This document shows positions 1-64,000 of a stretch of 64,000 nucleotides of DNA, piece after piece. The notes beneath the pieces were generated by a model, which saw only the letters and a list, made by a program, of their open reading frames with translations, was not told where the DNA came from and ran no database searches. Made by a program: the position numbers and the translations under genes. The stretch is from IMG/VR virus record IMGVR_UViG_3300042449_001328, positions 1-64,000 of that record, one strand, 5' to 3'. Source of the DNA: a virus. Within the stretch, counting starts at the first letter, position 1. Each line of letters opens with the position of its first letter.

Positions 1-187
1 TGCAGGAGAATTGTTGTATCAGTTCTGCGTCCTGATCATCTAGTATCAGATCAAAAGTTTCATCCAATATCCTATCGTCTTTTGCCTCAATAACACAATA
101 GTTATTGTCACCTATATTGAATACCTTGTTTGGTTTAAGCCAAGTGTGAGCAAGATTGTTATCTATTAGGTATTGCGAAATATTCAT
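1..187 (-). CDS. 5' part of a gene running off the window (MNISQYLIDNNLAHTWLKPNKVFNIGD...); possibly a replication gene such as a DNA polymerase
   Basis: Open frame from ATG at 187, overlapping the integrase stop (ATGA), to the window edge. Function guessed only from its position after helicase/primase. Confidence 0.55.
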   Translation of the reverse strand, partial: MNISQYLIDNNLAHTWLKPNKVFNIGDNNYCVIEAKDDRILDETFDLILDDQDAELIQQFSC

Positions 188-996
188 ATTGGCAATTGAA
201 CTTTGGATAATAATTTAGTGGATACATGTGTGTAAATTTCAGTGGTTTTTACATTACTATGCCCTGCTATCTTTTGTATCAACCTTAAATCAGTACCATT
301 TTCTAACAGGTGGGTAAATGAAGAATGCCTTAAATTATGGATACTGGTTTTTGTATCAATGTACTTTTTGTAAATCTGTTGACAGCTTCCTATTGAATAT
401 TTGGGTGAATTCTGGCCATTAAATAAAAATTCTACTGGTTTGTAATTTACAAAATAAAATCTAAGTAGCTTTAATACTGTTTCTGACAATGGAACTATTC
501 TATCCTTTCTACCTTTTGCATTGTTTATATGAATCAACATTCTTTTTGAATCAATATCGTTTATTTTTAAATTAACAATTTCTGACACCCTTAGCCCTAC
601 TGAATAAGCTAGGGTTAGTATCGTCTTATGTTTTAAATTTGGTATAATAGCTATCTTTCCTATTAAATCTTGTTGGTCTATTACCCTAGGCAACTTCTTT
701 TCGCCACGGGGTCTTTTTAGTTTATAAAATTTTTTAGGTTGAGATAATATCTTTTCATAATAAAACTTGATGCAATTAATGATCTGATTTTGTTTTGTTG
801 AAGACAATTCGCCATTGTCCAATAATTTATTCAAATAACCAACTATCTCATCATAAGAAATGTGCCTTACATTTTTATTTTCAAATGAGTTTACAAATTC
901 CTTAAAATAAGACAAATAAACTTTTATAGTGTTTTCTGAATAATTCATTCGTTGAAGTGTGGTAACATAATCTTCAAACAACTTTAAATTTTTCAT
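184..996 (-). CDS. Tyrosine recombinase, integron-integrase-like (SAM-like N-terminal domain plus catalytic domain)
   Basis: Catalytic residues R (GLRVSE), K (AKGRKDR), HxxR (HNLRH), H (AGH), Y (TEIYTH); N-terminal YSENTIKVY. No obvious IntI-specific insertion before box II. Confidence 0.92.
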   Translation of the reverse strand: MKNLKLFEDYVTTLQRMNYSENTIKVYLSYFKEFVNSFENKNVRHISYDEIVGYLNKLLDNGELSSTKQNQIINCIKFYYEKILSQPKKFYKLKRPRGEKKLPRVIDQQDLIGKIAIIPNLKHKTILTLAYSVGLRVSEIVNLKINDIDSKRMLIHINNAKGRKDRIVPLSETVLKLLRFYFVNYKPVEFLFNGQNSPKYSIGSCQQIYKKYIDTKTSIHNLRHSSFTHLLENGTDLRLIQKIAGHSNVKTTEIYTHVSTKLLSKVQLPI

Positions 997-1018
997 ATAG
1001 GATAGTGTTGGTAATCAA

Positions 1019-1213
1019 TTAGTTAAATGGACATTGATATATATGATTGTTGGTGGCAATGCCGCCCCGCTCCAATGGTGCTTCGGGCATGGAAGCTATT
1101 CCTAGCACCGCCCACGCTTCGGGGCGGCACTGTTCGCGCCAACGCGCAAAGGCCGACCCAAGCCCACCAACATGGGGTTTAAAACATAGGGCAACATTTA
1201 GCGCGTTTTTCAT
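1019..1213 (-). CDS. Small cassette ORF (starts in the loop of site 1, crosses the core as ...KPHVGG...)
   Basis: 64 aa ORF with the same geometry as the other cassette ORFs; GC-rich, coding status uncertain. Confidence 0.35.
   Translation of the reverse strand: MKNALNVALCFKPHVGGLGSAFARWREQCRPEAWAVLGIASMPEAPLERGGIATNNHIYQCPFN
1031..1062 (+). other. Putative attI-like primary recombination site
   Basis: Lone GTT core (GTTGGTGGCAATGC at 1049) just upstream of the integrase start, with no preceding hairpin arm. Its complement CCACCAAC (1164-1171) closes the first cassette. Confidence 0.55.
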
Positions 1214-1867
1214 AGGTAGTTTCGTGGGAAGGTTTTAGAATTAATTGCCGCCCACGCGCGAGAAAGAGATAACCCAAACAAACGGGTTTTCATTCCATGA
1301 TTGTTGACCGTTGACTTTTTCCCATAACATTTGCCATGCAAGTTTAGGTGTACTGGATGTTGGTGAGCAAGCCCCTTCCTTGTAGCAATCAGCAATAGAA
1401 ATACCTTGCAGTTTTTCTGCGCTTATATCTTCAATCCTTAACTTTATTCGGCAAGCCTGTTTTGGCATAAAAATGCTTGGTTTCCATCTCCACTCTTCCA
1501 TAGTTTCCCAATCAGGGTCTGTGGCCCTGTAAACATATCCGTTATCTTCTCCAGCAAAATCAACGTATTGCCATGTTTCACGCACCCAAAGTATGTCTCC
1601 AATTTGTCCGTATGGGCATTGTGTTTTGATTGATTCCCACCACTTCGGGTTACTGGCGGTTTCCATCCATCCACGAAACGGTTCCTTTACTATCCTTCTT
1701 GTTTGTGTTTTGCTGCCATCTAAAATAGCCCTTACCATTGACCCAGAAAATAAAATTGGGTGTTCCTTTGCCCGCCCTTCGGCAATTAATTCTAAAACCT
1801 GTTCGTTTTCCATAGTTATTTTATCTGTTTAGTTGCCCTACGATTTTAAACCCCTTATACATTATGC
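1165..1867 (+). repeat. attC-like site 1 with a giant (~635 bp) loop
   Basis: CACCAAC 1165-1171; arm GGGGTTTAAAACATAGGGCAAC 1174-1195 pairs with GTTGCCCTACGATTTTAAACCCC 1832-1854; ATTATGC 1861-1867. Confidence 0.75.
1241..1813 (-). CDS. ASCH/PUA-like phage protein
   Basis: EHPILFSGSMVRAILDGSKTQTRR, CPYG..GD.LWVRETW, WKPSIFMP and W..NPFVWVISF motifs of a widespread phage family. Confidence 0.8.
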   Translation of the reverse strand: MENEQVLELIAEGRAKEHPILFSGSMVRAILDGSKTQTRRIVKEPFRGWMETASNPKWWESIKTQCPYGQIGDILWVRETWQYVDFAGEDNGYVYRATDPDWETMEEWRWKPSIFMPKQACRIKLRIEDISAEKLQGISIADCYKEGACSPTSSTPKLAWQMLWEKVNGQQSWNENPFVWVISFSRVGGN

Positions 1868-2092
1868 GTAATGCTCCGAATACTTCTGTTCAAGTTCAAG
1901 CATTTTATCCCATATCTCTTGGTGGTGGACACTATCCCAAGCACATAATCTTGGACTTTTCTTTTTCTCTTGCAAAAATGCTTTCAGTTCATTGTAACAA
2001 TTAGCACTACGCATAACATCGGCTATACGCAATTGCTCTTCGTATTTTTCAACGGTTTCTTTTGCTTTTAAGTAATCTTCTTTTTTTATCAT
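1862..2092 (-). CDS. Cassette hypothetical protein
   Basis: 76 aa; start lies in the loop of site 2; stop lies in the ATTATGC core. Confidence 0.7.
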   Translation of the reverse strand: MIKKEDYLKAKETVEKYEEQLRIADVMRSANCYNELKAFLQEKKKSPRLCAWDSVHHQEIWDKMLELEQKYSEHYA

Positions 2093-2141
2093 TTTGTTTA
2101 ATTTTTAAGTTCGCAACTGCGTATAGCCGTAGCCGTTAGGC
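2011..2141 (+). repeat. attC-like site 2
   Basis: GCATAAC; CGGCTATACGCAATTGC 2020-2036 / GCAACTGCGTATAGCCG 2113-2129; GTTAGGC 2135. Confidence 0.85.
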
Positions 2142-2145
2142 ACAA

Positions 2146-2385
2146 TTAAACCCAACTCTTCCAATGTGTAGGTGTGTAATAAACATACATACTACCATCA
2201 GGCAACCACCAAAGTTTACCATCAAACTTTAATTCTTGTTCGTTCCTTGAACCGTTTTCATCTTCAATTTTGGTCATCATCACCCTATTTTTTGGTGGAT
2301 GCTCTTCTGAAATTTTTTTCCACATAATAAAATTAACTGTGCCTAACAACGTATATAATGGATACGCCAATAAGCGGTTATACAT
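2146..2385 (-). CDS. Cassette hypothetical protein (DUF551-like, W.....PP...PTHW)
   Basis: MWKKISEEHPP...YTPTHWK resembles the phage DUF551 family; the true start may be the internal Met. Confidence 0.65.
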   Translation of the reverse strand: MYNRLLAYPLYTLLGTVNFIMWKKISEEHPPKNRVMMTKIEDENGSRNEQELKFDGKLWWLPDGSMYVYYTPTHWKSWV

Positions 2386-2434
2386 TTATTTAAGTTTATC
2401 GGTGGCGTACCCATCATATACGCAACCGTTATAG
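2341..2434 (+). repeat. attC-like site 3
   Basis: GCCTAAC; CGTATATAATGGATACGCCA 2350-2369 / TGGCGTACCCATCATATACG 2403-2422; GTTATAG 2428. Confidence 0.85.
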
Positions 2435-2457
2435 GAAATTTTATTTTTCCCATCGCA

Positions 2458-2808
2458 CTACGAAAAGTGCGAGAAAATGAACAGATAAGGTTCTGCAATT
2501 GGTTCATCTTCTTTCAGCTCAAAAACTTCACGGTATTTTGATTTTACCTTTTCTGCGTCTAAATTTTTGAAATCCAAGTGGACAAAATCCCATCCTTCAT
2601 ATTTATCTCCACCGCTTTCAATCCGTATTCCAAATACGTTATATTGTCCACACATTCCATCGCTTACAAGTGTAAATTCTTCGCCTTGATGTCCTTCAAT
2701 CATTGGCAAAAATTTATCATCCGATAAATCAATTTTACCGTTTTCGTTTTTTAGTTCATAAGGTAATTTATACCCGTAAACAATGTAATCTGTTCTATCT
2801 ACTCCCAT
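2458..2808 (-). CDS. Cassette hypothetical protein
   Basis: 116 aa ORF filling the cassette between sites 3 and 4. Confidence 0.75.
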   Translation of the reverse strand: MGVDRTDYIVYGYKLPYELKNENGKIDLSDDKFLPMIEGHQGEEFTLVSDGMCGQYNVFGIRIESGGDKYEGWDFVHLDFKNLDAEKVKSKYREVFELKEDEPIAEPYLFIFSHFS

Positions 2809-2850
2809 TTTTAAATTTGTTTAAGCCAACCCACAAAAAATAAAACTATC

Positions 2851-2947
2851 CTATAACACGGGTTTGGCGTAATGCCACCAGATAGTTTGTGCCTAAATTT
2901 AAAGTTCGTGCAAGGTGGCACTAACGCCAAGCCCGAAATCGTTAGGC
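2851..2947 (+). repeat. attC-like site 4
   Basis: CTATAAC; CGGGTTTGGCGTAATGCCACC 2859-2879 / GGTGGCACTAACGCCAAGCCCG 2914-2935; GTTAGGC 2941. Confidence 0.85.
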
Positions 2948-2960
2948 ACAATAAAATTTG

Positions 2961-3185
2961 CTACCCAACGCACTCCCATTCAACATCAGGAAATTGTTCA
3001 GCAAATCTTTGTTTCTCCTCTGCCTGTCCCTGCTTTACTTCTTTCAATACCTGTTCTTTTGGTATTTCTAAACTTGGCTTATAATTGCTTATACAAAATG
3101 GGTTTCCAGCCCACAAGTTCCAATATTTACGCCCTTTCTTTAACCATGCGTAGTCAGCTATTTGTTCAAATCCTTTAAAATTCAT
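2961..3185 (-). CDS. Cassette hypothetical protein
   Basis: 74 aa ORF filling the cassette between sites 4 and 5. Confidence 0.7.
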   Translation of the reverse strand: MNFKGFEQIADYAWLKKGRKYWNLWAGNPFCISNYKPSLEIPKEQVLKEVKQGQAEEKQRFAEQFPDVEWECVG

Positions 3186-3204
3186 AATCGCAAATTTTAC
3201 AGAT

Positions 3205-3296
3205 GCCTAACATGCGGTAAAAGTAAGCCGCAGAAAGGCTGTTACTAAATTTGAGCAGTCTACAAAGCGGCCTACTCTTACCGCCAACCGTTAGTG
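3205..3296 (+). repeat. attC-like site 5
   Basis: GCCTAAC; GCGGTAAAAGTAAGCCGC 3214-3231 / GCGGCCTACTCTTACCGC 3267-3284; GTTAGTG 3290. Confidence 0.85.
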
Positions 3297-3302
3297 GTAA
3301 TG

Positions 3303-3524
3303 CTATAAACACACACCATTAAATGTGTTCAAATAGTTTTTGAACTTTATATAAACATCAAGCATATCGTCAACATGTATTTGTTGCTTATCAAAAACTA
3401 TTTTAGCACTACCTGTATCTAACACAACATTTGGTGGTGTTACCGTAAAAGCACTACCACTAACAGCAAGTATATTCAATTGCTCACTTTCTTGGTTATT
3501 TTCAATTTTATCTTTCATACCCAC
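3303..3524 (-). CDS. Cassette hypothetical protein
   Basis: 73 aa; start in the loop of site 6; crosses the arm and core as QLNILAVSGS. Confidence 0.65.
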   Translation of the reverse strand: MGMKDKIENNQESEQLNILAVSGSAFTVTPPNVVLDTGSAKIVFDKQQIHVDDMLDVYIKFKNYLNTFNGVCL

Positions 3525-3590
3525 TCTTATTTGTTAATTAAACTTTTGTTTTTCAAAGTCGCAACTAATTATACTTGCAACTCGTTAGCA
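3458..3590 (+). repeat. attC-like site 6
   Basis: CACTAAC; GCAAGTATATTCAATTGC 3466-3483 / GCAACTAATTATACTTGC 3561-3578; GTTAGCA 3584. Confidence 0.8.
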
Positions 3591-3594
3591 GCCA

Positions 3595-3846
3595 TTAAGG
3601 TAGCGTTTCCAATTCATCGTGACTAAATGTTAAACAAGCTATTGTCCCTTGCGGCACTTGTGGACAAAACTCACCCCACATATTCCATGCCTTGCCATCT
3701 TTTGCAACCACTTGACAAGCAATGAATCTATCATCAGGCAATCCTTCAAGTGCCTTTTTAAGAGTTCCAACCGTATGAAAATTAACGGCTGCTAACACAT
3801 TATTTGCGTCAGTGGGGGTTTCGTGCTTTTTAGAATCTGTCTGCAT
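3595..3846 (-). CDS. Cassette hypothetical protein
   Basis: 83 aa; start in the loop of site 7; crosses the core as DANNVLAA. Confidence 0.7.
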   Translation of the reverse strand: MQTDSKKHETPTDANNVLAAVNFHTVGTLKKALEGLPDDRFIACQVVAKDGKAWNMWGEFCPQVPQGTIACLTFSHDELETLP

Positions 3847-3922
3847 AATTTAAAAATTTGTACTGTTAATAATCTTTGGTGGTGTAACGCCCCACCGAAC
3901 GCAAATAATCGTAACGTTACCT
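3790..3922 (+). repeat. attC-like site 7
   Basis: TGCTAAC; ATTATTTGCGTCAGTGGGG / CCCCACCGAACGCAAATAAT (ends 3909); GTTACCT 3916. Confidence 0.8.
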
Positions 3923-3929
3923 GCAAGTG

Positions 3930-4142
3930 CTACATTTCGGTTTCAAATAAACTTGGTGCAGAAAAACTTTTATTAAAATTTCCCACTCTCTTATTTATAA
4001 TTTCAAAATACTTTTCGTCAATCTCATAACTCACAGTATCAAAACCTAATTCATTTGCAACTTTGCTTGTCGTTCCGCTTCCTCCAAACGGGTCAATAAT
4101 TGTTTCGCCTTCCTTTGCAGTTATCTGTATAAGATGGGTGTT
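3930..4142 (-). pseudogene. 5'-truncated DNA N4/N6-methyltransferase fragment
   Basis: Manual translation IQITAKEGETIIDPFGGSGTTSKVANELGFDTVSYEIDEKYFEIINKR...ETEM* (motif I DPFxGSGTT); in-frame stop upstream and no start codon. Confidence 0.8.
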
Positions 4143-4253
4143 TCAAACGCCCCCGCGCTGGTTTAATTTTAAAAAAGTTTTAGTTTGTATTTCATATTTA
4201 AGTTTGTGCTATGCCTGTTTCAGCAGCTACACTTGATACATTAGTGGCAAGTG

Positions 4254-4412
4254 CTACATATTGCTATCCAAAAGTTTTATGCTTCTGTATATCGGTATAA
4301 ATAAAAGCCAATAGGTTGTTACAAGATGTACCTCTAAATGAGATTTATCTTTAAAACCAGCATCAAAACTTTTCACATACATTTTTCTTTTGTGTTCTGT
4401 TCTTTTTATCAT
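4254..4412 (-). CDS. Small cassette protein (52 aa, below the ORF-track cutoff)
   Basis: MIKRTEHKRKMYVKSFDAGFKDKSHLEVHLVTTYWLLFIPIYRSIKLLDSNM* fills the cassette 4240-4444. Confidence 0.65.
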   Translation of the reverse strand: MIKRTEHKRKMYVKSFDAGFKDKSHLEVHLVTTYWLLFIPIYRSIKLLDSNM

Positions 4413-4437
4413 TTTCGTTTAATTTAACCGCACCAGC

Positions 4438-4571
4438 CACTAACATTGCATTGCAAAAAGCAGGGCTGACGTAATGCTTTCAACAATGGGAATACTATTA
4501 AACTTCACCTATAACGCATTGGGCAGACGTATTCCAATTCCCCTGCCTTCTGCAATGCTTTGCCGTTAGCG
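4438..4571 (+). repeat. attC-like site 9 (site 8 survives only as a right half, ATTAGTG at 4240)
   Basis: CACTAAC; GCATTGCAAAAAGCAGGG 4448-4465 / CCCTGCCTTCTGCAATGC 4541-4558; GTTAGCG 4565. Confidence 0.85.
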
Positions 4572-4577
4572 GCAACC

Positions 4578-4793
4578 CTAAACGACCGCAGTAAACGTGG
4601 TTAAAGATTTACGAACGGTTACTTCTTCGCCTTTTTCGACTTCATTGTAAGCAAGAATAGCTTTTGCCTTTCCTTTGGTAATTATACCACTTGCCCAAGT
4701 TTCATCTTGATGGGTAAGTTGCATTCTAAATTTCCCTTTTCGTTGAGATACTACATCGTAAATCTTTCCAACTTCTAAATTTTGATTTTCCAT
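4578..4793 (-). CDS. Cassette hypothetical protein
   Basis: 71 aa ORF filling the cassette 4565-4828. Confidence 0.7.
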   Translation of the reverse strand: MENQNLEVGKIYDVVSQRKGKFRMQLTHQDETWASGIITKGKAKAILAYNEVEKGEEVTVRKSLTTFTAVV

Positions 4794-4899
4794 TTTATTT
4801 TGATTTGTGAAGAAGGGCAGCCGCTAACAACGTGCTTGTGCCATTTAAAAATGCGTCAAAGTTCAGTGCCTTTAATCAAGTTCGGTGAGCAAAATAAAT

Positions 4900-5289
4900 T
4901 TAAACAACCCCACCGCACTCCTTCGTAGAAAGTTCGTGTTGCAATTGAAAGTACACGTCAAAGAGTAATTCAATTTCCTTTGCCCGTTCGACAATTTTTC
5001 CTTGTATAATCTCACGGAACTTGTCATAGTTTTCAGGCTCTATTTTATTATGCCAAGAGTGTTTCCATGTGTCCATATCAATTACTATTTTGATAAGTTC
5101 TTTTAAGGGGTCATCACCAAAACAATTTGGTTTCTCCCACCTTAATTCAAACCCGTCTTTGATAATGTACTCTTTGTCTCCTGAAAACGGTCTTACAATT
5201 TCGTAACGTTTCGCAGTCCCTTCAATTGTTGTACCTCTAAGGCCAACACCAATTTTACTAAGTTGGTTGATAAATTCTAAATGATCCAT
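4900..5289 (-). CDS. Hypothetical protein in the array
   Basis: 129 aa ORF. Confidence 0.7.
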   Translation of the reverse strand: MDHLEFINQLSKIGVGLRGTTIEGTAKRYEIVRPFSGDKEYIIKDGFELRWEKPNCFGDDPLKELIKIVIDMDTWKHSWHNKIEPENYDKFREIIQGKIVERAKEIELLFDVYFQLQHELSTKECGGVV

Positions 5290-5608
5290 CGCTCAAGTTG
5301 TTTAAATTTATTTTGTTTAGTATTTCAAATTAATATCGTGACACACAATCCAAAGCCTTGCTATCCGTGCCTAGTTTCGGGTTGGGTGCGCCAGCTGCTA
5401 ACAACGTGTTTGCCTCATGGCTGAAAGTGCTATTTGATATTTTTGTTTTCATCTATAAAATTTATCTGTTCAAAAATCTATCCGTTACCCACCGCATTAG
5501 AAACTACTAACTCATTTCCGGTGTGCTTCGTTTCTTTTTCCACTTGGCGGTATCATGTCTATTTTGCGCTTTACTCATCTCTATTTATTTAGTTCGTGTT
5601 CGGCCATT

Positions 5609-5863
5609 TTACTGACACATATTTGCGGCTACATTAGTTGTAATTCTACTCAACACCATTCTGTTTAAGATACTCATTGAACATACCTTTCTTTTAAGTC
5701 CTTCAATCATATAATCTTCTAACTGCTTGTTAAGTTGAGAAGAAAGCCTACCTATAACATCCGCTATAAGAATATTTGTTCTTTCTGCATTCATTGGTTG
5801 TAATTTAAAGTTAAGTAGTTCTAAATCCGCGTAATTGAAAAAGCGTCTGAGTTCGTATTTCAT
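5609..5863 (-). CDS. Probably chimeric or degenerate cassette ORF
   Basis: Crosses core 5752 as ILIADVIGR; the flanking cores are not complementary. Confidence 0.35.
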   Translation of the reverse strand: MKYELRRFFNYADLELLNFKLQPMNAERTNILIADVIGRLSSQLNKQLEDYMIEGLKRKVCSMSILNRMVLSRITTNVAANMCQ

Positions 5864-6008
5864 AAGTCAGTCCATATAGGTGTAGCCACAAAATTGTAAT
5901 CTCAATCGTTTACTTTTACAAAATGAGAATCGCCAGTCATTTTCATCAAAGCCGTAAAGGTCTCCTCTGTAAAGAATAAACTCGCATAGCCACTTTCCAT
6001 CTTGGTTA

Positions 6009-6224
6009 CTACAACAAAGGAATTTTGTGTATAAGTGTTTCATAATTTCGTTTACATTTGTTAGTGGCAGTTAACTCACCGCCAACATTGTGTTTGAGTA
6101 ATTTTCGTTCACGTTCCAAAACAACAGCTTCATCAAGTAATGAAACTATATATCTAACATCAATCATTGATACTTCGCCAATTTCTCCAGCTATCAATAT
6201 TTGTTCTTTAGTATATTTTTTCAT
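6009..6224 (-). CDS. Array-distal small ORF coupled to the primase stop
   Basis: ATG overlaps the primase TGA; crosses the cores as HNVGGELTATN. Confidence 0.55.
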   Translation of the reverse strand: MKKYTKEQILIAGEIGEVSMIDVRYIVSLLDEAVVLERERKLLKHNVGGELTATNKCKRNYETLIHKIPLL

Positions 6225-7195
6225 AAATAATCTAAGTTTATTTGCATAAAATTAACACTTTTTGTCATAAGTTCCAATGATTGTTCCTCATTTATATCTC
6301 CAGGGTCAAATCCGTTTAAATGAGCTACCCTTACCTCAAAATGGGTTGATAGGTATGCAGCTATTGTTTTTACTTTATCCAAAACGTCAGCTTCAAACCA
6401 TAACCAAATGACAGTCAAGCCTTTATCCTTTAGTAGTTGAACTTGTTGTTCACTTATCTTAGCACCAAATGTAGCCACGCACTTTAACCAATCTTGAGTG
6501 TGTAACTGTAGATTATAATCTGTCTTTGTCTTTGACAATATACCTTCCACTAGGATTACATCAGTTGTTTTGCCTTTTATTATTTCATCGTATCCAAACA
6601 GCATTTTACTGAAATCACTCATCGAGTTCTCATAACGTAGGTACTTTTTGCCCCCTGTTTTTTTTATTTCTTCATTGTAAGCATCTATCCATGCTTTGCT
6701 TTTTATAGACCTTGACACATATCCTGTTATCTTGCCTTCCATTTCAACTAGGAAAGTAATGTAGTCTTTCTTTAGTCTTGATACTCCTATCTTATATTGC
6801 TCGAATTGATAGGACTGCATTCCTCTTTCGTTTTGAAGATATTCGTTTTCAAATACCCTCTTCCATCCTACAGGAGGTTGAACTTCTGGTAATTCTTGTT
6901 GCTGTATTATGTCTTCACTTGTTTCAAATACATCTAGCAATAATCCTTCTGGGTCTATTTCTCTTTCTTGTACAAATTCTTTAAATTTATTTAAGTGTTT
7001 TAAAAGTGTGTATATATTCCCCGTGAAGCCACATTTGGACTTTCTGAAGCAACTGAACGGGTGGTTATTTTCTACAATAGAAATTCCAAACTCATCATGA
7101 CCACACTGAGGGCATAACCCGTAAATATCTTTACCGTCAGAACTGGGTCTTGGATTGGATATGAGTTGCTGCAACTGGTCTTTTGTGAGTTTCAT
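6221..7195 (-). CDS. DNA primase (Zn finger + TOPRIM)
   Basis: CPQCG...C...C zinc finger; VILVEG TOPRIM motif; DPGD. Confidence 0.85.
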   Translation of the reverse strand: MKLTKDQLQQLISNPRPSSDGKDIYGLCPQCGHDEFGISIVENNHPFSCFRKSKCGFTGNIYTLLKHLNKFKEFVQEREIDPEGLLLDVFETSEDIIQQQELPEVQPPVGWKRVFENEYLQNERGMQSYQFEQYKIGVSRLKKDYITFLVEMEGKITGYVSRSIKSKAWIDAYNEEIKKTGGKKYLRYENSMSDFSKMLFGYDEIIKGKTTDVILVEGILSKTKTDYNLQLHTQDWLKCVATFGAKISEQQVQLLKDKGLTVIWLWFEADVLDKVKTIAAYLSTHFEVRVAHLNGFDPGDINEEQSLELMTKSVNFMQINLDYL

Positions 7196-7422
7196 TGCTC
7201 TAATATTCTCTTGTTAACAATTAAACAAGCATTTTCAAAAGTAAAACCTTTGTCTATTAAATCTTTGCGAAAACATCGCTTTTCTAAAACTCGTTTTGCT
7301 GATTCACTCCGTTCTCCCAAATCTAAGTTTGCGATGGCTTGTAGTCTTTCAGGGCTTCCCATACTACCAATACTGTTTATGTAGCTGTTGATGCTACCGT
7401 ATTTTTCAATTAAATGATCCAT
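7192..7422 (-). CDS. Hypothetical protein
   Basis: 76 aa, coupled to its neighbours. Confidence 0.6.
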   Translation of the reverse strand: MDHLIEKYGSINSYINSIGSMGSPERLQAIANLDLGERSESAKRVLEKRCFRKDLIDKGFTFENACLIVNKRILEQ

Positions 7423-7424
7423 AA

Positions 7425-7868
7425 TTATTGTTTGCTTAATTTTGTTTCATTTGATTTTATTCTAACTTTTAAGCTGTGTAGTGGGCATGTTACCCATCCA
7501 TCGCTATCGCATTTTTCGTTTGACAAATCGTATCCTTTATGTGGACATTTTAATTTTTCTAAATTTTTGTAATTTAATTTTGAATTAGATATAAAGGTGT
7601 CTGGTGTTCTATACAAATGTTCTTTAAAATACATCCTTCTTTTTCGGTAACATATTTTTATTAAAAAATTTGGATCGTTTTCAATTCTAGTGGTATTTAT
7701 TTTTTTCAATAAATTCTTATGATGTTTTTTGCTTATAAACCTAAAATCTACATGATAGTGTGGTGTCATTTGACCGTTCTCTTTATCGTGATGCAAATGA
7801 TTGTATATAGGCACAATTAGCCTTTCAGGAAAAGATAATACAGCGCAAGGGACTTTGTGTTTTATCAT
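7425..7868 (-). CDS. Protein with a C-terminal Rieske-like [2Fe-2S] motif
   Basis: CPHKGYDL...VTCPLH (CxH...CxxH). Confidence 0.65.
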   Translation of the reverse strand: MIKHKVPCAVLSFPERLIVPIYNHLHHDKENGQMTPHYHVDFRFISKKHHKNLLKKINTTRIENDPNFLIKICYRKRRMYFKEHLYRTPDTFISNSKLNYKNLEKLKCPHKGYDLSNEKCDSDGWVTCPLHSLKVRIKSNETKLSKQ

Positions 7869-9250
7869 TTTTGCTTTGGAGCGTTCTTTATTATCTTGTT
7901 ATTGATGGGGTCCCAAAATCTTTTGTTGGTCTCTTGTATGTCTATAAATCTGCCTTTATTTCTATCTTGTGCTATATGATAAGTAGATTCCCATGAAAGT
8001 ATTTTTTGAAACCTGAATGCCTCTTCATGTATGCGCATTATGTCTTTATCATTTTCATCGTCTGTTTGATTTAAAGTAATTGTATAAGCAAAGGGGTCTA
8101 CTGTAGCTTTTAAATTTGAAATATTCTCTCTTGTGATAACAAAATTAGGATCGTTGTAATCTTTTTTCTCTATACTAGATGCTTGAGTGGCAGTGGCGCA
8201 AAATATTTTAAACTCAGTTGCTATGTTGACAATTTTTTCCGCAACAGCTAATTTTTTAGCCCTCTCCCCCTCTGCATTAGTTCCATATCTCTTTCCGTCA
8301 CCTGGATCAAATTTTTCAAGATAATCAAAAATTGCCCATTTTATATTATACTCCTTCATTAAATCCAATATAGCTTGCCTACACTCTGCTATGGAAGCAG
8401 AATTAAATTGTTCATAAGAAACAATGAATATTTCCCCACATTGAGCTAGGAAAGATTTTCTAGCCTTTTCAATAGTCTCTACATCTTTGCCTGTCAAATC
8501 CCCTTTCCTTATATCCATCATAGGCACACCAGTCCACATTGCATCATAAGCATCTTCAACTTCTGATTTTGTACCTTCAGCTTGAAAATGAATTCCATTA
8601 TGCCCCCTGAAAGCCAAATTGTGACCTATTGATCTCAAACAAGTACTTTTACCTACTCCTTTTCTAGCAATCACTAACATTGCCCTTCCAGGTTCAACCC
8701 CTCCCTTAGTGTGATAATCAAAAGCAGGTATGCCAATAGGCCACTTTACATTTGTAAAATCCCTTTGCTTTCTTTCTTGTTGCCGTCTATCAAAATCAGA
8801 AAATACTCTAGTGTGAAGTTTTGAAGTTAAACAAAATGAGTTTATCTCTTTGCTCTCCTTCTCAAGCAGCAACATAGCTTTCTCATGTTCCTGCTTATTG
8901 TACATCTCCTTAACGTCTTCATGTAGTTTTTGAAACCTGCCTTTCTTGATGAAAGATTCAAAGGACTGCATGATCTGGTCTTTACTATCATGTATTGAAG
9001 TTTCCCTAATGTTGTTCAGTACATTTATCAAGGAAGGTTTTTGAGGCAAGTTTTGAGATAATGTCCCTAAAGTAGGGATTTTTGAATGTATGCCATGATA
9101 GTCAAATATGTATTTAAAAACTTCTTTATACTCCTCTCCTTTTATGAAAGAATAATTCAAATGCTGTTTGACAATCTCTGTCACATCTTGACTAGATAGA
9201 CATAGCTTTGCCAGCTCGTTGAGATAGTTGCTTGAAAGTTTATCTGACAT
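7865..9250 (-). CDS. Replicative DnaB-like helicase
   Basis: Walker A ARKGVGKST, catalytic E in QAEG, Walker B IFDYLE, TATQ. Confidence 0.88.
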   Translation of the reverse strand: MSDKLSSNYLNELAKLCLSSQDVTEIVKQHLNYSFIKGEEYKEVFKYIFDYHGIHSKIPTLGTLSQNLPQKPSLINVLNNIRETSIHDSKDQIMQSFESFIKKGRFQKLHEDVKEMYNKQEHEKAMLLLEKESKEINSFCLTSKLHTRVFSDFDRRQQERKQRDFTNVKWPIGIPAFDYHTKGGVEPGRAMLVIARKGVGKSTCLRSIGHNLAFRGHNGIHFQAEGTKSEVEDAYDAMWTGVPMMDIRKGDLTGKDVETIEKARKSFLAQCGEIFIVSYEQFNSASIAECRQAILDLMKEYNIKWAIFDYLEKFDPGDGKRYGTNAEGERAKKLAVAEKIVNIATEFKIFCATATQASSIEKKDYNDPNFVITRENISNLKATVDPFAYTITLNQTDDENDKDIMRIHEEAFRFQKILSWESTYHIAQDRNKGRFIDIQETNKRFWDPINNKIIKNAPKQK

Positions 9251-9852
9251 TAGTACCCTCTGTTTTTAAACAATATTGGATTGACCGCTTTCAATATGCT
9301 TTTGCAAGATTTCTTTTGGAGACACGTTACGCAAACAGGACTTCTATGATTGTATAGAGTGGTCAAGGTAGCACAAGAATAAAGCCTTGCTTCTGTGTCT
9401 GGCAACCTGCTTTTATTGGCCTCTTCTATTGGGTTTGTGGAAAGATAGTTTATCTTTTCTGACTGCTCTTCTTTTACCAAAGCTGCCCTTAGTTCATCTA
9501 GGTTTATGGAGTTCTCTCTCAACCACTCTTTTGTATAGTAGTCTTCGCCATCTTTTCTTTCAATGAATCTTTTCAACAGCTTTTTCCCCGCTATCCAGTT
9601 CAATGAGATATTCCTTTTCAAGTGTTTAGAATCAAAATAGTGAAATCCAAAACTAAAGTAGTCTATCAGATAATTTATCCCAACTACTTCAGGCCCATAT
9701 TGGACTGACAATAGTTTGACAAAATTCTCGACTACTTTTCTTTGATTGGCTACGCTGAGATCTAATTTAAACGAGCTCTTGTACTTCTTGTTATAGAAGA
9801 ACTCAAACAGCCTAACGATGTGACGTTCGCTGTCTCTTCTCTGCTCGCTCAT
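9250..9852 (-). CDS. Conserved hypothetical protein with a C-terminal Cys cluster
   Basis: 200 aa; C...CxxC....C; adjacent to the helicase. Confidence 0.7.
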   Translation of the reverse strand: MSEQRRDSERHIVRLFEFFYNKKYKSSFKLDLSVANQRKVVENFVKLLSVQYGPEVVGINYLIDYFSFGFHYFDSKHLKRNISLNWIAGKKLLKRFIERKDGEDYYTKEWLRENSINLDELRAALVKEEQSEKINYLSTNPIEEANKSRLPDTEARLYSCATLTTLYNHRSPVCVTCLQKKSCKSILKAVNPILFKNRGY

Positions 9853-10051
9853 CGTATATCTTTATCATTTCATTGATGCCAGCGGCCAGTGCTTGAAAGT
9901 CTTCTGGCTGGATTCTGAGGACGGTATCCCCCTCTTTGTTGACTACATCAATTGTAGAACCTTCGTCTATCTCCCAAGTGGCGTCTTCAAAATCATCATT
10001 GGGGTCAGTGGGGTCTATATCCCTATACAAAATACCAGCTTTTAGGATCAT
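9812..10051 (-). CDS. Hypothetical protein
   Basis: 79 aa acidic ORF. Confidence 0.6.
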   Translation of the reverse strand: MILKAGILYRDIDPTDPNDDFEDATWEIDEGSTIDVVNKEGDTVLRIQPEDFQALAAGINEMIKIYDERAEKRQRTSHR

Positions 10052-10099
10052 AAAGATTTGTGTGTTAAGATTACAAGTGTAAAATTAACAACAAAATCT

Positions 10100-10675
10100 C
10101 TAAACCCAATCAAAAGTCAAAGAAATATTTTCTTGGGTCTCAGGAAAGTAGACTTTGTTCATGATGTCCACGTATTGTTGAGTGGTCAAAGGGTCTATAA
10201 ATGAAGCCTTTAAGGTTCTCTTTATGTATATGGCTAGGTAGTTGCCATTGTCTAAGTTAGGCAATTGTAGGGCATTATCTATGCCTACTGCGTTTTGAAA
10301 CATGACCGTGTATGGAGTGGCGTATATTGAGCTTAATTGTTCACTTAAAAGGTCACCGCATTCGTCTGCCGTGACAGGGGCGTAACCTATTTGATATTCG
10401 CATACATTGCTGTCTGACAATGGATCGCCTGATTGGGGGTAGGTAAAATAGGCTTTTAATGAAGTTTTTGTTGGTGCGCTGGAGGATTTGATTGCTATTG
10501 CCCTAAACTCAGGTTTGTTCTGAGTTTTTGTAAAAGCACTGATGTCCCCAAACACATTCCTTATAGTAGCATTGGGTATGGATGTAGAACTTATATACCC
10601 TCCTAAAGACTTAGAAGAGTCTTGTTGTATAGCGTTAAACTTAGAAGCTCCAGTATAGTATAAAATTAAACTCAT
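10100..10675 (-). CDS. Virion/tail-associated protein
   Basis: SLGGYISST...NVFGDIS motif seen in phage tail-end proteins; last gene of the tail module. Confidence 0.6.
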   Translation of the reverse strand: MSLILYYTGASKFNAIQQDSSKSLGGYISSTSIPNATIRNVFGDISAFTKTQNKPEFRAIAIKSSSAPTKTSLKAYFTYPQSGDPLSDSNVCEYQIGYAPVTADECGDLLSEQLSSIYATPYTVMFQNAVGIDNALQLPNLDNGNYLAIYIKRTLKASFIDPLTTQQYVDIMNKVYFPETQENISLTFDWV

Positions 10676-10759
10676 TGATTATCAGTTAGTTACAAACTAT
10701 TAGGTGAAAGTTAAAATTTTTGTTACTATATTTATGGCATAAAAATACTAAAAACATTT

Positions 10760-11236
10760 ATGAAAACAAAATTTATTATTTTATTGATTTCATCTATCCT
10801 ATTTAGATGTATAGTTGTAGAACCTATAACACCAAATTACAATTTTCCAAAAGAGATTGCACCCTATGTGGATAAATTTTTACTTGAAGGAAAAAAAAGA
10901 GGTTTGGATATTGATTTAAAAGGTTTAAAAATATTTTATCAAGATTCTTTGCCATACAATCAATATCAAGGGTACTATTATCCAAACACGCACTCTATTT
11001 ATATAAAAAAAGGAATTGAACCTTATTTAGTCTTCAATGAATTCCCAGAAGAACTGATTATGCACGAACTTGGTCACGGTATTTTAAAAAGAGACCATAT
11101 TTACGACAAACTAGAAAATGGAGATTTTAAATCAGTTATGGCCACTCCTTATGTTGGATGGTCAAGAAATAGAGAAAAAGAACAACATTATTATGATGAA
11201 TTATTTGATAAATCACAATTCAATACTTTGAAGTAA
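10760..11236 (+). CDS. Putative lipoprotein zinc metallopeptidase (metzincin-like)
   Basis: Hydrophobic N-terminus ending in Cys17; HELGHGILKRDH plus SVM Met-turn; the only convincing plus-strand gene. Confidence 0.75.
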   Translation: MKTKFIILLISSILFRCIVVEPITPNYNFPKEIAPYVDKFLLEGKKRGLDIDLKGLKIFYQDSLPYNQYQGYYYPNTHSIYIKKGIEPYLVFNEFPEELIMHELGHGILKRDHIYDKLENGDFKSVMATPYVGWSRNREKEQHYYDELFDKSQFNTLK

Positions 11237-11242
11237 ATTCTT

Positions 11243-13534
11243 TTAAGGTAAGTATTGAATTGTTACCCATCCACGATTAAATGATGTGGCATTAAAGTCA
11301 ATTGAATCAAAAGCCCCAGTATCTGTTCTTTGTAATATAATATTAGTTGGTCCTATAGAAAGAACTGATCCAGAAGTCAATCCGTTAAGAAAATTAACAA
11401 CTTGCAGATCGTAAAAAAAAGAATCATCATCTCTTCTTATCATTACCGAAACCGTTCTTATTTTCAAGAAATCAGATAATCCATGGGCTACGTTTGTAGA
11501 CGAATTTGCGTCCATATTCCAATCTCCAATATTAATTACTTTTGTAATTAAACCTCCTAAAGCATTAACTACCGCTGCTTGAGTTACAGAACCATCTACA
11601 TTCGATGCAGATAAATCTGTGTATAACTTAGCAATACCAGCTGTTGTGTTAGTGGCATTAGCAATTACATCATCTTTAGATATATAATCAAAGAACCTCC
11701 AATTAGAGCCATCAAAATAAAGCTCAACGGTCAAATTGTTTGCTAGGATTTGAGAAATGTAAAAGGCACTTGATATGTTAAGGATAGTTGTTCCAGGGCT
11801 ACCTGAGTTGATGTAGTTTTGAGTGATTATAAGGCTATTGCCTCCAATAGTTATGTTGCCCCTCAAGTCCAATTTAAAGCTGTTGCCTTGTATAGCCCCA
11901 GAGGTAGATATGTTTATATAATGGTTGACAGAGAAAGCATAAGGGCTTGTAGGGGTGTTAAATATCTGTCTTTGTTTGGCTACACCAACGGTCAAAGTTG
12001 TAACTGGGTTTGCATTGTCAAACAATCTGGTTTCAACTCCAAACAAGTCGCCTGTGGTAATGCCGTTTATTACGTTTATGTAGGCATTGGTAGGTTGAGT
12101 TAACCTAATGTATCCAGCAGTAAAACTTGAAGTGTATGGGTATCTAACGGGTACGTTAAGTGATCCGTCGTTGTTGAAAGAACTCTCTCTAAGGTAACCA
12201 ACTGAGTGTGATGGAGGCTGTCTGTAAGTGCCATTGGCGTTAAAGTGCTTGTAGCGATACCTAAAACCATAATCACATGTTGGTGCAGAGAATACTGTCA
12301 AGGGTATTTGTGCGCTGTATTGATTGATAGGGTACACGTAACGCTCCCAATTTATAAGTTCAGTGTTTGTAACGTCCTTTGCAAAAAACAACTCAATCTC
12401 TTCTACGTTAGGTGCAACCGTCAATTTATAAGCGGTGTCGGTGAACTTACTTGAATCAAGTACATCTACAGTCAAGTTTATTTGGCTGCCTGAACGAGAG
12501 CTTGCACTGATGTTTAAATAAGAGCCGTCTTTTAAGTAAAGTCTCCAGCCATCAAAATCTCCGTTGGTAAAATCTGAAGTAGTGAGAAACTTACCTCCCG
12601 AACCTGAGTTTAAGGTAACTAAGTTAGTGTTGGTGTTAATAGTCCAGTTATCACTAGAGAAAGCCCACTCTACATTAACTAGGTTTTTGCTCCTAGGTGA
12701 AAATACATCGTCAAACTTTACAGAAGTTACAGCAATCAAAGGATTGGCTGCGTCTGGGAATACGTCTATCTCATATCCTGTTACTGATTTATAAATACTG
12801 TTTCTCTTATCTTCAATGTTCAAAGTGCTTCCGTTCCTTCTTACTCTGGCTAAGAAAAATTCAGTACCGCTTATTGAAGATGGAGGTGTGTTTAAAACAG
12901 ACTCTGCAACCAAAGTCATCAAACAACTGTCGTATTGGAATATCTCTTTATCCCCACTAGAAGGGACTGCGTCAGGGGTGAAGCTGCCTATAACTGCATA
13001 TTGAATATTGCTTTCTGCTGAGAATACGCCTGACAAAACTGAGGATGTGTTGCTTATAACTTCAGTTACATCATATTCACCTGTATTTAATACAGAACCA
13101 ACAAATTTAATCCTTGCTGGTATGTTTGGGTTACCCCTCAACACCTCTGTGAACAAAGTACCGTTGCCAGCCAAATTGCCTGAAGCATCTATTGTCACAG
13201 TTCCAGTCTCTGTAGAAGAATATTGAAAAGCTATCTTGACCCAATACCATGAATTGTCATTAGGTACAGAAAAGTTATCAAAGGCTGGTTTGGTTATAAG
13301 CTGACCACTTGAGTTTACCGCCACTCCATTAGCCCCTTGAATTGTCCCTACGTTAGTTCCTTGGCTTATTTTAAAGTTATTGAAGTTTCCGTTTATGGAA
13401 TTGTTGAACAAGCCATATGAAATTGAATTTTGCAGAAATATCTTGCGAAATCCGTCATCGTCCATGAATTTTTTAAAACGATTGAGCTCTTGACTTTCGA
13501 GAAAAAGATCGGGACTAAACTTGACGTATGACAT
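11243..13534 (-). CDS. Tail/baseplate adsorption-associated protein
   Basis: 763 aa, beta-rich; N-terminal F.P.LFLES.EL; follows the baseplate genes. Confidence 0.7.
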   Translation of the reverse strand: MSYVKFSPDLFLESQELNRFKKFMDDDGFRKIFLQNSISYGLFNNSINGNFNNFKISQGTNVGTIQGANGVAVNSSGQLITKPAFDNFSVPNDNSWYWVKIAFQYSSTETGTVTIDASGNLAGNGTLFTEVLRGNPNIPARIKFVGSVLNTGEYDVTEVISNTSSVLSGVFSAESNIQYAVIGSFTPDAVPSSGDKEIFQYDSCLMTLVAESVLNTPPSSISGTEFFLARVRRNGSTLNIEDKRNSIYKSVTGYEIDVFPDAANPLIAVTSVKFDDVFSPRSKNLVNVEWAFSSDNWTINTNTNLVTLNSGSGGKFLTTSDFTNGDFDGWRLYLKDGSYLNISASSRSGSQINLTVDVLDSSKFTDTAYKLTVAPNVEEIELFFAKDVTNTELINWERYVYPINQYSAQIPLTVFSAPTCDYGFRYRYKHFNANGTYRQPPSHSVGYLRESSFNNDGSLNVPVRYPYTSSFTAGYIRLTQPTNAYINVINGITTGDLFGVETRLFDNANPVTTLTVGVAKQRQIFNTPTSPYAFSVNHYINISTSGAIQGNSFKLDLRGNITIGGNSLIITQNYINSGSPGTTILNISSAFYISQILANNLTVELYFDGSNWRFFDYISKDDVIANATNTTAGIAKLYTDLSASNVDGSVTQAAVVNALGGLITKVINIGDWNMDANSSTNVAHGLSDFLKIRTVSVMIRRDDDSFFYDLQVVNFLNGLTSGSVLSIGPTNIILQRTDTGAFDSIDFNATSFNRGWVTIQYLP

Positions 13535-13572
13535 TTTTAATTTTTTATTTTTATTGCAAATCAGTTAATGTT

Positions 13573-15198
13573 TTACACTGATGAAACATAACCCTGTGTA
13601 AACTTAAAAATACTATTTCTCTTGAAACTGGTATTGTAAGGGATGAATTCATTTCTCATGATTATATCTATCTCCTCATCAGTGTAGTCTGCGTTATTGT
13701 TGTGGGCTATTACATCTATAAAGTTCTTGTTGTTCAAAAAACAACGGCTATATTCAATGCTAGAAGGCCTTACTTTAATGTCCCATAAGTTGATTCCACT
13801 AGATACAGAGCCTATCAAAGAATTGTCCAGCACTATGTAAGGGATTATCTTTCTGGCTGTACTAGGGAATCTCAAATGATTTCCTATACCTATGTTGAGT
13901 AAACCTTCTGAAGCTGGTCTTATTGACTCAAGGTAGTTGAACACTATCCCCCTGACAAAATAATACTTATCGTTTCTGTTCAATCTTTGTCTCAAAAAGA
14001 AATTATTTTGTGTACCGCCCGTGATTAAGCTCTGTGTATTTATAACATTATTGTCTTTATCCAAACATATGACGCCAAATGTTAGATTGTTAGCCAATGT
14101 GGTTTGTTTTACCTGAAACGTTATTTCAAAATTAACGTTAGGGTCAATCAGTATTGCTTTTGTTGCATCAATAGCCCCTATACCAGCTATTGTGTTTGCA
14201 GGAATAGCGTTTATCCTTAATACACTTTTAGGAGAATCTGGCGTAACGTTGCAATAAGTTGTTTGAAGTAATGGATAAAGGTTTTTGTTTACAACATCTT
14301 TGGTGCTCTCATAACCTAAATTAAGATCTGGTCTATTCAAAGAACCTCTATAACTAGGTGAGGAATTTGATATATTCCATCCGTTGTACTTTGAAGGAGG
14401 GTTTGCCAACAAGAAGAAATCCAATGGGCTTTGGCACAATAACCTCAACAATTCTCCGTCTGCCAAAACTTCACCAGACAGTCTCTTTATCATATTGGAA
14501 GAACCTCTCTGAGACCTTATCCTTAACTGATTTTCTATAACATACAGTAATTGATCTAACGTCTCATCTCCACATGTACGGTTGCCTCTGTTTTGCAAAT
14601 AAAGATTAGCTAAGTTTGCATCGTTTTGGAAGTTTTCAAACGCCCTAGCATACTGCACAAGGTAAGAGAAGAATATGGTTATTGATTTCCAAAACTTGAT
14701 ATAGTCAGCGTCTTGTACAGAATCGCCTACCCTAGTGATGTACTTAGGCACTATACCGGGTCTATATAGTTTCTCTAATACATTTAAAGCCCAAGCAAGT
14801 GCATCAAGGTCTAGTGAGGTGAAATAATCTTTAAATACAGAGTTTGAAAAAATAGGCGGATCTGCTAATGTGGTAAAAGTACCGTTGAGTGTTGTGTTTT
14901 CCCACTCTAGCAAGCCAGAGTTATCAGAACCACTCCTTATATATCTATATTGAACAAAGAATGTGTCGGTAGAGTTGACGGTTATTGCCATCAAATTTGG
15001 GTTGCTTAAAATTGTCCAAGGGGAAAAATTAAGCCCATCCGTACTGTACCTAAACTGACGTTCAAAAAACCTTGATGCTGTCTCACCTTCTGTGGTATCT
15101 AAGAAAGATGAAAGTGCTATTAACCCCACGACAGGCACGGAAACCCTTATTTCTATGATGTCCCCTATTTCGCTTGCCGTATTGTTGACTACTGCCAT
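13573..15198 (-). CDS. Baseplate wedge-like structural protein
   Basis: 541 aa in the baseplate region; RSQRGS motif. Confidence 0.6.
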   Translation of the reverse strand: MAVVNNTASEIGDIIEIRVSVPVVGLIALSSFLDTTEGETASRFFERQFRYSTDGLNFSPWTILSNPNLMAITVNSTDTFFVQYRYIRSGSDNSGLLEWENTTLNGTFTTLADPPIFSNSVFKDYFTSLDLDALAWALNVLEKLYRPGIVPKYITRVGDSVQDADYIKFWKSITIFFSYLVQYARAFENFQNDANLANLYLQNRGNRTCGDETLDQLLYVIENQLRIRSQRGSSNMIKRLSGEVLADGELLRLLCQSPLDFFLLANPPSKYNGWNISNSSPSYRGSLNRPDLNLGYESTKDVVNKNLYPLLQTTYCNVTPDSPKSVLRINAIPANTIAGIGAIDATKAILIDPNVNFEITFQVKQTTLANNLTFGVICLDKDNNVINTQSLITGGTQNNFFLRQRLNRNDKYYFVRGIVFNYLESIRPASEGLLNIGIGNHLRFPSTARKIIPYIVLDNSLIGSVSSGINLWDIKVRPSSIEYSRCFLNNKNFIDVIAHNNNADYTDEEIDIIMRNEFIPYNTSFKRNSIFKFTQGYVSSV

Positions 15199-15221
15199 GA
15201 TTGTTAAATAACTCTATTCTT

Positions 15222-15440
15222 TTACTTTTTGGTTTTTAACTCATATTCTACACCTTCGCTTGTCATGCTTGCAACAACAACATCTTCTGTTTTTATACCA
15301 GCACTTTCTAAAGCTGAAAGTATCAAATCTGACTCATTGCGCAAAACTATGCTAATGGAGTTGTTCAGATTATCGCGCTGCAATTTTAAAACTTGTAAGA
15401 CTGATAGCTGATTTTTTGTTAATTTGATCAATCTTTTCAT
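15222..15440 (-). CDS. Small coiled-coil protein (fibre chaperone-like)
   Basis: 72 aa with its own upstream promoter-like motif. Confidence 0.55.
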   Translation of the reverse strand: MKRLIKLTKNQLSVLQVLKLQRDNLNNSISIVLRNESDLILSALESAGIKTEDVVVASMTSEGVEYELKTKK

Positions 15441-15493
15441 TTTAAAATGTAAAAATAACTAATTTTTTGCTATTGTATGAAATATAAGTTTTG

Positions 15494-17056
15494 TTAGAAT
15501 CCTCTATAACCGTTTACTGTAATAAACACCGTGCCAGTGGTCAAACTAGTTGGTATTAAAAAGTTTGTTATTGTGTTTGCAATCCCCCTTAAAGGTTGAC
15601 TATAATTCATTAATTGAGTCCCTGCTACGGTGTCCAGTACGAATTGATCAAACACTCTATACATTGAAGTGCCAGTGTAAGCTACAGAGGGAACTACGTT
15701 AGCTCCTCCAGGCGTTGCCGAAAAGTTAAATGTAGTTGCTGAAGCTACTGTAGTTACATAGTATATTTGATTTACTGTCACGCCAGTGCCTCCAGCTAAA
15801 GCTGTAAAAATAATAGCATCCCCTACCCTAAGATCGTGTGTACCAGTTGTTGCCAATCCAGTTGTAATAGCAATCGAAGTAACCGATACTATTGAGTCTA
15901 ATATAAGCAGCGTACCGCTTGTACCTAATGTATTGTTCCTAACACGTATTGACTTAATGTAATTTCTTACTGACGCTTGAGCTGGAGATGCCACTAAGCC
16001 TTGTACTGTATTTACAGTACCAACGCTTGATACTGGTATTGTGAAATCTAATTCTGATGTTGCGCCTTCCTTGGTAATTGTTTGAAGACCTGTTGATACA
16101 GGTAAATAGGATGCATCACCAGCTACTAGGGTTGCATCTTGCGTAGCAATAGTTGTAGGGACTACCCTGCCTCCCATTTGGATAGGATTGGCAGTAGTAG
16201 CAGTTGAGTGAGCAACAGATCCGTTAGCTATCACGGTAGCATTTAAGTTTGCTGCCGTTGCGTTGGAGACTTGATAGTATGTTGGAGAGAAAGGGGCTTG
16301 AGAAAAAGTAGAAATAGCCTGTATTGATCCGCCTGTTATTGTTGAAACAATCCTTAAACGTATATACCTAAAAGTTCTTGGGAAGATGTACCCTATTTGT
16401 GAGGCCGTAGCTGTGATTGCTGAAACAATTGGCGTACCTGTAGCTGTAACTTGGTTCCAAACAGGTATTGCTTGGAAGTTGGCTGTAGGGCTGTTACTTC
16501 CCTCAAAGATAAAAGTACCCGCTGTTCCAGTAGATACAACTTGTACACATGCGCTTCTGTATGGCAACATATCGCTCCCATTTGTTCCTGAAGATGGTGT
16601 CAATATATTATTTACAACAGCAGTTTGAGCTGAAGCCCCAACTACAGGCTGGTCTATAATATTGTCAATACTTAAAATCCCAGTTGCATAAGTGGTACGT
16701 ATAAAAATAGAAGCAGATCCAGTTACAGCTGTATTTGCAGAAAGCCTAAAACCTATCCAGCCAGAGCTATTGGCTTCATAACTGCCAACTTGATTTGATG
16801 GTATAAGATTGAAACTATCTTTTGTTATAATATCTATAACTGTTGCAGTCAACCAATTAGTGCCATCAATAGTAAATTGAGGAGTCAACCCTTGGTTTAA
16901 GGTATTGGCTGTAATATGGATTGAAACAGATTCTCTTCCATCCATTTCAATAATATGTACAGTAGAGTTTGCTGTTGCTGTTCCAGAATTAGGGTTTAGG
17001 TTCTGTGTGGTTATATTACCAGAACTTGTTTTATCATTTGGTGGAAAATATGCCAT
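15494..17056 (-). CDS. Virion fibre/decoration-type protein
   Basis: 520 aa, T/S/G/A-rich beta protein. Confidence 0.6.
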   Translation of the reverse strand: MAYFPPNDKTSSGNITTQNLNPNSGTATANSTVHIIEMDGRESVSIHITANTLNQGLTPQFTIDGTNWLTATVIDIITKDSFNLIPSNQVGSYEANSSGWIGFRLSANTAVTGSASIFIRTTYATGILSIDNIIDQPVVGASAQTAVVNNILTPSSGTNGSDMLPYRSACVQVVSTGTAGTFIFEGSNSPTANFQAIPVWNQVTATGTPIVSAITATASQIGYIFPRTFRYIRLRIVSTITGGSIQAISTFSQAPFSPTYYQVSNATAANLNATVIANGSVAHSTATTANPIQMGGRVVPTTIATQDATLVAGDASYLPVSTGLQTITKEGATSELDFTIPVSSVGTVNTVQGLVASPAQASVRNYIKSIRVRNNTLGTSGTLLILDSIVSVTSIAITTGLATTGTHDLRVGDAIIFTALAGGTGVTVNQIYYVTTVASATTFNFSATPGGANVVPSVAYTGTSMYRVFDQFVLDTVAGTQLMNYSQPLRGIANTITNFLIPTSLTTGTVFITVNGYRGF

Positions 17057-17058
17057 AA

Positions 17059-19137
17059 TTATATTGCGTAAAAATTAGTTCCGTCTGAAATTACAGTAAA
17101 TGAATTGAGTGGCAGTAAACCTGATGAACCCAAATAAGCTGAGTTATTGTCTATTGTGCCTGAGAATGTTACAGTATTTGAAGTTGAATCAATTCTTTTG
17201 ATAGTGTGTTGTGTTGTACTTGAAGGCGTAGGTAAAGTGATAACAATATTGCCTGAAGATGCGTCAACAAATATATTGTAAATGGTACTTGCTGCGCTAG
17301 GCAGAGTCTGAGAGGTGGTTACAGATACGCTTATCAACTCTGCACCAGACGCAGATCCCACCACTACAGTGCCATCTCCTCCAGTAGTCCTTAATACACC
17401 GTTAGTAGTATAGGTGCTTAATTTTAAAGGTGCGTTCACATCAAATACACTACTGGCCTCTACTGTTACCTTACTCGGGGCGGTGACGGCTGCACCAGCC
17501 CATCCACCAATGTAAAGGTCATTCAATCCAGCACCATAGGAGTAGCTACTGAATAGTCCAATGCCATCGCTCGCTATAAGGCCGCTCCCTCCAGTTCCGC
17601 CATCTTGAAATCGAGGAATCGTAAACCGAAAAACTTTAGGTACTCCGCTTGTTATCGTGTTTGATTCAAAAAGATTTACACCAGCACCTTCATCCGCTCC
17701 AGCTTGAAAATTAACACCGTGGTAGGTAAACTTTTTTTCTCCCGGTGTATTTGTGCCGATTGTAAACTTTGAGTTTGTGGTCGATGTAAAATCTGCCACA
17801 TTCAAATTGGTTGTGGGTGCAATCTTGGCAATCACAACATCGGTATCAATCAAAATTGAATTGAACCGAACATTGTCGCCTTGCACTACTGTCTGGTCTA
17901 CATTTAGATTGAGCGTGTACAAATCATTTTGCGCTCCCACACCTGTTTGCGTACCAAGTCCATAAATCAAACGCTGCGAGCCGTCTGCCATTGATACGGT
18001 CAAAGGGCTTGCGGCATCGCGTTGCGGAATGGATGTGTTGTAGATCTGATGGATAGCATTTGTTTTGTCGACACTGTAGGCGAACACATTAAAATTATTA
18101 CCCGGCCCACTGAAGCCTTGCAATAGATAAATCCTGTCGTTAAAAACTGCGGTGGTTGGGAACTGTACGCCCCTGCTAACTTGCCCAAAGTTTGTCCAAG
18201 TCAATCCATTGTCTGAGCTTACCCAACAATTTTTATCGTATGTCCTTACCTCCACATTTGTGTTTGGGTCGGGTGGGTCTTCATAAAACAAATCATCTTC
18301 ATAAACACCGCCCGAAAGAACGTACATTTTGCCGTTAAAACTTGCACCGCAGCCACCTATGTTTTTACCGAATTGCGTCAACCCTGTCTGTACTTGCGCC
18401 CATGTAGCCCCACCGTTTGAGCTTTTCCAAATGTCCGTGTAATACGTTGGAGATACGATGGAGCTTTGGCCGCCAATCGTGTAGAGTTCGTTATTGTGAA
18501 CAAATGCAGAATAGAACACTCTGTTAGTGTAAGGGAGAGTGGCTATCTTTTGCGTCCAAGTAATAACTCCAGTACCTGCATTCACAACACCTTCCCAACA
18601 ATCATGAGCAAAATTTGCAGAGTATGCGTCAGAACCCCAAATGTATATTTTCCCATTGGCAACGCCACACCCTACTGCATGTCTGCGATACCACGGAGCG
18701 TTGGCCAACTGTGTCCACGAAGATAGGTTAGATCTGTTGGTACGATACACTTGCGAATTGGTGACAGGTGTTTGCCCAAGATTCCAGCCTCCCATAATAT
18801 AAACCCAATCGCCTACTTGAACCATTTGAGCACCATCTCTAGCAAAGGCGGTAACGGATGAAGTCAATAATGTAGGATCAAAATCATTTGGCTTAGTTAC
18901 ATTAGCAGAACCTCCTGTACCAGTTTTAGGGATCAAACCTGTATCAGTTAAATCCCCATCTAACCACCAATATTCACCTAGACCAGTGATCATTACAGTT
19001 AGACCTCCTACCCTTAATCCTAAGGGCACTCCCGCTCTAGCTGCCGCCAATGAAGCCCAAGGGCCTCTTCTTATATCTAAAGATACTGGGTTTACAACGT
19101 CTATACCTGTTGATAATGCTAATACTCCTCCTGCCAT
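17059..19137 (-). CDS. Tail fibre/receptor-binding-like protein with a Kelch/BNR beta-propeller
   Basis: YIMGGW, LYTIGGQ, MYVLSGG Kelch repeats; SSNGGATW and SSDNGLTW Asp-boxes; C-terminal ITLP...IKRID motif. Confidence 0.75.
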   Translation of the reverse strand: MAGGVLALSTGIDVVNPVSLDIRRGPWASLAAARAGVPLGLRVGGLTVMITGLGEYWWLDGDLTDTGLIPKTGTGGSANVTKPNDFDPTLLTSSVTAFARDGAQMVQVGDWVYIMGGWNLGQTPVTNSQVYRTNRSNLSSWTQLANAPWYRRHAVGCGVANGKIYIWGSDAYSANFAHDCWEGVVNAGTGVITWTQKIATLPYTNRVFYSAFVHNNELYTIGGQSSIVSPTYYTDIWKSSNGGATWAQVQTGLTQFGKNIGGCGASFNGKMYVLSGGVYEDDLFYEDPPDPNTNVEVRTYDKNCWVSSDNGLTWTNFGQVSRGVQFPTTAVFNDRIYLLQGFSGPGNNFNVFAYSVDKTNAIHQIYNTSIPQRDAASPLTVSMADGSQRLIYGLGTQTGVGAQNDLYTLNLNVDQTVVQGDNVRFNSILIDTDVVIAKIAPTTNLNVADFTSTTNSKFTIGTNTPGEKKFTYHGVNFQAGADEGAGVNLFESNTITSGVPKVFRFTIPRFQDGGTGGSGLIASDGIGLFSSYSYGAGLNDLYIGGWAGAAVTAPSKVTVEASSVFDVNAPLKLSTYTTNGVLRTTGGDGTVVVGSASGAELISVSVTTSQTLPSAASTIYNIFVDASSGNIVITLPTPSSTTQHTIKRIDSTSNTVTFSGTIDNNSAYLGSSGLLPLNSFTVISDGTNFYAI

Positions 19138-19138
19138 A

Positions 19139-20074
19139 TTATGATGTTGTTATTCTATGTGTAGTTGATGTTGTGTAAGGAGAAGCTATAACCATCTCAT
19201 ATTTATTGTACAATCTTGATGTTCCTCCAGCATCTAAGACCGATATAGTACCAATAAGAACATATTGGCTGGTAATATTTAGATTTAAGTTTCCTACATC
19301 TATTACAGAAGTGATTGTAACAGAAGGCGGTAAACAAACTGAGAACCTAGTTAAAGATGTTCCTGTTGTTAAATCAAACGTATTACCTGCTGTTTGAAAA
19401 GCATTGCTTGGTAAAGCTCTTACGTTTGCTGATGTAGTTGGCGAAGTAGCTGTAGCTCCCCAAAATCTCCTAAAAAAAGCTGTGACTGTAAAGTTACTAG
19501 AATCTATACTGCCTGGAGTTGACCCAGTATCTATAAGCGTACCTCTATAAACTCTATTTGCGCCATTGCTGTTAAGTATTACTGTGCCTAAAGAAACTCC
19601 TGATTGAATACCATCGTTAGCCGTTCCAGCCACTAAGGTAGTGGCTCCAGATATATCTTTAATATCTATACTGAGTACTATTCCTGAGTTTACTTGAATT
19701 CCCCAAGTAAAGGTAGCAGGTGTGGTCAATGTTGTTCCTACTTCTACTGAAGTAGCCTGTCCAGATATTGCAAATGATGTAAATACGGGGAATATGTATT
19801 CCCTTGCAATCAAGTTCATGACCTGCTCTGGTGTTAATCCAGCGGATGGTATTGTCTGACCGTTTGTATATCTACCAAGTGTTTTGCCTCCTGTAAGAGA
19901 TACAACAATATTGGAAGAAAATGTGCCATCGCTCTTTAGGCTAACCCAATTTGAAACAGTTGAATCATACCATTTAAGTTGATCGACATTGGTGTCTCTC
20001 CAAATCACATTAGTGTTTGTGGGAGCGACTGAACCAACAAAAATAGCTTTTACGAGACCTAGGTTGACTACCAT
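19139..20074 (-). CDS. Virion structural protein
   Basis: 311 aa, T-rich; APTNTNVIW.DT motif common in fibre proteins. Confidence 0.6.
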   Translation of the reverse strand: MVVNLGLVKAIFVGSVAPTNTNVIWRDTNVDQLKWYDSTVSNWVSLKSDGTFSSNIVVSLTGGKTLGRYTNGQTIPSAGLTPEQVMNLIAREYIFPVFTSFAISGQATSVEVGTTLTTPATFTWGIQVNSGIVLSIDIKDISGATTLVAGTANDGIQSGVSLGTVILNSNGANRVYRGTLIDTGSTPGSIDSSNFTVTAFFRRFWGATATSPTTSANVRALPSNAFQTAGNTFDLTTGTSLTRFSVCLPPSVTITSVIDVGNLNLNITSQYVLIGTISVLDAGGTSRLYNKYEMVIASPYTTSTTHRITTS

Positions 20075-20111
20075 TTTAGTTCAAATATGTATTTATTAAA
20101 AATACTTAATT

Positions 20112-20411
20112 TTAGATTGTGTATGTAAGCTCCCCATTTGAGTTTATGCTGTACTGAAGCGCATCGTCACCTATTATCAATAAATCTCCTCCTGAATTTA
20201 ACTGTACGTCTATTAGCGATGGATAATTTTTCAAGATAGCTAATAGTTCGTTTTCAATAAAATCTGTCCCATCCAAAGAACCAACATAATCCTCTATCAA
20301 CATTTGGATAATGTTTGGAGGAGTGTCTGAATCGTTATAGTACGTGAATATAACAATGTCCCCATCCAGTATCGTGTAGTTTGTAAGAGAGGATACTACT
20401 CTGAGATTCAT
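20112..20411 (-). CDS. Hypothetical structural protein
   Basis: 99 aa in the baseplate operon. Confidence 0.55.
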   Translation of the reverse strand: MNLRVVSSLTNYTILDGDIVIFTYYNDSDTPPNIIQMLIEDYVGSLDGTDFIENELLAILKNYPSLIDVQLNSGGDLLIIGDDALQYSINSNGELTYTI

Positions 20412-20413
20412 TT

Positions 20414-21625
20414 TTATAAAACCGTTAAAGCAAATGAAGGGTCAATTAAATCCTGATAATAAATTGGGTTTATTGTTCCAGATTGATTTATCTGGATATT
20501 GCCGTTTATGTCCCTGACCACAAACCCTCTGAACCTAGGTAGTTTATTGCTTGGTACTTTTATATCTATGTTTGGTGAAAAATAAGTATCAGGCACAGAT
20601 TTTACACCCTTTGTGTTTTTTACTGCAAACAATAAATCTTGCCACTTTATATTGTTCTTAGTAGAAGACCAAAACCTAAAATCAACTAGCTTGTTGAATT
20701 TGAATTGAATTTCTTTAACTACGTCCGTGAAAGTAAATGTATCAAATAGACCTATCCTAAATTCTACATCAATCATGAAATATTCTATATTCTTTAACAT
20801 TACACCGTAAGAAGAAGTGCCTATTGGGTTTAGCTCTGTTAGTGACAAATAAGGGATGATTCCTTGCAATATCACATCCAATTCATTTGTAGTAAAATCT
20901 ATTCCGTTTTGGGATACTACAGACAGTATTGTTTTACCTGTTGTATCCACTCCTTCAAAATTTATTTTCAATACATTTGGGTTAGCCTTCAAAGCGGCTT
21001 GAGTCAAATAAGACAAAGTGCCTCTGGACAATCCATCCGCTCCCTGCTTTATCCTTTGTCTTAACAAACTATCGTCTTCAATATCTCTGCCGCCTACTGC
21101 CGCAAATTCATTTATGACGCCTATGTGACCAGAAGGTATAGGAGACACAGTGGCTATTGTGTAAGGGTCTACATTGGTTATAAAACCTGTAGATTGAGAT
21201 CTTACTTTAATGTAATCATATCCTTTTGTCCCTATTGTTTTTGTTTGTTCTACGTCAAACACTATTCCGTTTTTACCGCTAAAAGTATGGATTCCTGCCG
21301 TATATATGGTTCCTGGATTAGCTTTTACACGTAACCAAGTACTAGATTGAGAAGCTCCAAATCTAGGTGCTATGCCGTTGTTTTCAGCAACTGTATCTAG
21401 GGTTGTTCCAAAAGCGGTATCTGGGAATTGATGAGATGCAGCCAAAGCTATATCCTTCAGTGCTTTCTTTGCTACCTTTGCAGAACCTGCTATTACACCT
21501 TGAATAACTGAGTCATCGTTTACTTTTGTGACTGCCTGAGTTGTATTGACAAAAACCTCTGTCATTACAGCCCTCAACTCTGCTTCAGTTGTAAGTCTAG
21601 TTACGTTATTGCTATTTGAAGCCAT
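20414..21625 (-). CDS. Baseplate J-like protein
   Basis: TAFGTTLD.VA...GI.PR, GGRDIEDDSLLRQRI motifs. Confidence 0.88.
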   Translation of the reverse strand: MASNSNNVTRLTTEAELRAVMTEVFVNTTQAVTKVNDDSVIQGVIAGSAKVAKKALKDIALAASHQFPDTAFGTTLDTVAENNGIAPRFGASQSSTWLRVKANPGTIYTAGIHTFSGKNGIVFDVEQTKTIGTKGYDYIKVRSQSTGFITNVDPYTIATVSPIPSGHIGVINEFAAVGGRDIEDDSLLRQRIKQGADGLSRGTLSYLTQAALKANPNVLKINFEGVDTTGKTILSVVSQNGIDFTTNELDVILQGIIPYLSLTELNPIGTSSYGVMLKNIEYFMIDVEFRIGLFDTFTFTDVVKEIQFKFNKLVDFRFWSSTKNNIKWQDLLFAVKNTKGVKSVPDTYFSPNIDIKVPSNKLPRFRGFVVRDINGNIQINQSGTINPIYYQDLIDPSFALTVL

Positions 21626-21626
21626 G

Positions 21627-22559
21627 TTATAAATTTATCTTGTTGTTAAAAAAATCACCTACCCTTGTTTCTACCTGAAAATAAACCACTGTGTTCTCTA
21701 ACTGCTTATCTATGTTAAGAATAGCAAAAGAGCTGAAGGTATCGTCTTTAGCAAAAGTGGCTGCAAGTTGCCTAAATACTGTTGGGTAAAAAGCCCCTAC
21801 AAAATTATTGCCTACCACTAGTGAATGGTCTACGCCATCTTCTGGGAATATTGGGTTATCCCCCTGCCTCATGCTAGATATAATCTCAACGGCTTGCTGT
21901 ATTGTATCTCTATATGGCAAAGTCTGTAAATCGTTGTTTACAATAGTGAGTTTTCTATATAAATCTTTACCGTAAGTTTTTTGGCTAGAGTCGAGATTGT
22001 CAACTACACTTTCTAAAGAGATAGTCTTGTTTGTTTTAAAAGTAGCTTTTAAAAAAACTCCACCTTCAGGTGTATAATCTTCTTCCCTTAATTGATTTAT
22101 CAACGCAGTATCTACCCAATCTTCTTCTGGATTTTCAGAAGATAACTCTCTCTCTAAATCTTCTAGGGATTGATTTTGTCTAGTCACTAAATCAACTTGG
22201 GTATTGTTTGAATAATTATAATTGACTATACTAGATCTTGTCCATCTACTGGAATTGTTTGCTGTATTAAGTGAAGTGATTATATCTTCTATAAATTCAG
22301 TCAATATCCAAAATTTATAATGACTAAGTGAAGCACTGTTTGAACTTAAAACATCAATTAATTCATTTGAAGATGATCTTAATTTTTTTAAAAAATCAAA
22401 AGAACTTTGAGGAAAAACATCTGAGACTTGGGTGTAAAAATTTATTATTTTCTGGTAATGAATATCATTGAACGTTGTGTAATATGTCAAATAAGTTCTT
22501 ATATCAAACTTAGTGATCGACTCAAAATCATCAATTATCTCCCTTGTTATATCTTCCAT
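21627..22559 (-). CDS. Baseplate wedge protein (gp25-like C-terminus)
   Basis: YGKDL...QQAVEI...GD.P.FPEDG; lies just before baseplate J. Confidence 0.65.
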   Translation of the reverse strand: MEDITREIIDDFESITKFDIRTYLTYYTTFNDIHYQKIINFYTQVSDVFPQSSFDFLKKLRSSSNELIDVLSSNSASLSHYKFWILTEFIEDIITSLNTANNSSRWTRSSIVNYNYSNNTQVDLVTRQNQSLEDLERELSSENPEEDWVDTALINQLREEDYTPEGGVFLKATFKTNKTISLESVVDNLDSSQKTYGKDLYRKLTIVNNDLQTLPYRDTIQQAVEIISSMRQGDNPIFPEDGVDHSLVVGNNFVGAFYPTVFRQLAATFAKDDTFSSFAILNIDKQLENTVVYFQVETRVGDFFNNKINL

Positions 22560-22563
22560 AGTT

Positions 22564-23307
22564 TTAAAAGACAGATTTTAAACCAAACTTTACTTTGTTA
22601 GCTATGGAATTGGCTTTCTTTTGAAGAGAACCAAAAGATATATTTTTGACAGAGTTCAATAAATTCTGTGAACTTGAAAGTAGATTGTTTAATGGAGCAA
22701 CTGCTGTCAATTGAATTGCGTACCCTGAGATCATGTTGTACCTACCGTTATCTTGCTTGTGTGTGAAATTATTGAATTCTACTACATAGTTATTCCCCAA
22801 GATAGGGTTATAAAGGACTAGCGTGTGAGGTTTCTGGTATTCATCTAGTTGCTTACTTTTCTCTTTTATAGACTCTATTGCCTTTACACAACCATACCCG
22901 TTCTTTGCAAAAGAACTAAATTGCGCTCCTTTAAAACTGAACTTCTTGTTCTTAATGCTCTTTATCACCGCCCCTATTCCTGCAAAATCAAATTTTTGGC
23001 CATTTATCAATACCCTAAATTTTCTGCCAAAATCCCCCCTAATGTTTATCTGTCTAGGGTTGAATGTAGGGTTTTTTAATACGCTTACAGCACCTATGCT
23101 TTTTCTTATAGTTGTTATCTCAGGTTGACTGTCTTGTATCTCGTCTGGCAATACTGGAAAAGCAAAGTAATCTACGGTCTTGCCTTTTGAATCAAATAGC
23201 TCAAAAGCTAAAAAGTAATATGGTATTTCTTCAGGAAAAAGAGCATTAGCTGCACCTTTACCTATATTTTTCAATAAGTCAGAATACTTAATATCTATTG
23301 CCGCCAT
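22564..23307 (-). CDS. Baseplate/tube-initiator-like protein
   Basis: FAFPVLPDEI...INIRGDFG; position in the module. Confidence 0.55.
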   Translation of the reverse strand: MAAIDIKYSDLLKNIGKGAANALFPEEIPYYFLAFELFDSKGKTVDYFAFPVLPDEIQDSQPEITTIRKSIGAVSVLKNPTFNPRQINIRGDFGRKFRVLINGQKFDFAGIGAVIKSIKNKKFSFKGAQFSSFAKNGYGCVKAIESIKEKSKQLDEYQKPHTLVLYNPILGNNYVVEFNNFTHKQDNGRYNMISGYAIQLTAVAPLNNLLSSSQNLLNSVKNISFGSLQKKANSIANKVKFGLKSVF

Positions 23308-23328
23308 TTTAATTAAAAATACTTAAAA

Positions 23329-23559
23329 CTAAGTCAATGAATTATTTAGTATGACTGGAACTGCGTTGGATTGAGCTGAAGGAGAACCTACTACATTTAT
23401 AGCTCCGCTTGGTATGGTTATAGTGGCTGATTTTATTGCATCAACTATTAATTCAGCTAATTGGGATTTGAATTCGGACTTTGCTTCTTCCAAAGATAAA
23501 GATGCTGTTGAATCCAATAACAAACCTATTTGAGCTTCTATTTGAGATTTTACCATCAT
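23329..23559 (-). CDS. Small baseplate-associated protein
   Basis: 76 aa, LAELIVDAIKSATI. Confidence 0.5.
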   Translation of the reverse strand: MMVKSQIEAQIGLLLDSTASLSLEEAKSEFKSQLAELIVDAIKSATITIPSGAINVVGSPSAQSNAVPVILNNSLT

Positions 23560-24356
23560 TTGACAAAACTTATTTTACTCTTCAGATCGTCTAATTTATC
23601 TTTCAATTGTATGTATTGCGCGTTATTCAGCAATGGATAAGGCCCCGCGCTATCTTTACCTAGTATGTCTAACAAGTCTGAAATCAGTTGCATTGTTTTG
23701 TTGCCTAACAAAATAGGCTCATCGCTTTCATTCAACTTTATCGACTCTTTGGTCAATATAACTTCATTAATATCTTCTCCCTCTACTTGGGTATCCAATT
23801 TTAATGAAATCTTTTTTGTAGAAATCACATTTACGTTTCCGTCATTGTTTACGTTAATATCTCCATTGCACACCACGTTCAATTGAGCAGTCCTAGAATT
23901 GTTGCTTACATTTAGGTTTATCTCGCCTCCAGTGTCTTCGTCACTATCAACGTTTAAATCTAGTGTACCTGTGTTCACATCCATCACTATCTCTACGTTT
24001 TTCCCTAGGAACGTTTTCTTTATTACAGATACCTTTTCGTTTCCTGTACTATAAGTAGATGGGCTTTGATATACTTGTATTACAAAAGGTTTATCTTGAT
24101 AAGGTAAACTGGCACATAGAACTTGTGAACCTATATCTTGAGAATCGACTGGAAAGGTTATCTCTCTAAGTAAAGAAATTGGAATAGGTACTCTATGCTT
24201 TACTTCTGCCCCCCTAACTAGGGTCACTGTATTTGTAAAGAAACAATTTTTTATGTATTCGTCTCTATCCCTATCTGAAGGTAGATATATTGCCCATAGA
24301 CTTATAGAGTCTCTGGTTCCTGGCAAAGGCTCTCTATCTATGTGATCTATTTCCAT
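23556..24356 (-). CDS. Baseplate central spike-like protein
   Basis: Beta-repeats G.IN..., EPILLGNK; follows the hub gene. Confidence 0.6.
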   Translation of the reverse strand: MEIDHIDREPLPGTRDSISLWAIYLPSDRDRDEYIKNCFFTNTVTLVRGAEVKHRVPIPISLLREITFPVDSQDIGSQVLCASLPYQDKPFVIQVYQSPSTYSTGNEKVSVIKKTFLGKNVEIVMDVNTGTLDLNVDSDEDTGGEINLNVSNNSRTAQLNVVCNGDINVNNDGNVNVISTKKISLKLDTQVEGEDINEVILTKESIKLNESDEPILLGNKTMQLISDLLDILGKDSAGPYPLLNNAQYIQLKDKLDDLKSKISFVK

Positions 24357-26653
24357 TGCTGTCTTGTAAGGAAAAAATTAAAAACATTTTTATTTACTTT
24401 CCAATCCTTTAAAAAGGAATTATCGGCAGCATTTTTAGGTATCTCCATTTTTATTAGATTGAAATAAGAAACATTGTCCTTAGAACCGTCTTCAAATTTA
24501 ACCTCTACGCCCTTTATATATTTTTCAACCATACCTCTGGTCACACCTATGGTAGTCAATCTGCGGTTTTCTCGACCTGACACTAGTCTTGTGTTGGAAA
24601 CTGAATCAACATAAAATATTTCTCCAGTAGGCTTATATCTTATATACATGCCCCTCTTTATCCTTCTGTCCCCCAAAATTGTTATTGATCCTTTTCTAGT
24701 AAAAGGTAAATGACAATTAGATTCCACTATAAATTTCATGTCGTGAAAAATCTGTGTCAGTAGATTAGTGTTTGCTGAATCAAATGTTTTATCTTGATTG
24801 TATATTTCAATTGGTAGATAGTTGTTAGGCACGGTTAATTGCCTTGATCCCCACACCTCTCCATATTCATCAAAAGAAACTATTGGGATTATTAGGGCAG
24901 CTTTTTTAAAATCTGGTACAAGCCCTTGTGGGTACATACTGTACCATGAATAAGCTGTATTCTCATAAGTCAAGCTCTCACTTTCTACAACTTCATCTTT
25001 TATATCAATTACTAGGCTTTGTCTTTTGCCTGTAACCACTATTTGTTCCAAGTCAACGTCAGTGTTTTGCTCTTCAAACTTAAAACCTCTGTTAACATCA
25101 TTGATAGTGGTTTTAGGCTCTAATTCTTTTAACTCATCGGTATTTTGGTTAACTACCTCTCCATACACTAAACCTAACACTCCTTGTTTATCAAAAGGAG
25201 GCTTTCTTACCATAAGATAAAACTTATCTCCGTATGTATCTGCATAGAATTCAACAAAAGGTTGTTGACACAATTTGTTTATTGAGTTCAATATACTGCC
25301 ACTTTCTGGTGTCAAAGAGCTGTCTGCCAATCTCCGCTGTTGAATTTGTGGGTCAAAAATTAAATTCATTACACGCCAAATGCCCCTAACATCTTCTTTC
25401 AAGAAAATGTCATCAGCTTTTATTATCTCCTTTATAGCAGGGTCTTGAGAGGAGCTTGTCATGCTGTATTTTTTAGACCGCTGGTTACTGCCGTAACCAA
25501 CAAATACATCGTCTGGTACACAACCTAAGTTACTGAATTTATTGAATATAAACTTCATAACTATGTCTATCGGGTTGTTGCTGTATATTGCCGTGATAAC
25601 TGATTGCAATACTAGTTCCACCCTGTTCCTTCTAGCTAGCACTCCATCGTTATTAAAGAAAGAAACACCAGTGCCTCCTTGGGCTGCTAAATATTCTGCT
25701 GAAAAGAAAGAGTTATCTTCAATCAAGGGTTTTATCAAATCCCTGCCTGACACATTTATTCTCACTGAATTTTCATCAGTAACTATACTAGTGGTGTCGA
25801 CCAATCCAATTAAGTCATATACCAATCCTGGCACATCTTGTGCAGACAATTGATTGGCTTGAATCAACTGTGCTTTAGTCTCATTGTTAAGCCTCTCAAA
25901 TCTGATGTACACTACATCGTTCTGTTGAATGCAGTCTTTGAAGAAAAAAACTGGACGTTTAAATGCTGACTTATCAGGGTCTTTGTCTTCTTTATACTTA
26001 GTTACGTGAGAAGTAATCAATATATCTTGATCCACCCCATTGCTAGAATAACTTTTACTTGACTTAGGTTGCCAACCGTTTTCAGGGGTATATGCTGCTT
26101 CAACTGGTAAGAATGAGATATTAAAAGACCCTCCTTGCTTTGTTACGTTTGTGGTACAAGATTCTATAAAAGGCGAAACATCAAGCCATCCTCCTTCACT
26201 CGTTCCTTGTGGCGATGAAGATCTGATCCACATAAAGACACTAAGTTCATTGTTGACCAACTCTACCGTAGTTTCTTTTTTCTTTAGAACACTTATATAA
26301 TTAGGGTCTTCGAATAATTGTTGAAGCTGTAATGCTATAAAGGCTTTGTAGTTAGATGTATCAAAAATGTCAGGCTGATCGGTAGTGCCTATAACCTCTC
26401 TCATGATCTGATCGTCAGGCACAAGTATATTAGTACCGTGTTTCAGTAAAATATCCTGATACTTACCTGAGTCGTATTTTTCTTGTTGCTCTTTTAGTTC
26501 TTGAGCGGTATATCTACGTTTTGCCCTTTGATAATTGGTTATAACAGTATCTCCCTTATAGTCAAGCAAATCTTTGCTTAACAGCAAAGTACGGAAGTTT
26601 GTGAGAAACTTTTCTACTGTTTGGTCTTCTAAAGAAGGGATGGTATTGTACAT
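24347..26653 (-). CDS. Baseplate hub-like protein
   Basis: SGRDL.K.L, PFVEFYAD, RKPPFD, GSITILGDRRIKRG...FYVDSVS motifs. Confidence 0.75.
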   Translation of the reverse strand: MYNTIPSLEDQTVEKFLTNFRTLLLSKDLLDYKGDTVITNYQRAKRRYTAQELKEQQEKYDSGKYQDILLKHGTNILVPDDQIMREVIGTTDQPDIFDTSNYKAFIALQLQQLFEDPNYISVLKKKETTVELVNNELSVFMWIRSSSPQGTSEGGWLDVSPFIESCTTNVTKQGGSFNISFLPVEAAYTPENGWQPKSSKSYSSNGVDQDILITSHVTKYKEDKDPDKSAFKRPVFFFKDCIQQNDVVYIRFERLNNETKAQLIQANQLSAQDVPGLVYDLIGLVDTTSIVTDENSVRINVSGRDLIKPLIEDNSFFSAEYLAAQGGTGVSFFNNDGVLARRNRVELVLQSVITAIYSNNPIDIVMKFIFNKFSNLGCVPDDVFVGYGSNQRSKKYSMTSSSQDPAIKEIIKADDIFLKEDVRGIWRVMNLIFDPQIQQRRLADSSLTPESGSILNSINKLCQQPFVEFYADTYGDKFYLMVRKPPFDKQGVLGLVYGEVVNQNTDELKELEPKTTINDVNRGFKFEEQNTDVDLEQIVVTGKRQSLVIDIKDEVVESESLTYENTAYSWYSMYPQGLVPDFKKAALIIPIVSFDEYGEVWGSRQLTVPNNYLPIEIYNQDKTFDSANTNLLTQIFHDMKFIVESNCHLPFTRKGSITILGDRRIKRGMYIRYKPTGEIFYVDSVSNTRLVSGRENRRLTTIGVTRGMVEKYIKGVEVKFEDGSKDNVSYFNLIKMEIPKNAADNSFLKDWKVNKNVFNFFLTRQQWK

Positions 26654-26659
26654 TTACCT

Positions 26660-28375
26660 TTAATTGCTTTTCTTATCTCTTGCTTGCAAAGATTTCCACT
26701 CTTTTTCAAATTCACTTCTACTCAATCCAGCAACCTTATCATTGCCAGATATTCTATTCAATATATCATCATATATTGCTTTATTGGCTTCAATCATTCT
26801 ATCCTTCCATTGGGAAGCCACTGTATCTATACCTACCTTAAAACTAACAGTAAAAGCATTAGTGGCTTCAGCGGTTTCTCTCTCCTGTCTTGTAGTCAAA
26901 GCACTTGCTTGTGACATTGATGAGTTCTGTAAGGTATAGCTCCTTAAAGTTTCATCAGAAACATCCATGTTGCCAGACATGAAGCCTTTATATAATTCAT
27001 TTGAACCAGTTGCACTTATACCAAAAGGTTTTAAAGCAGTTTGGAACATTAACTTATCAATAGAACTACTGGCTCCTCCAGTGATGGCTAAACTAGATAG
27101 GAATTGCCTTAATACTTTAGGATCACTGCCAGCCGTTTCCTGTAAGGCTTGCAGATCGGCAAAGTCAGCATCAGGATTCATCTTCCTTAAAATCTGATAC
27201 ATTGAGGCTTGTCCGTAAGGAGTGGATGGGTTTTGCATGGCACTCTCCAGTGCCGTCTGATAGCTAGCACCAGTGGCCGAACCTATTGCAAACATACCAC
27301 CTACTTGGTTTAGACCTAGCATGGTCTCCATGATGTTTGAAGTATTGGCAAAACCTCCTGACATTAAATGCCCTTGTGTTATAGATGCTTGTTGAGCCAA
27401 CGCTTCTGATCTAAGGCCTGGCCTTATGTTCAAAGATTCCATAGCACCAAACAAGTTTGATATAACAGAACCTGAATGCCTTTTGGTTTGCCTTGCCTGT
27501 CTCTCTAACGTCATTATAATGCTGTCATCAAGGTCAGCTATCTTTTTGAATACAATGGTGCTTAATAGATTATCCCTAGTGACAGAACCAGTGCCTGATT
27601 TAGCCATACTTCCAGCTAGTTCTGCTACCTGAATATTATCATATCCATAAGATGTGGCTGGTACACCTACATTATATTCACCGCCTGAGATTGCCCTGTA
27701 ACGCCTTGTGGCTCTTTCAAGATCATCTTTTGCCTGAATACTTCTGGTCAAAGCTGAACCATAAAAACCTGCCGCTTCCCTACCAACATAAGCACCTGTG
27801 GTACTAGCCCCAAAGCCGTAACCTATTGCGCCTCCTAGCGCAGAACCTTCTATCTGAAGACCCGATGTTAATAAATCCAATCCAGATCTGGCTGAAGGTA
27901 TTCTGGATACTACATTGATCGTATCGCGAACTATACCAGCCCTCATGATTGAAGTAAAAGTGCTCTCTCTGTTTTTGCTGCTATCTTCTGCATCAGAACC
28001 TTCGCCTTTAGATGGCATTCTATCTTTTACAATAGAGAGAATATTTTTTAATATAGAGTTGGTCTCATTTAAACTGCCTACAGTAAAGTTAGTACCACTT
28101 CCCGTATTGACACCGTAATTTCTTGCAGTAGAAGAACTAGTCCTAGAGGCATATTCTCTATCTCTAGCCGTACTTTCAGAACGCCTATCGTTGTATTGTT
28201 CGTGTTTTTTTGCAAAGGCTTCTCTTCTAGCTTCATCTTTGGCTTTTGCTTCTTGAGCTCTTTCCCACTCAAGCTCTGCCTTATATTGTGCTGAAGTCCT
28301 ATAACTGGTTCTAGGGTCACCTCCACCAGTGACACCGTTGCCTCTACCTGAAAATGTTTGACCTGCGTCTGGCAT
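26660..28375 (-). CDS. Tape measure protein (short)
   Basis: Helical, A/G/S-rich 571 aa; downstream of two chaperone-sized ORFs and the tube gene. Confidence 0.7.
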   Translation of the reverse strand: MPDAGQTFSGRGNGVTGGGDPRTSYRTSAQYKAELEWERAQEAKAKDEARREAFAKKHEQYNDRRSESTARDREYASRTSSSTARNYGVNTGSGTNFTVGSLNETNSILKNILSIVKDRMPSKGEGSDAEDSSKNRESTFTSIMRAGIVRDTINVVSRIPSARSGLDLLTSGLQIEGSALGGAIGYGFGASTTGAYVGREAAGFYGSALTRSIQAKDDLERATRRYRAISGGEYNVGVPATSYGYDNIQVAELAGSMAKSGTGSVTRDNLLSTIVFKKIADLDDSIIMTLERQARQTKRHSGSVISNLFGAMESLNIRPGLRSEALAQQASITQGHLMSGGFANTSNIMETMLGLNQVGGMFAIGSATGASYQTALESAMQNPSTPYGQASMYQILRKMNPDADFADLQALQETAGSDPKVLRQFLSSLAITGGASSSIDKLMFQTALKPFGISATGSNELYKGFMSGNMDVSDETLRSYTLQNSSMSQASALTTRQERETAEATNAFTVSFKVGIDTVASQWKDRMIEANKAIYDDILNRISGNDKVAGLSRSEFEKEWKSLQARDKKSN

Positions 28376-28377
28376 AT

Positions 28378-28674
28378 TTATTTTAATTGGCTAAAGTCTA
28401 AATCCTCAAAGCCTTTTTCTATCTCTTTATCGTTTTCCACTGGTCTGATCCAAACATCAGGATTGCCTTTTCTAAACTTTTGATCTTCTTCTATTTTCTC
28501 CCATCTTTTCTTTTCCTGTTCCTCTAGCTTGTATTCTATATATTCAAAAGCTATGTCTATTTGGTTACTATCTCTGTGTTGTTTGCTGTTGAACATGATA
28601 GAGTACTTTCGTCTAAACCAAAGATCATATCTCCATTGATCGTTCCAACGTAAGACTAGTTTTTTTAGGCTCAC
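28378..28674 (-). CDS. Tail assembly chaperone-like protein
   Basis: W.....D.WFRRKY motif; directly before the tape measure gene. Confidence 0.6.
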   Translation of the reverse strand: MSLKKLVLRWNDQWRYDLWFRRKYSIMFNSKQHRDSNQIDIAFEYIEYKLEEQEKKRWEKIEEDQKFRKGNPDVWIRPVENDKEIEKGFEDLDFSQLK

Positions 28675-29054
28675 AACTGTTCATCATCTTTATCTAAATC
28701 GTTGATTACTTTTCTCCATTGAGAAATCCAAGGGTAGTAGACTTTATTGTAAGCCTTAATGATTGTTTTTGATTGCAATGGGTCTAGTTCTAATAGCGAG
28801 GATACCGCTAAGTCTTTCTTTAACTGTGGAATAAGTACATTGAACGTAGAGATGGCCTCAATAAGTGTCCATGAGATTTGGCCTGACTCTGTATAAACCA
28901 TGTCCCTGTGAGTGCCATTGCTCATTGAGATTTTCATTGCCTCGATGTCGATTAAGGCACCATTTGATGGGAACTTAATCTCGTAGTCATTTTCTCCAAT
29001 TGTAACTGTAATCGCCTTTGAAGGCAATGATGCTTTTTCTTTCTGTTCGCTCAT
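28671..29054 (-). CDS. Tail assembly chaperone
   Basis: 127 aa between tube and tape measure genes. Confidence 0.6.
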   Translation of the reverse strand: MSEQKEKASLPSKAITVTIGENDYEIKFPSNGALIDIEAMKISMSNGTHRDMVYTESGQISWTLIEAISTFNVLIPQLKKDLAVSSLLELDPLQSKTIIKAYNKVYYPWISQWRKVINDLDKDDEQL

Positions 29055-29169
29055 ATTTTTAAATTAAAAAGGTCTCTATTGAGACCATAAAAATACTAAA
29101 TATGTAGTGAATGAAAAAATTAAAGATTGTGGTTAACTAAAGTCAATCTTTGTTATAATTTTTATTTAA

Positions 29170-29379
29170 TCATTTTTTTGCAACCACCTTAGCAACAATA
29201 TTGCCATTGCTATCAAGATTAAAATTTTCGTCACTTAATTTCCAACAAAGGTTATCTGCTAACTTGCTTTTAGTTTGACGCTTTATAATATTTTGCGCTT
29301 CTTTCAAAGAAAATTCAGTTTGTTCGCCAGTTTCTGGATTGGTCATTTTTACTGACATTGGCATTCTTGTTCTCAACAT
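29170..29379 (-). CDS. Hypothetical protein
   Basis: 69 aa. Confidence 0.55.
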   Translation of the reverse strand: MLRTRMPMSVKMTNPETGEQTEFSLKEAQNIIKRQTKSKLADNLCWKLSDENFNLDSNGNIVAKVVAKK

Positions 29380-29406
29380 ATTTTATATTGATTAAATAGT
29401 TTTAAA

Positions 29407-29889
29407 TTACTGGGGGAACAACACTGGGTCTAAATACCTTCCTGACTGAGAGTGACCAGAAATAGCTCCTTCAGCTAAGTCCATTCCATCTGATTCAATA
29501 AAGAATCTTTTTATACTAGCATAAGGGGTAGCTTTTGGCTTAATTAACCTTGTATTAGGATCAACTAAATCAGATACTTTCTTAAATAAATCCACTTGAA
29601 CTCCGTCCGTATTCAACAGCAATTGGTCTTCGAATTCTTGATTTGTCTGAACATCTCTACGGATAGCTCCTGGAATTCCTGTGTCTTTAAAGTTGATCTC
29701 ATAGAAATCACAACTAAGAGAGCCAGTCCAAGCTGTAGCTGGAGTTTCGCTGGTGAGCAATGTACCTAACCCCATTACCTCAACTCGCCTGATTGATTCA
29801 GTCATTCTCCAGTTGCGCATCTTACCAATAGGCGTACCGTTCACTCTGATAATTGCCAATGCGCCTGTTAACGTTTTAGTATCTGCCAT
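29407..29889 (-). CDS. Tail tube protein
   Basis: 160 aa directly after the sheath; I.VNG.PIG...V.GLG.L...E pattern. Confidence 0.8.
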   Translation of the reverse strand: MADTKTLTGALAIIRVNGTPIGKMRNWRMTESIRRVEVMGLGTLLTSETPATAWTGSLSCDFYEINFKDTGIPGAIRRDVQTNQEFEDQLLLNTDGVQVDLFKKVSDLVDPNTRLIKPKATPYASIKRFFIESDGMDLAEGAISGHSQSGRYLDPVLFPQ

Positions 29890-29934
29890 TTTATTGAATT
29901 CTTTTTATTGTATTAAAAATACTAAATTATCAAA

Positions 29935-31902
29935 TTAAGAAATTGGGTCCAAGAGCAAGCCCGAAAACAGAAGAAAACTAACTTCATAGTTGGGTATCAC
30001 ACCGTAATTTATAAAGTAAGCATCTCCCTGCACTGTTACTGTAACATTCTGGAAACTGATAATAAGATTATCTAACTGATCTGTCGCTACTTTGCTTGTC
30101 AAGTATGCTTCAACCCATGTTTTTACATCTTCAGCAGAAAGAGTGTTTCTGTTTGCACCGTTTGGTTTTTTAAGCAAAGTCCTCTTACCATTAATTATCA
30201 ATTCTTTGTTCAACTGTCTAACGATACGAGCAAGTTGTTTACTTGAAGTGCTTCCGTCTGGATTGACTAGATATGAATTGATCTGTAAGGTGTTTACTCC
30301 TTTCACTACTTCAAATGCTGAACCGTCCGCTCTTGTCATCAAAACTCCAGCGTCTAGTCCCGCAATAGCCTCATTGTCTCTCAACTGATGTACAACTCCA
30401 TCTACGCCTATGTTCTTAAATGTCAAAGGTACTTGAGGTGCAAGTCCCGCCTCTCTGCCCATCATTACAGCTGCGTGGTAGATTGATTGATAGTTCTTTA
30501 ACAGTCTACCGTTGAAATCGGTTCTTTTTACCCCTGAATGAACTAAGGTAACAAATTGGCTATTGAACGCTTGTGCCATATTCACAGAACTTGTAACACC
30601 TGAATTCCACTTAGAACTATCATTGCCTCCACCAATATATACATCTGGTTTGATTTTAGCTGCGGTAGCATAAGCCTGAATTGCTAAGTTGTTTGCTGAC
30701 CTTGCGTTATCCCCCCAATTGTCTGCTAAGATAAAATCATAAGTGCTTCCAGCAATTGCGTCAAGGGCTTGTGTCAAATACTGAGATCCATAAGTATCTG
30801 TACCGCCTGTAAACATTCTAAGAGCAGAGTTGGAACTCAAATCTCCTGCATTCACCAATCCTGTACCTGCTATTGAACTTGATTGTCTTTCAAAGTAAGA
30901 CTGGAAGGTAGGGTCAGAATCCATCCACGCAATCAAAGTAGAAATGTTTGAGAACTCAGGCGACTGCGCAACTACTTCTGCGGTTGTGCTTAACTCGCTC
31001 ACTCCATCATAAGGAGTGCCGTCACTAATGTCTGTACTTAGCCCTCTGAAAGTTCCCCTTGAGAACTGCATAATAAACCTTGTTGGGTCTATCACACCAG
31101 CAATCATTCTTGCAGCATATCCTCTGGTCAATCTTGTTCCTGTTACACCGCCTGTATATGCTCCAGATATTGATCCTGCACCTGTGGCTGTTGCGACCAA
31201 TACTGGTGTGATTGTGTTGGCTGCTATTCCAAGCCCCCTTGGAGCTGAAAATGTTACAGTAGTACTTGTGCTGGACACTACTGCCGATATACCTAATGAA
31301 TTGATTGAATTAACAAGACCTGCTACAACGGATGCTATATTGTCCCCTACTTGGGTAGCGTATGTGGCAATTGTTTCACCGCTAGATGTGATAGTGAAAG
31401 TACTTGTTCCTACAGTACCTGCGTTTGAAATGGTTACAGTAGCTGCACCTCTAGTTTCATCGCCCATAACACCATTCCCTACCCTGCCTTCTGCTCTATT
31501 TCTTAAAGTAAAAGTTCCTCCGTTACCACCTCCACCAGTGAACGTATAAGATACTGAACTTGGTGTAGTCAATGCTGCTTTGATGAATGTCAAAGATGAA
31601 GCACCTTGAGTAGCTCCTCCTCCTGGAAAGAATATTGGACTAGATAAAAACCAAAAAATACCTCCGTGTTGATGTGCTTGTGCCGAACCTACGTCTGTGA
31701 ATGTGTATATTGAATCTAGGTTTTGTTTTAACGTTCCAGCTATACCAGAACCTCCGCCAAAAAAGCGGGAGCTGCCCGTGTCGATAATTAAACAATTCCC
31801 GAACTCTAATGCTACGGCTGGATTTTTTATACCGGATTTTACTGTTGAGTAAGCTCCGGGAAGAGAAATTTTACGTCCATCGAAAAAAACTGATGTAGCC
31901 AT
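29935..31902 (-). CDS. Tail sheath protein
   Basis: N-terminal F.G.....PGAYS; C-terminal PLTFK, GVNT motifs. Confidence 0.88.
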   Translation of the reverse strand: MATSVFFDGRKISLPGAYSTVKSGIKNPAVALEFGNCLIIDTGSSRFFGGGSGIAGTLKQNLDSIYTFTDVGSAQAHQHGGIFWFLSSPIFFPGGGATQGASSLTFIKAALTTPSSVSYTFTGGGGNGGTFTLRNRAEGRVGNGVMGDETRGAATVTISNAGTVGTSTFTITSSGETIATYATQVGDNIASVVAGLVNSINSLGISAVVSSTSTTVTFSAPRGLGIAANTITPVLVATATGAGSISGAYTGGVTGTRLTRGYAARMIAGVIDPTRFIMQFSRGTFRGLSTDISDGTPYDGVSELSTTAEVVAQSPEFSNISTLIAWMDSDPTFQSYFERQSSSIAGTGLVNAGDLSSNSALRMFTGGTDTYGSQYLTQALDAIAGSTYDFILADNWGDNARSANNLAIQAYATAAKIKPDVYIGGGNDSSKWNSGVTSSVNMAQAFNSQFVTLVHSGVKRTDFNGRLLKNYQSIYHAAVMMGREAGLAPQVPLTFKNIGVDGVVHQLRDNEAIAGLDAGVLMTRADGSAFEVVKGVNTLQINSYLVNPDGSTSSKQLARIVRQLNKELIINGKRTLLKKPNGANRNTLSAEDVKTWVEAYLTSKVATDQLDNLIISFQNVTVTVQGDAYFINYGVIPNYEVSFLLFSGLLLDPIS

Positions 31903-31912
31903 CTGTGTATTT

Positions 31913-32818
31913 TTAATTTTGTTTTAATTTATTGTAATCTTCTAAGTACATCCATTTAAATCCACAAGCAGTTATGGCTTTTGAATGAATTACTCGTGAG
32001 ACAGATCTATTTTTAAAAAATCTAACAGCATCACTTATGCAATCCCATTGCTTAACAAAAGAATCATCCATATTTAACTGGACAATTGATTTAGCCACTG
32101 GACTATTCTTACCAAATTGTTTTAATTTTTGTAATTCTGTTTTCTTTGTTCCAATCCAACCTCCATTTTTTATCCTTGATAAAACCATTTTATCAATTAC
32201 ATCTTTTGACCTTTCTCTTCCTTTTAATGGAGTCACCCAACCTTCTGGTCTAATAGGTTTTTTACCTAAATGAGATTCACTTAATTTTCTTCTATGTTCA
32301 TCTGAAAATTTTCTACCTTTAGTTGCCCCAACTCTTCCAGTTAAAGTTTTAGATATTTTCTTTTTAGTCTCTTCTGAAATAGAGAAATCATAAGTATGTT
32401 TTCTAATCTCTTTAGTTCTTTTCATCTTAGCGATACTTTCTTCAGTAGGCTTTCTACCTTTCTTCAAAAGGGACATCTTTAAACACGACTCTTCGGTATG
32501 CTGTATTCCTTTATTAAAAGCCACTCCCCCTGGAGCTACATTGTAAAACAAGTCTGACTTAACTGCTCCAAAATAGTCGATCCAGTAAATTTCTGATTCA
32601 TTTAAATCTTCTTTGTCTACACAATACTGAAGAATCTCTTTTTGAAAATTTTCAATGCCGTATTTATTAACTGATTTTTGAAAAAACTTACCTGACCCTA
32701 TATAGTTTTTATTACGAGCAGAATTCTTATGCTGCCCAATATACTTCTTCCCATTGACCAAATTTGTGGTACAATAGATTGTTCCAAAACAATTATCTTG
32801 ATTAGGCAGTAAGCTCAT
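31913..32818 (-). CDS. Free-standing GIY-YIG homing endonuclease (NUMOD3/NUMOD1 repeats)
   Basis: GTIYCTTNLVNGKKYIGQ; SEETKKKIS and SDEHRRKLSESH repeats; terminal TACGFKW. Confidence 0.9.
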   Translation of the reverse strand: MSLLPNQDNCFGTIYCTTNLVNGKKYIGQHKNSARNKNYIGSGKFFQKSVNKYGIENFQKEILQYCVDKEDLNESEIYWIDYFGAVKSDLFYNVAPGGVAFNKGIQHTEESCLKMSLLKKGRKPTEESIAKMKRTKEIRKHTYDFSISEETKKKISKTLTGRVGATKGRKFSDEHRRKLSESHLGKKPIRPEGWVTPLKGRERSKDVIDKMVLSRIKNGGWIGTKKTELQKLKQFGKNSPVAKSIVQLNMDDSFVKQWDCISDAVRFFKNRSVSRVIHSKAITACGFKWMYLEDYNKLKQN

Positions 32819-32823
32819 TAAAT

Positions 32824-32833
32824 TAAAAATACT
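32824..32833 (-). promoter_or_regulatory. Representative copy of a recurrent promoter-like motif AGTA(T/A)TTTTA (minus strand)
   Basis: Plus-strand TAAAA(A/T)TACT at 10740, 20097, 23314, 29088, 29914, 32824, 34272, 41443, 44273, 46713, 51469, 52600, 61348, 62372 (variants at 10080, 15450, 41902, 60713), always intergenic and upstream of a minus-strand gene. Confidence 0.8.
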
Positions 32834-32866
32834 AAAAAAAGGTGTAGATTTTAATTTAAAGATTTT

Positions 32867-34267
32867 TCACTTTTTAGGAAATTTTAGTGAAATTTTAAAA
32901 TCTTCTTTTTCTTGATCGGTTTTTAAAGAATCGAATTTATCTAAATTATTGTTTCTTTCTTCTGTGGTTTTACCCCAATCCAGATTGTTCATAAATACTT
33001 TTTTATTTGACTGGTCTAGATGGGATTCAAAAGACTTCTTGCCATGCAATACCGTTGAACCGTCTGCGTCTTTTTTGTGATAATAGGTATAGTGTGCGTC
33101 TGCTGCGTCTTTATGATCTTGTTTTGAAAAGTCTTTGTAAGAATCGTGGTCTGCTGTTCTGTTTTCGTAAATAGGCTTCCCACTTTTTGTATGTCCAATA
33201 ATTTTCCCGCCCCTTGACCCCTCACCGCCTTTCATGAGATCGTAATTTGAGTTAGATTTTTTTAAATTAGATTTTTCTTCACGATCCGCTGCTGCATGAG
33301 TTAAATGACGATGAACTTCATGATCTTCAAGATACGCATTGTGTTTAATAGCAGTGCTTTTATCTTTATTGGGAGCCATCATGTATCTTGAATAAGAACC
33401 TTTATCTTTGCCTTTATTAGGCTGTATATGTTCTATTTGTTTATGACCTTGGTAATCAACTAAGGTTTGATGATTTTCACCAGATTTTAATTTTTCCAAA
33501 GCCTGATCTGCATAATCTTGATGCCTTTTATAAATTGGAGACCCGCTTGAGGTATGCCCTAAAACCTCTCCACCTCTACTGCCTTCACCGCCCTTCATGA
33601 AGTCGGGGTCTGAGTCGGATTTTTTGATTGAATTACCTATTTTTGCAATTCTATCATAAGTTTCTTTTTTCTTTGCTTCAGAATCAGCTATTATTCCAGC
33701 AACTTTTTTATGAACTTCCGCATTCTTTTTATTTCCTGCTTTCTCATGATGAGCGGCGGCGTCTCTATGATCTTGTTCACTCCAATCTAACATAGATGGA
33801 TGATTTTTTTCATAAATAGGTTTGCCACTCTTTGTATGCCCAATGATATGGCCTCCACGAGAGCCTTCGCCTGATTTGGCTTTGATGAGGTCGAGGTCTG
33901 AGTCGGATTTTTTAACATTTTCTGTATGCTTTTCTAACTCATGATCGTCATATACTCCATCTCCTCCACCATCATAGTATACACGAAAACGTTTTCCGCC
34001 AATTAGTTCTCTATGTATCTTGCCAATAAATGTAGAACCATTAGGCGTTTTACCAGTAACAATATCACCAACCTTATGTCTTCCTGAACCAACTCCACCT
34101 TTAACTAGCAAGTTCTCAAGCTGCTCTTTTGCGCTCTCAAAAGTTTGTTCATCAATCAAACCTTTGTTGAAGTTATCTGTAATGATTTGAAGTGGAGTTC
34201 TGTCTTCTTTAAAAGAACCTAAGATATTGTGGCCTTGATAGTCAGCTTTTGAAATTATGTTATCCAT
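32867..34267 (-). CDS. Repeat-module protein, probable internal head protein
   Basis: Three GEGSRGG..IGHT.SG.PIY modules separated by hydrophobic-x-K-[GAS] linkers. Confidence 0.7.
   Translation of the reverse strand: MDNIISKADYQGHNILGSFKEDRTPLQIITDNFNKGLIDEQTFESAKEQLENLLVKGGVGSGRHKVGDIVTGKTPNGSTFIGKIHRELIGGKRFRVYYDGGGDGVYDDHELEKHTENVKKSDSDLDLIKAKSGEGSRGGHIIGHTKSGKPIYEKNHPSMLDWSEQDHRDAAAHHEKAGNKKNAEVHKKVAGIIADSEAKKKETYDRIAKIGNSIKKSDSDPDFMKGGEGSRGGEVLGHTSSGSPIYKRHQDYADQALEKLKSGENHQTLVDYQGHKQIEHIQPNKGKDKGSYSRYMMAPNKDKSTAIKHNAYLEDHEVHRHLTHAAADREEKSNLKKSNSNYDLMKGGEGSRGGKIIGHTKSGKPIYENRTADHDSYKDFSKQDHKDAADAHYTYYHKKDADGSTVLHGKKSFESHLDQSNKKVFMNNLDWGKTTEERNNNLDKFDSLKTDQEKEDFKISLKFPKK
33852..33912. 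repeat. 61-bp exact direct repeat, copy 1
   Basis: CCTCCACGAGAGCCTTCGCCTGATTTGGCTTTGATGAGGTCGAGGTCTGAGTCGGATTTTT, identical to 39811-39871. Confidence 0.9.
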
Positions 34268-34291
34268 ATTGTAAAATTACTAAAATTATTT

Positions 34292-34990
34292 TTAAAAAGA
34301 ACTATCGTCAACCAAATATAATGAGTAGTTTAATTGATTTATTATGGTGTTCACTAGCAATTCTGGGGCTACTGTTTCGTATTCAAAACTGATTGTGATA
34401 GGCCTTATAAACCTTCTTTCTGGGGCTGATTCGTTCAATCTTACATCTCCGCCACCTAGTTTTATGTTCAATAATCCTGATAGCTCTAAGTGATTGATAC
34501 AAGATATAAGGATCATCTTTATGATTGAATAGATGGCTATTACCTCATTCTTATTGTCTGCCATGATAACTATATGATAGGTAGCAGAAAACCTTCTTCC
34601 AAACTGAGCTCTCCAAGTGTCACCAAAACCGTCATTGTTTGTGTCTGTAACAAATTCAGGATAGTCACCTTCCCCTATCTGAAGTGAATTAGTTCTATCA
34701 CTTTCACTAGGTAGGCTTATATGGATTGATATAGGTCTTTTGCTGTCGTGATCGTAGCTCAGTTTTACTTCAATGTAGTTTGGGTCTTCTGGGGTATTGC
34801 ATATCAGCTTCTTTAGATTATCGTACATGATGTACTTACCTAAAGCAAGTCCGTTGTACATGGTGTACAATAGGCTTTTCTGCTCATTACCTGCTATCAC
34901 TGCGTTCTTGAAATCTTTTCGGAAAGCATCTAGGCCGTTCTTCAGCGTGTCCGCTAGTATTGAATCTGGTATGATTAAGTTTGTTGCCAT
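34292..34990 (-). CDS. Tail terminator/neck protein
   Basis: 232 aa; last neck-region gene before the sheath. Confidence 0.6.
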   Translation of the reverse strand: MATNLIIPDSILADTLKNGLDAFRKDFKNAVIAGNEQKSLLYTMYNGLALGKYIMYDNLKKLICNTPEDPNYIEVKLSYDHDSKRPISIHISLPSESDRTNSLQIGEGDYPEFVTDTNNDGFGDTWRAQFGRRFSATYHIVIMADNKNEVIAIYSIIKMILISCINHLELSGLLNIKLGGGDVRLNESAPERRFIRPITISFEYETVAPELLVNTIINQLNYSLYLVDDSSF

Positions 34991-34991
34991 T

Positions 34992-35747
34992 TTATGCTAA
35001 ACCTGAATTAACTAACCAAGCATCTATTGCCTGACCTACTTCTACTTCTTTGTTCAATTCACTTAACGCTCTTTGAGAAAAGTTTCTAGCTACAAGTCCG
35101 GGGTGCAACCACGATGCAGGATCTGAATTTTCACTCACCCTTCTAAAAGACATGAATGTGTTTTGCTTGGTAACGCTATCCTGTTTCTTTGTCAACCCTT
35201 CGTATATTGAATTCTTATGCTCATACATTTCAAATTGCTTTGGCTTCATCTCTACTTTATGCGTCTTTTTTTCTTCAAAAGGTTTTGGGATTTCAGATAA
35301 GGTAAGGGGTTTATCTACTTCTCTATCTTTCATTTCTTGATAAATCTCCTTTGGCATTAGCCCGCCATTGAAGTTTTCTTCAAGTGAAGTTGGTGTACCA
35401 ACATAGAAAGGTACTGTATTGTATTTTTTGCCGTCTTTTGAAGTTTTTGCTTTAGGCCCATTTAAAATACCTTCCTTAATATCAAAAGCAGGTGATCCGC
35501 TCTCAATCATGTTAGGGAATTGTCCTACCAGCATAACTGATGCTGTGCCTTTGCCATTGTCTTTTACCACTAGGGATCTGACGTATTGCTGCCTACTGGC
35601 ATGTAGCTCTCTTACAGCCAACTCTTCCCAATTTGCCGCATAAGATGCTGCTATTGTCTTAACCACATAGTTCACCAAGTCATCAGCTTGTGCCTGAGTC
35701 ATTGGGTATTGCTCTGACAGGGATTTGGTATCAATGAATATATCCAT
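34992..35747 (-). CDS. Neck/tail completion protein
   Basis: PNMIESG...FDIK, FRRVSENSDPASWLHPG motifs typical of SPO1/Twort-like neck proteins. Confidence 0.7.
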   Translation of the reverse strand: MDIFIDTKSLSEQYPMTQAQADDLVNYVVKTIAASYAANWEELAVRELHASRQQYVRSLVVKDNGKGTASVMLVGQFPNMIESGSPAFDIKEGILNGPKAKTSKDGKKYNTVPFYVGTPTSLEENFNGGLMPKEIYQEMKDREVDKPLTLSEIPKPFEEKKTHKVEMKPKQFEMYEHKNSIYEGLTKKQDSVTKQNTFMSFRRVSENSDPASWLHPGLVARNFSQRALSELNKEVEVGQAIDAWLVNSGLA

Positions 35748-35750
35748 TTT

Positions 35751-38381
35751 TTATTTTGCCCTTATCTCTACTGTATTTATAGTTATGCCTGTTCCCGCTG
35801 TAAGAACTATCAATCTTACAAACCGCCAAATTTCATTTGCTACTTTATAGTGAACAATGCCAACTACTGAGGTCATATTACCACCACCATGATTGTGCCA
35901 AATTGAACCGTCTGTCGAAAATTGCAATCCTAATGTCACTGCTGTTGTTTGTGCTGAAACAGATAGGACAAAATTAAAATTAGTGCAACCTTCAATATAA
36001 TACACTGGAGTTGTTGAATTGAGTGTGCTCAGATTTATAGACCTGTCTATAAATTGTAAAAACCTACTTGTTGAATCACTGGTCTGCAATCTATTGATAG
36101 ACCTAGTAAAAGAAGGTGACGTTCCTCCTATTGTTTGCACATATCGAACCCTATTGCCGCTCAATGATAATTTTGGAGTCCTGTAAACACCAGTGGTTGT
36201 TATCCTAGGTAGATCATAAACCCTATACCAACTGGTACCGCTATCATCGCTTTCCTCTATGGATATATCGTAGGTAGGGTTTGTGCCGCTAACAGCGGTT
36301 ACTGGTATTACCAATTCGTAACTTAACCCAAATGAAGGCGTTATAGCTGCTACTGTATTACTAGATGTAATGGCTGCACTTGCTACGTCTGCAACTATTG
36401 TTGGGATAGGGGATGGAGTTAACCCAATTAAATTTGTTCCAGCCGCTAAAGCTGGAAGTGTTGTAATTGCATTGATATTCCAAGTACCCGCTTGGCTAAT
36501 ACCCGCTGGAACTGTCACTGCCAATGAGCGAGACAAATCGCTAGAACCGTGCTGATTGGCTATCTCAACTATGTGCCTAGTGTATTCCATCTCGTGTATG
36601 AAGTGTACACGCACATCCGTGCGCCTAATAACAGCACCGCCGCAATTGACAGAAACAAAATCAGGGCCTATTGATTCTAATTCGAGAGTAGTAGTGTTTA
36701 GTCTCAGTACTTTGTATGCCCCATCATATAATCCCATTGAAATTGCATCACAACCGTATAATTGGAATGTTTCACCTGGTAAAGGAGTAGTCCAGTTAGC
36801 ATTCCCGATTAGCGTCAATACGTTATTTATTCGCGATATGCTTTGCACGTTTTGATTTAATAAACCTGGGGGAATTACCGATCCTTCTACTTTCCAAACA
36901 CCGCCTCCAGCCGAACTGGCTGTGACCGCTCCGCCTATCACAATAGTAAATTCAGTAGGCGAAACAATTGAAGCAACAGCAGTTTGGGCCGTTAAGTTTG
37001 GGAAGTTAACTATGTCGCGAACACCATAAATCTGTACTTGCTGACCTACGATTAGATTATGATCTACGTCTGTAACCACGTTTGCCGTGGTTGTTCCTGT
37101 TTTTGATATAGAAACAATTTTGGCAATCGGAGTAGTTAAGTTAGAAAGGTTTTTTGCCCTCACTCTAATCTTATAATATTTTTCTTCGTCTGGTATTCCT
37201 TGAGTGTATTTCAAAGGAGTGCTGGAAGCCGCAATTGAATCTGACAGTCTTGGTATCAACAACATTTCTTGCATCGTAGCTTGCAACTCCAAATGTGAAG
37301 CTGCATTAAAAGCATCTGAATACGGTGAAGTGTTTGATTGGGTCGCTGTTGTTGTATTTACTGTTGAGTTTATACTCCTGATGCTTGCACCATTCCTTCT
37401 TGCAAACCAAGAGGCATTTGTAGCGGTAGTGTTTTCAAACAATACGCCTACTGCGTTATCAGCTCTTTTTACATGATCTGCCCATTCAACAAATCCGCCA
37501 GCGTTGTAAGTTCCGTTTGCCAACGTACATGGGACTGTGATTGAAAGAGAAGAAACAATGGTGACCACAACAGGACCAACGTTAAGTCTTTTTTCTTCAT
37601 TACCTTTTATAACAACACGATCTCCACCGTGCAAGTTATGTGGGGACGCAAAGTTTATAGTTGCTACGTTGCTGGTTATTGTAATTGTTCCTAAAATAGA
37701 TAAATCAGCAATTGGTGAACCTACTTCAATAAGCCCTGCATTATCACATCCTACTAAAGAGACTTCAACCTCTTGACCTATAATTCTTTGCGACATTGAA
37801 AGAGCCGCAATAAACCTAGATGGCAGTTTAAACTTATCTTTTGATATTAACTCGTATTCTGAATTTGGCGTCAAAGGCGAGAGTGAAATCTTTAAGTAAG
37901 AAGACCCAGCCGTATCCCCTCCTCTGGCAACAAACGAATCGGATTGGTTTGTCCATATCTGATCCCATACGGTCAGATCGGGAGATCCAGTGATAAAACC
38001 ATCTCTGAATTTTCTCATTGCGTTGCCTGTTGCAACAGCATCGTTTTCAGTCAGTTTACCATATTGAGAATTGCCGTCTGTGTCTTTAAAACCAGCCATT
38101 TGAACTTTTGCTGGAACTGCTGAATTTACTAAAGAGGTAGCGTCACTTTCTTCAACAAATATTTGAAGCACGTCTGTACTGGACATACTAGAAGTGTTGT
38201 AAGCCAAAGTCAACACGTTGCCTGTCAATGAAGCACCTAACAGATTGTCGGCAAAATTATATACAACAATGTTTCTGGTAACGTTAGTGATCAACAGCAA
38301 TTGATCTAATGTTATAGCGTTACTAAAAGTTATTGTTCTATTAGTGGCGTTAAATATATAATCTGTTCTTTTTACTTTCAT
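35751..38381 (-). CDS. Large virion fibre/decoration protein
   Basis: 876 aa; N-terminal YIFNA...TITF...LLLITNVT domain; repeated H.L..GD.V.I.G beta domains. Confidence 0.65.
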   Translation of the reverse strand: MKVKRTDYIFNATNRTITFSNAITLDQLLLITNVTRNIVVYNFADNLLGASLTGNVLTLAYNTSSMSSTDVLQIFVEESDATSLVNSAVPAKVQMAGFKDTDGNSQYGKLTENDAVATGNAMRKFRDGFITGSPDLTVWDQIWTNQSDSFVARGGDTAGSSYLKISLSPLTPNSEYELISKDKFKLPSRFIAALSMSQRIIGQEVEVSLVGCDNAGLIEVGSPIADLSILGTITITSNVATINFASPHNLHGGDRVVIKGNEEKRLNVGPVVVTIVSSLSITVPCTLANGTYNAGGFVEWADHVKRADNAVGVLFENTTATNASWFARRNGASIRSINSTVNTTTATQSNTSPYSDAFNAASHLELQATMQEMLLIPRLSDSIAASSTPLKYTQGIPDEEKYYKIRVRAKNLSNLTTPIAKIVSISKTGTTTANVVTDVDHNLIVGQQVQIYGVRDIVNFPNLTAQTAVASIVSPTEFTIVIGGAVTASSAGGGVWKVEGSVIPPGLLNQNVQSISRINNVLTLIGNANWTTPLPGETFQLYGCDAISMGLYDGAYKVLRLNTTTLELESIGPDFVSVNCGGAVIRRTDVRVHFIHEMEYTRHIVEIANQHGSSDLSRSLAVTVPAGISQAGTWNINAITTLPALAAGTNLIGLTPSPIPTIVADVASAAITSSNTVAAITPSFGLSYELVIPVTAVSGTNPTYDISIEESDDSGTSWYRVYDLPRITTTGVYRTPKLSLSGNRVRYVQTIGGTSPSFTRSINRLQTSDSTSRFLQFIDRSINLSTLNSTTPVYYIEGCTNFNFVLSVSAQTTAVTLGLQFSTDGSIWHNHGGGNMTSVVGIVHYKVANEIWRFVRLIVLTAGTGITINTVEIRAK

Positions 38382-38384
38382 GGC

Positions 38385-39320
38385 TTATTGTAAGGCTATT
38401 GCGTATAATATTTGTTTTTTGAAATAGATTGAATCTAATTCATTTTTTTGCTTTGAGGTCAATGTATCGTACAGTGTTTGAGTGTTTGTGTTTTTAACTT
38501 GACGTTCAAATGCTGTAAGGTCTTCTGTTTGACAGATATTAGGTAGCCAACTGTTATCCAGCAATTTATCTCCATCAAAGTTTTCTGCATCTTTTATGTG
38601 ATGTGCTTTCTTAGCGATTGCATGAACTGGAAGGATAATTGGCGTAGGGACTCCATTGCTCACCACAGTAGACCTCATTGAATCCCTACTTATGTCCCAA
38701 ATATAGTAAGTGGGGGCGTGAACGTATCTAATGCTGACACAAGGATCGACTAATCCATTATAACTAGTATTGAAAGTGATTTTATTGTCTTGAAATGTAT
38801 AATCGGTAATCTCTATTAATTTTGTTACCTTAGTAGACTCGTTTGCATATAACCCAATAAAGTCAATGCTTTTGATGTCGTATTTTGTCATTGAAAACAA
38901 AGTAGTGCCAGCATCATCTAGGACTGGATATAAAATCTCACTCATTTCTGAAGTGCCGTCAACTATCACTAGTTGATCCATTCTCGATAACTTGTTTTCT
39001 TCAAACGCAGTTACCCTGACCATCCCTAGATCATCTCTCCCCCACTCCTCAAACTTTTTATCGTTTGAGATACCTGAGATGATCATTTTGGTCTTTGTGG
39101 GGTTTGCCCAGAATTGACCTACTCCCCCACAGTTCTTGCAAGTTGTTCTGTGATCGCTTTCTTTTGATTTGCAAGGGCAAAGATAGGCTTTGCTGTAAAT
39201 TACATTGTACCCCTTATCTCGAATAGTAGCATATACCTCTGATTTTACAAAGTCGGCATTTAATGTTGGACTTGTATCAAAGATTTGTTGTACTAATGTT
39301 TTTGAGGATAAGCGAGACAT
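38385..39320 (-). CDS. Head closure/neck protein
   Basis: CPC.......C.NC.G.G motif typical of Herelleviridae-like neck proteins. Confidence 0.65.
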   Translation of the reverse strand: MSRLSSKTLVQQIFDTSPTLNADFVKSEVYATIRDKGYNVIYSKAYLCPCKSKESDHRTTCKNCGGVGQFWANPTKTKMIISGISNDKKFEEWGRDDLGMVRVTAFEENKLSRMDQLVIVDGTSEMSEILYPVLDDAGTTLFSMTKYDIKSIDFIGLYANESTKVTKLIEITDYTFQDNKITFNTSYNGLVDPCVSIRYVHAPTYYIWDISRDSMRSTVVSNGVPTPIILPVHAIAKKAHHIKDAENFDGDKLLDNSWLPNICQTEDLTAFERQVKNTNTQTLYDTLTSKQKNELDSIYFKKQILYAIALQ

Positions 39321-39323
39321 TCG

Positions 39324-40304
39324 TTATTTTTGCCCAAGTTCTTTTTGTTTTTGAAAATGATGTTGAGCTTGAGATTGATGATATTTGAAAGCCTCTTGAG
39401 CAGCATTGCTTTGCTCTTTATCAAATCCTACTCCAAAAGCTTCTTTAGTAGCATGTCCAGCCATCCTTGTGTGGAAAGCCTCCATCTTACTGTGATGCTC
39501 AATCTGCTTTTTCTTTTGATCGGCTAGGATTTTCTTTTCGTCTTTTGATAGGCTCGATTCGTGTTCGGATTGAGCATACTTTTGTGACTGCGTATCGTGA
39601 TACTTTGCTTCGTCAGCATGATGCTTGTGAAGTTTCATTTCTAAATCTCTTGCAGCATACCCAACTTTACCTGCTGTATCAAAATGACGAGCAGCTTTAT
39701 CTCTATGGGCAGTGGCTGCATCTGAATAATCTTTTGAAGATAAATTACCTCCACCTATTTTACCATCAGCATAGATTGGCTTTCCACTAGAAGTATGTCC
39801 GATCACATGACCTCCACGAGAGCCTTCGCCTGATTTGGCTTTGATGAGGTCGAGGTCTGAGTCGGATTTTTGCAATAATCCGTTTTTAACTCCTATATGA
39901 TGTTTTTGTTGTTCAAAAGCATAATCATTATCTTCCTTGTCTTTGGCAGTCGATCTAGTGTTATAATGATAATTTTCTCTAACCTTACCATGAGCGTCAA
40001 TAGCATCATTATGATCTTCAACTGTAAAGTCTTTATGGGAACTATGGTCTGCATTACTGTAGATAGGTTTACCAGATTTTGTGTGTCCTATTATGTGACC
40101 TCCTCTACTTCCCTCACCGCCTTTAACTAGCAAGTTCTCCAACTGATCAATTGCCTTATTATATACATCTTGATCGATCAATCCTTTTGATAGATTGTCA
40201 GATAGTTGTTTTCTGATCTGAACCTCAGTGGGAATATTTTCTACAAATCCCTTAACTAGATGAGGATTGGTTGATTGGTTTTTGTAGTCGTCAATAGTGA
40301 TCAT
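39324..40304 (-). CDS. Repeat-module His-rich protein, probable internal head protein
   Basis: Two GEGSRGGH.IGHT.SGKPIY modules; N-terminus paralogous to 32867..34267. Confidence 0.7.
   Translation of the reverse strand: MITIDDYKNQSTNPHLVKGFVENIPTEVQIRKQLSDNLSKGLIDQDVYNKAIDQLENLLVKGGEGSRGGHIIGHTKSGKPIYSNADHSSHKDFTVEDHNDAIDAHGKVRENYHYNTRSTAKDKEDNDYAFEQQKHHIGVKNGLLQKSDSDLDLIKAKSGEGSRGGHVIGHTSSGKPIYADGKIGGGNLSSKDYSDAATAHRDKAARHFDTAGKVGYAARDLEMKLHKHHADEAKYHDTQSQKYAQSEHESSLSKDEKKILADQKKKQIEHHSKMEAFHTRMAGHATKEAFGVGFDKEQSNAAQEAFKYHQSQAQHHFQKQKELGQK
39811..39871. repeat. 61-bp exact direct repeat, copy 2
   Basis: Identical to 33852-33912. Confidence 0.9.
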
Positions 40305-40322
40305 ATCTTTTTAATTTTAAAT

Positions 40323-41147
40323 TTATAGCATAGGTAAAAATAATCCAAAAATAAGAGCGAGGCTGCCAATAGTCACTCCCACATAATTCGCTTTCAACGC
40401 TTCCATAATCTTGTCAAACTGATCTCCATCAATCTTAGCTAATGCGCCAAATGCTACACTTGAGGAACTAGCGGTTGTGCTTACTGATTGAGAAAGCCCA
40501 TCGATACCTATTGACTTGTTTGTTACTCCAGGAACCCCTACGTTTTGTGAAATGACTGGAAGTAAGTCTATTTTAGCCCTTAATGCAATTGCCTTCAAGA
40601 AATTTTGAGGCACTCGATTGAACCCCGTTACGTAAGTCAATTGCCAGTAGTTAGGGATAGTCTTATTGCCAAAGTAACCTACGTATGGGGTTAATCCTAC
40701 AAATATAGATTGCCCTGATAATGTGGTTACAGAACCTTGCAAGGGTACTAGGTTGATATTCCTATGCCCACTTTCATCCCCTATCTGTTTTTTTACAGAT
40801 AGCCATTCTTTAGGGTAATCTATTTGCAAAGTGGTATTGTAAAAGCCCAATACTTTGTGTGCATCTACTACAGGATATGTGGTAGGGAAGTATCCCCAAT
40901 TCCACCAATCTTCTATGTAAAAAGTCCTATCTTCTTGAATAGCCTGTCTGTTGAGCTTTATGTTCAGAATATCCTCTACATAATCTTGTGCGCCCCTAAT
41001 GTAAGCATCAATCATATCGTCTGTGATAGACTGGCAGTTAACGTTGGTCAACGGCAACCCAAATAAGTACAGTGATTTTAACTCAGAAGCTGAATATACT
41101 AACCCTGTGTTTTTTTGGTATGATATGGTGAATGTGATGCTGGGCAT
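40323..41147 (-). CDS. Head-tail adaptor/neck protein
   Basis: YLFGLPL, YVTGF..VP, SIGIDGLSQS.STT motifs. Confidence 0.75.
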   Translation of the reverse strand: MPSITFTISYQKNTGLVYSASELKSLYLFGLPLTNVNCQSITDDMIDAYIRGAQDYVEDILNIKLNRQAIQEDRTFYIEDWWNWGYFPTTYPVVDAHKVLGFYNTTLQIDYPKEWLSVKKQIGDESGHRNINLVPLQGSVTTLSGQSIFVGLTPYVGYFGNKTIPNYWQLTYVTGFNRVPQNFLKAIALRAKIDLLPVISQNVGVPGVTNKSIGIDGLSQSVSTTASSSSVAFGALAKIDGDQFDKIMEALKANYVGVTIGSLALIFGLFLPML

Positions 41148-41150
41148 TCG

Positions 41151-41438
41151 TTAATCTTCGCCATAAGCTTCTTGTCCATCATGTACAATAATGATACTTC
41201 CAGCAGATGAAGCGGTTATAGCCGTAACTGGAAAGGGATAAACCGTATATGCTGGATAAGATGTTAACGTTATGGTATTGCCAGCATACGTTCTTATTGT
41301 AATATTAGATACAGCGGTGCAAAAAAACAAAGCGGCCTCTAGCTTTTGCCCTAGTGAAGGTGAAACTATCCTATTGGCAGATGGTGTATATACTTCTTGC
41401 CAAGATCCGTCAATGTTGAAAGGTTTTAAATATGCCAT
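41151..41438 (-). CDS. Small virion protein
   Basis: 95 aa with its own promoter-like motif. Confidence 0.55.
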   Translation of the reverse strand: MAYLKPFNIDGSWQEVYTPSANRIVSPSLGQKLEAALFFCTAVSNITIRTYAGNTITLTSYPAYTVYPFPVTAITASSAGSIIIVHDGQEAYGED

Positions 41439-41463
41439 GCTGTAAAAATACTAAAAATATTGC

Positions 41464-41877
41464 TTAACTTATTTTATCCAACAAGAACTTTCTTAGCTGA
41501 GTTTCATTCTTTCCTTCTATGTCTTTTTTGCTGATGCCTTCCACTAAAGGGATCAATTCGTTCAATTCATCAAAAGATGCAGACTCGATTGCTTCTATCA
41601 AAGCATCGTCTTTTTCAGGTTTTGATGGTTCTTGCTTTTGCTCTTTTAGTTTTTGTTGTTTGGCCTGTTTCTGTTCTTTGGCTTCTGTTTGTTTTTTCTT
41701 TATCTCCTCTTTTGTGTTGAATTCTAAAGATCCTTTTGATGCTTCGATCAATTGATCTGCCAATTCAGATTCTACTTCTATGCTGCCGTCTGAATCTAAA
41801 GTCACTTCACCTACTACAGGTAAAATAAGGGTTTGACTTGCATACCTAGGATCTGTGAATAATTTTTTTGTTGCCAT
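41464..41877 (-). CDS. Hypothetical protein after the major capsid gene
   Basis: 137 aa, K/E-rich. Confidence 0.65.
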   Translation of the reverse strand: MATKKLFTDPRYASQTLILPVVGEVTLDSDGSIEVESELADQLIEASKGSLEFNTKEEIKKKQTEAKEQKQAKQQKLKEQKQEPSKPEKDDALIEAIESASFDELNELIPLVEGISKKDIEGKNETQLRKFLLDKIS

Positions 41878-41912
41878 TTTTAATTAGGTTAATTTAGGAA
41901 GTAAAATTAAAT

Positions 41913-41938
41913 AAAAAAGTCCATATTTCTATGGACTT
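41913..41938 (-). terminator. Rho-independent terminator after the major capsid gene
   Basis: Stem AAGTCCATA/TATGGACTT with a 4-nt loop, followed by a T-run on the minus strand. Confidence 0.75.
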
Positions 41939-41964
41939 CTTTAAAATTATTTACTACAGACCTA

Positions 41965-43470
41965 CTATGTAGATGCTACAGTATAAGGGCCTACGTTTAA
42001 AAATCTCACTATTTTGCGCTGTGCAAAAACTACGGGTGTCCCAAAGAGGAACGCGATAAAACGCTTGCTCATTCCAAGTGTAGCTAAATCCAGCTTACCT
42101 AGAGGTGCCAATTGTTTGAAGCTCAATACGTCTTCTGACATTTCAGTACAGAATGCTTCTTCTGTATCAGGCAAGAACCTGTTGCGATCTCTAACTACGT
42201 TAGCTGCCGCTCCGTCAAATCCAGCAGTTCTTTGTGCTACCGATACTTTGAAGATAGGGAAGAAAACAATATTATCTGTAGTAGCGTTCACAGAAGGTGT
42301 AATCTTAGAACGGTAGATTTGATAACCAGTTGCTGGGTTTGCACCACCTGCGTCTGCAAAAGTCAAATCAACTGACTGACCTGCTGTCAAAGTGGTCTTA
42401 GTGGTGTTGTTTAACACTCGCAAAGAGCTTTCACCAAAACGGTTCAAAGCTGATACTGCGTAGAAAACTGCACCCAAAGCACCTGTATGAGTTTCTCCAG
42501 CCACAAACCTTGATTGACCTGCGTCTGCTACTAGGGCTGCGCCTGTAGCAGTTGGTGTGTTAGGGGCTTTTGCTGAAGTGGCTGTTGCAGATAAAGTTTT
42601 GGCTGCATCTTTCTTCATGCCTTTATCGTGCTTCAAAGCTACAGTACCGAATGTTGTGTCAATACCTTTGATTGGTGAACCTGGAGAAATTGCTTGTGGA
42701 GAAGCATTAACCAAGATACGTTGACGTTGGAAGTAGTCTTTGGCAAGACCTGCAATTACAGAAGGAGGTGCAAACAAAGCATCTACGTTACCGAAAGCAT
42801 CGTCTACTTGGATAGAAGCGTCCTCTACTGTTTTTTGGTTCAAAGAAGCACCACGCAAGTCAATGACCGCAGGTGATGTCAAGTAGTCATTCAATGAAGT
42901 GAATGCTGCGCCTGTACCTGTTGCACCGTGCTGTGCGTAAATTCCATTGAATTCTTGACCGATAATAGAAGCGTTCGCTTTGGTCAAGCTGCTGTTGGCT
43001 TTGCGAACAACCCACATTGTCTTGTTCTCAACTTCTTTGCGCATTGCGTCTACGTAAGAGCGAACAAGTTGGGCTTGGTAAGTTACCTCTCCAGTTACCT
43101 GAATATACTTTACCAATTCTGCTTTACGGATGTAAGTAGAATCTTCTACGTCTGAAAGTTCACCCTCAGAATAGAAACCTCCACGATCTGAACCGTAAGA
43201 AGATAATTGCAAATATTCCTCAACAGTGTTGTAAGCTGTTTGCTTAGGAATGGAATTCCAAAGCACGATGTCCTTCATGCGGAAATCGAGTAATTTTAAA
43301 GTAGTCTCTAAGCTCTCAGCTTTAAGAGGCTCTTGACCAAGTAGTTGGTTTGTAGTGTCACGACCAGTTACCGTTCCAGCTTGCATAGCTTTTAATAGGC
43401 TATCTACCTCCTGTTCGCTTCCGAAACCTCCGAAACCACTATCTTGATATGATGATAGATTTACGTCCAT
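41965..43470 (-). CDS. Major capsid protein (SPO1/Twort-like)
   Basis: PLKAESLETTLK, NTVEEY, EFNGI, VIDLRGASL; follows the protease and scaffold genes. Confidence 0.9.
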   Translation of the reverse strand: MDVNLSSYQDSGFGGFGSEQEVDSLLKAMQAGTVTGRDTTNQLLGQEPLKAESLETTLKLLDFRMKDIVLWNSIPKQTAYNTVEEYLQLSSYGSDRGGFYSEGELSDVEDSTYIRKAELVKYIQVTGEVTYQAQLVRSYVDAMRKEVENKTMWVVRKANSSLTKANASIIGQEFNGIYAQHGATGTGAAFTSLNDYLTSPAVIDLRGASLNQKTVEDASIQVDDAFGNVDALFAPPSVIAGLAKDYFQRQRILVNASPQAISPGSPIKGIDTTFGTVALKHDKGMKKDAAKTLSATATSAKAPNTPTATGAALVADAGQSRFVAGETHTGALGAVFYAVSALNRFGESSLRVLNNTTKTTLTAGQSVDLTFADAGGANPATGYQIYRSKITPSVNATTDNIVFFPIFKVSVAQRTAGFDGAAANVVRDRNRFLPDTEEAFCTEMSEDVLSFKQLAPLGKLDLATLGMSKRFIAFLFGTPVVFAQRKIVRFLNVGPYTVAST

Positions 43471-43508
43471 TTTTATTTATTTATTTAGTTTAATTGTTAC
43501 GATTTAAT

Positions 43509-44237
43509 TTACCCTGTTATTACGATATTATGAAGTCTCCTTAATTCCCTTGCCACTACACCAGCTTCTCTTTGGTCTACACCCAAAGCACCTGCTATCT
43601 CAACTGTTGAAGCGGCTTTTGCAAACATATTGTTCTCGTTGAAGTCATTGCCAGCTGCTTTTACCAAGGCTTCTACTACTTGTTTTTTGTTTCTTGAGAT
43701 TGATAATTCTAGTTCCCCTTCTTGTTTAGAAGCAAAGCGATCCACAAAATTTTGTGTAGTGATCGACTTAGGGCCTGGGTTAGCTTTTGATAAAGCGTTG
43801 ATTGTTTCTTTGATCTCATCCAAAGATTTCTTTAGATCGTTGTTTTCTTGTTCTTTGCTTGACAATAAAGTTGTCATGGCTTCAAACTTTGAATCGTATG
43901 ATTTAACGATTTCAGAAAGTTCTGCTTTAACAAGTTCTTGGGTTTCTGCTTTGTCGAATTTTTGAACAACCGTTCCCACGTTAGGCATTTCCTTTCCAGA
44001 AACTATTTCGCCTTCTTCAGGACCCATTGTAACAGAAGCTATTTTAGCTTTGATTTCTTCAGCCTTTTTCATGTACTCGTTGCCTTTTTTAAGGCACTCA
44101 CTCATTTCGGCTTTCATTTTTTCAATCTCGTCTTTCGACATGCCTTTTACAATTTCTTGTTCAGGTTCAGCTTTAATTAAGCCTAGGGCTTGCTTTGCTA
44201 TTAATATAGACTCTTCTGAAATTTTAGTAACTTCCAT
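43509..44237 (-). CDS. Scaffold-like protein
   Basis: Coiled-coil, many hydrophobic-x-K-[AGS] sites; between protease and capsid genes. Confidence 0.7.
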   Translation of the reverse strand: MEVTKISEESILIAKQALGLIKAEPEQEIVKGMSKDEIEKMKAEMSECLKKGNEYMKKAEEIKAKIASVTMGPEEGEIVSGKEMPNVGTVVQKFDKAETQELVKAELSEIVKSYDSKFEAMTTLLSSKEQENNDLKKSLDEIKETINALSKANPGPKSITTQNFVDRFASKQEGELELSISRNKKQVVEALVKAAGNDFNENNMFAKAASTVEIAGALGVDQREAGVVARELRRLHNIVITG

Positions 44238-44299
44238 ATTTAGATTTTTGAAATCTTTTTATTCGTTGAAATTAAAAATACTTAAAAAAAATATATGTT

Positions 44300-45166
44300 T
44301 TAAACTTTGGATTTCTGATCAATAATATTCACAAGCTCCCAGAATTTATCACAACTGTCTTTATCCATGTTGTGTTCTTGTACTAGGTTGGAGTATAGTT
44401 CCCCTTTTGAAAACATATAACCTTGTTTCTTTTTCTTTCTTGGATCAATTCCGTTTACGCTTTCAGTTTGAGTTACTCCACTTGAAGCCGCTGCTGTTGA
44501 TGCTGTTTGAATTCCTTCTGCTTTCCAGATTTTGATATTGAAGTCTTTGTCGATTGTCCTTCTTACTCCTTTGTCATCTGTTACGTCAACTAAATAAGGT
44601 GTGAATTCACCTCCGTTATTTACATTCATGTCGGCTTTTTCAAAGTCATAATGAATATCTTCAAAACCGCCTTTCATGATTTCCATTTTTGTCCCCTTGC
44701 ATTTTGGACTTGGTGTGATGGCTACGGCACTCAATTTTGACTTTAGGATTCTATTTTTATTTTTAGGGTCTCTCTGGAGTGCTTTCCCTTCAATGCTGAA
44801 GCCAAGACGTCTTGTGTCACTATCTCTTTCCAATATCTCACCCAAATCATATACGCTACGTGCTGTTTGACTAGATGGGTACAGTTTTCCTTCAATATAT
44901 AAATCACCATCTTTTACTTCAGCTTTTGTAGGTTCGCCTATAATAGCTAGTGGATCTTTGGTCCAGAGATGATGGAAATTTAAGGTGCCTCTTGCAAGCA
45001 AATCTGATAAATCCATTCCTTCTGGTTCAAGAGTTTCACCATCGCTATCAACGCCTTGTTTAGTAGTACTGGCAATTCCCTTTATGCGCATGTTTTGATA
45101 TTTATCAGTGCCTTCGCCGCCTTTTTCTATTTCAAAAGGAATGAATATTGAAAATTTATCTTCCAT
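44300..45166 (-). CDS. Prohead protease
   Basis: IKGIAST...DSDGE, NFHH, IGEP, LGFSIEG, VAIT.SP motifs. Confidence 0.9.
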   Translation of the reverse strand: MEDKFSIFIPFEIEKGGEGTDKYQNMRIKGIASTTKQGVDSDGETLEPEGMDLSDLLARGTLNFHHLWTKDPLAIIGEPTKAEVKDGDLYIEGKLYPSSQTARSVYDLGEILERDSDTRRLGFSIEGKALQRDPKNKNRILKSKLSAVAITPSPKCKGTKMEIMKGGFEDIHYDFEKADMNVNNGGEFTPYLVDVTDDKGVRRTIDKDFNIKIWKAEGIQTASTAAASSGVTQTESVNGIDPRKKKKQGYMFSKGELYSNLVQEHNMDKDSCDKFWELVNIIDQKSKV

Positions 45167-45192
45167 CTCTATTTTATTTTTATTTTAAATTA

Positions 45193-46686
45193 TCAAACAA
45201 CTGCTATTTCATAATACGTTCCTTGATTTCTTTCTAGTAAGAAAGCATCCGCATTAGAGATTGAACTATTAAATAGAATTGCCTCTCCGATAACTCCAGC
45301 ACCAGCTCCATTGCCTAAAGGACTTCTTGCTCCTATCGTCAAGTTGCCCGCAGTGCTACTCTCTCCCCCAGAACCAGTCGCTCGTACAACCCCGTTTGTT
45401 CTTATATCATTCGCGCCAGCTGCGTATCTTCCAGTTGCAATAGAGTATGCGTTATTAGTAATATCTCCGTTGGATATATCCGCACCTGTTGTGTAACGCC
45501 AGTTAGTCGAACCAGATGGGCCGCCTAATGACCTTAGATTTGTGACTGTTGCTGTACTGCCCAATAGTGAAAAAAAATCCCTATCTGATGTTACTTCTGA
45601 ACGAGCCAAAACGTTCATTGTTTGTGGATTAGCTCCCCATAAGCTTGCATCTGCCGAGGTAGCCGTGTTGAATAACCATGTTGTAGCACTGAAGCGTATA
45701 ACAGGTTTGGTATTTTCAATATTTACTACACCACTCGTTACTATTTGTGGCTGGTTCCCTGCTGTTGTTTGGGTTGCGTTAAATCCATTTATTGATTGGT
45801 CGTACCAAGTCCTTACAAATCCGTTACCTTGGTTGGCTGTGGCTACTGTTTGTCGATATGTTTGAGCGGTTGCCCCTAGAGTTACTTGAGCACCCCATAC
45901 GTATTTATTATGCCCAACCGTTCGAGTGGCATCATTATCTGCTGCGGCACTTGCAATAAGTGCTGCGTAGTCGGTTACCAAGGGAATACTACCTGTAATA
46001 GACACCCTATACCATCCACCCCCCACATTGGTTATTGATGAGCTAGTATAAATTGCAACGCCTATAGCGTCCGCAGTTCCTATTGTCCCAGTGTCTAAGT
46101 TTACCCAACACCTAAATTGATTGCTTGGGCTTGTTATATGATACACACCAACTCTAACCCAAGTTCCTACAGTCGCTTTTTTAAGATATACCGAATGTGT
46201 AACCGTTAGCCCTAATGATAATCCAGCTATTGCTTGAGTTCTTGCACTATTTGTTGATGTACACGTTGTTAAATCAGCAGTCATCTGACCATTTGGGGCT
46301 AAAGCGGCGTTTGTTGTAACTGTTTCACCTGCTCCTGATAATAAATCCCACGCGACATTTTCGAACTGTTCTGAATAGGTCAATAAGTTCTGATACCCCA
46401 CGTGATTCATTAAATCCACTTGGTCTAAATCACCACTGGACGTAAACCCAATATTTGCCTCAGCATTATCTATATCCCTGCGTACTCTAATAGCATTACC
46501 TGTATAAGCATTTCTTAGTCTCCTTAATGAGTAAGCAGCAGAAGATTGAATACTTATTAAATCTAATGGGGTTAGTGGTATTGTTAAACTTTTATATAAA
46601 GTATATGGGGTAAAAATATTTACCGAAGTTGGTTTTTTCTTATCCTTAAAAGCAATTGTCATTGCTGACATTCTGTTTATTCTCAT
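45193..46686 (-). CDS. Virion protein with lectin/LamG-like and carbohydrate-binding domains
   Basis: AAYSLRRL...YTGNAIRVRR, NLL.YSE.F...W, GGGWYRVS, WYDQS.NG..ATQ. Confidence 0.7.
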   Translation of the reverse strand: MRINRMSAMTIAFKDKKKPTSVNIFTPYTLYKSLTIPLTPLDLISIQSSAAYSLRRLRNAYTGNAIRVRRDIDNAEANIGFTSSGDLDQVDLMNHVGYQNLLTYSEQFENVAWDLLSGAGETVTTNAALAPNGQMTADLTTCTSTNSARTQAIAGLSLGLTVTHSVYLKKATVGTWVRVGVYHITSPSNQFRCWVNLDTGTIGTADAIGVAIYTSSSITNVGGGWYRVSITGSIPLVTDYAALIASAAADNDATRTVGHNKYVWGAQVTLGATAQTYRQTVATANQGNGFVRTWYDQSINGFNATQTTAGNQPQIVTSGVVNIENTKPVIRFSATTWLFNTATSADASLWGANPQTMNVLARSEVTSDRDFFSLLGSTATVTNLRSLGGPSGSTNWRYTTGADISNGDITNNAYSIATGRYAAGANDIRTNGVVRATGSGGESSTAGNLTIGARSPLGNGAGAGVIGEAILFNSSISNADAFLLERNQGTYYEIAVV

Positions 46687-46730
46687 AAACTTTTATATAT
46701 TCCCACAGTTATTAAAAATACTAATTTTAA

Positions 46731-48869
46731 CTACACTATGTTTAAATCGCTCACAAACGACTTTAAAAGCTCATTGTTCTCTTTGAAGAATTGATCTATC
46801 AATGGCTTTATTTTGCTGTTAAATACCTCTTTAGATACATGATTATCATCTTTGTGGTATGGAACACCAACGCTTTTATATTTTACAACATCTTCGCCTT
46901 CAACATTGACCGCATGATACTGCTCCAAAGCTCTGGCAAAACATTCACAAGTTCTGTTCACATAATCGCTATCTGTCTTTTTGTTCAAATTATTTCTGAA
47001 TGTATTGGCTATTTTCCCAGCAAGTGAATTAAAATCATCTGACGCATAATGTCTGTTTTTTGAATTACCCAATTGATTGTCTAAGAAGTGAGCAAATTCA
47101 TGAGCTAAAGTGAACCCAAACTTGCCATTTTCTTTATTGTCGCTTACACCGATTGCTTTCATTGATGGGTAATATAAACCTAAAGCATTTCTGGCGTGCA
47201 TCATTTTATCCCCACTGTGGCTTATCTTTAGGCCAAACTTTTTCGATATTGATGACCTGTCCCCAAATGATTTGTAAACTTCGTTCAATGAATTTTTTAT
47301 CTGCTCAATTTGCTGCTCTTTTATTTCTTTTCCGTTTTGCAATTTCACTTTCACTCCATGACTGTCAAGTAAAGTGTTTTTTGTCCCAGAGTCACCGTAA
47401 CTGGTCTCCCTGCCTTTATCAAAACTAGTGTTGTTCTCTTCTCTCTGTATACGTAAATCTTTTTTCCTCCACTGCAATTGATCTCTAACCTCTTTATACT
47501 CAATGACACAAGGATCATCGTAACTGTACGATCTTTTGCCCATATCAAAAGGGGTTTTGTAATCCTTGTTTACAAATTTTTTATACATGTCAAAATTAGA
47601 TTTCAACATACTGTTTTCATCTAATTGGCTTATCCTTTTGCCAGTAGGCAATTGGACAGGGGAATTTTTCATGTCTGGTATCTCTGCTATCTTTGCCTCT
47701 TTTGGCAAACCCTCCCATTGTTCCTTAGTGTATTTTTTCTTCTGTTTTTCAGAAAGCCTTTTATCATAATCAAATGGATAATACATTTTTATTTTTTCAT
47801 CACTCCATTCTGCTACTCTGGCCAGTATTTTCTTTGTTTCGTTTTCTTTCTTTTTGGCAATGATCGCTTTTGCAGTTTTTTGATAATAGTCTTGCATTGC
47901 TACCATTTGGTCTATCTGAACAACTGCATATTCTGATATATGGTTGTTCAATAATGCTCTATTATCTTCTTCCCATTTATTTTTATCAGAGTATTCATAT
48001 TTTTTGCCAGATATTTCTATTGCGTATCCATCTTTTTCATTGCCCCACACATTTGTTGGTGAATCTAACTCCAAGTAGCTGTACTTGCCATCAAGTATAT
48101 CCCTTTTCAACTGTTCGTTGTTCAGCTTATAAGAAGATGCTGTTTTATTATATCCATTTGTGGCCAACAAATAGGTATCATCACTTAATTTCACATAATC
48201 AAAAACAAAATTGTCCAACTTCCTTCCTGCAAAAACTGCAAGGTTTATATCTGGACACCAATTTGGTTTAGGCTTATCCAAAATACCTTCTTGTTCCACA
48301 AGCTGTATGTCCATTTGACTAATCAAGGTATAATCCAAGGCTTGTATTTTTTCACCCGATCTGGTTGTAAATTCCTTTACCTCAATATTGCTTTTTTGCT
48401 CTCCCTGTTTCTCTATGGTGTTGCTTACTGGAAGTTCACCGCTCTCTTTGCCAAACAGTTCTTTAACTGCCTTAAACCTGTTGCTTTCAGTAACATTGTT
48501 AATTATTTCAGAAGAATTTTCAACTGGAGGTATGCTTATCTCGCTTTCTGGCACTAGGGTATTGTTAACTTCATAACCTGCTTTATTATCAATAATTGAT
48601 ACACCACTTACCTCAAGTTCTTTTCCGTCAACCGTGACGTTAGTACTAACATCAACTAAATTCTTTAATTCTTTTGCTTGTTCTTTCTGTACAGTCTCTT
48701 GATATGTTTCTTCTGGCATTTTTGAAATCAAATTGGACATGATTTCTTCTTTTGCATTTAACGGGAAAATCCAACCCCCAAGGGTCTTGTTCCAACTACC
48801 TATACCAACATCTGATTTTATTTTTCTCAGCAATTCTAAATTAGCATAAGTGTTGCCTGTTATAAGCAA
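46731..48869 (-). CDS. Large polyvalent-type protein with a C-terminal zincin (LPD1-like) domain; frame stays open upstream to about 49075
   Basis: TLAHEFAHFLD...ECFARALEQY. The annotated TTG start is doubtful. Confidence 0.75.
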   Translation of the reverse strand: MLITGNTYANLELLRKIKSDVGIGSWNKTLGGWIFPLNAKEEIMSNLISKMPEETYQETVQKEQAKELKNLVDVSTNVTVDGKELEVSGVSIIDNKAGYEVNNTLVPESEISIPPVENSSEIINNVTESNRFKAVKELFGKESGELPVSNTIEKQGEQKSNIEVKEFTTRSGEKIQALDYTLISQMDIQLVEQEGILDKPKPNWCPDINLAVFAGRKLDNFVFDYVKLSDDTYLLATNGYNKTASSYKLNNEQLKRDILDGKYSYLELDSPTNVWGNEKDGYAIEISGKKYEYSDKNKWEEDNRALLNNHISEYAVVQIDQMVAMQDYYQKTAKAIIAKKKENETKKILARVAEWSDEKIKMYYPFDYDKRLSEKQKKKYTKEQWEGLPKEAKIAEIPDMKNSPVQLPTGKRISQLDENSMLKSNFDMYKKFVNKDYKTPFDMGKRSYSYDDPCVIEYKEVRDQLQWRKKDLRIQREENNTSFDKGRETSYGDSGTKNTLLDSHGVKVKLQNGKEIKEQQIEQIKNSLNEVYKSFGDRSSISKKFGLKISHSGDKMMHARNALGLYYPSMKAIGVSDNKENGKFGFTLAHEFAHFLDNQLGNSKNRHYASDDFNSLAGKIANTFRNNLNKKTDSDYVNRTCECFARALEQYHAVNVEGEDVVKYKSVGVPYHKDDNHVSKEVFNSKIKPLIDQFFKENNELLKSFVSDLNIV

Positions 48870-49039
48870 AGATTTATCTGAATATCTTGTAATTTTTAAA
48901 TCTAGTTTTGTATCCAGGGATTCGCCTAGTGGTAAATTTTCTTCTATCTTATCAGTACCTACCTCTCGGTACTGATAAAATGTTTTACCGCCCCTCTGTA
49001 CTTTTATGTATTCGTACCTTTTGCCTTTTTGGATAGTGT

Positions 49040-51436
49040 CTAAAACAGACTGTTCAAAAAAAAACCGTCTTCTGACTTTTTTATTTTAGTCTTTGCTTGT
49101 TCTGCTTTCCTAATCTCTATTTCCCTTTTTGCTGCATTACTTAATGTAGGATCTGAATGTGATTTCATTTTCATCAAAATATCATTTGACGTCCTACCAG
49201 CGTGTTCAGCTAGTTTTTCAGGTGAATGTTGGAATTTTCCCTTGCTGTTAGCTTTTTGTTGATCGTTATTTTCAGATTTAGAGATTAAAGTTTTTTTCTT
49301 TAACCTACTCTCCCACAAAATTTTACCGTCAGGGGTTAAGACATTATCATTTTTTACAAACTCTAGGCCATGTTGTTTTTCTGCTAATTCATAAAGCAAT
49401 GAACCTATTCCTTGACCCCTATGATTTGGATCTACTTGTACAGTTGTAGCTATTAAATTCGGTTTGAATTTGTTTTTTATATAAGTCATGTCTCCCACAT
49501 GATTGTTACCTTTTTTAGCAATAATTTTATATTCATTGTCATCCAAATGCTTTATATGAAATGAAGCATTTTCTCCATTTTTAAGTTTTTTTTCATAAAT
49601 AGGGTAACCTAAGTTTGTGTGACCTACAACAATTCCACCCCTATCCCCCTCAGCTTTTTCGAGATCGTTACTCTCACCCTTCTCAATTCCAAAATACTCT
49701 TTTAAGTGTTCTTTAGTGTCTTTAAATAAATCCGCTGCCATCCACTCGTTTACTGACATAAACTTTAATTGAGTAGCTTCGTTTTCTAAATCAATGTTAG
49801 CTAGAGGTGAAGTGCCTAAGTCTTGATAGAAATTTATGCAGTAACCGTTTAATGTTTGACCTGTTGGCAATTGCTTAGTGTAGCATGGAACTAGATAAGA
49901 GGATTTGTCAATGTCTAGATTTGTTTCTTCTTTGAATTCCCTGAATGCTGCTTCGTCTGGTCTTTCATCTCCGTCCACATGACCTCCAGGCAGCATCCAT
50001 TGTCCGTTATCTTCTCTTTTCATTAAAAGCAACTTTCCTTCGTGGTCTGTGTAGATAATTGCTACATAGTCTCCTTCGGCTTTTTTTAGCTCGTTGCTTA
50101 ATTCTTTCTTTTGCTTTTTAGCCTCTTTCTTTTGCTTTTCATCGTCATCCTCTTCTAGTATTTTTACTAGGTTCTTATGCTCTTCGATGAATTCATCTTT
50201 TGGGATTTCAACTTTTTCAGACTTTTTTATTTCACCTGAGATATGTTTTTTTACCGTATCTACTATTTGTTGTATAGAATCTCCTTCTTTAACATCTATA
50301 TTTATAAACTCAACATTTGGGTGTTCTTTTTTTATTTCTTCAAACGAAGTCTTATTTCTCCTATAATCTGAATTATTAAAATCGCCTACAGTAACATTGA
50401 TTATCTTTTTCAACCCATCATCTTCAATGTCTGAATTAAAGTTGCTCCAATCAGGTGTATGGTCTTTCACCCTTATTCCTATATCTCCAAACCTAGCATA
50501 GCCTTGATTCCCTAACGGGAAACCTAATGAGGCTTGTATGTCAAATTCAGCTTTAACTTGATTTTTTTCATCTAAATCGTAATCTTTGAATTTATGACCC
50601 GATAAAGCTGATTTAAAAGTAGTATGCCCTCTTACTCCACTTCCAATCCCTCCCTTACTCAACTCTATCTCCACAGCTAGTTGATATACTCTTTCGGCTG
50701 ATTCTAGGTCTAGGTTGTGAGATTTTTGGAGGTCGATTAGGATGTCGGCTTTAGAAACTTCCTCTTTTTCAACTTGAGTTTTATGGTAATTTTCACTCAT
50801 TCTATGAGCAGATTCATTAATGCTTGAATCTTTTATTTTACCATCACTGCGAGTACCATGTTTTTTATAAGAATCTGTTAATATTTTATTATGAGCATTT
50901 TGAGCATCTATATGGTCTTGTTTTGAAAAACTCGCATAATGATCCAAAACTTTTGATTTTGTTCCAGGTTTTAAATGAGATTCATAAATCGGTTTATTTG
51001 ATTGCGTAGTCCCTATAACTTTTCCGCCTTTAGAACCAACGCCGCCTTTCTCAATTAGCTCCTCTAACTCCTTCTCAGCTTTTTCTATCCCTTCGTGAAA
51101 CTTAGCTACCTTATTGATAAACTTATCTTCGTTCTTAGATCTCTTTTCTTGAAGGATTTGTTTTGTGGCTTGGATTTCTTCGTTGCCTTCTGATTTAACT
51201 AGGGCTTGATCGCAGGCTTGAATTTTAGATTCAAATTCCTGATCTATTTCATCGAAGTTTTCGATTGCTTTTTGCAAGTCCTCTTTGCCTAACTCAATTA
51301 CCTCCTCCAATGCCTCTGCTTTGCGTAGTTCTATTTGATCGGCAGTAAGATTGTTGCCTTGTTCATCTTGGATAACAACTCCGGGGATTTCTTTGATAGT
51401 GCCAAAAGCATTACGGATAGTTGAAAATAAATTCAT
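49040..51436 (-). CDS. Multidomain protein: repeat modules + Nudix hydrolase + GNAT acetyltransferase
   Basis: Nudix box LPGGHVDGDERPDEAAFREFKEETNL; GNAT motif A VDPNHRGQGIGSLLY; GG.V.G.T....PIY modules. Confidence 0.8.
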   Translation of the reverse strand: MNLFSTIRNAFGTIKEIPGVVIQDEQGNNLTADQIELRKAEALEEVIELGKEDLQKAIENFDEIDQEFESKIQACDQALVKSEGNEEIQATKQILQEKRSKNEDKFINKVAKFHEGIEKAEKELEELIEKGGVGSKGGKVIGTTQSNKPIYESHLKPGTKSKVLDHYASFSKQDHIDAQNAHNKILTDSYKKHGTRSDGKIKDSSINESAHRMSENYHKTQVEKEEVSKADILIDLQKSHNLDLESAERVYQLAVEIELSKGGIGSGVRGHTTFKSALSGHKFKDYDLDEKNQVKAEFDIQASLGFPLGNQGYARFGDIGIRVKDHTPDWSNFNSDIEDDGLKKIINVTVGDFNNSDYRRNKTSFEEIKKEHPNVEFINIDVKEGDSIQQIVDTVKKHISGEIKKSEKVEIPKDEFIEEHKNLVKILEEDDDEKQKKEAKKQKKELSNELKKAEGDYVAIIYTDHEGKLLLMKREDNGQWMLPGGHVDGDERPDEAAFREFKEETNLDIDKSSYLVPCYTKQLPTGQTLNGYCINFYQDLGTSPLANIDLENEATQLKFMSVNEWMAADLFKDTKEHLKEYFGIEKGESNDLEKAEGDRGGIVVGHTNLGYPIYEKKLKNGENASFHIKHLDDNEYKIIAKKGNNHVGDMTYIKNKFKPNLIATTVQVDPNHRGQGIGSLLYELAEKQHGLEFVKNDNVLTPDGKILWESRLKKKTLISKSENNDQQKANSKGKFQHSPEKLAEHAGRTSNDILMKMKSHSDPTLSNAAKREIEIRKAEQAKTKIKKSEDGFFLNSLF

Positions 51437-51483
51437 CTTTGTTTTGTTGAAAGTATAATGATTGTATTTAAAAATACTAAAAA

Positions 51484-52206
51484 TCAGCGTTCGTATTTAC
51501 ACTTGTCAGGATACAAGTGTTGTAGCAATATTTGAATCTGTCCGCCCTCAAGGCCAGTGTCGCCTATTGAGAATACTGGAGAATCGGATACTGATTGTTT
51601 TAATTCGTTCAGCGACCTGTGGTCATTGATCTTTATGTCGTTGAACTGGACTTTATCTAAGTTCATCAGGTTTCCATATAACGACTTTATTGTAAAACCA
51701 TTACGTTCTTCTTCCCAAGGGATGGCTGAATTTATGTCTAGGAATGATTGCCTGTTGTACCTGATAGGGGTGTGGCAATCGAAGTTGTGGGTTGTGCTGT
51801 TTCTTGAAAGCAGGTGGTCGATGGTGTTCTTTACCGAAATCCTGTAACTAGATTGAGGGTTTGTCCTTGACAATAACCCTTCCAGTGATTTGTTGTAGTA
51901 ATTAGGGAAAGTGTCCGCTGAATGGTCTTGGTTTAAAAAGTGATCGTCATTGAAAAACAAGAAGGTATCACTGATGCTATGTGTGCTACATGCTTCTTTT
52001 ATCTTGCTGAGTATGTTTTTCTCTTTGCATGGCGACCAATCGTCCATTGGTATGTGGATGCAGTTGTGTTCAAACCAAGGTGGTTCTCCCACTATATAGA
52101 CATTGCCTACGTCTTTTAAATGTTTTTCTATTGACCTAAGTGAATATTTAAGTTCTAGGTCGTAGAATCGACTGCCTATTCCAAGGACATATACAACGTC
52201 TGTCAT
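51484..52206 (-). CDS. Stealth-family-like sugar-phosphate transferase
   Basis: DVVY, ELKYSLRSIEK, VYIVGE.P.W, FLFFNDDHF, H.PI motifs. Confidence 0.7.
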   Translation of the reverse strand: MTDVVYVLGIGSRFYDLELKYSLRSIEKHLKDVGNVYIVGEPPWFEHNCIHIPMDDWSPCKEKNILSKIKEACSTHSISDTFLFFNDDHFLNQDHSADTFPNYYNKSLEGLLSRTNPQSSYRISVKNTIDHLLSRNSTTHNFDCHTPIRYNRQSFLDINSAIPWEEERNGFTIKSLYGNLMNLDKVQFNDIKINDHRSLNELKQSVSDSPVFSIGDTGLEGGQIQILLQHLYPDKCKYER

Positions 52207-52266
52207 GAACGCATTATCGTAACCCTATAACTTGATAAAATCAGAGGTTATAGGGAATAAGAAATT

Positions 52267-52578
52267 TTAGAAGCTAGAAGGGCCAGGGTTTTCAACCACT
52301 AAGGTCAGTATATTGGCTTCGTCTGTTTCTGAAACAAGAAGCCCTAATCCTCTCAATTGAGCTATGGCTACCAGTTCCTGAACAGTTGTTTCCTTCAATT
52401 GGATGTTTGACAAAATCTTTTGGTGAAAACTGTTTGTTATATTTTGAGGGTGTAAACCTTTTATTTCTAAAACGGTAAGGTTGCCCATAGCATCAGACAA
52501 ACCAGTGATATTAGGCATGAAGTCTGTATATAATCGAACTCTTACTTGTTGGTCTGTAAAGGTGAATAGTTTTGCCAT
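52267..52578 (-). CDS. Hypothetical protein
   Basis: 103 aa with its own promoter-like motif. Confidence 0.6.
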   Translation of the reverse strand: MAKLFTFTDQQVRVRLYTDFMPNITGLSDAMGNLTVLEIKGLHPQNITNSFHQKILSNIQLKETTVQELVAIAQLRGLGLLVSETDEANILTLVVENPGPSSF

Positions 52579-52649
52579 CGGTCTTTTTAGTATTGAAATT
52601 AAAAATACTAAATTTTTCTTTTACTTTTTAATCTCAACAATTAGTAAAA

Positions 52650-53285
52650 TCAAAATGGCAAAGAAGATGCTTGGACATAAAAAGCATCCCCCCAAGACTT
52701 ATTGAGTGCCCATTGGGTCTGTACCCTTGTGAAACCAAATGCACCTAAATAGAAATCAACATCTTCGATCAAAGCGCAGCCAGCATATAGTTCTGCTTTG
52801 TTGACCTCAATATATACTGCCTGAAATTGTTTTAACAAATCCCCCATGCCCCTTAATGCCAATAGATCTGCGCCCTGCAAGTCTATGTTCAATAGATCGC
52901 AGTTTTTTAAATCCAATCCCAACTTATCTACCCTTCTCATTACTGTCTTGAATTCACTGATATAAGTCACGTCAGGATGTTCTACGCTATGTAATTTTAA
53001 GTCCAATATTGAACTAGATTGACCTTTGTTGCTCGATACATGGAAGGTCACTTCTTTGCCCTCTTCATCTCCTATGCAATAATTGAATCCAGTTGCATCA
53101 GGGTACTTGCTCAAATTCTCTTTGAGTTTTAAAAATATCTCTGGATTGGCTTCAATCCAAATTTGTTTCTTTATACCCAATTGATCGTATATAGGAGCTT
53201 CTTCACCTACATTTCCTCCTATATGTAGGACGCCTGTGAATTTCAAATCATAGTATGGGAAAAGTTTTCTAAAATCTATTAGCAT
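52650..53285 (-). CDS. FkbM-family methyltransferase
   Basis: LHIGGNVGEE, IEANP, LNIDLQGADL, YIEVN. Confidence 0.88.
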   Translation of the reverse strand: MLIDFRKLFPYYDLKFTGVLHIGGNVGEEAPIYDQLGIKKQIWIEANPEIFLKLKENLSKYPDATGFNYCIGDEEGKEVTFHVSSNKGQSSSILDLKLHSVEHPDVTYISEFKTVMRRVDKLGLDLKNCDLLNIDLQGADLLALRGMGDLLKQFQAVYIEVNKAELYAGCALIEDVDFYLGAFGFTRVQTQWALNKSWGDAFYVQASSLPF

Positions 53286-53473
53286 TTTTGTATAATCATT
53301 AAGTGGATAATATCGTTAATATTTGAAGTAGGTTTGTCTTTATAAGCAAACGAATAAACTGCTGATGTGGTCTCATAAATCCTATCCATACCCCAATCAA
53401 CAAACTGTTTCCCATCTTCTTGTGGGACTATACCTTGTAGTTTAATAGATTTTAGTATGCTTAAATAATCCAT
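53279..53473 (-). CDS. Hypothetical protein
   Basis: 64 aa, coupled to its neighbours. Confidence 0.5.
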   Translation of the reverse strand: MDYLSILKSIKLQGIVPQEDGKQFVDWGMDRIYETTSAVYSFAYKDKPTSNINDIIHLMIIQKC

Positions 53474-53478
53474 AATTT

Positions 53479-54054
53479 TTATTTTTTTATAAACCAGAAT
53501 GAAACCATACTATCATCTCCATTTTCAAATGTTGTGTGAATATCAGACATAGTATATTTATTGTTACTTTCAGATACAAAACATTTAACTGCCTCATTAA
53601 CGCCATATTGAGGACTTAAATAATCATGCCCTGAAATTACCCCTCCACTCCTTACTTTAGGATATATAGCTTTCAAATCAGCTAAACACCCCTTGTAGCT
53701 GTGATCTCCATCTAAGTAGGCAAAGATAAGTGAATTGTCAGTTATTAATGGGATAGTGTCACTCGATTTGCCTTGATATATATATCTTTTGTTTTCAAAA
53801 GCGTTTGTTCTATACAATGCTTCTTTTAAATTATCGTCATGCCAGTTTTGTTCAAAGCCTCCGTCTCCTTTTTGATTGAGGGTTTGCCAAGCGTCAATCA
53901 TGTAATGTTTGGTAACATTAGGCCAAGAGATAATGTGTTCACTAAATCGTCCTTCAGCTACTCCTATTTCAACAGAGTGACCTACTAGGTTATTGTGTAT
54001 TAATAAGTTACAAAACTCTGTTCGGTAATTAAGTTGGTTTGATTTTAAGCCCAT
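53479..54054 (-). CDS. Class I SAM methyltransferase (Methyltransf_24-like)
   Basis: VEIGVAEG, YLDGDHSY, GGVISGHDY. Confidence 0.88.
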   Translation of the reverse strand: MGLKSNQLNYRTEFCNLLIHNNLVGHSVEIGVAEGRFSEHIISWPNVTKHYMIDAWQTLNQKGDGGFEQNWHDDNLKEALYRTNAFENKRYIYQGKSSDTIPLITDNSLIFAYLDGDHSYKGCLADLKAIYPKVRSGGVISGHDYLSPQYGVNEAVKCFVSESNNKYTMSDIHTTFENGDDSMVSFWFIKK

Positions 54055-54728
54055 CTTTTCTTTGCAAATAAATATATGTGTTCATATTCCACGTCATGGG
54101 TCTTTTTCAAGAACTCAATAGCGTTCATCAAATTTTGTTTTGCCTTCTCTTTCTCTATTCCCGTGAATGCGTGTGGATGGATTTCTGCTACTAGGTAATC
54201 TACTCGGTCGGCTATTTCTTCCAATGATTCTTTATGTTCCCATATTGTATTTTCGTTGCCCTCTATGTCGATCTTCATTACCACATTATCATCAGGGTAG
54301 CAATAATCGGTTAATAATTTATCTGGCATGATAAGCTCTACATTGGACACCTCTGCTCTGGGGTTGTTCTCCATATCTTGCTCATTGATATGATCACTGA
54401 TCGATAAGTATTCTTCGTTTGATCCATTTGTAGCATCTGTCTTGTGCCAAGTTTTACCTCTTCCTATTGCTTTTCTAATTAAATGGCTTTTTTCAATTTT
54501 AGTATGTTCTAACCATACTTTTTGATTCTCAGGATTAGGTTCTACTGCTATTATCCAAGCATTAGGGAAAAGCTCGTGAGCAAATCTAGTAAAGCAGCCT
54601 ACATTTGCCCCAAGGTCGAATATAATATTTGGGGTAAAGTCAAGTTGCCTAAGTCTATAACTATCATTGGTAACAACTTCTGCATACAAACCCCTAAATC
54701 CTCCGTTTAAACTGTCTTCTAGTTTCAT
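54045..54728 (-). CDS. FkbM-family methyltransferase
   Basis: FDLGANVG, AVEPNP, MKIDIEGNE, EIH. Confidence 0.88.
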   Translation of the reverse strand: MKLEDSLNGGFRGLYAEVVTNDSYRLRQLDFTPNIIFDLGANVGCFTRFAHELFPNAWIIAVEPNPENQKVWLEHTKIEKSHLIRKAIGRGKTWHKTDATNGSNEEYLSISDHINEQDMENNPRAEVSNVELIMPDKLLTDYCYPDDNVVMKIDIEGNENTIWEHKESLEEIADRVDYLVAEIHPHAFTGIEKEKAKQNLMNAIEFLKKTHDVEYEHIYLFAKKRWA

Positions 54729-54825
54729 TTGTCTTTATTGTTTCTTTTAAAATCAACTACATCTTGCAATATCATAAATACCAAAATTGCCAACACAATA
54801 AAAAATTGAACAGTCAATGTATTTT

Positions 54826-55659
54826 TCATAATCTTGCTTCTTTCCAATCAAATTTTTCTGGATCAAAATTTTCCATCCTGTCTTGATACCAGTAGGCACT
54901 ATTTTCTTCCGTACCGTTAAGTTTGCTGAATCGGCTAAATTCAGTTATATGCCCTGAACCTGGAATTTGATCGCTCAAATTATCCATTTGCTTTACACAA
55001 CCTGGAACAAATGCAAAAGTATGCAATTTCTGTGAAATATTTATCATTGAATGATCAATGCCAATTGATTGAGGTAAAAATTCGTCCAGTAAAGATAATA
55101 CTTTTTGAATCGAATTCCTATTTACAATGTAAGCGTAAGTACAAAAAGATCCGTAAGTACGAATCATTCTAGGATCATCTGTGAGTTCAGCGTCCCTGCC
55201 TAACTGTTCTTCTGGTTTTCTTTTCTCATCCCACCAAGGTTTCCCTATATGAAATGTTGCGCCAAGCCATACTGCATCCCACTTTCTTTCGATCTCTATT
55301 TTTTCTCCTAGATTGCAACATCTCCAATTATCAATATATTCTAATCTTTTTTCTAGGTCACTGCAAAATATTAAATCATCTTCCATTACAAAAGCATGTT
55401 TATTTTGCTGTAATGCTTGCTTCATGATTTTTTCTTGGCTAAGATAGCAACCAATAGCACCCTTCTGAGGTCTAGCTAGCATAGCTTTCATTTGATACGC
55501 TTTATAAGGCCACTCTTCTGGAGTCATTCCTTTTACTCTTACTGAATAACTAAATATATCAGGGAATCTATCAAACTGATTAAGCATGTGTTGCCTACGA
55601 TCATTTCTATGATCAAGATTTACATAAGCAACTAAACTGTCTTTTATCAATTGCATCAT
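54826..55659 (-). CDS. Glycosyltransferase family 25
   Basis: YVNLDHRNDRR, GAIGCYLSQ, VMEDD, TYAYIVN. Confidence 0.85.
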   Translation of the reverse strand: MMQLIKDSLVAYVNLDHRNDRRQHMLNQFDRFPDIFSYSVRVKGMTPEEWPYKAYQMKAMLARPQKGAIGCYLSQEKIMKQALQQNKHAFVMEDDLIFCSDLEKRLEYIDNWRCCNLGEKIEIERKWDAVWLGATFHIGKPWWDEKRKPEEQLGRDAELTDDPRMIRTYGSFCTYAYIVNRNSIQKVLSLLDEFLPQSIGIDHSMINISQKLHTFAFVPGCVKQMDNLSDQIPGSGHITEFSRFSKLNGTEENSAYWYQDRMENFDPEKFDWKEARL

Positions 55660-56888
55660 ATTGTCTTTTTTATTAATACTTGGTAGTCTCTTACTAGGAT
55701 TTCTAGGTTTCCTTTGTTTTTATCTAAGAATTTATCGATGCCTGTTTTTGTTTCTTTGCTCTGACCATAGTCATCGAATAGCATGTATCCATTTAACCGC
55801 AAAACATTGAATGAAAATTCTGCGTCCATAAATACACCCTCCTCAGTGTGGTCGCCATCTACATAAACAAAGTCAAACAAGTATTGTGATAAGTAATTAT
55901 AAGCCTCTGAACTTTTTTTTCTTACAAGCTCTATTGGTTGCCCTTTTGTGTTTTTTATAAAACGCTCATATTGGCCTTTAAACATCTCATTATCTTTATG
56001 ATCTGGCAGATATATATCTGTCAAAGGGTCTACGCAAATGAGCCTACTGCCGTCAACATCTTTGTTCAGCAAACAATCACAAATGTGGTTTGAACTTAAT
56101 CCTTCAAAACAACCTATTTCTAAAGCCAGGTGTACTTTACCTTTTAGGAATTCAGTATTTTTCTTAAATTCACTGTTCCAAAGCTGAGTGTACTCATACC
56201 TACCTATCTCTAGGTAACTTATGATGTAATTCTCTGCATGATAATCTTCCACAAACTCCCCTGCTTTTACTTCATTAAAGTATTTACCGTCCCAACCCCA
56301 CACCTTGTAACCAAAATCATTTACTAGCTCAATGATTGGTTTGAAAGTAAATCCACCTACTTTATAGTGTTCACTGTATTCGATCTGGATGAACTTGACT
56401 TGTTTTTCTTTTAAAATTCTTTTAGCACCATCTATGACTAGTTTTTCAGCACCCTCTACATCTATCTTGATTATATCTATTTCAAGTACTTCAAAAATAT
56501 TATCAAGTGTTGAACTATGTATTGTCTTTCTTTTTCTATCCAAAATTTCCTTTTCCCATTTTTTATTATTTAGAATAGAAGACAGACCTGAATGTTTATT
56601 GTCCCAATGATAAAAATCAACTAATTCTTCTTTATCAGAAATAGCATTTGACCTAAATATGATATTGGGATTATAGCTATATTTTACTTCCTGATAGCTT
56701 CTTAACTTATCATTGGGCTCTACTGAAATAACATTATATTTCAACGCTTCAGTGGACGTATCTCTATAATCTATTAAAGCATCAAACCATTCGCCTTTAT
56801 GGCTGCCTACATCAACAATTAGCCAAAATGGATTAAAGTATTGTGTTAAACTGAGTACCATCTCAGCTTCTTGTTTAGCTATTGCCAT
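55656..56888 (-). CDS. Double methyltransferase (FkbM + Methyltransf_24 fusion)
   Basis: VDVGSHKG...KIDVEGAE, then LEIGCFEG...YVDGDH...FDDY. Confidence 0.85.
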   Translation of the reverse strand: MAIAKQEAEMVLSLTQYFNPFWLIVDVGSHKGEWFDALIDYRDTSTEALKYNVISVEPNDKLRSYQEVKYSYNPNIIFRSNAISDKEELVDFYHWDNKHSGLSSILNNKKWEKEILDRKRKTIHSSTLDNIFEVLEIDIIKIDVEGAEKLVIDGAKRILKEKQVKFIQIEYSEHYKVGGFTFKPIIELVNDFGYKVWGWDGKYFNEVKAGEFVEDYHAENYIISYLEIGRYEYTQLWNSEFKKNTEFLKGKVHLALEIGCFEGLSSNHICDCLLNKDVDGSRLICVDPLTDIYLPDHKDNEMFKGQYERFIKNTKGQPIELVRKKSSEAYNYLSQYLFDFVYVDGDHTEEGVFMDAEFSFNVLRLNGYMLFDDYGQSKETKTGIDKFLDKNKGNLEILVRDYQVLIKKTI

Positions 56889-57856
56889 TTATTTGCTTGA
56901 GATTTAATCCAATCGTAAGTCAACTTAATTCCTTCTTCAAGTGAGTATTTAGGTTTCCATCCTAACTCTTTTTCTATCAACGTGTTATCTGAGTTTCTGC
57001 CTCTAACACCTTGAGGTTTAGTTAAATCATTTGCTATTGAAAGATTTTTGCCGCTTATTTTGATAATAAGTTTAGCTAAATCGTTAATGGAGATAACTTC
57101 ATCGCTGCCTATGTTTATAGGTTCAGTAAAATTACTATTCATCAATCTTTCTACTCCCTCTAAGCACTCGCTAATAAAAAGAAAACTTCTCACTTGAGAA
57201 CCATCCCCCCATATTTCTATAGCATCCCCATTTTTTGCTTGTGCAACTTTACGTGCAATTGCAGCAGGAGCTTTTTCTTTTCCACCATCCCAAATCCCTT
57301 CATGTCCAAAAATATTATGAAAACGAGCAATTCTAACATCTAAATTATGTGATTGAGTTGCCGCTTTATACATTAATTCACTCATTAACTTCTGCCACCC
57401 ATAGATCAAGTCAGGCATTGCAGGGAACACATCGGATTCTTTTAAAGAAATGTTTTGCACCCCTTCTTGTAAATACATATTGTACACACAAGCGGAACTG
57501 CTATAAAATGATTTCTTTACTTTATGGGCAATACTGCAATCAATTACATTAGCAACAATCTGTGTTGATCCAGTCATAATATCATGACTGTGTTTAGTGT
57601 CACCTATATAACCCATTCCGCCCATCAAACAAGCTAGGTTGTAAACTTCATCTATCCCATTTTTTAAATGAAATGAATTAAACACTTCCCTACACTGTAG
57701 TTGGTTTCTCAAATCCCTATTGAAGAATAAATGAGGCTTTTCGTATTTAGGTTCAACTATATCAACGCCAACAACAAAGTGGCCTTGTTGCTTTAATTTC
57801 CTGACTAAGTGGCTGCCAATGAATCCAGAAGATCCTGTGACAATAATATTTTTCAT
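56879..57856 (-). CDS. GDP-mannose 3',5'-epimerase-like extended SDR
   Basis: TGSSGFIG, LAC.MGGMGYI, SSSACVY, YGWQK, RFHNIFG, GGKEKAPAA..RK, GVRGRNSDN. Confidence 0.88.
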   Translation of the reverse strand: MKNIIVTGSSGFIGSHLVRKLKQQGHFVVGVDIVEPKYEKPHLFFNRDLRNQLQCREVFNSFHLKNGIDEVYNLACLMGGMGYIGDTKHSHDIMTGSTQIVANVIDCSIAHKVKKSFYSSSACVYNMYLQEGVQNISLKESDVFPAMPDLIYGWQKLMSELMYKAATQSHNLDVRIARFHNIFGHEGIWDGGKEKAPAAIARKVAQAKNGDAIEIWGDGSQVRSFLFISECLEGVERLMNSNFTEPINIGSDEVISINDLAKLIIKISGKNLSIANDLTKPQGVRGRNSDNTLIEKELGWKPKYSLEEGIKLTYDWIKSQANKWQ

Positions 57857-57876
57857 ATCTGAACTTTTAATATTCG

Positions 57877-58617
57877 TTAAATTCTAATCCACTCTTTAGG
57901 GACAATCTCTTCCGTCCATTCATTACTGTGCGATTCTGTCAACCATCGTTTCGGCACTATCACTTTTTTATTTGGGTTTTGATTTAACCAAGCTCCCCAC
58001 CACGAGAATGTACTGGCACTGTTTATGTGATGCTCGCATTGGCTAATTTGCTGTAAGTCCGTTAACTCATTTTGCCTTACTGAAAAAGAGCAATCTTTTC
58101 TTCCTCCAAACTCTCTTTGACACCATTCTATGTCGTCACTAAAGAAGTAAAATTCTTTTCCTTTAAATAAATCCATTGCATTTTCATACCACTCTTTGGT
58201 GACTAGGGGATGTTTGTGTTGTAAAGTCAAATAATCGCCCCTCCTTACGTGAACTGATACAGTATCTTCTTGATGTTTGTTGTATTGAAATCCCAGTGTT
58301 TCAATTATTTCTTTCCTGTAATCTTGGAAGTATTTTGGGTTCTGGAAGTAGCCTCTCAATAAGATATTTTGACTTCTATATGATTGATCAAATGGTAACT
58401 TGTCGTATCTGTAATATTGCTGTTCAACGATTATTCGATCTATATCACTAAAGTTTGTTGTAGGCAATCCTCCCATACTGTAAATTGGATCGTGATATTG
58501 ATCATTTGTTACTCCAGGCAGATATACTGAAAAACCATGTTCTAATCCGTAAGCTATTGCTGTGGCTACACAAAACAACCAGTTTCCCAATCTGCCTTGC
58601 GGCTTAAATGTTACCAT
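57877..58617 (-). CDS. Glycosyltransferase family 11 (alpha-1,2-fucosyltransferase-like)
   Basis: GRLGN, GYFQ, HVRRGDY, FSDD..W, STFSWWGA. Confidence 0.9.
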   Translation of the reverse strand: MVTFKPQGRLGNWLFCVATAIAYGLEHGFSVYLPGVTNDQYHDPIYSMGGLPTTNFSDIDRIIVEQQYYRYDKLPFDQSYRSQNILLRGYFQNPKYFQDYRKEIIETLGFQYNKHQEDTVSVHVRRGDYLTLQHKHPLVTKEWYENAMDLFKGKEFYFFSDDIEWCQREFGGRKDCSFSVRQNELTDLQQISQCEHHINSASTFSWWGAWLNQNPNKKVIVPKRWLTESHSNEWTEEIVPKEWIRI

Positions 58618-58844
58618 TACAATTCTACGTTAAATACTTTAAGATTTGTAAATTGTCCGCCAGAAGCTACCCAATATCCTTGTACCATAATTGGGGTTGA
58701 CCAATTGTTGATTATAGTATTTGTTAACAAGGTGTATTCCTTCCACTCAGGTATCAATTTGCTGATCTTTTCAATAAACTCTCCAAGATTAACTTCTCCT
58801 TCTATCTTGATTGTTTTAGCTGTGTCGTTAATTTGTAGTTTCAC
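58617..58844 (-). CDS. Hypothetical protein
   Basis: 75 aa. Confidence 0.55.
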   Translation of the reverse strand: MKLQINDTAKTIKIEGEVNLGEFIEKISKLIPEWKEYTLLTNTIINNWSTPIMVQGYWVASGGQFTNLKVFNVEL

Positions 58845-58847
58845 GTC

Positions 58848-59546
58848 TTATTTCATTTCTCTAATTTTGCCCATCAATACTTCAAATAAATTACCTGTCT
58901 TATGTACATTGTTCTTATAGTGAGACCCTGAATGAACAAGGTGGTCATATCTCATGTTTGGCACAACGTATATTGAATTTCCTGCTTTTAGCCAATTATA
59001 ATTTTGGAGTATCGTATCACTGGTATGAGGATCAATTGATCCATCCCACACGCGCAAATATTCGTCACGGTTGACAAAATAGTTCATGGCATTGATCATC
59101 CACAAGAAAGGTTTTATATCAGTGTAATTGGCCACGTTGTATTTTGAAATCACTTGACCTGACATTTGCCTGAAATCAAACAATGGTCTAGCAAATTCAG
59201 GTTGTAAGATTACTGATTTGTCCCATACTGGAGTCCTGTATATTGCATCTAAGTAATCAGTACCTATTTTATTGTCACTGTCCAAAATAATTACCCATTT
59301 GTTTTCTGCTTTTGAAATTGCTTCTCTCTTGTTCTTGTAGCAATCTAGGTTTTTATCGTTGCGATATAACTTGATCTTGTTTAGGTTTATAGCTTCCAAC
59401 TTAGCTTGTAAGCTGTAAAAATTTTCTAAAGCACTGTGGTCATCAACTATTACTATTTCTGAAATCCTTTCATCGTACATTACGTCTTCAATGGCATTTA
59501 TAACCATATCGGTACGATTCCATACAGTTAGGCAAAGTGAAATCAT
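58848..59546 (-). CDS. Glycosyltransferase family 2 (GT-A)
   Basis: ISLCLTVWNR, EIVIVDDHS, ILDSDN. Confidence 0.85.
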   Translation of the reverse strand: MISLCLTVWNRTDMVINAIEDVMYDERISEIVIVDDHSALENFYSLQAKLEAINLNKIKLYRNDKNLDCYKNKREAISKAENKWVIILDSDNKIGTDYLDAIYRTPVWDKSVILQPEFARPLFDFRQMSGQVISKYNVANYTDIKPFLWMINAMNYFVNRDEYLRVWDGSIDPHTSDTILQNYNWLKAGNSIYVVPNMRYDHLVHSGSHYKNNVHKTGNLFEVLMGKIREMK

Positions 59547-59944
59547 TTCTTAAATAGATTAACAATATTTTCTGTTCCTACTGGATTCATAGAATGTACA
59601 AATAACACAGGGTATTCCAGCTTTTCTTGGTCATAAACTTGTTTAAAGTATTTAGCAGCATGAAAACCTGTTTTATTAAAATCATCAGAATTGAAGTCTT
59701 CTGAGTTGTAATTAATTACTCCTTTCTGCATATTTTTATGATAGTGTCCATCTGCTAAGTCATGATCAAAAGATATATGAGTTATTTTACCTTTGAACTT
59801 ATCAATCACTTTAACAAATTCTGGATAGTTTCTTACTACATTCCAATCATAATCAAGGTAAGTATAAGTAAGTTTTCCTATTCTTTTTCCCATATATTCA
59901 ATACAATCAGTAGGAATGCGTATATCATCTAAGAAAATTTTCAT
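59543..59944 (-). CDS. Cyclic-phosphate-processing receiver-like domain protein
   Basis: IFLDDIR, ISFDHDL, KTG, VHSMNPVG motifs. Confidence 0.75.
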   Translation of the reverse strand: MKIFLDDIRIPTDCIEYMGKRIGKLTYTYLDYDWNVVRNYPEFVKVIDKFKGKITHISFDHDLADGHYHKNMQKGVINYNSEDFNSDDFNKTGFHAAKYFKQVYDQEKLEYPVLFVHSMNPVGTENIVNLFKK

Positions 59945-60708
59945 ATATCTATTTGTATCCAGTTATCTTCAACTATATCTTCTGCTGTCAAATGTTCTTT
60001 ATATTTGTCACTGAACCAAGTGTGCTTACTGGGGCATATTACTGTACCTCCGTATCTTGAATGTGTGTTAAGGTCTAGGTAAGCACCCCACCAACTAAAA
60101 GTGCTGTTAGTTATGATGTGGTGAATACACGAAGTCATTTCTGTTAACGCTGATTTGGGGTCTTGTTTGTCACTTATTGTAAACCTATCTCCTTTGAAGT
60201 TTTCTTTTGCCCAAACAATATCGTCTGTAAAAATCAATACTTTATATCTATCTGGGAAATGCTCAATAGCATCATGAAAATACTTTAATGAAGGTTGATT
60301 TAATCTCTCATTGGAAAGTGAATCGCCACGCCTAATGTGCATTGATATTGTCTCATTCAATCTTTGTTCGTACTTAGGTAGTTGAAATGCTTCAATTACT
60401 TTAACCAGATAATCTTCAAAATATTTTGAAGACTGAAAGTATCCAACTAGGTAATTTGCAGATTGAGGTATCTCAAAATACCTGCCAAATTTTTCTTCTC
60501 TATAAAAGCCGTTTATTGGCAAAGGGTATTCATGCAAGGTAGATAAGTGAGGGAACATCATTGGGAATTGATCTCTCTTACCACTTCTTTGAGGAAACAC
60601 ATATTGCTTTTTATGTCTCAACGAATGAGCTATCACTGCTGCGATCTGGAACATTTGGTTGCCCATTTGCCCCATCAACTTGCAGTAAATCGTGTTTTCT
60701 TTAATCAC
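59941..60708 (-). CDS. Glycosyltransferase family 11 (second copy)
   Basis: GQMGNQMFQ, GYFQS, HIRRGD, FTDD..W, NSTFSWWGAYL. Confidence 0.9.
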   Translation of the reverse strand: MIKENTIYCKLMGQMGNQMFQIAAVIAHSLRHKKQYVFPQRSGKRDQFPMMFPHLSTLHEYPLPINGFYREEKFGRYFEIPQSANYLVGYFQSSKYFEDYLVKVIEAFQLPKYEQRLNETISMHIRRGDSLSNERLNQPSLKYFHDAIEHFPDRYKVLIFTDDIVWAKENFKGDRFTISDKQDPKSALTEMTSCIHHIITNSTFSWWGAYLDLNTHSRYGGTVICPSKHTWFSDKYKEHLTAEDIVEDNWIQIDI

Positions 60709-60754
60709 GCAGTAAAATTAATAAAATTTTTTATAATTGAAAATTTTATTTTTG

Positions 60755-60878
60755 TTGACCAGATAGGAGTCGAACCTATAATGAGGCGGTTGTTAGGCAA
60801 TAAGCCGAGCAGTGCTATTTTAAAACGCTTACTCTATTACTAACTTACCACTGTGTTTGCCAGTTTCACCACTAGTCA
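60755..60878 (-). ncRNA. tRNA-like RNA with a greatly extended anticodon arm
   Basis: Acceptor TGACTAG/CTGGTCA, D arm GTG-AAACTGGCAAA-CAC, T arm ATAGG-TTCGACT-CCTAT; about 66 nt hairpin in place of the anticodon arm. Confidence 0.7.
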
Positions 60879-60885
60879 ATTTTTG

Positions 60886-61300
60886 TGGACCTGAGCGGAT
60901 TCGAACCGCTGTCCAGATAGCATACAATACCACGATTACTTACAGCTTGTTTGGTTTAAGTCCAACAACTCACTTTTAGGGCTACCAGCAGTTTTTCAAC
61001 TACCTACAACCTCCACCATTCGATTGCCATTACTTCTTTTGTGTCATATCGAAAATCCCCTTTGTTTTACTCATTAAGCAGCAAGCTCTAATTCTTGCTC
61101 TGCTTCAACTCTATTAAAGTTAAAGGCTGAGAAATCAAAACCTACTTTTGCATCTTGACGATTGCCAATAGTACCACCTAGGATACTGTTAGCGATTAAT
61201 TGATTGTCAATTGTTTGTGTATGCATATTTTCAGTAGGTACAGCATACTTCCCTACGCTGATTGTGTTACCAATTACTACTGTCAATTCCTGTCAGGCCC
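60886..61300 (-). ncRNA. ssrA: tmRNA
   Basis: 5' GGGCCTGACAGGAATTGACAG; 3' AGCGGTTCGAATCCGCTCAGGTCCA with a G3:U wobble; internal tag frame ending ...ELELAA-TAA-TGA. Confidence 0.9.
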
Positions 61301-61382
61301 ATTTATTTTAAAGAACGTTTTTCTATTTTAGTCGTTTATTGAGGACATAAAATTACTACTTATCGATCAAATAAAAAAATTT

Positions 61383-62006
61383 TTAACTATTTATTTTTAC
61401 ACTGTTTGCTCTATTCAGCCAGCCTTCCAAAAACCTTGATTGAGTACTGTCTTTCTTGACCAATTGTTGATAGAATTCATATCTGTCTTTTTTTAACCTA
61501 TCTAACAATGTTTTGCTAGGGATTTTGTTTATTGTCTCAATATCCTCAACTGTTATCTTATTGTCCAATTTAAGCCCCTTCAATTCAAACAATGCTTTCT
61601 CCAACATCTTGACAAATAATGTTGGTCCGTTGACCCTAAAGTCAAAAAGATAATCTGCTACTTGTTGATTGTCTAGTTCATACCACCCTTCTTTCACCCA
61701 AATGTCAAGATAATAATCAAGTACCCAAAATTCAGCCTCTGGAACTAGGTCATGCCTTTCTCTTTTGCTTTTGTCTATGTGTCTCCAGCCGTACCAATCT
61801 TTGTTCCATTTCTTTGTTATGCCAGCATAGGTCTCACCCCCTCTATCAAGTGGGTCGTTTACGTAGTTGCCTTCATAAGACCTTATGTAAGAGTATGTCA
61901 ATCTAAAATCTGCCTTATATCTCTTTAATTCATTTTTTGAAACTAAAACATTGTTTGCTTTAATAGCGACTATTAAAAACAGTATAGTTAGTATTAGTTT
62001 TTTCAT
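61383..62006 (-). CDS. Endolysin, glycoside hydrolase family 108 with a peptidoglycan-binding C-terminus and N-terminal signal sequence
   Basis: EGNYVNDPLDRGGETYAGIT; FLEGWLNR. Confidence 0.88.
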   Translation of the reverse strand: MKKLILTILFLIVAIKANNVLVSKNELKRYKADFRLTYSYIRSYEGNYVNDPLDRGGETYAGITKKWNKDWYGWRHIDKSKRERHDLVPEAEFWVLDYYLDIWVKEGWYELDNQQVADYLFDFRVNGPTLFVKMLEKALFELKGLKLDNKITVEDIETINKIPSKTLLDRLKKDRYEFYQQLVKKDSTQSRFLEGWLNRANSVKINS

Positions 62007-62019
62007 TTAATGTTTTTAG

Positions 62020-62092
62020 ATCCGATGGACGGGTTCGAACCGACAACCTTCTGCTTACAAGGCAGTAGCTCTTCCACATGAGCTTCATCGGA
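62020..62092 (-). tRNA. tRNA-Thr(UGU), slightly atypical
   Basis: TCCGATG/CATCGGA acceptor, GCTC/GAGC D stem, CTGC-CTTGTAA-GCAG, GTCGG-TTCGAAC-CCGTC; CCA not encoded. Confidence 0.8.
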
Positions 62093-62101
62093 TTGTGGCT
62101 A

Positions 62102-62137
62102 AAAAATAAGAGGCTTAAACTTTCGTTTAAACCTCTC
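62102..62137 (-). terminator. Probable terminator hairpin
   Basis: GAGGCTTAAAC-TTTC-GTTTAAACCTC hairpin followed by a T-run on the minus strand. Confidence 0.5.
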
Positions 62138-62162
62138 AAAACACAACACACATTTGTCTTGC

Positions 62163-62363
62163 TTATCGAGATAAGACGCTAAGTCTACCTGTAAAATTAC
62201 CTCCTATGTTCCTAATGTCCCGCTTCACTTCAAAATCATTTCCTTTCTTCTCCACTTCCCAGCTCTCTAAAGATGTTTCTACATTTAATGAATCCAGCTT
62301 CTCCTCAAATAAGGAGTTTGGTTTACTAAGGTTTTCATTTGTTTCTTTTTCAACGCTGTTCAT
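62163..62363 (-). CDS. Hypothetical protein
   Basis: 66 aa with an upstream promoter-like motif. Confidence 0.55.
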   Translation of the reverse strand: MNSVEKETNENLSKPNSLFEEKLDSLNVETSLESWEVEKKGNDFEVKRDIRNIGGNFTGRLSVLSR

Positions 62364-62404
62364 AACAGCAGTAAAATTACTAATTTTTTATAAATTGTCA
62401 AAAT

Positions 62405-62749
62405 TTAATTTCTTTGCCATCCGTTTATAAATCCTCCTAAATGTTTCCTGACTACCCCTATTTCGTCTGATAGACAATACTTGTTGCTTCTATTGAATAC
62501 AGATATAAATTTTTTAGGGTCAGGATGATTTTCCAATATCTCCCTTATGGTTTTATCTTTGAACTTATTTATGTTTGCGTTGTTCAACAAGTCCTCTGGA
62601 TATATATCGTCTTCGTAAATAATTGTCATCCCACTATTATAAAGTAAATACACCAGCCGATTATTTCTATTACAGTTGAAACAAATATACCTGACACGAC
62701 AGGATAATGCCATTTGTATTTTAATGTGAGATCGTCTCTCCAGAGCCAA
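62405..62749 (-). CDS. Hypothetical protein (start probably internal, MTIIYEDD)
   Basis: ORF track. Confidence 0.45.
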   Translation of the reverse strand: MALERRSHIKIQMALSCRVRYICFNCNRNNRLVYLLYNSGMTIIYEDDIYPEDLLNNANINKFKDKTIREILENHPDPKKFISVFNRSNKYCLSDEIGVVRKHLGGFINGWQRN

Positions 62750-62805
62750 ATTATTAAAAAAATTGTAATTGCCAAAACATACAATGCTATGTGTCTCATG
62801 TTTTT

Positions 62806-63009
62806 TTAATTTTGGGTTAACTTTTCATCTGAAAACGATACCACGCACTTAAATTCCCCATCAAGTTCTTCGTACAGTGTTTTGATTTGCTGACGTGTAA
62901 ACATCCTGTCCTCTGGCTGTTCAATGCTAGCTTGGGGTATCTCCATCTCGTACCAATATGATTGAATTCCTACGCTAAGGTCCCCTGAAAAATAGATGTA
63001 TGCTTTCAT
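62806..63009 (-). CDS. Hypothetical protein
   Basis: 67 aa in a coupled small-ORF run. Confidence 0.6.
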   Translation of the reverse strand: MKAYIYFSGDLSVGIQSYWYEMEIPQASIEQPEDRMFTRQQIKTLYEELDGEFKCVVSFSDEKLTQN

Positions 63010-63200
63010 CTTGTTGGCATTTTAAAATCCTTCAAACTTAATCCTTTTGTGATACTCCACAAAGTAAATCTTGATTTATTACTTCTGAACAATGCAATGG
63101 ATTCATTTGCATCTTGCAATGTCTCTTTTTCAAATGAAATGAAATCCTTGTATTCCCCTTGTGGGGAATTAGGATTGTGGTAGGTGTATATTTTGGTCAT
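63006..63200 (-). CDS. Hypothetical protein
   Basis: 64 aa in a coupled small-ORF run. Confidence 0.55.
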   Translation of the reverse strand: MTKIYTYHNPNSPQGEYKDFISFEKETLQDANESIALFRSNKSRFTLWSITKGLSLKDFKMPTR

Positions 63201-63423
63201 TGTGTGTTTTAGTTTTCTTGTTCTTAAATAAATTACTGTACTGTAGTTCTCCGTTCTTGACTACCTTAAATCTAGTGTGCAGACTAATCGGTCTTAGGAA
63301 TTCTATTTTTCTTTTCTCAGCATAGCACATGGCTTTTGGTTTATTGGTCATGTGTGTCTGATGCTTTATGAAAGTTCTGGCTCGGTGATCAAACCAGAAC
63401 TCTACTAGGTCATGGAGTTGCAT
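63169..63423 (-). CDS. Hypothetical protein
   Basis: 84 aa. Confidence 0.55.
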   Translation of the reverse strand: MQLHDLVEFWFDHRARTFIKHQTHMTNKPKAMCYAEKRKIEFLRPISLHTRFKVVKNGELQYSNLFKNKKTKTHNDQNIHLPQS

Positions 63424-63424
63424 T

Positions 63425-63664
63425 TTATTCCACTCTTTTTATTTGGCCTAGGCTATCTGCATTATCACGATTAAAATGCAATTGGATTCTTTCTCCAACT
63501 TTGAGGTCAAGAACTCTATCAAGATGTTCTTGCAAAGCATACTTCCATTCATCATTTGAATCTTCCAATATCTCAGACAAGGAGGGGAATTGTGTAACGG
63601 CAGCAGTGCCTTCAATAAAGGCTACTACATACTTTCTTTTAGATGGCAAATGTGTGTTTTTCAT
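63425..63664 (-). CDS. Hypothetical protein
   Basis: 79 aa. Confidence 0.6.
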   Translation of the reverse strand: MKNTHLPSKRKYVVAFIEGTAAVTQFPSLSEILEDSNDEWKYALQEHLDRVLDLKVGERIQLHFNRDNADSLGQIKRVE

Positions 63665-63801
63665 TTTTGTGTGTGTTTAATTATGGTATAAATATATAAT
63701 CTATTTCCTGTATCAGAAAACATTTTACTGTATTTATTTTCATTAAATACGTAACTACTTGATAATCAATTCAATTGATTTTACTAAGGTTTTTAGTAAT
63801 T

Positions 63802-63999
63802 CTAAGTGATCTGCAATGGCTGCGAGAATCTAGCTACTTGACCGTGGGCAAACCAGTTAGCGTTGCATTCAGTGTTCTTTATGAATTTACCATCCCTATC
63901 AACCAATTGTTTAGTCCAAGACAAATAGTGGAAAAGCTCGTGCGACAATATGTAGACAGACGCTTCCTCTACGCTATCGTACTTCCAAGATACCTTCAA
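63802..63999 (-). CDS. 3' part of a HExxH zincin-like protein entering from the window edge
   Basis: ILSHELFHY...TE..AN.FA. Confidence 0.6.
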   Translation of the reverse strand: MKVSWKYDSVEEASVYILSHELFHYLSWTKQLVDRDGKFIKNTECNANWFAHGQVARFSQPLQIT

Positions 64000-64000
64000 A

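Follow-up and report, generated by a model that had tools for sequence, protein, structure and literature searches.

A probable phage-owned integron-type gene-capture platform whose tyrosine recombinase lacks the IntI insert

At positions 184 to 6224 of a 64,000-nt stretch of DNA from a lake-water phage (the window), part of an 89,689-bp record, we identified a tyrosine recombinase gene, a docking sequence ending at a GTT core at 1049, and an array of small gene cassettes. We consider it probable that this array system is an integron-type gene-capture platform owned by the phage. The anatomy of the cassette sites, the covariation of their stems, the complementary cassette ends, the breakpoints at TAAC, the co-occurrence of the sites with a recombinase clade, and the missing IntI insert were all observed directly; catalysis by the recombinase is inferred, and no experiment links the enzyme to the sites. 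A literature search found no paper on this phage recombinase and array system.

Results

The recombinase contains the Pfam domains Phage_integrase (PF00589) and SAM_4 (PF13495), and its catalytic residues R136, H220/R223, H246, and Y255 did not vary across 24 relatives. It scored 186.6 bits against the NCBIfam family XerA_Arch (cut-off, 220) and 161.6 bits, over two stretches, against the integron integrase family TIGR02249 (cut-off, 265). Both integron-integrase cut-offs were missed, and a weak match of this kind had been expected in an earlier interpretation made from the letters alone (the sequence-only reading). Its claim that the enzyme is without the IntI insertion was borne out by the alignment to VchIntIA (2a3v), which fell into two pieces and skipped chain residues 175 to 259; IntI has an insert of about 48 residues, whereas the phage recombinase has none. 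Two papers describe the missing domain as specific to the single-strand pathway (PMC4792948; PMC8138268), which counts against the platform reading. No second tyrosine recombinase and no serine recombinase was found in the 89.7-kb record. The nearest cultured homologues, at 34 to 37% identity, are annotated as flavobacterial phage integrases and come without an array. Upstream, the array is bounded by a primase gene; a DnaB-like helicase gene was also found (Table 1), and the phage has a tmRNA of its own. The contig opens with the recombinase, and GC content is 0.30 in bin 1-1000 and 0.43 in bin 1001-2000.

Table 1. Features of the recombinase and cassette array region
Feature	Position	Strand	Details
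Tyrosine recombinase, 270 aa, Xer/IntI-like, without IntI-specific insert	184-996	-	Pfam domains, family scores
attI-like docking site, recombinase ATG to G/TT core 1049	997-1049	.	Coding strand: CAAC/AATCATATATATCAATG
GC-rich 122-nt unit without ORF, body of integrase-nearest cassette	1050-1171	.	Bounded by GTTGGTGG and CCACCAAC; strong internal hairpin
Site 1, ATT variant core 1861	1164-1863	-	R'' 1164-1171; 23-nt arms 1174-1196, 1832-1854; 6-nt spacer
190-aa gene in site 1 loop	1241-1813	-	phrog_874, E 1.1e-62; function unknown
Nine cassettes	1862-4565	-	G/TT or A/TT cores 1861, 2135, 2428, 2941, 3290, 3584, 3916, 4240, 4565
Cassette ORFs	1862-2092, 2146-2385, 2458-2808, 2961-3185, 3303-3524, 3595-3846, 3930-4142, 4254-4412	-	
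attC-like site, long-loop, G/TT core 2135	2006-2138 (pattern scan 2011-2141)	-	R1 41.0 bits, E 3.1e-06; whole record 57.8 bits; heuristic score 12; not in training
attC-like site, short class, core 2428	2333-2442 (pattern scan 2341-2434)	-	R1 93.1 bits; in training
attC-like site, core 2941	2843-2955 (pattern scan 2851-2947)	-	R1 65 bits; in training
attC-like site, core 3290	3197-3304 (pattern scan 3205-3296)	-	R1 74.2 bits; in training
attC-like site, long-loop, core 3584	3450-3598 (also 3454-3587)	-	R1 20.6 bits, E 0.09; whole record 38 bits, E 2e-5; not in training
attC-like site, long-loop, core 3916	3782-3930 (pattern scan 3790-3922)	-	R1 19.7 bits; whole record 33.4 bits, E 2.2e-4; not in training
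attC-like site, long-loop, core 4565	4441-4568 (pattern scan 4438-4571)	-	R1 19.3 bits, E 0.18; heuristic score 12, spacers 3/6; repeat pair I6
Partial sites	4815-4842, 5394-5414, ATT core 4240, 6060-6086 (mini-palindrome)		Seen by eye
Distal decayed array part	4566-6224	-	ORFs 4578-4793, 4900-5289, 5609-5863, 5867-6043, 6009-6224
DNA primase, phage backbone gene	6221-7195	-	phrog_47, E 4e-27
DnaB-like helicase	7865-9250		

The whole 64-kb window was scanned for the pattern AAC-spacer-stem-loop-stem-spacer-GTT, which returned eight rows. These comprised six distinct sites with left spacers of 1 to 3 nt and right spacers of 4 to 6 nt, one of them (2341-2434) in two registers, and an odd row at 6152-6289, which has spacers of 3 and 0 nt and was taken to be a chance match. 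A covariance model (R1), trained on 38 sites from other phages and 3 from the window, was then applied to the window with its filters disabled and gave 14 rows at E values of 10 or less: seven minus-strand sites within 2006-4568 (E values of 1.3e-17 to 0.18; four outside the training set), two weaker plus-strand echoes of these same sites, and five rows elsewhere (E values of 1.7 to 7.2). Across the whole 89,689-bp record, R1 gave six matches at an E value of 0.1 or less, every one within 2003-3930, and no attC-like site was found outside the array in the rest of the record. The eight complete sites of the sequence-only reading were all recovered, seven by R1 and the other being site 1, which is real yet unusual in that its 635-nt loop contains the ORF 1241-1813. 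Where that reading counted about five partial sites, at least four decayed sites are present; the two half-sites at 4815-4842 and 5394-5414 folded no better than shuffled sequence (z of 0.42 and 0.14) and had no R1 match in the window. The site at 3454-3587 was missed by the pattern scan and picked up as inverted-repeat pair I10 and by R1, and the weakest intact site was that at 4441-4568. Two sites resembled sites on another phage contig, 2843-2955 being 82% identical to L002:7338-7439 and 3782-3930 being 81.5% identical to L002:8670-8786.

On the coding (minus) strand, each cassette consists of a folded site, a small gene 10 to 30 nt further on, and an end that is complementary to the cassette's own start. 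A site opens with TAA/C and a GGTTG-like bulge of 5 nt, continues with a stem of about 20 bp that has a variable loop, and closes with 1 to 2 nt and GTTA; with its bulge of 5 by 1 to 2 nt and an R stem that can reach 15 bp, this geometry differs from that of canonical attC, as had been claimed. In an alignment of 41 sites, compensatory changes occurred at 19 of 25 predicted pairs. The alignment had 97.5% of its cells paired (shuffles, 76.2%) and a covariation score of 0.556 (shuffles, 0.160); both values lay above those of all 500 shuffles, and 0.06 to 0.14 was obtained from slid controls. The paired percentage is inflated because the sites were chosen for their stems prior to alignment. The flank after GTTA paired with the flank before the next TAAC at 8 or more of 11 positions in 38 of 76 adjacent pairs, compared to 130 of 5,000 random pairs and 3 of 120 same-site pairs. 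Within the window, unit ends were complementary at 12 to 14 of 15 positions for 1861/2017, 2135/2347, 2428/2857, 3290/3464, 3584/3796, and 4240/4444 and at 13 of 15 for 4565/4828.

Of 118 sites, 110 formed the more stable hairpin on the coding strand; for site 2333-2442, the minus strand folded at -17.0 kcal/mol (z of -2.96) versus -13.6 (z of -1.51) for the plus strand. In canonical integrons the folding strand is the integrase-encoding strand, as it is here. The phage system matches the canonical polarity of integrase, attI, and attC folding strand; only its cassette genes are inverted, being read in the direction of the integrase. The bottom strand of attC is the recombining one (PMC8946536). 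The conserved G-T pairs could reflect an RNA hairpin in the transcript instead of a DNA hairpin.

The segments between sites measure 120 to 430 bp and carry one small minus-strand ORF apiece, much as described previously. ORF 3930-4142 is a DNA methyltransferase fragment (phrog_67, E value of 8e-19, profile positions 293-354 of 743), and ORF 3595-3846 matched phrog_35443 (E value of 8.8e-08). The minus strand of the 122-nt unit folded at -37.4 kcal/mol (z of -3.2), and an Rfam search of this unit gave no match. Lake metagenome contig depth was 3 to 22 in bin 901-1200 versus 0 to 6 in adjacent bins, and viral contig L362 has a related mini-unit whose ends follow the same logic. The 190-aa gene is flanked by a perfect 20-nt inverted repeat (1231-1250 and 1780-1799); the nearest named Atlas clusters of its product include "ASCH domain protein family" (score of 0.95), and in L038, L033, and L050 its homologues lie outside hairpins. 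Only this gene and the methyltransferase fragment had homologues in the other 150-odd loci, the remaining cassette genes having almost none. The movement of this phage's own cassettes therefore rests only on short Logan contigs from other lake runs, with junctions at 4905-5300 (two runs) and 5626-6225 (one run, shorter side of 90 nt).

A distance of 53 nt separates the recombinase ATG from the G (position 1049) of GTTGGTGG, which confirms that the 5' end of the gene abuts this core. The docking site lacks a hairpin, and TAAC is the only sequence it has in common with the cassette sites. Related viral loci almost all have TA..ATATAT(C)AACA directly after the TAAC of the final cassette, some 50 nt upstream of the ATG, and the position of the docking site, its strand, and its spacing to the ATG are conserved across unrelated phage backbones. 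For six comparisons of viral contigs with 99 to 100% identical recombinases and docking sites (L012/13, L012/15, L013/15, L010/11, L016/17, and L021/22), the integrase side of TAAC agreed at 791 to 800 of 800 nt, whereas the far side agreed at merely 28 of 92 to 81 of 200 nt, that is, the DNA there was unrelated. Variable content in related phages had been anticipated, and neither of two results that would have spoken against the sequence-only reading, relatives of identical content or sites unconnected with the recombinase clade, was seen. Logan contigs from three lake runs matched rightwards from 1049 and carried different DNA leftwards. These comparisons of sequence show the docking site to be a hot spot at which different cassettes abut the recombinase gene. 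In addition, L001:6562-6876 and L010:2131-2445 were 100% identical over 315 nt, from the ATAACG of one site to the TAACG of the next, with different neighbors on both sides. Eight other listed shared stretches that begin in TAAC or within about 20 nt of it all extended past the hairpin, and the crossover position was resolved no finer than the invariant TAAC. The shared unit shows that cassettes pass from one phage to another and break at the core.

Among 45 viral loci with a recombinase at least 45% identical, 37 had R1 sites, the association of sites and clade for which a covariance-model scan had been proposed; in seven of the eight loci without sites, the upstream sequence is shorter than 1.3 kb. 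A count by eye put 219 of 236 site rows on the recombinase strand, and 16 of the other 17 were echoes of the same sites. Among pattern-fetched viral stretches, the recombinase homologue, where present, lay downstream of the site and shared its strand (10 of 10), and 70 of 80 stretches had no recombinase, 20 of these 70 having at least 6 kb downstream. The genome of Polaribacter phage P12002L has R1-type sites of the same family and no annotated integrase. Sites without a recombinase in view leave room for a recombinase acting in trans or for a different enzyme. Both the sites and the recombinase are absent from Chryseobacterium phage MA9V-3, which by its capsid (54.5%) is the closest relative in culture. 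A sister recombinase clade occurs in Bacteroidota chromosomes together with arrays of the same site family in the opposite layout, with the sites on the non-coding strand. Phages with complete integrons or attC clusters, P12002L among them, have been published (Qi et al. 2023, PMC9892861), and the statement that integrons are bacterial systems is out of date.

Discussion

The array might instead be an orphan site cluster (CALIN) served in trans by a recombinase of the host chromosome or of another phage, the adjacent enzyme being an ordinary lysogeny or dimer-resolution integrase. Such arrays without a recombinase are known, in P12002L and in the 70 pattern-fetched stretches, the sister clade with same-family arrays offers a chromosomal source, and the enzyme resembles both a simple Xer-type recombinase and, among cultured homologues, phage integrases that have no array. 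We nevertheless regard this explanation as unlikely. The docking site keeps its place relative to the ATG across backbones, variation falls exactly on its junction, and a branch with 100% SH-aLRT support divides the viral recombinases from the chromosomal ones, each clade having its own architecture. A phage with its own primase, DnaB, and tmRNA, in a family also found on viral contigs of 180 to 464 kb, has a profile untypical of temperate phages. Assembly of phage and bacterial DNA into a chimera, to which the GC step and the extreme position of the recombinase might point, is hardly credible, since Logan contigs of at least five lake-water runs, three of them not marked as a possible source, cover 92 to 98% of the sampled words of 150-6300, and dozens of independent contigs repeat the architecture.

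In T4-type phages, modules of promoters and stem-loops have been proposed to shuffle by homologous recombination. The hairpins described here could likewise be transcript-level elements (terminators, RNA stabilizers, or processing sites), with modules exchanged at the repeats: they lie on the coding strand immediately upstream of each gene, their G-T pairs would form stable G-U pairs in RNA, and the repeats are similar enough for homologous exchange. Such exchange, however, does not predict cassette-specific complementary ends, nor breaks at a docking site that has TAAC alone in common with the repeats. The stems are not followed by a T-run, bacterial arrays have the same sites on the non-coding strand, and IntI1 recombined an attC of P12002L in a published assay (Qi et al. 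2023, PMC9892861), a result that also speaks for the platform. We therefore judge this reading very improbable.

The core of the sequence-only reading, an integron-like device for gene capture and shuffling, gains support from the complementary ends and the core breakpoints, which are evidence from DNA comparison alone. In the phage-owned platform that we favor, the recombinase would bind duplex DNA at the docking site and, at the cassette sites, hairpins that extrude from the coding strand; it would cut within TAAC. Recombination between two sites would excise cassette circles, and recombination between a site and attI would insert them at the docking site. Insertion there would place the newest cassette beside the recombinase gene and leave the oldest decaying beside the primase. 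Most cassette genes would have no promoter of their own and would be transcribed by read-through from the replication operon. The enzyme as catalyst, the single-stranded substrate, the strand used, and circle formation are all inferences. If they hold, integron-type gene capture may be wider and simpler than believed, with a recombinase that does without a part thought essential for integron chemistry.

RESULTS

Structure and distribution of the hairpin sites

When all 64 kb were scanned for the pattern AAC-spacer-stem-loop-stem-spacer-GTT, the matches were confined to a single stretch of the array save for one deviant row (see the table), and in every one of them the plus-strand left spacer was short (1 to 3 nt) and the right spacer was long (4 to 6 nt). 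R1, a covariance model built from 38 sites of other phages and 3 of the window, was run with filters off and identified seven minus-strand sites; it found nothing with an E value below 1 elsewhere in the window and nothing more in the rest of the 89,689-bp record. In an eighth site the cores, spacers, and 23-nt arms are normal but the loop is 635 nt long and encloses a whole 190-aa gene, and the sites nearer the primase are degraded to half-sites that no longer fold. The sequence-only reading had described a tyrosine recombinase followed by eight complete and about five partial hairpin sites, an accurate account of the locus in view of the seven R1 sites, the long-loop eighth site, and the decayed half-sites.

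An IMG/VR search with the recombinase as the query returned 69 loci, 47 of them at 45 to 63% identity. The 97 distinct sites on the recombinase strand are built alike: the first flank ends in YTAAC and is followed by a 4- to 6-nt spacer, in most cases GGTTG; the stem is about 20 bp long with a loop of 16 to 98 nt; and at the far end there are 0 to 3 nt followed by GTTA and then flank. TAAC and GTTA were invariant in all 41 aligned short-class sites, and compensatory changes were found in 19 of the 25 predicted pairs of this alignment. The covariation score was 0.556, compared to 0.160 in shuffles (none of 500 as high) and 0.06 to 0.14 for slid structures. Because the sites were chosen for having stems, the paired percentage is inflated, but the compensatory changes are not. 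The consensus fold of the aligned sites contains a one-sided 4-nt bulge, and the R stem of a closed cassette extends to as many as 15 bp. Rfam provided zero matches at an E value of ≤1 in window positions 1 to 6500, and a blastn comparison of a common site to GenBank phage records gave just one weak match, in an uncultured 462-kb phage.

Association of the sites with the recombinase clade

R1 sites were present in 37 of the 45 viral loci carrying a recombinase at least 45% identical, and seven of the eight R1-negative loci contain less than 1.3 kb upstream. Counted by eye, 219 of 236 R1 rows were on the recombinase strand, and recombinase-strand sites were located upstream of the recombinase gene except in a second array of viral locus L009. 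The nearest cultured relative, Chryseobacterium phage MA9V-3, has neither the sites nor the recombinase. Among 80 stretches fetched by the site motif, a recombinase homologue was found in 10, always downstream and on the same strand. The converse test was weak: the other 70 had no recombinase, although 20 of these 70 include at least 6 kb downstream. The sites therefore also exist away from a recombinase. The co-occurrence of covariance-model sites with this recombinase clade, which had been put forward as a check from the sequence alone, was therefore upheld in the viral loci, with the converse only weakly supported.

The recombinase

The recombinase is the sole one of the record, and it did not reach the cut-off of any curated family. 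The best score was to NCBIfam XerA_Arch (186.6 bits; cut-off, 220), and the XerD and XerC models gave 153.9 (cut-off, 329.6) and 147.2 (cut-off, 335). The integron integrase model TIGR02249 gave 161.6 bits (cut-off, 265) in two stretches, with model positions 176 to 253 unmatched, and NF011946 gave 95.3 (cut-off, 435). When aligned to VchIntIA (2a3v), recombinase residues 14 to 175 and 213 to 267 corresponded to chain residues 13 to 174 and 260 to 314, and chain residues 175 to 259 were passed over against 37 residues of the query; therefore, about 48 residues are missing at the position of the IntI-specific insert. The alignment and the TIGR02249 gap bear out the earlier claim of an integrase without this insertion, and the enzyme fails the integron requirement of having the IntI domain and passing the integron integrase models. 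In the parts available of the two sources concerned (PMC8138268; PMC4792948), this insert is said to be specific to integron function or essential for it.

The N-terminal domain does align to IntI (63 bits for residues 14 to 175), and Pyrococcus XerA (4a8e) is collinear over residues 7 to 265 (E value, 1.7e-37). The catalytic residues are invariant across 24 relatives. No protein of the window passes the IntI models, so by the rules of IntegronFinder the locus would be at most a CALIN, a cluster of two or more detected attC sites with no integron integrase nearby. Public annotation names the family XerD, with more than 7,500 proteins matching at an E value of ≤1e-30. Recombinases that are 82 to 89% identical to that of the window exist, and none above approximately 63% identity over the full length was found in the metagenome scan.

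Cassettes as probable mobile units and the putative docking site

The flank following GTTA and the flank preceding the next TAAC paired at 8 or more of 11 positions in 38 of 76 adjacent pairs, compared to 130 of 5,000 random pairs (2.6%) and 3 of 120 same-site flanks, and in the window 12 to 14 of 15 end positions pair for six units. Complementary ends of this kind would be the trace expected of a unit closing into a circle at its site; circles themselves were not observed. Stretches common to different phage contigs start at TAAC and pass through the hairpin into the next gene, and so the unit on the coding strand is a site followed by a gene. The clearest shared unit, 315 nt that are 100% identical between contigs L001 and L010, extends from ATAACG in one site up to TAACG in the following one and has different neighbors on both sides. 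On the plus strand of the window, the unit reads TT, the gene in reverse, AAC-hairpin-G, which is the classical cassette form with crossover at G|TT. The breakpoints are resolvable only to within the invariant TAAC.

The stretch from the last TAAC to the recombinase ATG is conserved in sequence and has no hairpin. In six contig comparisons, the docking site and the recombinase gene were 99 to 100% identical over 800 nt and the sequences beyond TAAC were unrelated. As far as sequence comparison alone can tell, this pattern marks the docking site as an insertion point of the attI type, and the integron criterion of an attI next to the integrase gene, at which new cassettes are inserted, is met in these six comparisons. 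Logan contigs (from lake-water metagenome runs) of three lake runs match from exactly position 1049 rightwards and have other DNA on the left. These contigs are short, and neither uncovered parts nor joints with sides of 21 to 41 nt (among them 1172>4173, 2138>3913, 1136>1788, and 3556>4879) count for more than hints; what seems solid is limited to the loose ends at 1049 and two joints, 5626>6225 (side of 90) and 7428>7858 (side of 199). Given the complementary ends, the shared units, and the docking-site breakpoints, the interpretation of the array as an integron-like device for gene capture and shuffling proved essentially right.

Comparison of the window array to the other loci by blastn and tblastn yielded only two similar sites in locus L002 and two gene homologies, of the 190-aa gene and of a methyltransferase fragment, in three loci each. 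Neither the primase nor the helicase of the window matches any other locus, and with no shared backbone the cassette order could not be compared to that of a close relative. The Polaribacter Freya phages, which have genomes of 44 to 49 kb and a shifting integrase position, were considered as a lead on cassette variation and dropped, since Freya_10 has no array, only one dubious hairpin, and an integrase that is 35.6% identical.

Strand preference, gene orientation, and expression

In 110 of 118 sites, the hairpin of the coding strand folded more stably than that of the complementary strand, as a result of conserved G-T pairs. This difference in folding and the published IntI1 assay of a P12002L site are the only data, both indirect, that bear on integrase-dependent recombination of a folded single strand. 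The better-folding strand is the one that encodes the recombinase, and the docking site is at the 5' end of the recombinase gene; thus, the layout of the platform is canonical. In classical integrons, the attC bottom strand that recombines also encodes IntI. That it is the bottom strand that recombines, and that this choice sets cassette orientation, is stated in the accessible portion of a published account (PMC8946536).

All of the array ORFs of the window are on the integrase strand and directed at the integrase. In viral intersite segments, the longest ORF was on the site strand in 49 of 58, on the opposite strand in 2, and ambiguous in 7. The criterion that cassette genes be directed away from the integrase and expressed from Pc is not met. 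Most cassette genes begin 10 to 30 nt past GTTA without a leader of their own, and their expression is likely to occur by read-through from the replication operon.

In one subclass of cassettes, the site is followed by a leader of approximately 95 nt, with the conserved blocks AGTACGG.TT, GAAC.GAACC, and GTGCGGTGG ahead of the start codon; these blocks may be a promoter or a binding site. The possibility that GTGCGGTGG is a general promoter of each cassette was rejected: it is found within 150 nt downstream of only 9 of 118 sites, compared to a background of 2%, and it marks a subclass of cassettes.

Cargo and phage context

The 190-aa gene matches phrog_874 (function unknown) and is possibly ASCH-like. 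The perfect 20-nt inverted repeat that flanks it within the site loop overlaps its first codons and its stop. Its homologues in the three other loci are not nested in a hairpin, and the cargo-in-loop arrangement thus remains a single case. One unit carries only the C-terminal fragment of a DNA methyltransferase; two further ORFs have PHROG matches (see the table), and comparison to family and PHROG profiles provided no matches for the remaining cassette ORFs. The unit nearest the recombinase is an ORF-less, GC-rich 122-nt hairpin element with cassette-type ends, whose depth in the lake metagenome contigs was several-fold that of neighboring bins; in these metagenomes it greatly outnumbers the phage. 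It had no match in Rfam. As cassette cargo it may act as a small RNA or as a site for protein binding, and another viral contig, L362, has a related unit in which the conserved loop core is the same.

The record has an estimated completeness of 91%, and the window is its first 64 kb. The closest cultured relative of the capsid is that of Chryseobacterium phage MA9V-3 (54.5%), with Bacteroides phages next, and the array region is present in Logan contigs of lake-water metagenomes; the host is therefore most likely a freshwater member of the Bacteroidota. A 798-aa protein matches NUDIX hydrolase (phrog_1198, residues 440 to 578) and, weakly, portal protein. The helicase is separated from the next gene by a 147-aa ORF that is missing from a related-strain Logan contig of one lake run, in which the joint is 7428>7858 with a shorter side of 199 nt. 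There is no R1 site at the position of this ORF, and gene turnover outside the array thus goes by another route.

Coordinates of features in the window and in the records compared with it
Feature	Record	Coordinates	Strand
Tyrosine recombinase, 270 aa	Window	184-996	minus
Putative docking site, G|TT core at 1049	Window	997-1049	
ORF-less hairpin unit	Window	1050-1171	
Site with 190-aa gene in its loop	Window	1164-1863	
Inverted repeat, 20 nt	Window	1231-1250, 1780-1799	
R1 sites (seven)	Window	within 2006-4568	minus
Pattern matches	Window	2011-4571	
ORF matching phrog_35443	Window	3595-3846	
ORF weakly matching phrog_10228	Window	4900-5289	
Deviant pattern row	Window	6152-6289	
DNA primase	Window	6221-7195	
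147-aa ORF	Window	7425-7868	
DnaB-like helicase	Window	7865-9250	
Major head protein (further virion proteins also encoded)	Window	41965-43470	
798-aa protein	Window	49040-51436	
tmRNA (tag peptide EAEQELELAA)	Window	60885-61300	
tRNA-Thr	Window	62019-62092	
R1 matches, E ≤ 1e-3	Polaribacter phage P12002L (L158)	29997-30067, 32212-32292, 38024-38101, 38868-38947	gene strand
Cassette leader (these and similar)	L005	8350-8445	
Cassette leader	L009	19052-19150	
Cassette leader	L015	1724-1817	
Unit related to 1050-1171	L362	9990-10080	
Chromosomal array	L126 (Flaviramulus contig)	10800-20100	
Chromosomal array	L137 (Flavobacteriales bacterium ALC-1)	11590-20730	

A sister system in Bacteroidota chromosomes

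When one genome was scanned for each species, 80 loci were obtained, mostly from Bacteroidota, with recombinases that are 42 to 55% identical to that of the window, are equal to it in length, and also lack the insert. R1-type arrays were found next to the recombinase gene in 28 of the 80, and all of these arrays except one begin past the stop codon of the recombinase and occupy the other strand. In these arrays the gene comes first and then its site, as in canonical cassettes. Arrays with 13 sites (L126) and 11 sites (L137), both counted by eye, are directly downstream of a homologous recombinase, and further examples of the system occur in Maribacter and Winogradskyella. The chromosomal and phage systems share a site family and recombinases of the same length but differ in having opposite layouts and forming separate clades. 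A branch with 100% SH-aLRT support has 78 chromosomal recombinases on one side and all 44 viral recombinases on the other; the viral group also takes in two MAG contigs, one of which has the phage layout. This was a quick tree with a midpoint root and no IntI or Xer outgroup, since none of 14 control genomes had an IntI above the cut-off.

The layout of the chromosomal system resembles that of the "inverted integrase" integrons of Treponema and Chlorobi. The available text on IntegronFinder 2.0 reports just one complete integron in Bacteroidetes proper (PMC9024848), and the chromosomal system thus seems to escape IntegronFinder. Although the phylum is said to be nearly devoid of integrons, the arrays of Flavobacteriaceae appear to represent a chromosomal system of integron-like type that has not been reported before, and we found no published description of it.

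DISCUSSION

Classical integrons (IntI/attI/attC), such as class 1 and the Vibrio cholerae chromosomal integron, have the same combination of recombinase gene, docking site, and array of one-gene cassettes. Both have imperfect palindromes whose outer cores are ..YTAAC and GTTAR.. and whose loop varies, complementary cassette ends as expected of circular intermediates, breakpoints at the core, and one strand, that encoding the integrase, that folds better. The phage sites qualify, as integron sites must, as hairpin-folding imperfect palindromes with the cores RYYYAAC and GTTRRRY. In their fine structure, canonical attC sites have a central spacer in which about 5 nt on either side are unpaired (about 5 x 5-6), and they have extrahelical bases. 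By this standard, the spacers of the 97 listed sites do not qualify, the R-L internal loop of the phage sites being 5 x 1-2 nt. The phage enzyme also differs in being short of the approximately 48 residues at the position of the IntI insert, and the phage cassette genes differ in being on the folding strand and pointing toward the integrase, with the site preceding the gene. The owners differ too, being phages and Bacteroidota, where there are almost no integrons according to the portion available of the IntegronFinder 2.0 report (PMC9024848). The enzyme resembles Xer-type recombinases in its best full-length matches, which are to archaeal XerA, and a folded single strand can also be a substrate of Xer enzymes, as it is when CTX phage integrates. 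Unlike the genes for XerA and XerC/XerD, the gene is phage encoded, and its neighbors are a cassette array and a conserved docking site rather than a recognized dif site. By its scores and genomic context, the enzyme does not qualify as a Xer recombinase, which would pass the equivalog model and act at a dif-type site for dimer resolution. We conclude that the system works like an integron and fails the defining integrase test, and that its site geometry and gene orientation also differ. The adjacent 270-aa recombinase is inferred, with considerable confidence, to be the catalyst of cassette recombination.

Sites of this family have already been glimpsed as "attC" in Polaribacter phage P12002L, in which we found four R1 matches. 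This is a cultured virulent phage without an annotated integrase, and the matches adjoin DNA methyltransferase and Mom-like genes, on the strand of those genes. As given in the accessible parts of Qi et al. 2023 (PMC9892861), 10,705 phage genomes contained 3 complete integrons, 1 In0, and 17 CALINs; IntegronFinder and HattCI placed two sites in P12002L, with no cognate integrase or attI; and IntI1 recombined five of the six phage attC sites assayed, including one from P12002L. Whether this IntI1-assayed site is among the four R1 matches has not been established. The cargo of the P12002L CALIN includes a methyltransferase and that of the window a methyltransferase fragment, but the window array differs in having its own recombinase and docking site. 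We found no paper connecting the sites with this recombinase clade, with a docking site, or with Bacteroidota arrays.

We consider it probable that these systems form a second integron-type lineage of gene capture in Bacteroidota and their phages, built on a compact, Xer-like recombinase without the IntI domain, with the phage version turned around such that cassettes are read together with the phage operon and the recombinase gene, and missed by standard integron finders since these demand the IntI domain. Software for finding integrons would then have to be given another integrase profile and another model of the sites. With its 270 aa and sites of approximately 85 nt, such a recombinase could also serve as a useful tool, and P12002L is a ready experimental handle on the site family. 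Recombination of folded single strands in integrons is thought to need the domain unique to IntI, which a large natural family that keeps the attC/attI logic without it would test directly, and such a family would also show the evolution of these systems from Xer-type enzymes. Integron-type gene capture would be widened to Bacteroidota, and to phages as owners of the machinery and not passive carriers. If this is true, even large virulent phages would have a private, site-specific route by which to gain or swap small accessory genes, which would include DNA methyltransferases and other likely counter-defense genes, offering a concrete mechanism for the rapid turnover of such genes in phages.

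Follow-up and report, generated by a model that had tools for sequence, protein, structure and literature searches.

Architecture of the locus

The window (the whole stretch of DNA that was analysed, 64,000 nt) comes from an 89.7-kb contig of a lake-water phage and contains an integron-like array of ∼10 small gene cassettes. One polarity was common to the seven clear sites of the array, and no second such array was detected within the 89.7-kb contig. All the ORFs of the array are on the minus strand. Read on the plus strand, the gene segment of a cassette comes first, and then TAAC, 1–3 nt, a stem-loop-stem, 5–6 nt and GTTA. From the polarity of the sites and a conserved attI-like motif, the array starts at the end that adjoins a tyrosine recombinase gene. 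The features of the region are as follows.

184..996, minus strand: tyrosine recombinase, 270 aa, Xer/IntI-like, without the IntI-specific insert (Pfam and NCBIfam profiles, VchIntIA alignment)
997..1049, plus strand: attI-like junction, consisting of a conserved AT-rich motif that ends G/TT (G = 1049)
1050..1861, plus strand: cassette 1, a GC-rich 123-nt segment (1049-1171), then a giant hairpin (arms 1174-1195 / 1832-1853) with ORF 1241-1813 (minus) inside; last base A, not G
1862..2135, plus strand: cassette 2, arms 1861-1874 / 2004-2017, hairpin 2018-2134, ORF 1862-2092 (minus) starting within the hairpin loop
2136..2428, plus strand: cassette 3, arms 2135-2149 / 2333-2347, hairpin 2348-2427, ORF 2146-2385 (minus)
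2429..2941, plus strand: cassette 4, arms 2428-2448 / 2837-2857, hairpin 2858-2940, ORF 2458-2808 (minus)
2942..3290, plus strand: cassette 5, arms 2941 / 3204-3211, hairpin 3212-3289, ORF 2961-3185 (minus)
3291..3584, plus strand: cassette 6, arms 3290-3304 / 3450-3464, hairpin 3465-3583, ORF 3303-3524 (minus) starting within the loop
3585..3916, plus strand: cassette 7, arms 3584 / 3782-3796, hairpin 3797-3915, ORF 3595-3846 (minus)
3917..4240, plus strand: cassette 8, decayed, with a DNA methylase C-terminal remnant at 3930-4142 (minus); last base A
4241..4565, plus strand: cassette 9, arms 4240-4254 / 4430-4444, hairpin 4445-4564, ORF 4254-4412 (minus)
4566..5401, plus strand: cassette 10 (arms 4565-4579 / 4814-4828, ORF 4578-4793, minus) and a degenerate distal part: a half-site, then ORF 4900-5289, flanked by perfect 19-nt inverted repeats (4890-4908 / 5297-5315), then a second R''-type half-site (5395-5401)

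No R'' arm or hairpin of its own was recognisable in cassette 8 (3917-4240). The loose end at 1049, seen in runs X6 and X7, shows the cassette 1 segment with another left neighbour. The hairpin of cassette 6 belongs to a family with 70–73% DNA matches in L018, L019, L029, L032 and L044, and that of cassette 7 has a 78% match in L002. A protein search with two window cassettes yielded relatives elsewhere for only one of them. Taken as a whole, window positions 997-5400 are very probably a phage gene-cassette array of the integron type.

The two ends of a cassette are complementary

The first-pass annotation had listed nine pairs of strings at cassette starts and ends. All 18 strings (9/9 pairs) were found at the claimed coordinates, with the match counts claimed (8/8, 12/14, 14/15, 9/9, 8/8, 13/14, 14/15, 12/15 and 13/15). 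It had also held that a cassette's own ends are complementary while the cores flanking the same hairpin are not, and this was borne out by mean matches of 9.8/12 against 3.9/12 (eight same-hairpin pairs). The permutation test that it had proposed for cognate against non-cognate ends, performed on 15-nt arms with positions 4-15 scored, gave an own-end sum of 88/108, which was reached by 1/200,000 random re-pairings. The own end was the strict best partner in 7/9 rows, the exceptions being 1049 and 2941; the arm at 2941 is similar to the arm of 2135/2347. A better hairpin had been predicted on circularisation of the cassettes in silico at G/TT, and the fold energy was indeed lower in 6/6 hairpin sites, by 4.0 to 12.7 kcal/mol, the intervals 3796-4240 (too long) and 1171-1861 being left out of the folding; the gain holds on either strand.

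Two details of the earlier description did not hold. Two of the nine cassette starts in the window read ATT, so that the proposed first base G is an A at 1861 and 4240. What had been termed the cassette end is not the last base of the cassette but the R'' arm of its site, because the mobile unit appears to comprise the GTT...AAC segment together with its right-hand hairpin (plus strand).

The pairing of own ends was not confined to the window. In 59 non-duplicate related arrays, 261 unique own-end pairs were complementary over 15 nt, as had been suggested by the remark that the matches run past the 7-bp core, although the 1049/1164 pair ends at 8 nt. The own-end match rate was 0.69–0.89 per position at positions 5-10 and 12-15, against 0.26–0.60 for 351 same-hairpin pairs and for shuffled pairs, and the own-end mean of 7.79/11 was reached by 0/2000 shuffles. 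At position 11, which is mispaired in 249/261 own-end pairs, non-Watson-Crick pairing is conserved. The base there is A in 97% of start arms, and in 199/261 pairs an A in the start arm corresponds to a G in the reverse complement of the end arm, so that the bottom strand has T.G and the top strand A.C. The earlier proposal of a circle with a perfect site opened at G^TT is therefore supported as to the circle and the G^TT, but the site itself is imperfect.

The arms could match solely because each unit entered as a circle, in which case pairing beyond a core of 4–7 nt would be functionless and decaying. Such a pure relic would fit the decay of cassettes 1, 8 and 10, the pairs with incomplete matches (12/15 and 13/15), and the class 1 cassettes inspected (n=3), in which own-end complementarity spans just 8, 8 and 5 nt. 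We regard it as distinctly unlikely. The match rates of the 261 pairs persist though the array recombinases are only ∼50–60% identical, and position 11 has been kept as a mispair and has not drifted. Four independent comparisons between homologous cassettes showed compensatory double changes: at positions 7 and 12 between the window cassette (4565-4828) and L236/L237, at 9 and 10 in L176/L225, at 5-8 in L197 or L200 against L017, and at 5 and 6 in L225/L001. Arm differences between homologous units comprised 18 compensatory and 78 others, many of the 78 stemming from units mis-segmented by the site finder. These double changes in both arms indicate that the pairing is under selection. The complementarity, which had been described as a footprint of past shuffling, supports units that were once circular but is more than a footprint.

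Boundaries of shared cassettes at GTT

The same cassettes had been predicted to occur with different neighbours. The cassette at 4565 was found in two other phage contigs, where the homology begins exactly at G 4565, making three different left contexts in all; the cassette 10 homologues correspond to window 4565-4832 in L236 and to 4564-4832 in L237. Right hairpins were the same and left hairpins differed in L001/L010 (100% over 315 bp), L019/L163 (99.8% over 512 bp) and L006/L020 (99.4% over 495 bp). L010 and L176 have six cassettes in common, with 96.6–100% identity and in a different order, an indirect sign that cassettes may be excised and inserted.

Among 68 segments common to non-duplicate arrays, 23 left ends were at GTT and 6 at AAC, while 18 right ends were at GTT+0..12 and 2 at AAC-5..+10; both ends were off any detected site in 29, and 11 spanned one GTT to the next. 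Boundaries at the GTT core, as earlier claimed, are seen on both sides. With at least 96% identity, 6/22 shared segments ran from GTT to GTT and only one began and ended near AAC. From these comparisons and the break at G 4565, cassettes are bounded at GTT. On sequence comparison, the mobile unit appears to be a gene segment and the hairpin on its right (window plus strand), and the data support each unit having once been a circle, opened at G^TT.

At older divergence (82–90% identity) gene segments were also seen with another right hairpin. Homology ended at AAC(+2..+10), and the right hairpins differed, in the window cassette against L236/L237 and in L010/L019, L010/L018, L010/L170 and L163/L200. 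L010/L047 match at 98.7%, yet their ends do not match. Neither these cases nor L010/L047 are predicted by a single G/TT crossover.

The recombinase and the attI-like junction

The recombinase (184-996) matched Pfam Phage_integrase and SAM_4. Against NCBIfam it scored 186.6 bits with XerA_Arch and 161.6 bits with the integron integrase TIGR02249, both under cut-off, the latter match (cut-off 265) being split in two pieces. Residues 14-175 and 213-267 aligned to VchIntIA (2a3v), and catalytic motifs lie at positions 134, 161, 220 and 245. The IntI-specific additional domain was not detected in the recombinase, query 175-213 standing opposite chain 174-260; the insert region has 86 residues in IntI4 and 38 in the phage protein, ∼48 being missing. 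Relatives are 254–300 aa long. A recombinase without the insert that defines IntI could instead have a role in phage integration.

In the window, as in the 23 related loci listed, a motif of the TATATAnnATA/GTTA type is located ∼50–60 nt ahead of the start codon of the recombinase, and to the right of this attI-like motif the related loci differ in sequence. In 50 non-duplicate loci with 2.5 kb or more upstream of a recombinase relative, at least three sites were present in 30/50 and at least one in 45/50, with 226 sites polarized as in the window and 4 opposite; downstream of the relatives only 2 sites were found in 193 kb. An attI-like site thus lies beside the recombinase gene with the polarity of the array leading away from it.

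Xer/dif sites are duplex, with two conserved ∼11-bp binding arms around a centre of 6–8 bp, and the pdif modules of Acinetobacter plasmids, whose sites alternate in orientation, are a model for the exchange of separate modules. Gene segments and hairpin inserts might similarly be separate modules exchanged between double-stranded sites. In agreement with this, the recombinase resembles XerA-type proteins most and has no IntI insert, in some cases gene segments ending at GTT and AAC are shared but their right hairpin is not, and whole ORFs lie between the inner inverted repeats 1174/1832 and 4890/5297. Beyond TAAC-A and C-GTTA, however, the arms vary by site, each covarying with its partner alone, which fits recognition of a fold and not two conserved duplex binding arms. 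The sites are all of one polarity, not alternating, and the G.T and A.C asymmetries tell the strands apart. These features, with the excess of GTT-to-GTT over AAC-to-AAC segments at high identity given above, leave a Xer/dif-like exchange improbable in our view, and integron-type exchange at a folded site is preferred.

Site anatomy and strand

The R''/R' and L''/L' fold with AAC...GTT was present at seven sites of the window and, in related arrays, at 371 unique sites. A spacer asymmetry of 3 or 4 nt was found in 349/371, with 1–3 nt on the R''-L'' arm, 4–6 nt on the L'-R' arm and ungapped inner stems; the site finder allowed no bulges, so that these figures apply to ungapped stems, and bulges may occur deeper in the stems. 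A follows AAC in 99% of the 371 sites and C precedes GTT in 95%. The minus-strand fold was at least as good as the plus-strand fold in 5/6 array sites and 6/6 circular junctions. In 22 phage arrays 26,626 aa are encoded antisense to site polarity against 2,869 aa sense, so the hairpin precedes its gene. In bacterial arrays with oppositely directed genes the polarity of position 11 relative to the site is unchanged, indicating that this feature is tied to the DNA site rather than to the transcript.

The better-folding strand in the phage is also the mRNA-sense strand, some ORFs start within loops, and the same families of hairpin accompany different genes. Both the hairpins and the long-range pairs might therefore be transcript terminators, processing sites or stabilizers, with shuffling through ordinary homologous recombination at repeated regulatory stem-loops, as for the PeSL cassettes of T4-type phages (Arbiol 2010). 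This is very unlikely in view of the position-11 and loop asymmetries, which keep site polarity in the bacterial arrays with opposite genes, and of the tie between the arrays and a recombinase gene with an attI-like motif. In addition, the breaks fall a few bases from GTT, between hairpins of unrelated sequence, which argues against exchange driven by repeats. Roles at the RNA level and in recombination are not mutually exclusive.

A related comparison is with the PeSLs of T4-type phages, which likewise comprise stem-loops between small accessory genes, with modular shuffling and mini-circles; in the available part of that report PeSLs are promoter-plus-terminator repeats exchanged by recombination between repeats (Arbiol 2010, PMC2839356). 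Unlike PeSLs, the present arrays have a dedicated recombinase and an attI-like site, break at a fixed point (GTT) and carry arms whose sequence covaries with the cassette.

Relation to integrons

As in classical integrons, a tyrosine recombinase gene adjoins the attI-type junction from which the array begins, and each site is an imperfect palindrome in which AAC/GTT is conserved and an outer (R) and an inner (L) pairing can be told apart. The crossover, here inferred, is at G/TT, which leaves the R' core hybrid in the array while the cassette's own ends match, and one hairpin family may be found with different genes. Of the two strands, the bottom one gives the better fold, as described for attC in the available text of Nivina (2016). 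The system departs from classical integrons in the recombinase insert, the arm of the loop asymmetry, gene direction and R-stem length. The phage recombinase, of 270 aa, is without the IntI-specific insert. The phage R stem is 15 bp with the position-11 mispair, against ∼7 in classical sites. The asymmetry is on the other arm: the same text gives classical attC sites 5–6 unpaired nt on each arm and extrahelical bases near L'' (Nivina 2016), features absent from the 371 family sites as defined by the ungapped finder, in which the spacers are 1–3 / 4–6 nt. The phage genes are antisense to site polarity: the array genes of the window, and most of the coding length in the 22 phage arrays, do not follow the gene-before-attC order with array polarity, which was found in four bacterial arrays.

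These four arrays are beside short recombinase genes in chromosomes of Bacteroidota (Flagellimonas L108 and L114, Maribacter flavus L085 and the Flavobacteriales MAG L078). Their recombinases are of the same length and 41–49% identical, and they share the site build and the position-11 polarity. They differ in that the array is downstream of the recombinase gene, the genes run with site polarity (1690–2839 aa against 0–374 aa per locus), and the cores are GTTR/YAAC, against GTTA/TAAC in the phages.

Arrays of attC sites in phage genomes, including Polaribacter phage and DNA methylase cassettes, are described in the accessible part of Qi (2023), where 17 CALINs and three complete integrons were counted in 10,705 phage genomes and this type of array was termed integrase-less. 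Recombination by IntI1 at G/TT, with a preference for the bottom strand, was shown there for one attC, from Polaribacter phage P12002L, and of the P12002L genes only 'divergent directions' are remarked (Qi 2023). That text makes no mention of matching ends, the position-11 feature or a general antisense orientation of the genes (Qi 2023). In P12002L, sites of the same build as in the window were located on the plus strand and the genes on the minus strand. The present arrays differ from those described by Qi (2023) in adjoining their own short recombinase and an attI-like motif.

A model for cassette movement

By analogy with integrons, a cassette would be excised and inserted through a crossover at G/TT, so that the base G belongs to the left cassette and TTA... 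to the right. In the free circle the R'' arm (the 15 nt before the hairpin) would pair with the R' arm (G and the first 14 nt) to yield a long R stem running on into the hairpin; opening of the circle at G/TT leaves the two arms at opposite ends of the gene segment, where the first-pass annotation saw them. Cutting would be performed by the adjoining 270-aa recombinase on the folded bottom strand (window minus strand), with the 15-bp arm as a putative recombinase-binding arm and the conserved mispaired T at its position 11 probably marking the strand. We further propose that in single-stranded array DNA the own arms may pair across the gene segment, and that the paired arms and the neighbouring hairpin would restore a complete site at every crossover point.

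The contig and its recombinase

The window represents the first 64 kb of a single contig of 89,689 bases, and its stretch was found in both lake-water and freshwater metagenome runs. The long ORFs of the window all lie on the minus strand and include genes named by PHROGs as a tail sheath, a DnaB-like helicase, a primase and a virion protein, therefore the contig represents all or much of the genome of a phage. The recombinase gene is located as follows:

184–996, minus strand, tyrosine recombinase of 270 aa

The catalytic motifs of a tyrosine recombinase are present in this protein. The top curated models were archaeal XerA/integron integrase and TIGR02249 integron integrase, both under cut-off, and the TIGR02249 match was split into two pieces. 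The protein aligned to the solved Vibrio IntI4 at 14–175 and 213–267, with about 48 residues absent; the absent stretch presumably includes the site of the IntI-specific insert. Relatives with 45–63% identity were found on many viral and metagenome contigs. The recombinase is the candidate enzyme acting on the cassettes.

The cassette array and its sites

From 1049 to about 4830, short ORFs of the minus strand are separated by hairpins of a single build and polarity. On the plus strand each site reads TAAC, 1–3 nt, stem, loop, stem, 5–6 nt and GTTA. Seven such hairpins were located by a simple finder, and no second array of this type was found in the 89.7 kb. Minus-strand folding of the sites equalled or bettered that of the plus strand, and the folded bottom strand may be the substrate. 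The AAC-to-GTT lengths of 371 hairpin sites from related loci fell into three classes, of about 43, 83 and 120 nt, with few between.

Site counts were made in 50 non-duplicate loci whose sequence extends 2.5 kb or more upstream of the recombinase gene. This upstream region held at least three sites in 30 loci and at least one in 45; 226 sites had the polarity seen in the window and 4 the opposite, while the downstream sequence (193 kb) yielded 2 sites. An AT-rich motif ending at ^GTTA was located about 50–60 nt before the start codon in the window and in all 23 loci printed, the sequences diverging beyond that point. This motif has the look expected of an attI junction, which in the window would lie at 1049. 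Two crossover cores of the window, at 1861 and 4240, read ATT rather than GTT. The bottom-strand triplet would be AAT instead of AAC, therefore neither junction is likely to be active any longer, and the cassettes on either side have probably become fused.

The two ends of each cassette are complementary

The start arm of a cassette was taken as the G plus its first 14 nt and the end arm as the 15 nt before the hairpin, positions being counted along the arm from the G of GTT. The first-pass annotation had reported nine matching pairs of cassette ends between 1049 and 4828, and all nine were confirmed in place with the same match counts. It had named a permutation test as the challenge to this match; when the test was run on the 15-nt arms, scoring positions 4–15, own-end pairs lay far above re-pairings. 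The own ends of the nine cassettes matched at 88 of 108 positions (mean 9.8 of 12), a score reached in 1 of 200,000 random re-pairings, and the strict best partner was the own end in seven of nine rows. The two cores around one hairpin had been said not to match in this way, and the eight such pairs indeed had a mean of 3.9.

The same was seen across the family. In 261 unique own-end pairs from 59 arrays, the match per position was 0.69–0.89 over positions 5–10 and 12–15, compared with 0.26–0.60 for same-hairpin and shuffled pairs from these arrays, and the observed family mean was reached in 0 of 2000 shuffles. The result was the same in an initial pool of 28 arrays. The match had been described as reaching well past a 7-bp core, which holds for the family pairs: position 11 apart, it was high through position 15 and dropped to about 0.4 beyond. 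Chance as the cause of the match is ruled out by the permutation in the window and by the family shuffles; the own-end match is real and far beyond chance.

Circularisation of the cassettes in silico at G^TT, a check proposed with the original observation, produced a junction that folded better in all six sites folded, with a gain of 4.0–12.7 kcal/mol on both strands; one over-long interval and the 690-nt first interval were left out.

Position 11 was matched in only 5% of own-end pairs. The start arm carried A here in 97% of 371 sites, and the reverse-complemented end arm carried G in 199, T in 31 and C in 17 of 261. From these sequences the bottom strand could therefore form T.G at position 11, where the top strand would have A.C.

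Comparison of homologous cassettes indicated paired changes in the arms. The window cassette at 4565 differed from its relatives in loci L236 and L237 at positions 7 and 12 of the start arm and at the complementary positions of the end arm, representing two compensatory double changes and no single changes. Three other comparisons of homologous cassettes showed 2, 4 and 2 compensatory positions. The overall tally of arm changes, 18 compensatory versus 78 other, is diluted by mis-joined and mis-split units and hence yields no rate. Stop codons of cassette ORFs lie inside the start arm or directly follow it (window 2146, 3595, 3303, 4578 and others), at arm positions 2–4, 12–14, 14–16 and 15–17, and arm conservation may therefore be shared in part with translation stops.

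The unit that moves

Arrays from related loci were compared with each other after removal of near-duplicates, and segments of at least 150 bp and at least 90% identity with both ends internal were retained (n = 68). The left ends lay at GTT (−20 to +1) in 23 segments, at AAC in 6 and elsewhere in 39. The right ends lay at GTT (+0 to +12) in 18, just before GTT in 5, at GTT +13 to +25 in 2, at AAC (−5 to +10) in 2, slightly before AAC in 5 and elsewhere in 36. Neither end was at a site in 29 of the 68, mostly backbone genes or sites missed by the finder, and 11 extended from a GTT to the GTT that follows it. Unlike left hairpins with a common right hairpin marked the clearest cases, which were L001/L010 (100% over 315 bp), L019/L163 (99.8% over 512 bp) and L006/L020 (99.4% over 495 bp). 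From the segment ends and these clear cases, the mobile unit is therefore a gene segment together with its right-hand hairpin, on the plus strand of the window, bounded at G^TT. The original reading of the cassettes as circles opened at G^TT is supported by the own-end match and by the shared-segment ends at GTT.

Six cassettes, 96.6–100% identical, are common to loci L010 and L176; they are arranged as a,b,c,d,e,f in the one and as b,c,a,d,f,e in the other, which is direct evidence of shuffling. In two Flagellimonas loci, L114 (10964–20732) and L108 (11588–18448), a unit made up of a 167-nt segment and a 198-nt hairpin recurs near-identically, with at least six copies in the former and five in the latter and other cassettes interleaved.

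Gene segments were at times shared with a different right hairpin, the homology ending at AAC +2 to +10. These cases (the window cassette at 4565, L010/L019, L010/L018, L010/L170 and L163/L200) were mostly of 82–90% identity, L163/L200 being at 95.9%. They misfit a single G^TT crossover, as does L010/L047, a 98.7% match with non-matching ends. Hairpin families also recur beside unrelated genes, with identities of up to 98.7% (L020/L053), and in this they resemble the repeat families of chromosomal integrons. The different right hairpins and the recurring hairpin families show that genes and hairpins have also been re-associated over longer times.

Cassettes of the window in other contexts

The 71-aa ORF at 4578–4793 has relatives in five viral contigs. 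At the DNA level the window cassette was 89% and 87% identical to L236 and L237, respectively. The homology begins at the G of GTT (4565/4564), in keeping with the boundary proposed in the first-pass annotation, and stops at 4832, 4 nt past AAC, the right hairpin being different. The search for the same cassettes with other neighbours was thus successful here, as the window, L236 and L237 have three unrelated left contexts.

Contigs from two public metagenome runs, X6 and X7, match the window from 1049 on, behind other sequence ending in a typical spacer; the first segment is therefore present behind another neighbour as well. This segment (1049–1171) is GC-rich within an AT-rich genome and contains no ORF of note. 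Its fold was −37.4 kcal/mol on the minus strand and −32.4 kcal/mol on the plus strand. A scan of window 1–8000 gave no Rfam match (E up to 1), therefore the segment is no known RNA family, and no relative was found among the fetched loci. Summed contig depth over 1049–1171 in lake metagenomes was several times that of its neighbours, so the segment probably recurs in many contexts. Contigs from X6, X7 and a further run, X5, join 1172 to 4173, skipping 3000 bases (shorter side 29–37 letters, intervening letters unread), and lack one base at 1148. Possibly this joint represents a relative with the first segment directly before the hairpin half 4173–4239. Uncovered stretches in X7 and in another run, X8, were given no weight as evidence.

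A 190-aa ORF (1241–1813) is enclosed by the arms of a hairpin site (22 nt, 82% complementary; window 1174–1853), within which a second inverted repeat, perfect over 21 nt (1230–1250/1780–1800), overlaps the ORF at each end. L033, L038 and L050 carry relatives of this ORF at a distance of about 2 kb on the upstream side of the recombinase. The ORF at 4900–5289 (129 aa) lies between perfect 19-nt inverted repeats (window 4890–5315), and one X5 contig joins 4905 to 5300 (intervening letters unread), as if the ORF were gone and a bare palindrome left. This arrangement may be a second mode of gene carriage, within hairpin tips.

At 3930–4142 on the minus strand, a startless open frame reads as the C-terminal end of an N4/N6 DNA methylase, with a DPFGGSGTT-type motif, and is a truncated cassette gene. 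One survey likewise describes methylase cassettes in phage arrays (Qi 2023). In a DNA search of window 1–6200 against phage records, no more than two matches were returned, each of some 60 nt. When the array was compared by BLAST with the first 69 viral loci, hairpin families matched and gene segments did not, and the protein comparison with these loci matched only the 190-aa ORF and 21 residues of one other. No relative of ORF 2458–2808 was found in viral contigs by protein search.

Site polarity and gene direction

Four bacterial loci, two in Flagellimonas, one in Maribacter flavus and one in a Flavobacteriales MAG, carry a like array downstream of a recombinase 41–49% identical to that of the window. 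The phage layout was not found at these loci, the arrays being on the other side of the gene. Their loop asymmetry and position-11 polarity are the same as in the phage arrays. Genes of the bacterial arrays read with site polarity, whereas those of 22 phage arrays read against it (26,626 aa versus 2,869 aa), as they do in the window; in phages the hairpin therefore comes before its gene. The site asymmetries track the site and not the transcript, and are read as features of the DNA. The all-minus ORFs had prompted consideration of the opposite cassette polarity, with genes in the sense direction; this was ruled out by the cassette boundaries, the position of the attI-like junction and the likeness to bacterial sites.

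ORFs 1862–2092 and 3303–3524 have their starts inside the loop of the hairpin, and their frames continue across its inner stem and the end arm. The loop family of ORF 3303–3524 is kept at 70–73% identity in L018, L019, L029, L032 and L044, so the loop may supply the leader and first residues of the ORF.

Comparison with known integrons

The array belongs to an integron-like system that, by analogy, functions like an integron. It departs from the classical family in three defining features: it has no IntI insert, its sites are asymmetric in another way and its genes are oriented differently. Reportedly, Hall and Stokes in the 1990s deduced the G^TT crossover from matching own ends, the R' core being a hybrid, and to that extent matching own ends alone are a rediscovery of a known integron signature. 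The present recombinase has no counterpart of the domain credited with reading the extrahelical bases of classical sites.

The classical attC site has a 7-nt R core, a spacer of 5–6 nt in each arm and extrahelical bases near L''; the AAC of the bottom strand is cleaved and a base bias makes this strand the one more apt to fold (Nivina 2016). The sites described here have AAC/GTT and the strand bias too, whereas the R stem here is 15 bp and the other arm has a 3–4 nt excess. Own-end complementarity in a class 1 array, a small sample of three cassettes, was only 8, 8 and 5 nt. New are the length of the own-end stem (twice the classical core), its one fixed non-Watson–Crick position and its upkeep by compensatory change, as is the pairing of such a long stem with a recombinase lacking the IntI-specific domain.

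In IntegronFinder 2.0, Bacteroidetes are represented only by In0 and one complete integron. A survey of 10,705 phage genomes records 17 integrase-less attC clusters and 3 complete integrons, and demonstrates recombination by IntI1, at G^TT, for a single site of the Polaribacter phage P12002L (Qi 2023). The plus strand of P12002L was found to carry six or more sites built like those described here, among minus-strand genes including methylases; the site recombined by IntI1 may be one of them. The Polaribacter phage Freya series (integrase 36% identical; records 43,978–48,920) was considered as a case of variable arrays and rejected, as neither record scanned (Freya_10 1–7000, Freya_1 1–3000) has an array. 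Literature searches, with subscription papers and supplements outside their scope, returned no description of 15-nt matching arms, of a position-11 mispair or of short-recombinase integrons of Bacteroidota phages.

We tentatively propose, as a possibility somewhat short of even, a distinct class of integron in Bacteroidota and their phages, with an insert-less Xer-like enzyme, a 15-bp own-end arm, three-way junctions and backward-loaded cassettes. A compact Xer-like recombinase without the IntI insert would read the full-length 15-bp binding arm, which would form only from the two ends of the same cassette, and the conserved mispaired T at position 11 would take over the role that extrahelical bases have in classical sites. 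While the array DNA is single-stranded, the two arms of a cassette would base-pair across its gene and, together with the adjoining hairpin, would make three-way junctions presenting complete excision sites. Phages would load cassettes backwards, the site hairpin becoming the 5' leader of the gene.

The arrays provide a natural and simple setting in which to ask by what means an ordinary Xer-type enzyme can recognise folded single-stranded sites. The sequence rule TAAC-A ... C-GTTA with matching 15-nt arms can be used to find cassette arrays that standard integron surveys miss or class as integrase-less. As the arrays show, phages maintain large pools of exchangeable accessory genes of their own.

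Follow-up and report, generated by a model that had tools for sequence, protein, structure and literature searches.

Can an attC-like recombination site carry a complete gene in the loop of its own hairpin, or do the two arms of such a hairpin belong to separate sites? This question is raised by site 1, a hairpin in the cassette array of a viral genome of 89,689 bp (IMG/VR record IMGVR_UViG_3300042449_001328), of which positions 1 to 64,000 were analysed and are referred to here as the window. A preliminary description had proposed that two arms at 1174-1195 and 1832-1854, complementary at 21 of 22 positions plus one bulged base, keep a normal spacing to their cores and enclose, about 635 bp apart, a complete gene of 190 aa. 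On the plus strand this complementarity is borne out. Read on the minus strand, the 5' arm (1854-1832; 23 nt, including the extra base) and the 3' arm (1195-1174; 22 nt) form 11 + 11 pairs, made up of 21 Watson-Crick pairs and one G-T, with one bulged T. The arms are 636 nt apart (681 nt from arm to arm in total) and the open reading frame (ORF) at 1241-1813 lies entirely between them. The spacing to the cores is indeed normal: 6 nt (1855-1860) separate the 5' arm from a box ending in CGCATAAT (1861-1868, extended to 15 nt at 1861-1875; minus strand), and 2 nt (1172-1173) separate the 3' arm from the GTTGGTGG box, which is the minus strand of 1164-1171, compared to 4-7 nt and 0-3 nt in the seven ordinary sites of the window. 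The 5' box of site 1 ends in AAT, unlike the usual AAC.

DNA folds of 1155-1885 contain the long-range stem in both the minimum free energy (MFE) and the centroid structure of either strand, including the minus strand that the preliminary description had singled out for folding. Each outer arm is present in a single copy within the window. Inverted repeats of comparable quality, defined as a pair of perfect stretches, each 9 nt or longer, that flank a small internal loop, with 100-1500 nt of separation, occur in at least four places in the genome, all of them at 1.1-5.3 kb, while 60 block shuffles gave a mean of 0.13 such repeats per genome and any at all in only 6 of the 60. Furthermore, an independent lake run (X2) yielded a contig of 3,046 nt that is identical over 1116-2700; the site 1 region is therefore no assembly artefact.

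The array lies upstream of a gene for a 270-aa tyrosine recombinase of the Xer/IntI-like type (184-996, minus strand; PF00589, E 5e-33). All cassette ORFs and the recombinase gene are on the minus strand, and the layout is the same in related loci. There are 69 related loci in IMG/VR, and sites of this kind are linked with Xer/IntI-like recombinases in 47 related loci. Against NCBIfam, the recombinase scores 186.6 bits with XerA_Arch (cut-off 220) and 161.6 with the integron integrase model TIGR02249 (cut-off 265), the latter in two stretches; for PRK15417 the score is 95 against 435, and the protein has 270 aa compared to 315-337 model positions. The sites themselves show a strong polarity. 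Among the short-loop inverted repeats of the window and of loci L001-L047, the arrangement AAC-(3-8 nt)-arm...arm-(0-4 nt)-GTT was found for 80 of 226 on the integrase-sense strand and for 1 of 226 on the other. In the window, cassette ends show complementarity over 14-21 nt. The 15-nt extension of the site 1 5' box is complementary to the start of a cassette at 2003-2016, and the order of the boxes places the small upstream ORF (1862-2092, minus strand; 76 aa, or 51 aa from the ATG at 2013) in the same cassette as the site 1 hairpin.

The 190-aa ORF (minus strand) is a composite. Residues 18-186 form a body assigned to phrog_874, the ORF matching this family with an E value of 1e-62, while residues 1-17 and 187-190 are supplied by the sequence that frames the gene. 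The gene had been called ASCH-like, a label that has to be weakened: the ORF has no Pfam match at E<=1, and homologs in L038 and L033 match PF04266 with E values of 0.008-0.011 and 17.4 and 16.8 bits, below the gathering cut-off of 21.2 that the window protein likewise does not reach. The phrog_874 assignment is solid. A profile built from four cargo homologs found no relevant relative among solved structures. In L038 and L033 the homologs belong to ordinary operons of overlapping genes, have a start of their own and extend further at the C-terminus; relative to them, the body in the window has lost both its start and its C-terminus. Contig L088 has another copy of this cargo, which differs from that of the window by 44 synonymous and 15 non-synonymous codons, and the gene body in the window is under purifying selection.

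Nested inside site 1 is a second, perfect inverted repeat of 21 nt that was overlooked earlier (inner 3' arm 1230-1250, inner 5' arm 1780-1800; minus strand). The inner stem spans codons 5-12 of the cargo ORF with its 5' arm and the stop codon with its 3' arm. Two G-rich boxes mark the borders of the cargo: G2 (1248-1260, minus strand), which overlaps the inner arm by 3 nt and is conserved in nine aligned copies of the whole arrangement (hereafter units), and G1 (1770-1780, minus strand), a direct repeat of G2. The 'core-like GTGGGCGGCAAT' at the end of the gene, which had been taken for a possible relic boundary, turns out to be a conserved G-rich border box together with the start of the second stem. 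Between the outer 5' arm and the inner stem lie an 18-nt leader region (1814-1831), the ATG (1813-1811) and the first leader codons, conserved in the units (1801-1831, minus strand). On the opposite side, a 34-nt tail (1196-1229, minus strand; nine-unit alignment) contains a second copy of leader region and ATG (ATG at 1213-1211), which is a direct repeat of the 5' leader region with 16 of 19 positions matching.

Other genes in loops were found in two forms. Three relatives of the locus (L022, L010 and L027) have unique-arm hairpins enclosing whole small ORFs in loops of 166-225 nt, and the same arms and frame as in site 1 recur in other phage contigs. Three further candidates with very long loops, in L019 (1625 nt), L010 (1018 nt) and L047 (605 nt), were rejected as pairs of duplicate sites because each of their arms has a nearer partner. 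Exact-pattern scans with the outer arms returned 20 loci, 5 from IMG/VR and 15 from metagenomes. Seventeen are related to site 1, 12 of them with complete units and 5 cut by contig ends. The remaining three (L084, L087 and L089) were dropped as unrelated; they show an 'AAGT' variant, and in L087 and L089 the neighbouring sequence is ribosomal-RNA-like. Scanning with the 18-nt leader pattern returned 12 loci, the related ones being only L074, already found by its arms, L130 and L133, and a 16-nt tail pattern gave 37 loci which, beyond 5 already known, all looked like chance matches. The inner-arm sequence had no match in IMG/VR as an exact pattern. Among 50,697 deposited phage genome records, blastn with positions 1-6300 recovered no close relative, only two chance matches of 60 nt.

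Counting L130 and L133, which have variant arms, there are nine unit types with eight mutually unrelated cargo contents. The only homologous pair of cargos is that of L078 and L130 unit 1, and all other similarity ends within residues 1-19. Read on the gene-sense strand, the order in site 1 is a 5' box (...AAT), 6 nt, the 23-nt arm, the 18-nt leader region, the ATG, about 13 leader codons, the cargo, the 34-nt tail, the 22-nt arm, 2 nt and the GTT box. The frame is kept while the cargo differs from phage to phage. It is made up of the leader region with its ATG, some 13 leader codons, an inner stem specific to the unit, the G-rich border boxes and the tail, and conserved sequence reaches 50-70 nt inside each arm. 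In complete units elsewhere, the outer 3' arm is identical or, in L074, one base different, and the asymmetry of 23 and 22 nt is the same. The 2-nt spacer is AT or TT in nine of nine aligned units, and the outer arms of L130 unit 2 carry compensated changes around the same bulge. Unit loops measure 281-636 nt, full cargo ORFs encode 81-190 aa, and the cargo is on the strand of the frame in every unit. The inner stems vary between units yet are always cognate, falling into five arm families; cognate inner duplexes have energies of -20 to -35 kcal/mol, compared to -7 to -18 for most non-cognate pairs. One frame with at least eight unrelated contents therefore looks like a reusable gene slot and no accident.

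Invariant terminal inverted repeats of 22-23 nt around variable passengers, in different genomic contexts, are also what a passenger-carrying miniature transposon would present, resembling a mobile insertion cassette with the outer arms as its ends and mobilised in trans. The nine aligned units have no target-site duplications; they are flanked by the conserved 6-nt and 2-nt spacers and the AAC/GTT boxes, and the conserved frame continues inside the repeats. We regard this explanation as most improbable. A coding segment between perfect inverted repeats, and a tyrosine recombinase located 180 nt past the adjoining cassette, would likewise suit an invertible switch, in which the recombinase flips the segment between the 21-nt repeats or the outer arms and turns the cargo gene off; inversion at the inner repeats would leave a reading frame that stops after about 28 codons. 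Both orientations would then be expected, but the flipped state was seen in none of 13 complete units outside the window (12 loci), nor in the window itself, and no strand-changing joint was present in four lake runs, where contigs, which can miss rare forms, were compared. In addition, some units exist without any recombinase, and a switch is very unlikely.

Our preferred reading takes site 1 as one representative of a conserved hairpin module with which lake phages carry genes, an attC-like variant whose loop is now a gene slot; we put the probability of this reading at roughly one in two. Three lines of evidence argue that treating the hairpin as one site is no artefact: box order and spacing match those of the other sites of the array, with their polarity of 80 to 1; the window has a single copy of each arm; and the unit-specific inner stem can pair only across the cargo. 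Because the inner and outer stems, 43 bp in total, would hold the ends together, the module could fold as a single site in single-stranded DNA. Recombination at the GTT boxes would then move the module as a unit, together with the small upstream ORF. Turnover of the cargo between the conserved frames may proceed by homologous recombination of co-infecting phages, or by insertion at a G-rich apex. On the other side stand the AAT end of the 5' box, a recombinase that scores below the integron-integrase thresholds, and carriers without a nearby tyrosine recombinase: the L075 record, 91% complete, has no PF00589 protein at all, and in the L133 record, 99% complete, the only one is about 24 kb from the unit. 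Loops of 350-640 nt, far beyond known attC sites, should also fold slowly. Joints of excision, inversion or deletion were not seen in the contigs of the four lake runs, an assembly level at which rare forms are missed. All runs found consist of DNA contigs, and stretches lacking coverage, or a minor sharing of words in further runs, were given no weight.

A different register of pairing is suggested by what lies next to site 1. Between it and the recombinase is a GC-rich 'cassette' without an ORF (1049-1171, minus strand), delimited by complementary boxes that read, on the plus strand, GTTGGTGG at 1049-1056 and CCACCAAC at 1164-1171. Homologs follow site-1-type units in L074 and L088. In summed contigs of the four lake runs the element has about 3-14 times the depth of its flanks, and the contigs that share it part ways at 1049/1050 and at 1172, no more than 2 nt from the GTT/AAC boxes. 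No Rfam family matched 900-6400, this element included, at E<=1. A protein read into the element from the tail ATG was considered and rejected: the frames differ among the window, L074 and L088, and it is therefore not conserved as a protein.

On metagenome contig L088, unit and GC-rich element alternate in tandem (unit, element, unit, element), and the arms can pair just as well across the 112-nt element; in L086, from another sample, two 3' arms lie the same 815 nt apart. The functional element could thus be a compact inter-gene palindrome of about 190 nt, ordered as 3' arm, GTT box, GC-rich element, AAC box and 5' arm, with the genes as ordinary cassettes between repeats. Site 1 would then consist of two orphan half-sites: recombination with the upstream small-ORF cassette would have removed most of the upstream repeat in the window, leaving two arms that flank the gene through descent alone and a long hairpin without a role. 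Near-invariant arms are as a repeated site predicts, and a multi-copy element with breakpoints at its boxes suits this explanation as well. In this register, however, the boxes would read GTT...AAC at the outer ends, opposite to the family signature, and neither the conservation far inside each arm nor inner stems that pair only across the cargo would be expected. Solitary units with an intact pair of arms occur in a variety of contexts (the window, the L072 type, L074, L081 and L085). Between the window and L088 copies the four stem arms differ at 3 of 88 positions compared to 65 of 500 in the cargo body, and the arms are better conserved than synonymous sites. We consider the half-site explanation rather unlikely. 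The tandem palindromes of L088 nevertheless make two separate sites a legitimate second register, and the case of two separate sites that had been named as a refutation applies by half, while the one-site evidence stands. The earlier idea that cargo can be carried within the site itself is, accordingly, upheld by comparison, that is by the eight unrelated contents and by the smaller ORF-bearing loops of relatives, and qualified by this second register.

Units in genomes without a tyrosine recombinase direct attention to RNA. The stems may bring the two ends of every cargo mRNA together in the manner of rRNA processing stems. RNase III could then release the mRNA from a polycistronic early transcript, or the pairing may shield the ends or regulate translation initiation. 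The leader, ATG and tail would be expression signals, and ordinary recombination across the conserved flanks would account for the varying cargo. A single ORF, start and stop included, is enclosed by the stems, of which the inner one spans the stop codon as well as codons 5-12; both the leader region and the ATG are conserved; the cargo is always on the frame strand; and the geometry of the modelled stems would fit an RNase III-type substrate. As a whole, the structural evidence fits an RNA-level role equally well. Such a role leaves unexplained the AAC/GTT boxes at fixed spacing, the link of these sites to Xer/IntI-like recombinases and the breakpoints at the boxes, and we hold it to be unlikely.

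If the gene-slot reading is taken further, the double-stem hairpin would be a dedicated gene-capture device, a natural cassette factory. When empty, a unit would be an attC-like hairpin with just one G-rich loop at the apex of its inner stem; between the outer arms, such a slot is predicted to measure about 120 nt, made up of 31 nt, the inner hairpin containing one G box, and 34 nt. Fragments of foreign genes would be inserted at the apex, duplicating the G box, and would thereby acquire, in frame, a start, a leader of 13 codons and a stop that are already in place, giving an instantly expressible unit that recombination can move. We consider this extended proposal quite unlikely. A route for creating new cassettes, as suggested in the preliminary description, may exist: a cargo body that has lost its own start and C-terminus relative to free-standing homologs fits capture. 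Against it, no empty slot was found among the 12 complete units and the arm-pattern loci, where the smallest loop between exact arms is 346 nt, and neither an insertion intermediate nor a recombination junction came to light. The conserved leader (a hydrophobic residue, x, E/K, then G) is a possible processing or capsid-targeting signal; were it a targeting signal, every captured protein would be delivered with the virion.

Known systems resemble site 1 in part. Chromosomal integrons, for example with the repeats of Vibrio cholerae, combine a species-specific, near-invariant palindromic repeat with many unrelated genes, each gene lying between repeats, and a pattern of this kind, which our units share, is a classic hint that genes join a ready-made site. 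PMC5027507 has a remark on long VTS in this connection. In our units, the gene is instead surrounded by the conserved frame itself, to which a start codon, leader codons and the inner stem particular to each unit belong. More generally, site 1 is, like attC sites, an imperfect palindrome whose two arms and loop stand between boxes of the ...AAC and GTT... type, with the extra base on the AAC-side arm and strong strand asymmetry; the array adjoins a tyrosine recombinase, and every cassette begins with sequence complementary to the box that ends it. The differences are equally specific. Where PMC5027507 treats their structure, known attC sites span 57-141 bp and have short or branched terminal loops, whereas site 1, at 681 nt, has a 636-nt loop that is coding and holds a gene with start and stop. 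Its spacers are 6 and 2 nt compared to about 5-6 nt on each arm of attC. The 270-aa recombinase falls short of the IntI model cut-offs, and instead of cassettes transcribed away from a divergent integrase gene out of a promoter next to attI, the genes here point towards the recombinase gene on the same strand.

Group IIC-attC introns have been proposed to help in joining genes to attC sites (in the relevant passages of PMC3001079 and PMC8876359). These introns and the IS1111-attC insertion sequences are like site 1 in that genes lie inside or at attC sites, but they are self-mobile, have their own reverse transcriptase or transposase, and sit near the 5' end of the site, antisense to the cassettes; the genes of site 1 type are small, unrelated phage genes, sense-oriented and at the hairpin apex. 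In one section of PMC8876359, a short ORF within an attC site is discussed as a possible help in the translation of the cassette that follows. Reminiscent of this are the ATG of the tail (at 1213) and the ATGs in the long loops of the array. Such ORFs have only a few codons compared to full genes of 81-190 aa here, and the GC-rich element resembles ORF-less cassettes. Qi et al. 2023 (PMC9892861) describe, in the text available to us, attC-type sites and clusters in temperate and virulent phages; the sites appear to be canonical and found with standard tools, and that text reports no gene-in-loop sites. Our phrase searches of the literature for genes or ORFs inside attC sites returned no gene-bearing attC loop and only the review passage on the short ORF.

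The compact exchange of small accessory genes has its own counterpart in phages. T4-type phages have mobile ORFs flanked by promoters and stem-loops in a hyperplastic region, the flanks being direct repeats of a regulatory stem-loop. Like these, site 1 units combine short conserved flanks with variable small accessory genes and are suited to homologous exchange; they differ in that their flanks are two nested inverted repeats with recombination-site boxes. For phage biology, the units would offer a compact means of swapping such genes among lake phages. Integron biology has long sought to explain how a gene comes to be joined to an attC site, and the site 1 family bears on this question as a natural series, with a near-invariant hairpin frame, eight unrelated contents, sharp G-rich cargo borders and in-frame fusions to the leader and tail of the frame. 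If capture at the apex were true, the series would give a direct view of the joining of gene and recombination site, the unsolved step in the origin of integron cassettes. The units further indicate that a loop of 280-640 nt can be tolerated by recombination-site-like hairpins, or at any rate does not prevent their persistence; cassette-finding tools with size limits would therefore miss such hairpins. The same point is relevant where structure-specific recombination sites are to be designed into coding DNA.

The whole genome contains just two perfect inverted repeats that reach 15 nt within 2.5 kb, among them the inner repeat of site 1. A second gene-enclosing perfect inverted repeat, of 19 nt (4890-4908/5297-5315; minus strand), surrounds the ORF at 4900-5289, and there too a G-box (4909-4919) precedes the 3' arm.

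Site 1 is best explained as an attC-like site in a gene-bearing form, which serves as a reusable slot. Its outer arms (1174-1195 / 1832-1854) pair across 636 nt at 21 Watson-Crick positions and one G-T position, with a single base bulged, and enclose the ORF at 1241-1813. Folding recovers this long-range stem on both strands, in MFE and centroid structures alike, and an independent lake-run contig is identical to the window over 1116-2700. On one side the arms stand 6 nt away from ...CGCATAAT, on the other 2 nt away from GTTGGTGG. The spacing to the cores had been called normal; box order and spacing are indeed those of the other sites, but the 5' box ends in AAT. The 5' box and spacer (1855-1872, minus strand) seem to resemble the E. 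coli dif site in its XerC arm and central region.

Nested within these arms is a perfect 21-nt inverted repeat, 1230-1250/1780-1800 (I1), absent from the preliminary description. Across the whole genome, only this repeat and one of 19 nt enclosing ORF 4900-5289 are perfect inverted repeats of 15 nt or more within a 2.5-kb span. Long-range repeats of site-1 quality (two perfect runs of at least 9 nt across a small internal loop, 100-1500 nt apart) occur in at least four places, all within the hairpin array, with a mean of 0.13 per genome in a block-shuffle control. Contigs of two lake runs share cargo or leader region with the window (X7 over 1641-1847, X2 over 1802-1840) and diverge within the outer 5' arm, X7 beyond 1847 and X2 beyond 1840, which hints that variants with a shortened or different outer 5' arm exist.

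The array (about 1040-5400) consists of hairpin sites between small ORFs and belongs to a single 89,689-bp virus record, of which the window covers the initial 64 kb; nearly all large ORFs of the window are on the minus strand. It lies upstream of, and on the same strand as, a 270-aa tyrosine recombinase gene at the left end (184-996, minus strand; PF00589 match), whose product reaches the cut-off of neither the XerA nor the integron-integrase model and has relatives at 69 IMG/VR loci. Scanning both strands of the window for AAC-(3-8 nt)-arm...arm-(0-4 nt)-GTT returned nine minus-strand rows (seven distinct sites, one second-register repeat and one cassette-flank pair) and one plus-strand row. 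In the window and loci L001-L047 (L numbers denote related IMG/VR or metagenome loci), the signature is on the recombinase-sense strand in 80 of 226 short-loop inverted repeats versus 1 of 226 on the opposite strand. The gene-sense strand is therefore the 'top' strand of the sites, in contrast to a previous proposal that the ORFs are antisense. Cassette starts are complementary over 14-21 nt to the box at the same cassette's end (inverted repeats I5, I20, I21, I22 and I24).

Three sites with 71-77-nt loops (2003-2143, 3457-3592 and 3788-3924) have an ATG in the loop, from which an ORF runs in frame across the 3' arm and GTT box into the next cassette, so that the crossover point would fall within coding sequence; two of the three are 75% identical and translated in the same frame. 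The array end beside the recombinase gene reads, in relatives, GTT box - tcgttttaatg - AAC box - (t)ATCATATAT (L001 9889-9930; L022 274-310; L133, minus strand, 3245-3280). In the window, where this end includes 1038-1056, the GC-rich element stands where relatives have the 11-nt loop, and AATCATATAT comes next. This end may correspond to an attI site.

An exact-pattern search with the arms returned 5 IMG/VR and 15 metagenome loci, some being one contig present in two collections. Units were complete in 12 and cut at contig ends in 5; the other 3 were unrelated chance matches and were excluded. Searching with a leader-region pattern brought in two more loci, L130 and L133, both with variant arms. 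Across complete units the 23-nt/22-nt arms and their asymmetry are constant while loops vary from 346 to 636 nt. The frame consensus, aligned from nine units, opens with the 5' box, which a 6-nt spacer separates from the arm; an 18-nt leader region follows, then the ATG with about 13 leader codons (MENETKNELITEG in the family, MENEQVLELIAEG in the window). The cargo sits between two G-rich boxes, and beyond the second of these comes the inner 3' arm. A 34-nt tail then repeats the leader region and ATG, and the arm, a 2-nt spacer and the GTT box close the frame.

In an all-against-all comparison, only the cargo proteins of L078 and L130 unit 1 are related, the others being alike only over the first 11-19 residues; the frame thus holds eight unrelated cargo contents, which supports the proposal that cargo can be carried within the site itself. 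Two contents have Pfam matches (DUF551 and DUF5662), and a frame-encoded C-terminus, R-x-G-G-N, is present in four units. At the protein level, the leader that the frame encodes is conserved (M-E/K-x-E/K-...-L-x-x-E/K-G) in the window (1775-1813), L072, L074, L078, L081, L085, L130 and L133; its end, hydrophobic-x-E/K then G, could be a protease or capsid-targeting signal.

The window's cargo belongs to phrog_874 (E 1e-62). Its description as ASCH-like is weakly favored by two homologs matching PF04266 below cut-off; the window protein itself has no PF04266 match. Homologs in L038 and L033 lie within ordinary overlapping operons and extend 8-10 residues beyond the C-terminus of the window protein. 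Because residues 1-17 and the last four (VGGN) have no counterpart in the aligned homologs, and the inner arms hold codons 5-12 (5' arm) and the stop codon (3' arm), the surrounding frame supplies both start and stop.

Inner arms vary from unit to unit, each always complementary to its own partner: cognate duplexes reach -20 to -35 kcal/mol, most non-cognate ones -7 to -18. In L130 unit 2 (an 81-aa ORF in a 281-nt loop), the outer arms carry compensated changes and keep the same bulge. L088 has a second copy of the window cargo. Set against the window, it shows 3 differences among the 88 positions of the four arms and 65 among 500 in the cargo body; of the codon changes, 44 are synonymous and 15 non-synonymous. 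A rival reading, in which the hairpin is an RNA-level processing or stability device, is in our view unlikely.

The outer arms might also be orphan half-sites belonging to neighboring inter-gene repeats, much as the preliminary description had considered two separate sites. L088 contains two tandem units. Behind each comes a GC-rich element of 112 nt with the end boxes GTTGGTGG...CCACCAAC, across which the 3' arm of one unit can pair with the next unit's 5' arm into a palindrome of about 190 nt; the arms can therefore also be described as ends of inter-gene repeats, and L086, from another sample, has the same spacing. We nevertheless find this reading unlikely: the compact register has box order opposite to the family signature, conserved sequence reaches 50-70 nt inside the arms, and the inner stems pair across the cargo only. 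Since each outer arm is single-copy in the window, only the long hairpin is possible there.

Read as a gene-bearing site, the unit has a frame that provides start, leader and stop, and two stems that tie its ends together. We infer that it would move as a whole by recombination at the GTT boxes, and that cargo would turn over between frames, either through homologous recombination or because new genes insert at the G-rich apex. An inversion switch is very improbable, given that contigs of four lake runs, which would not reveal rare forms, contain no joint inverting the cargo, nor any skipping it. The attC sites described in PMC5027507 span 57-141 bp as a whole, whereas the site-1 loop alone is 636 nt and bears a gene. 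Genes inside attC sites are, in the account of PMC3001079, self-mobile introns or insertion sequences, ORFs inside attC sites as presented in PMC8876359 are a few codons long, and phage-borne attC clusters are already reported in PMC9892861. Phrase searches of the literature did not turn up any account of an attC loop that bears a gene.

The ORF-less GC-rich element at 1049-1171 (about 65% G+C in a 36% genome) has complementary GTTGGTGG/CCACCAAC boxes at its ends and an internal stem (1061-1069 with 1121-1129); it has no Rfam match and lacks protein-level conservation. It is multi-copy in lake metagenomes, its summed contig depth is several-fold above the flanks in four of four runs, and contigs carrying it diverge at 1049/1050 and 1172, at most 2 nt from the boxes, all of which is consistent with exchange at the boxes. 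In L074 and L088 it stands 3' of site-1-type units. Carrier genomes need not encode a recombinase: the L075 record (91% complete) has no PF00589 match, and the only PF00589 protein of the L133 record (99% complete) lies about 24 kb from the unit. That such units are passenger-carrying miniature transposons we hold to be extremely improbable. The G-rich boxes at the cargo borders (1770-1780 and 1248-1260) are direct repeats of each other over about 9-10 nt, would sit adjacent at the top of a formed inner stem, and have C-rich complements in the GC-rich element.

Ordinary sites in L022, L010 and L027 already contain entire small ORFs, in loops of 166-225 nt between unique arms, which makes the 636-nt loop the long end of a continuum; at some relatives' sites the ORF begins in the loop and exits through the 3' arm. 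The 19-nt repeat around ORF 4900-5289 (4890-4908 / 5297-5315) is a second perfect gene-enclosing repeat in the window; its 3' arm contains the stop codon and is preceded by a G-rich box of the same kind, and its flank (4815-4888) matches part of L085 at 95% identity. Perfect 17-21-nt AT-rich inverted repeats around TTTTAAAA (L004 8594-8614 / 8848-8868, with similar pairs in L010, L015 and L018) closely bracket single ORFs within otherwise ordinary cassettes of related arrays. Their 5' arm lies about 11 nt upstream of the ATG, their 3' arm overlaps the stop, and the arm sequence recurs across different phages.
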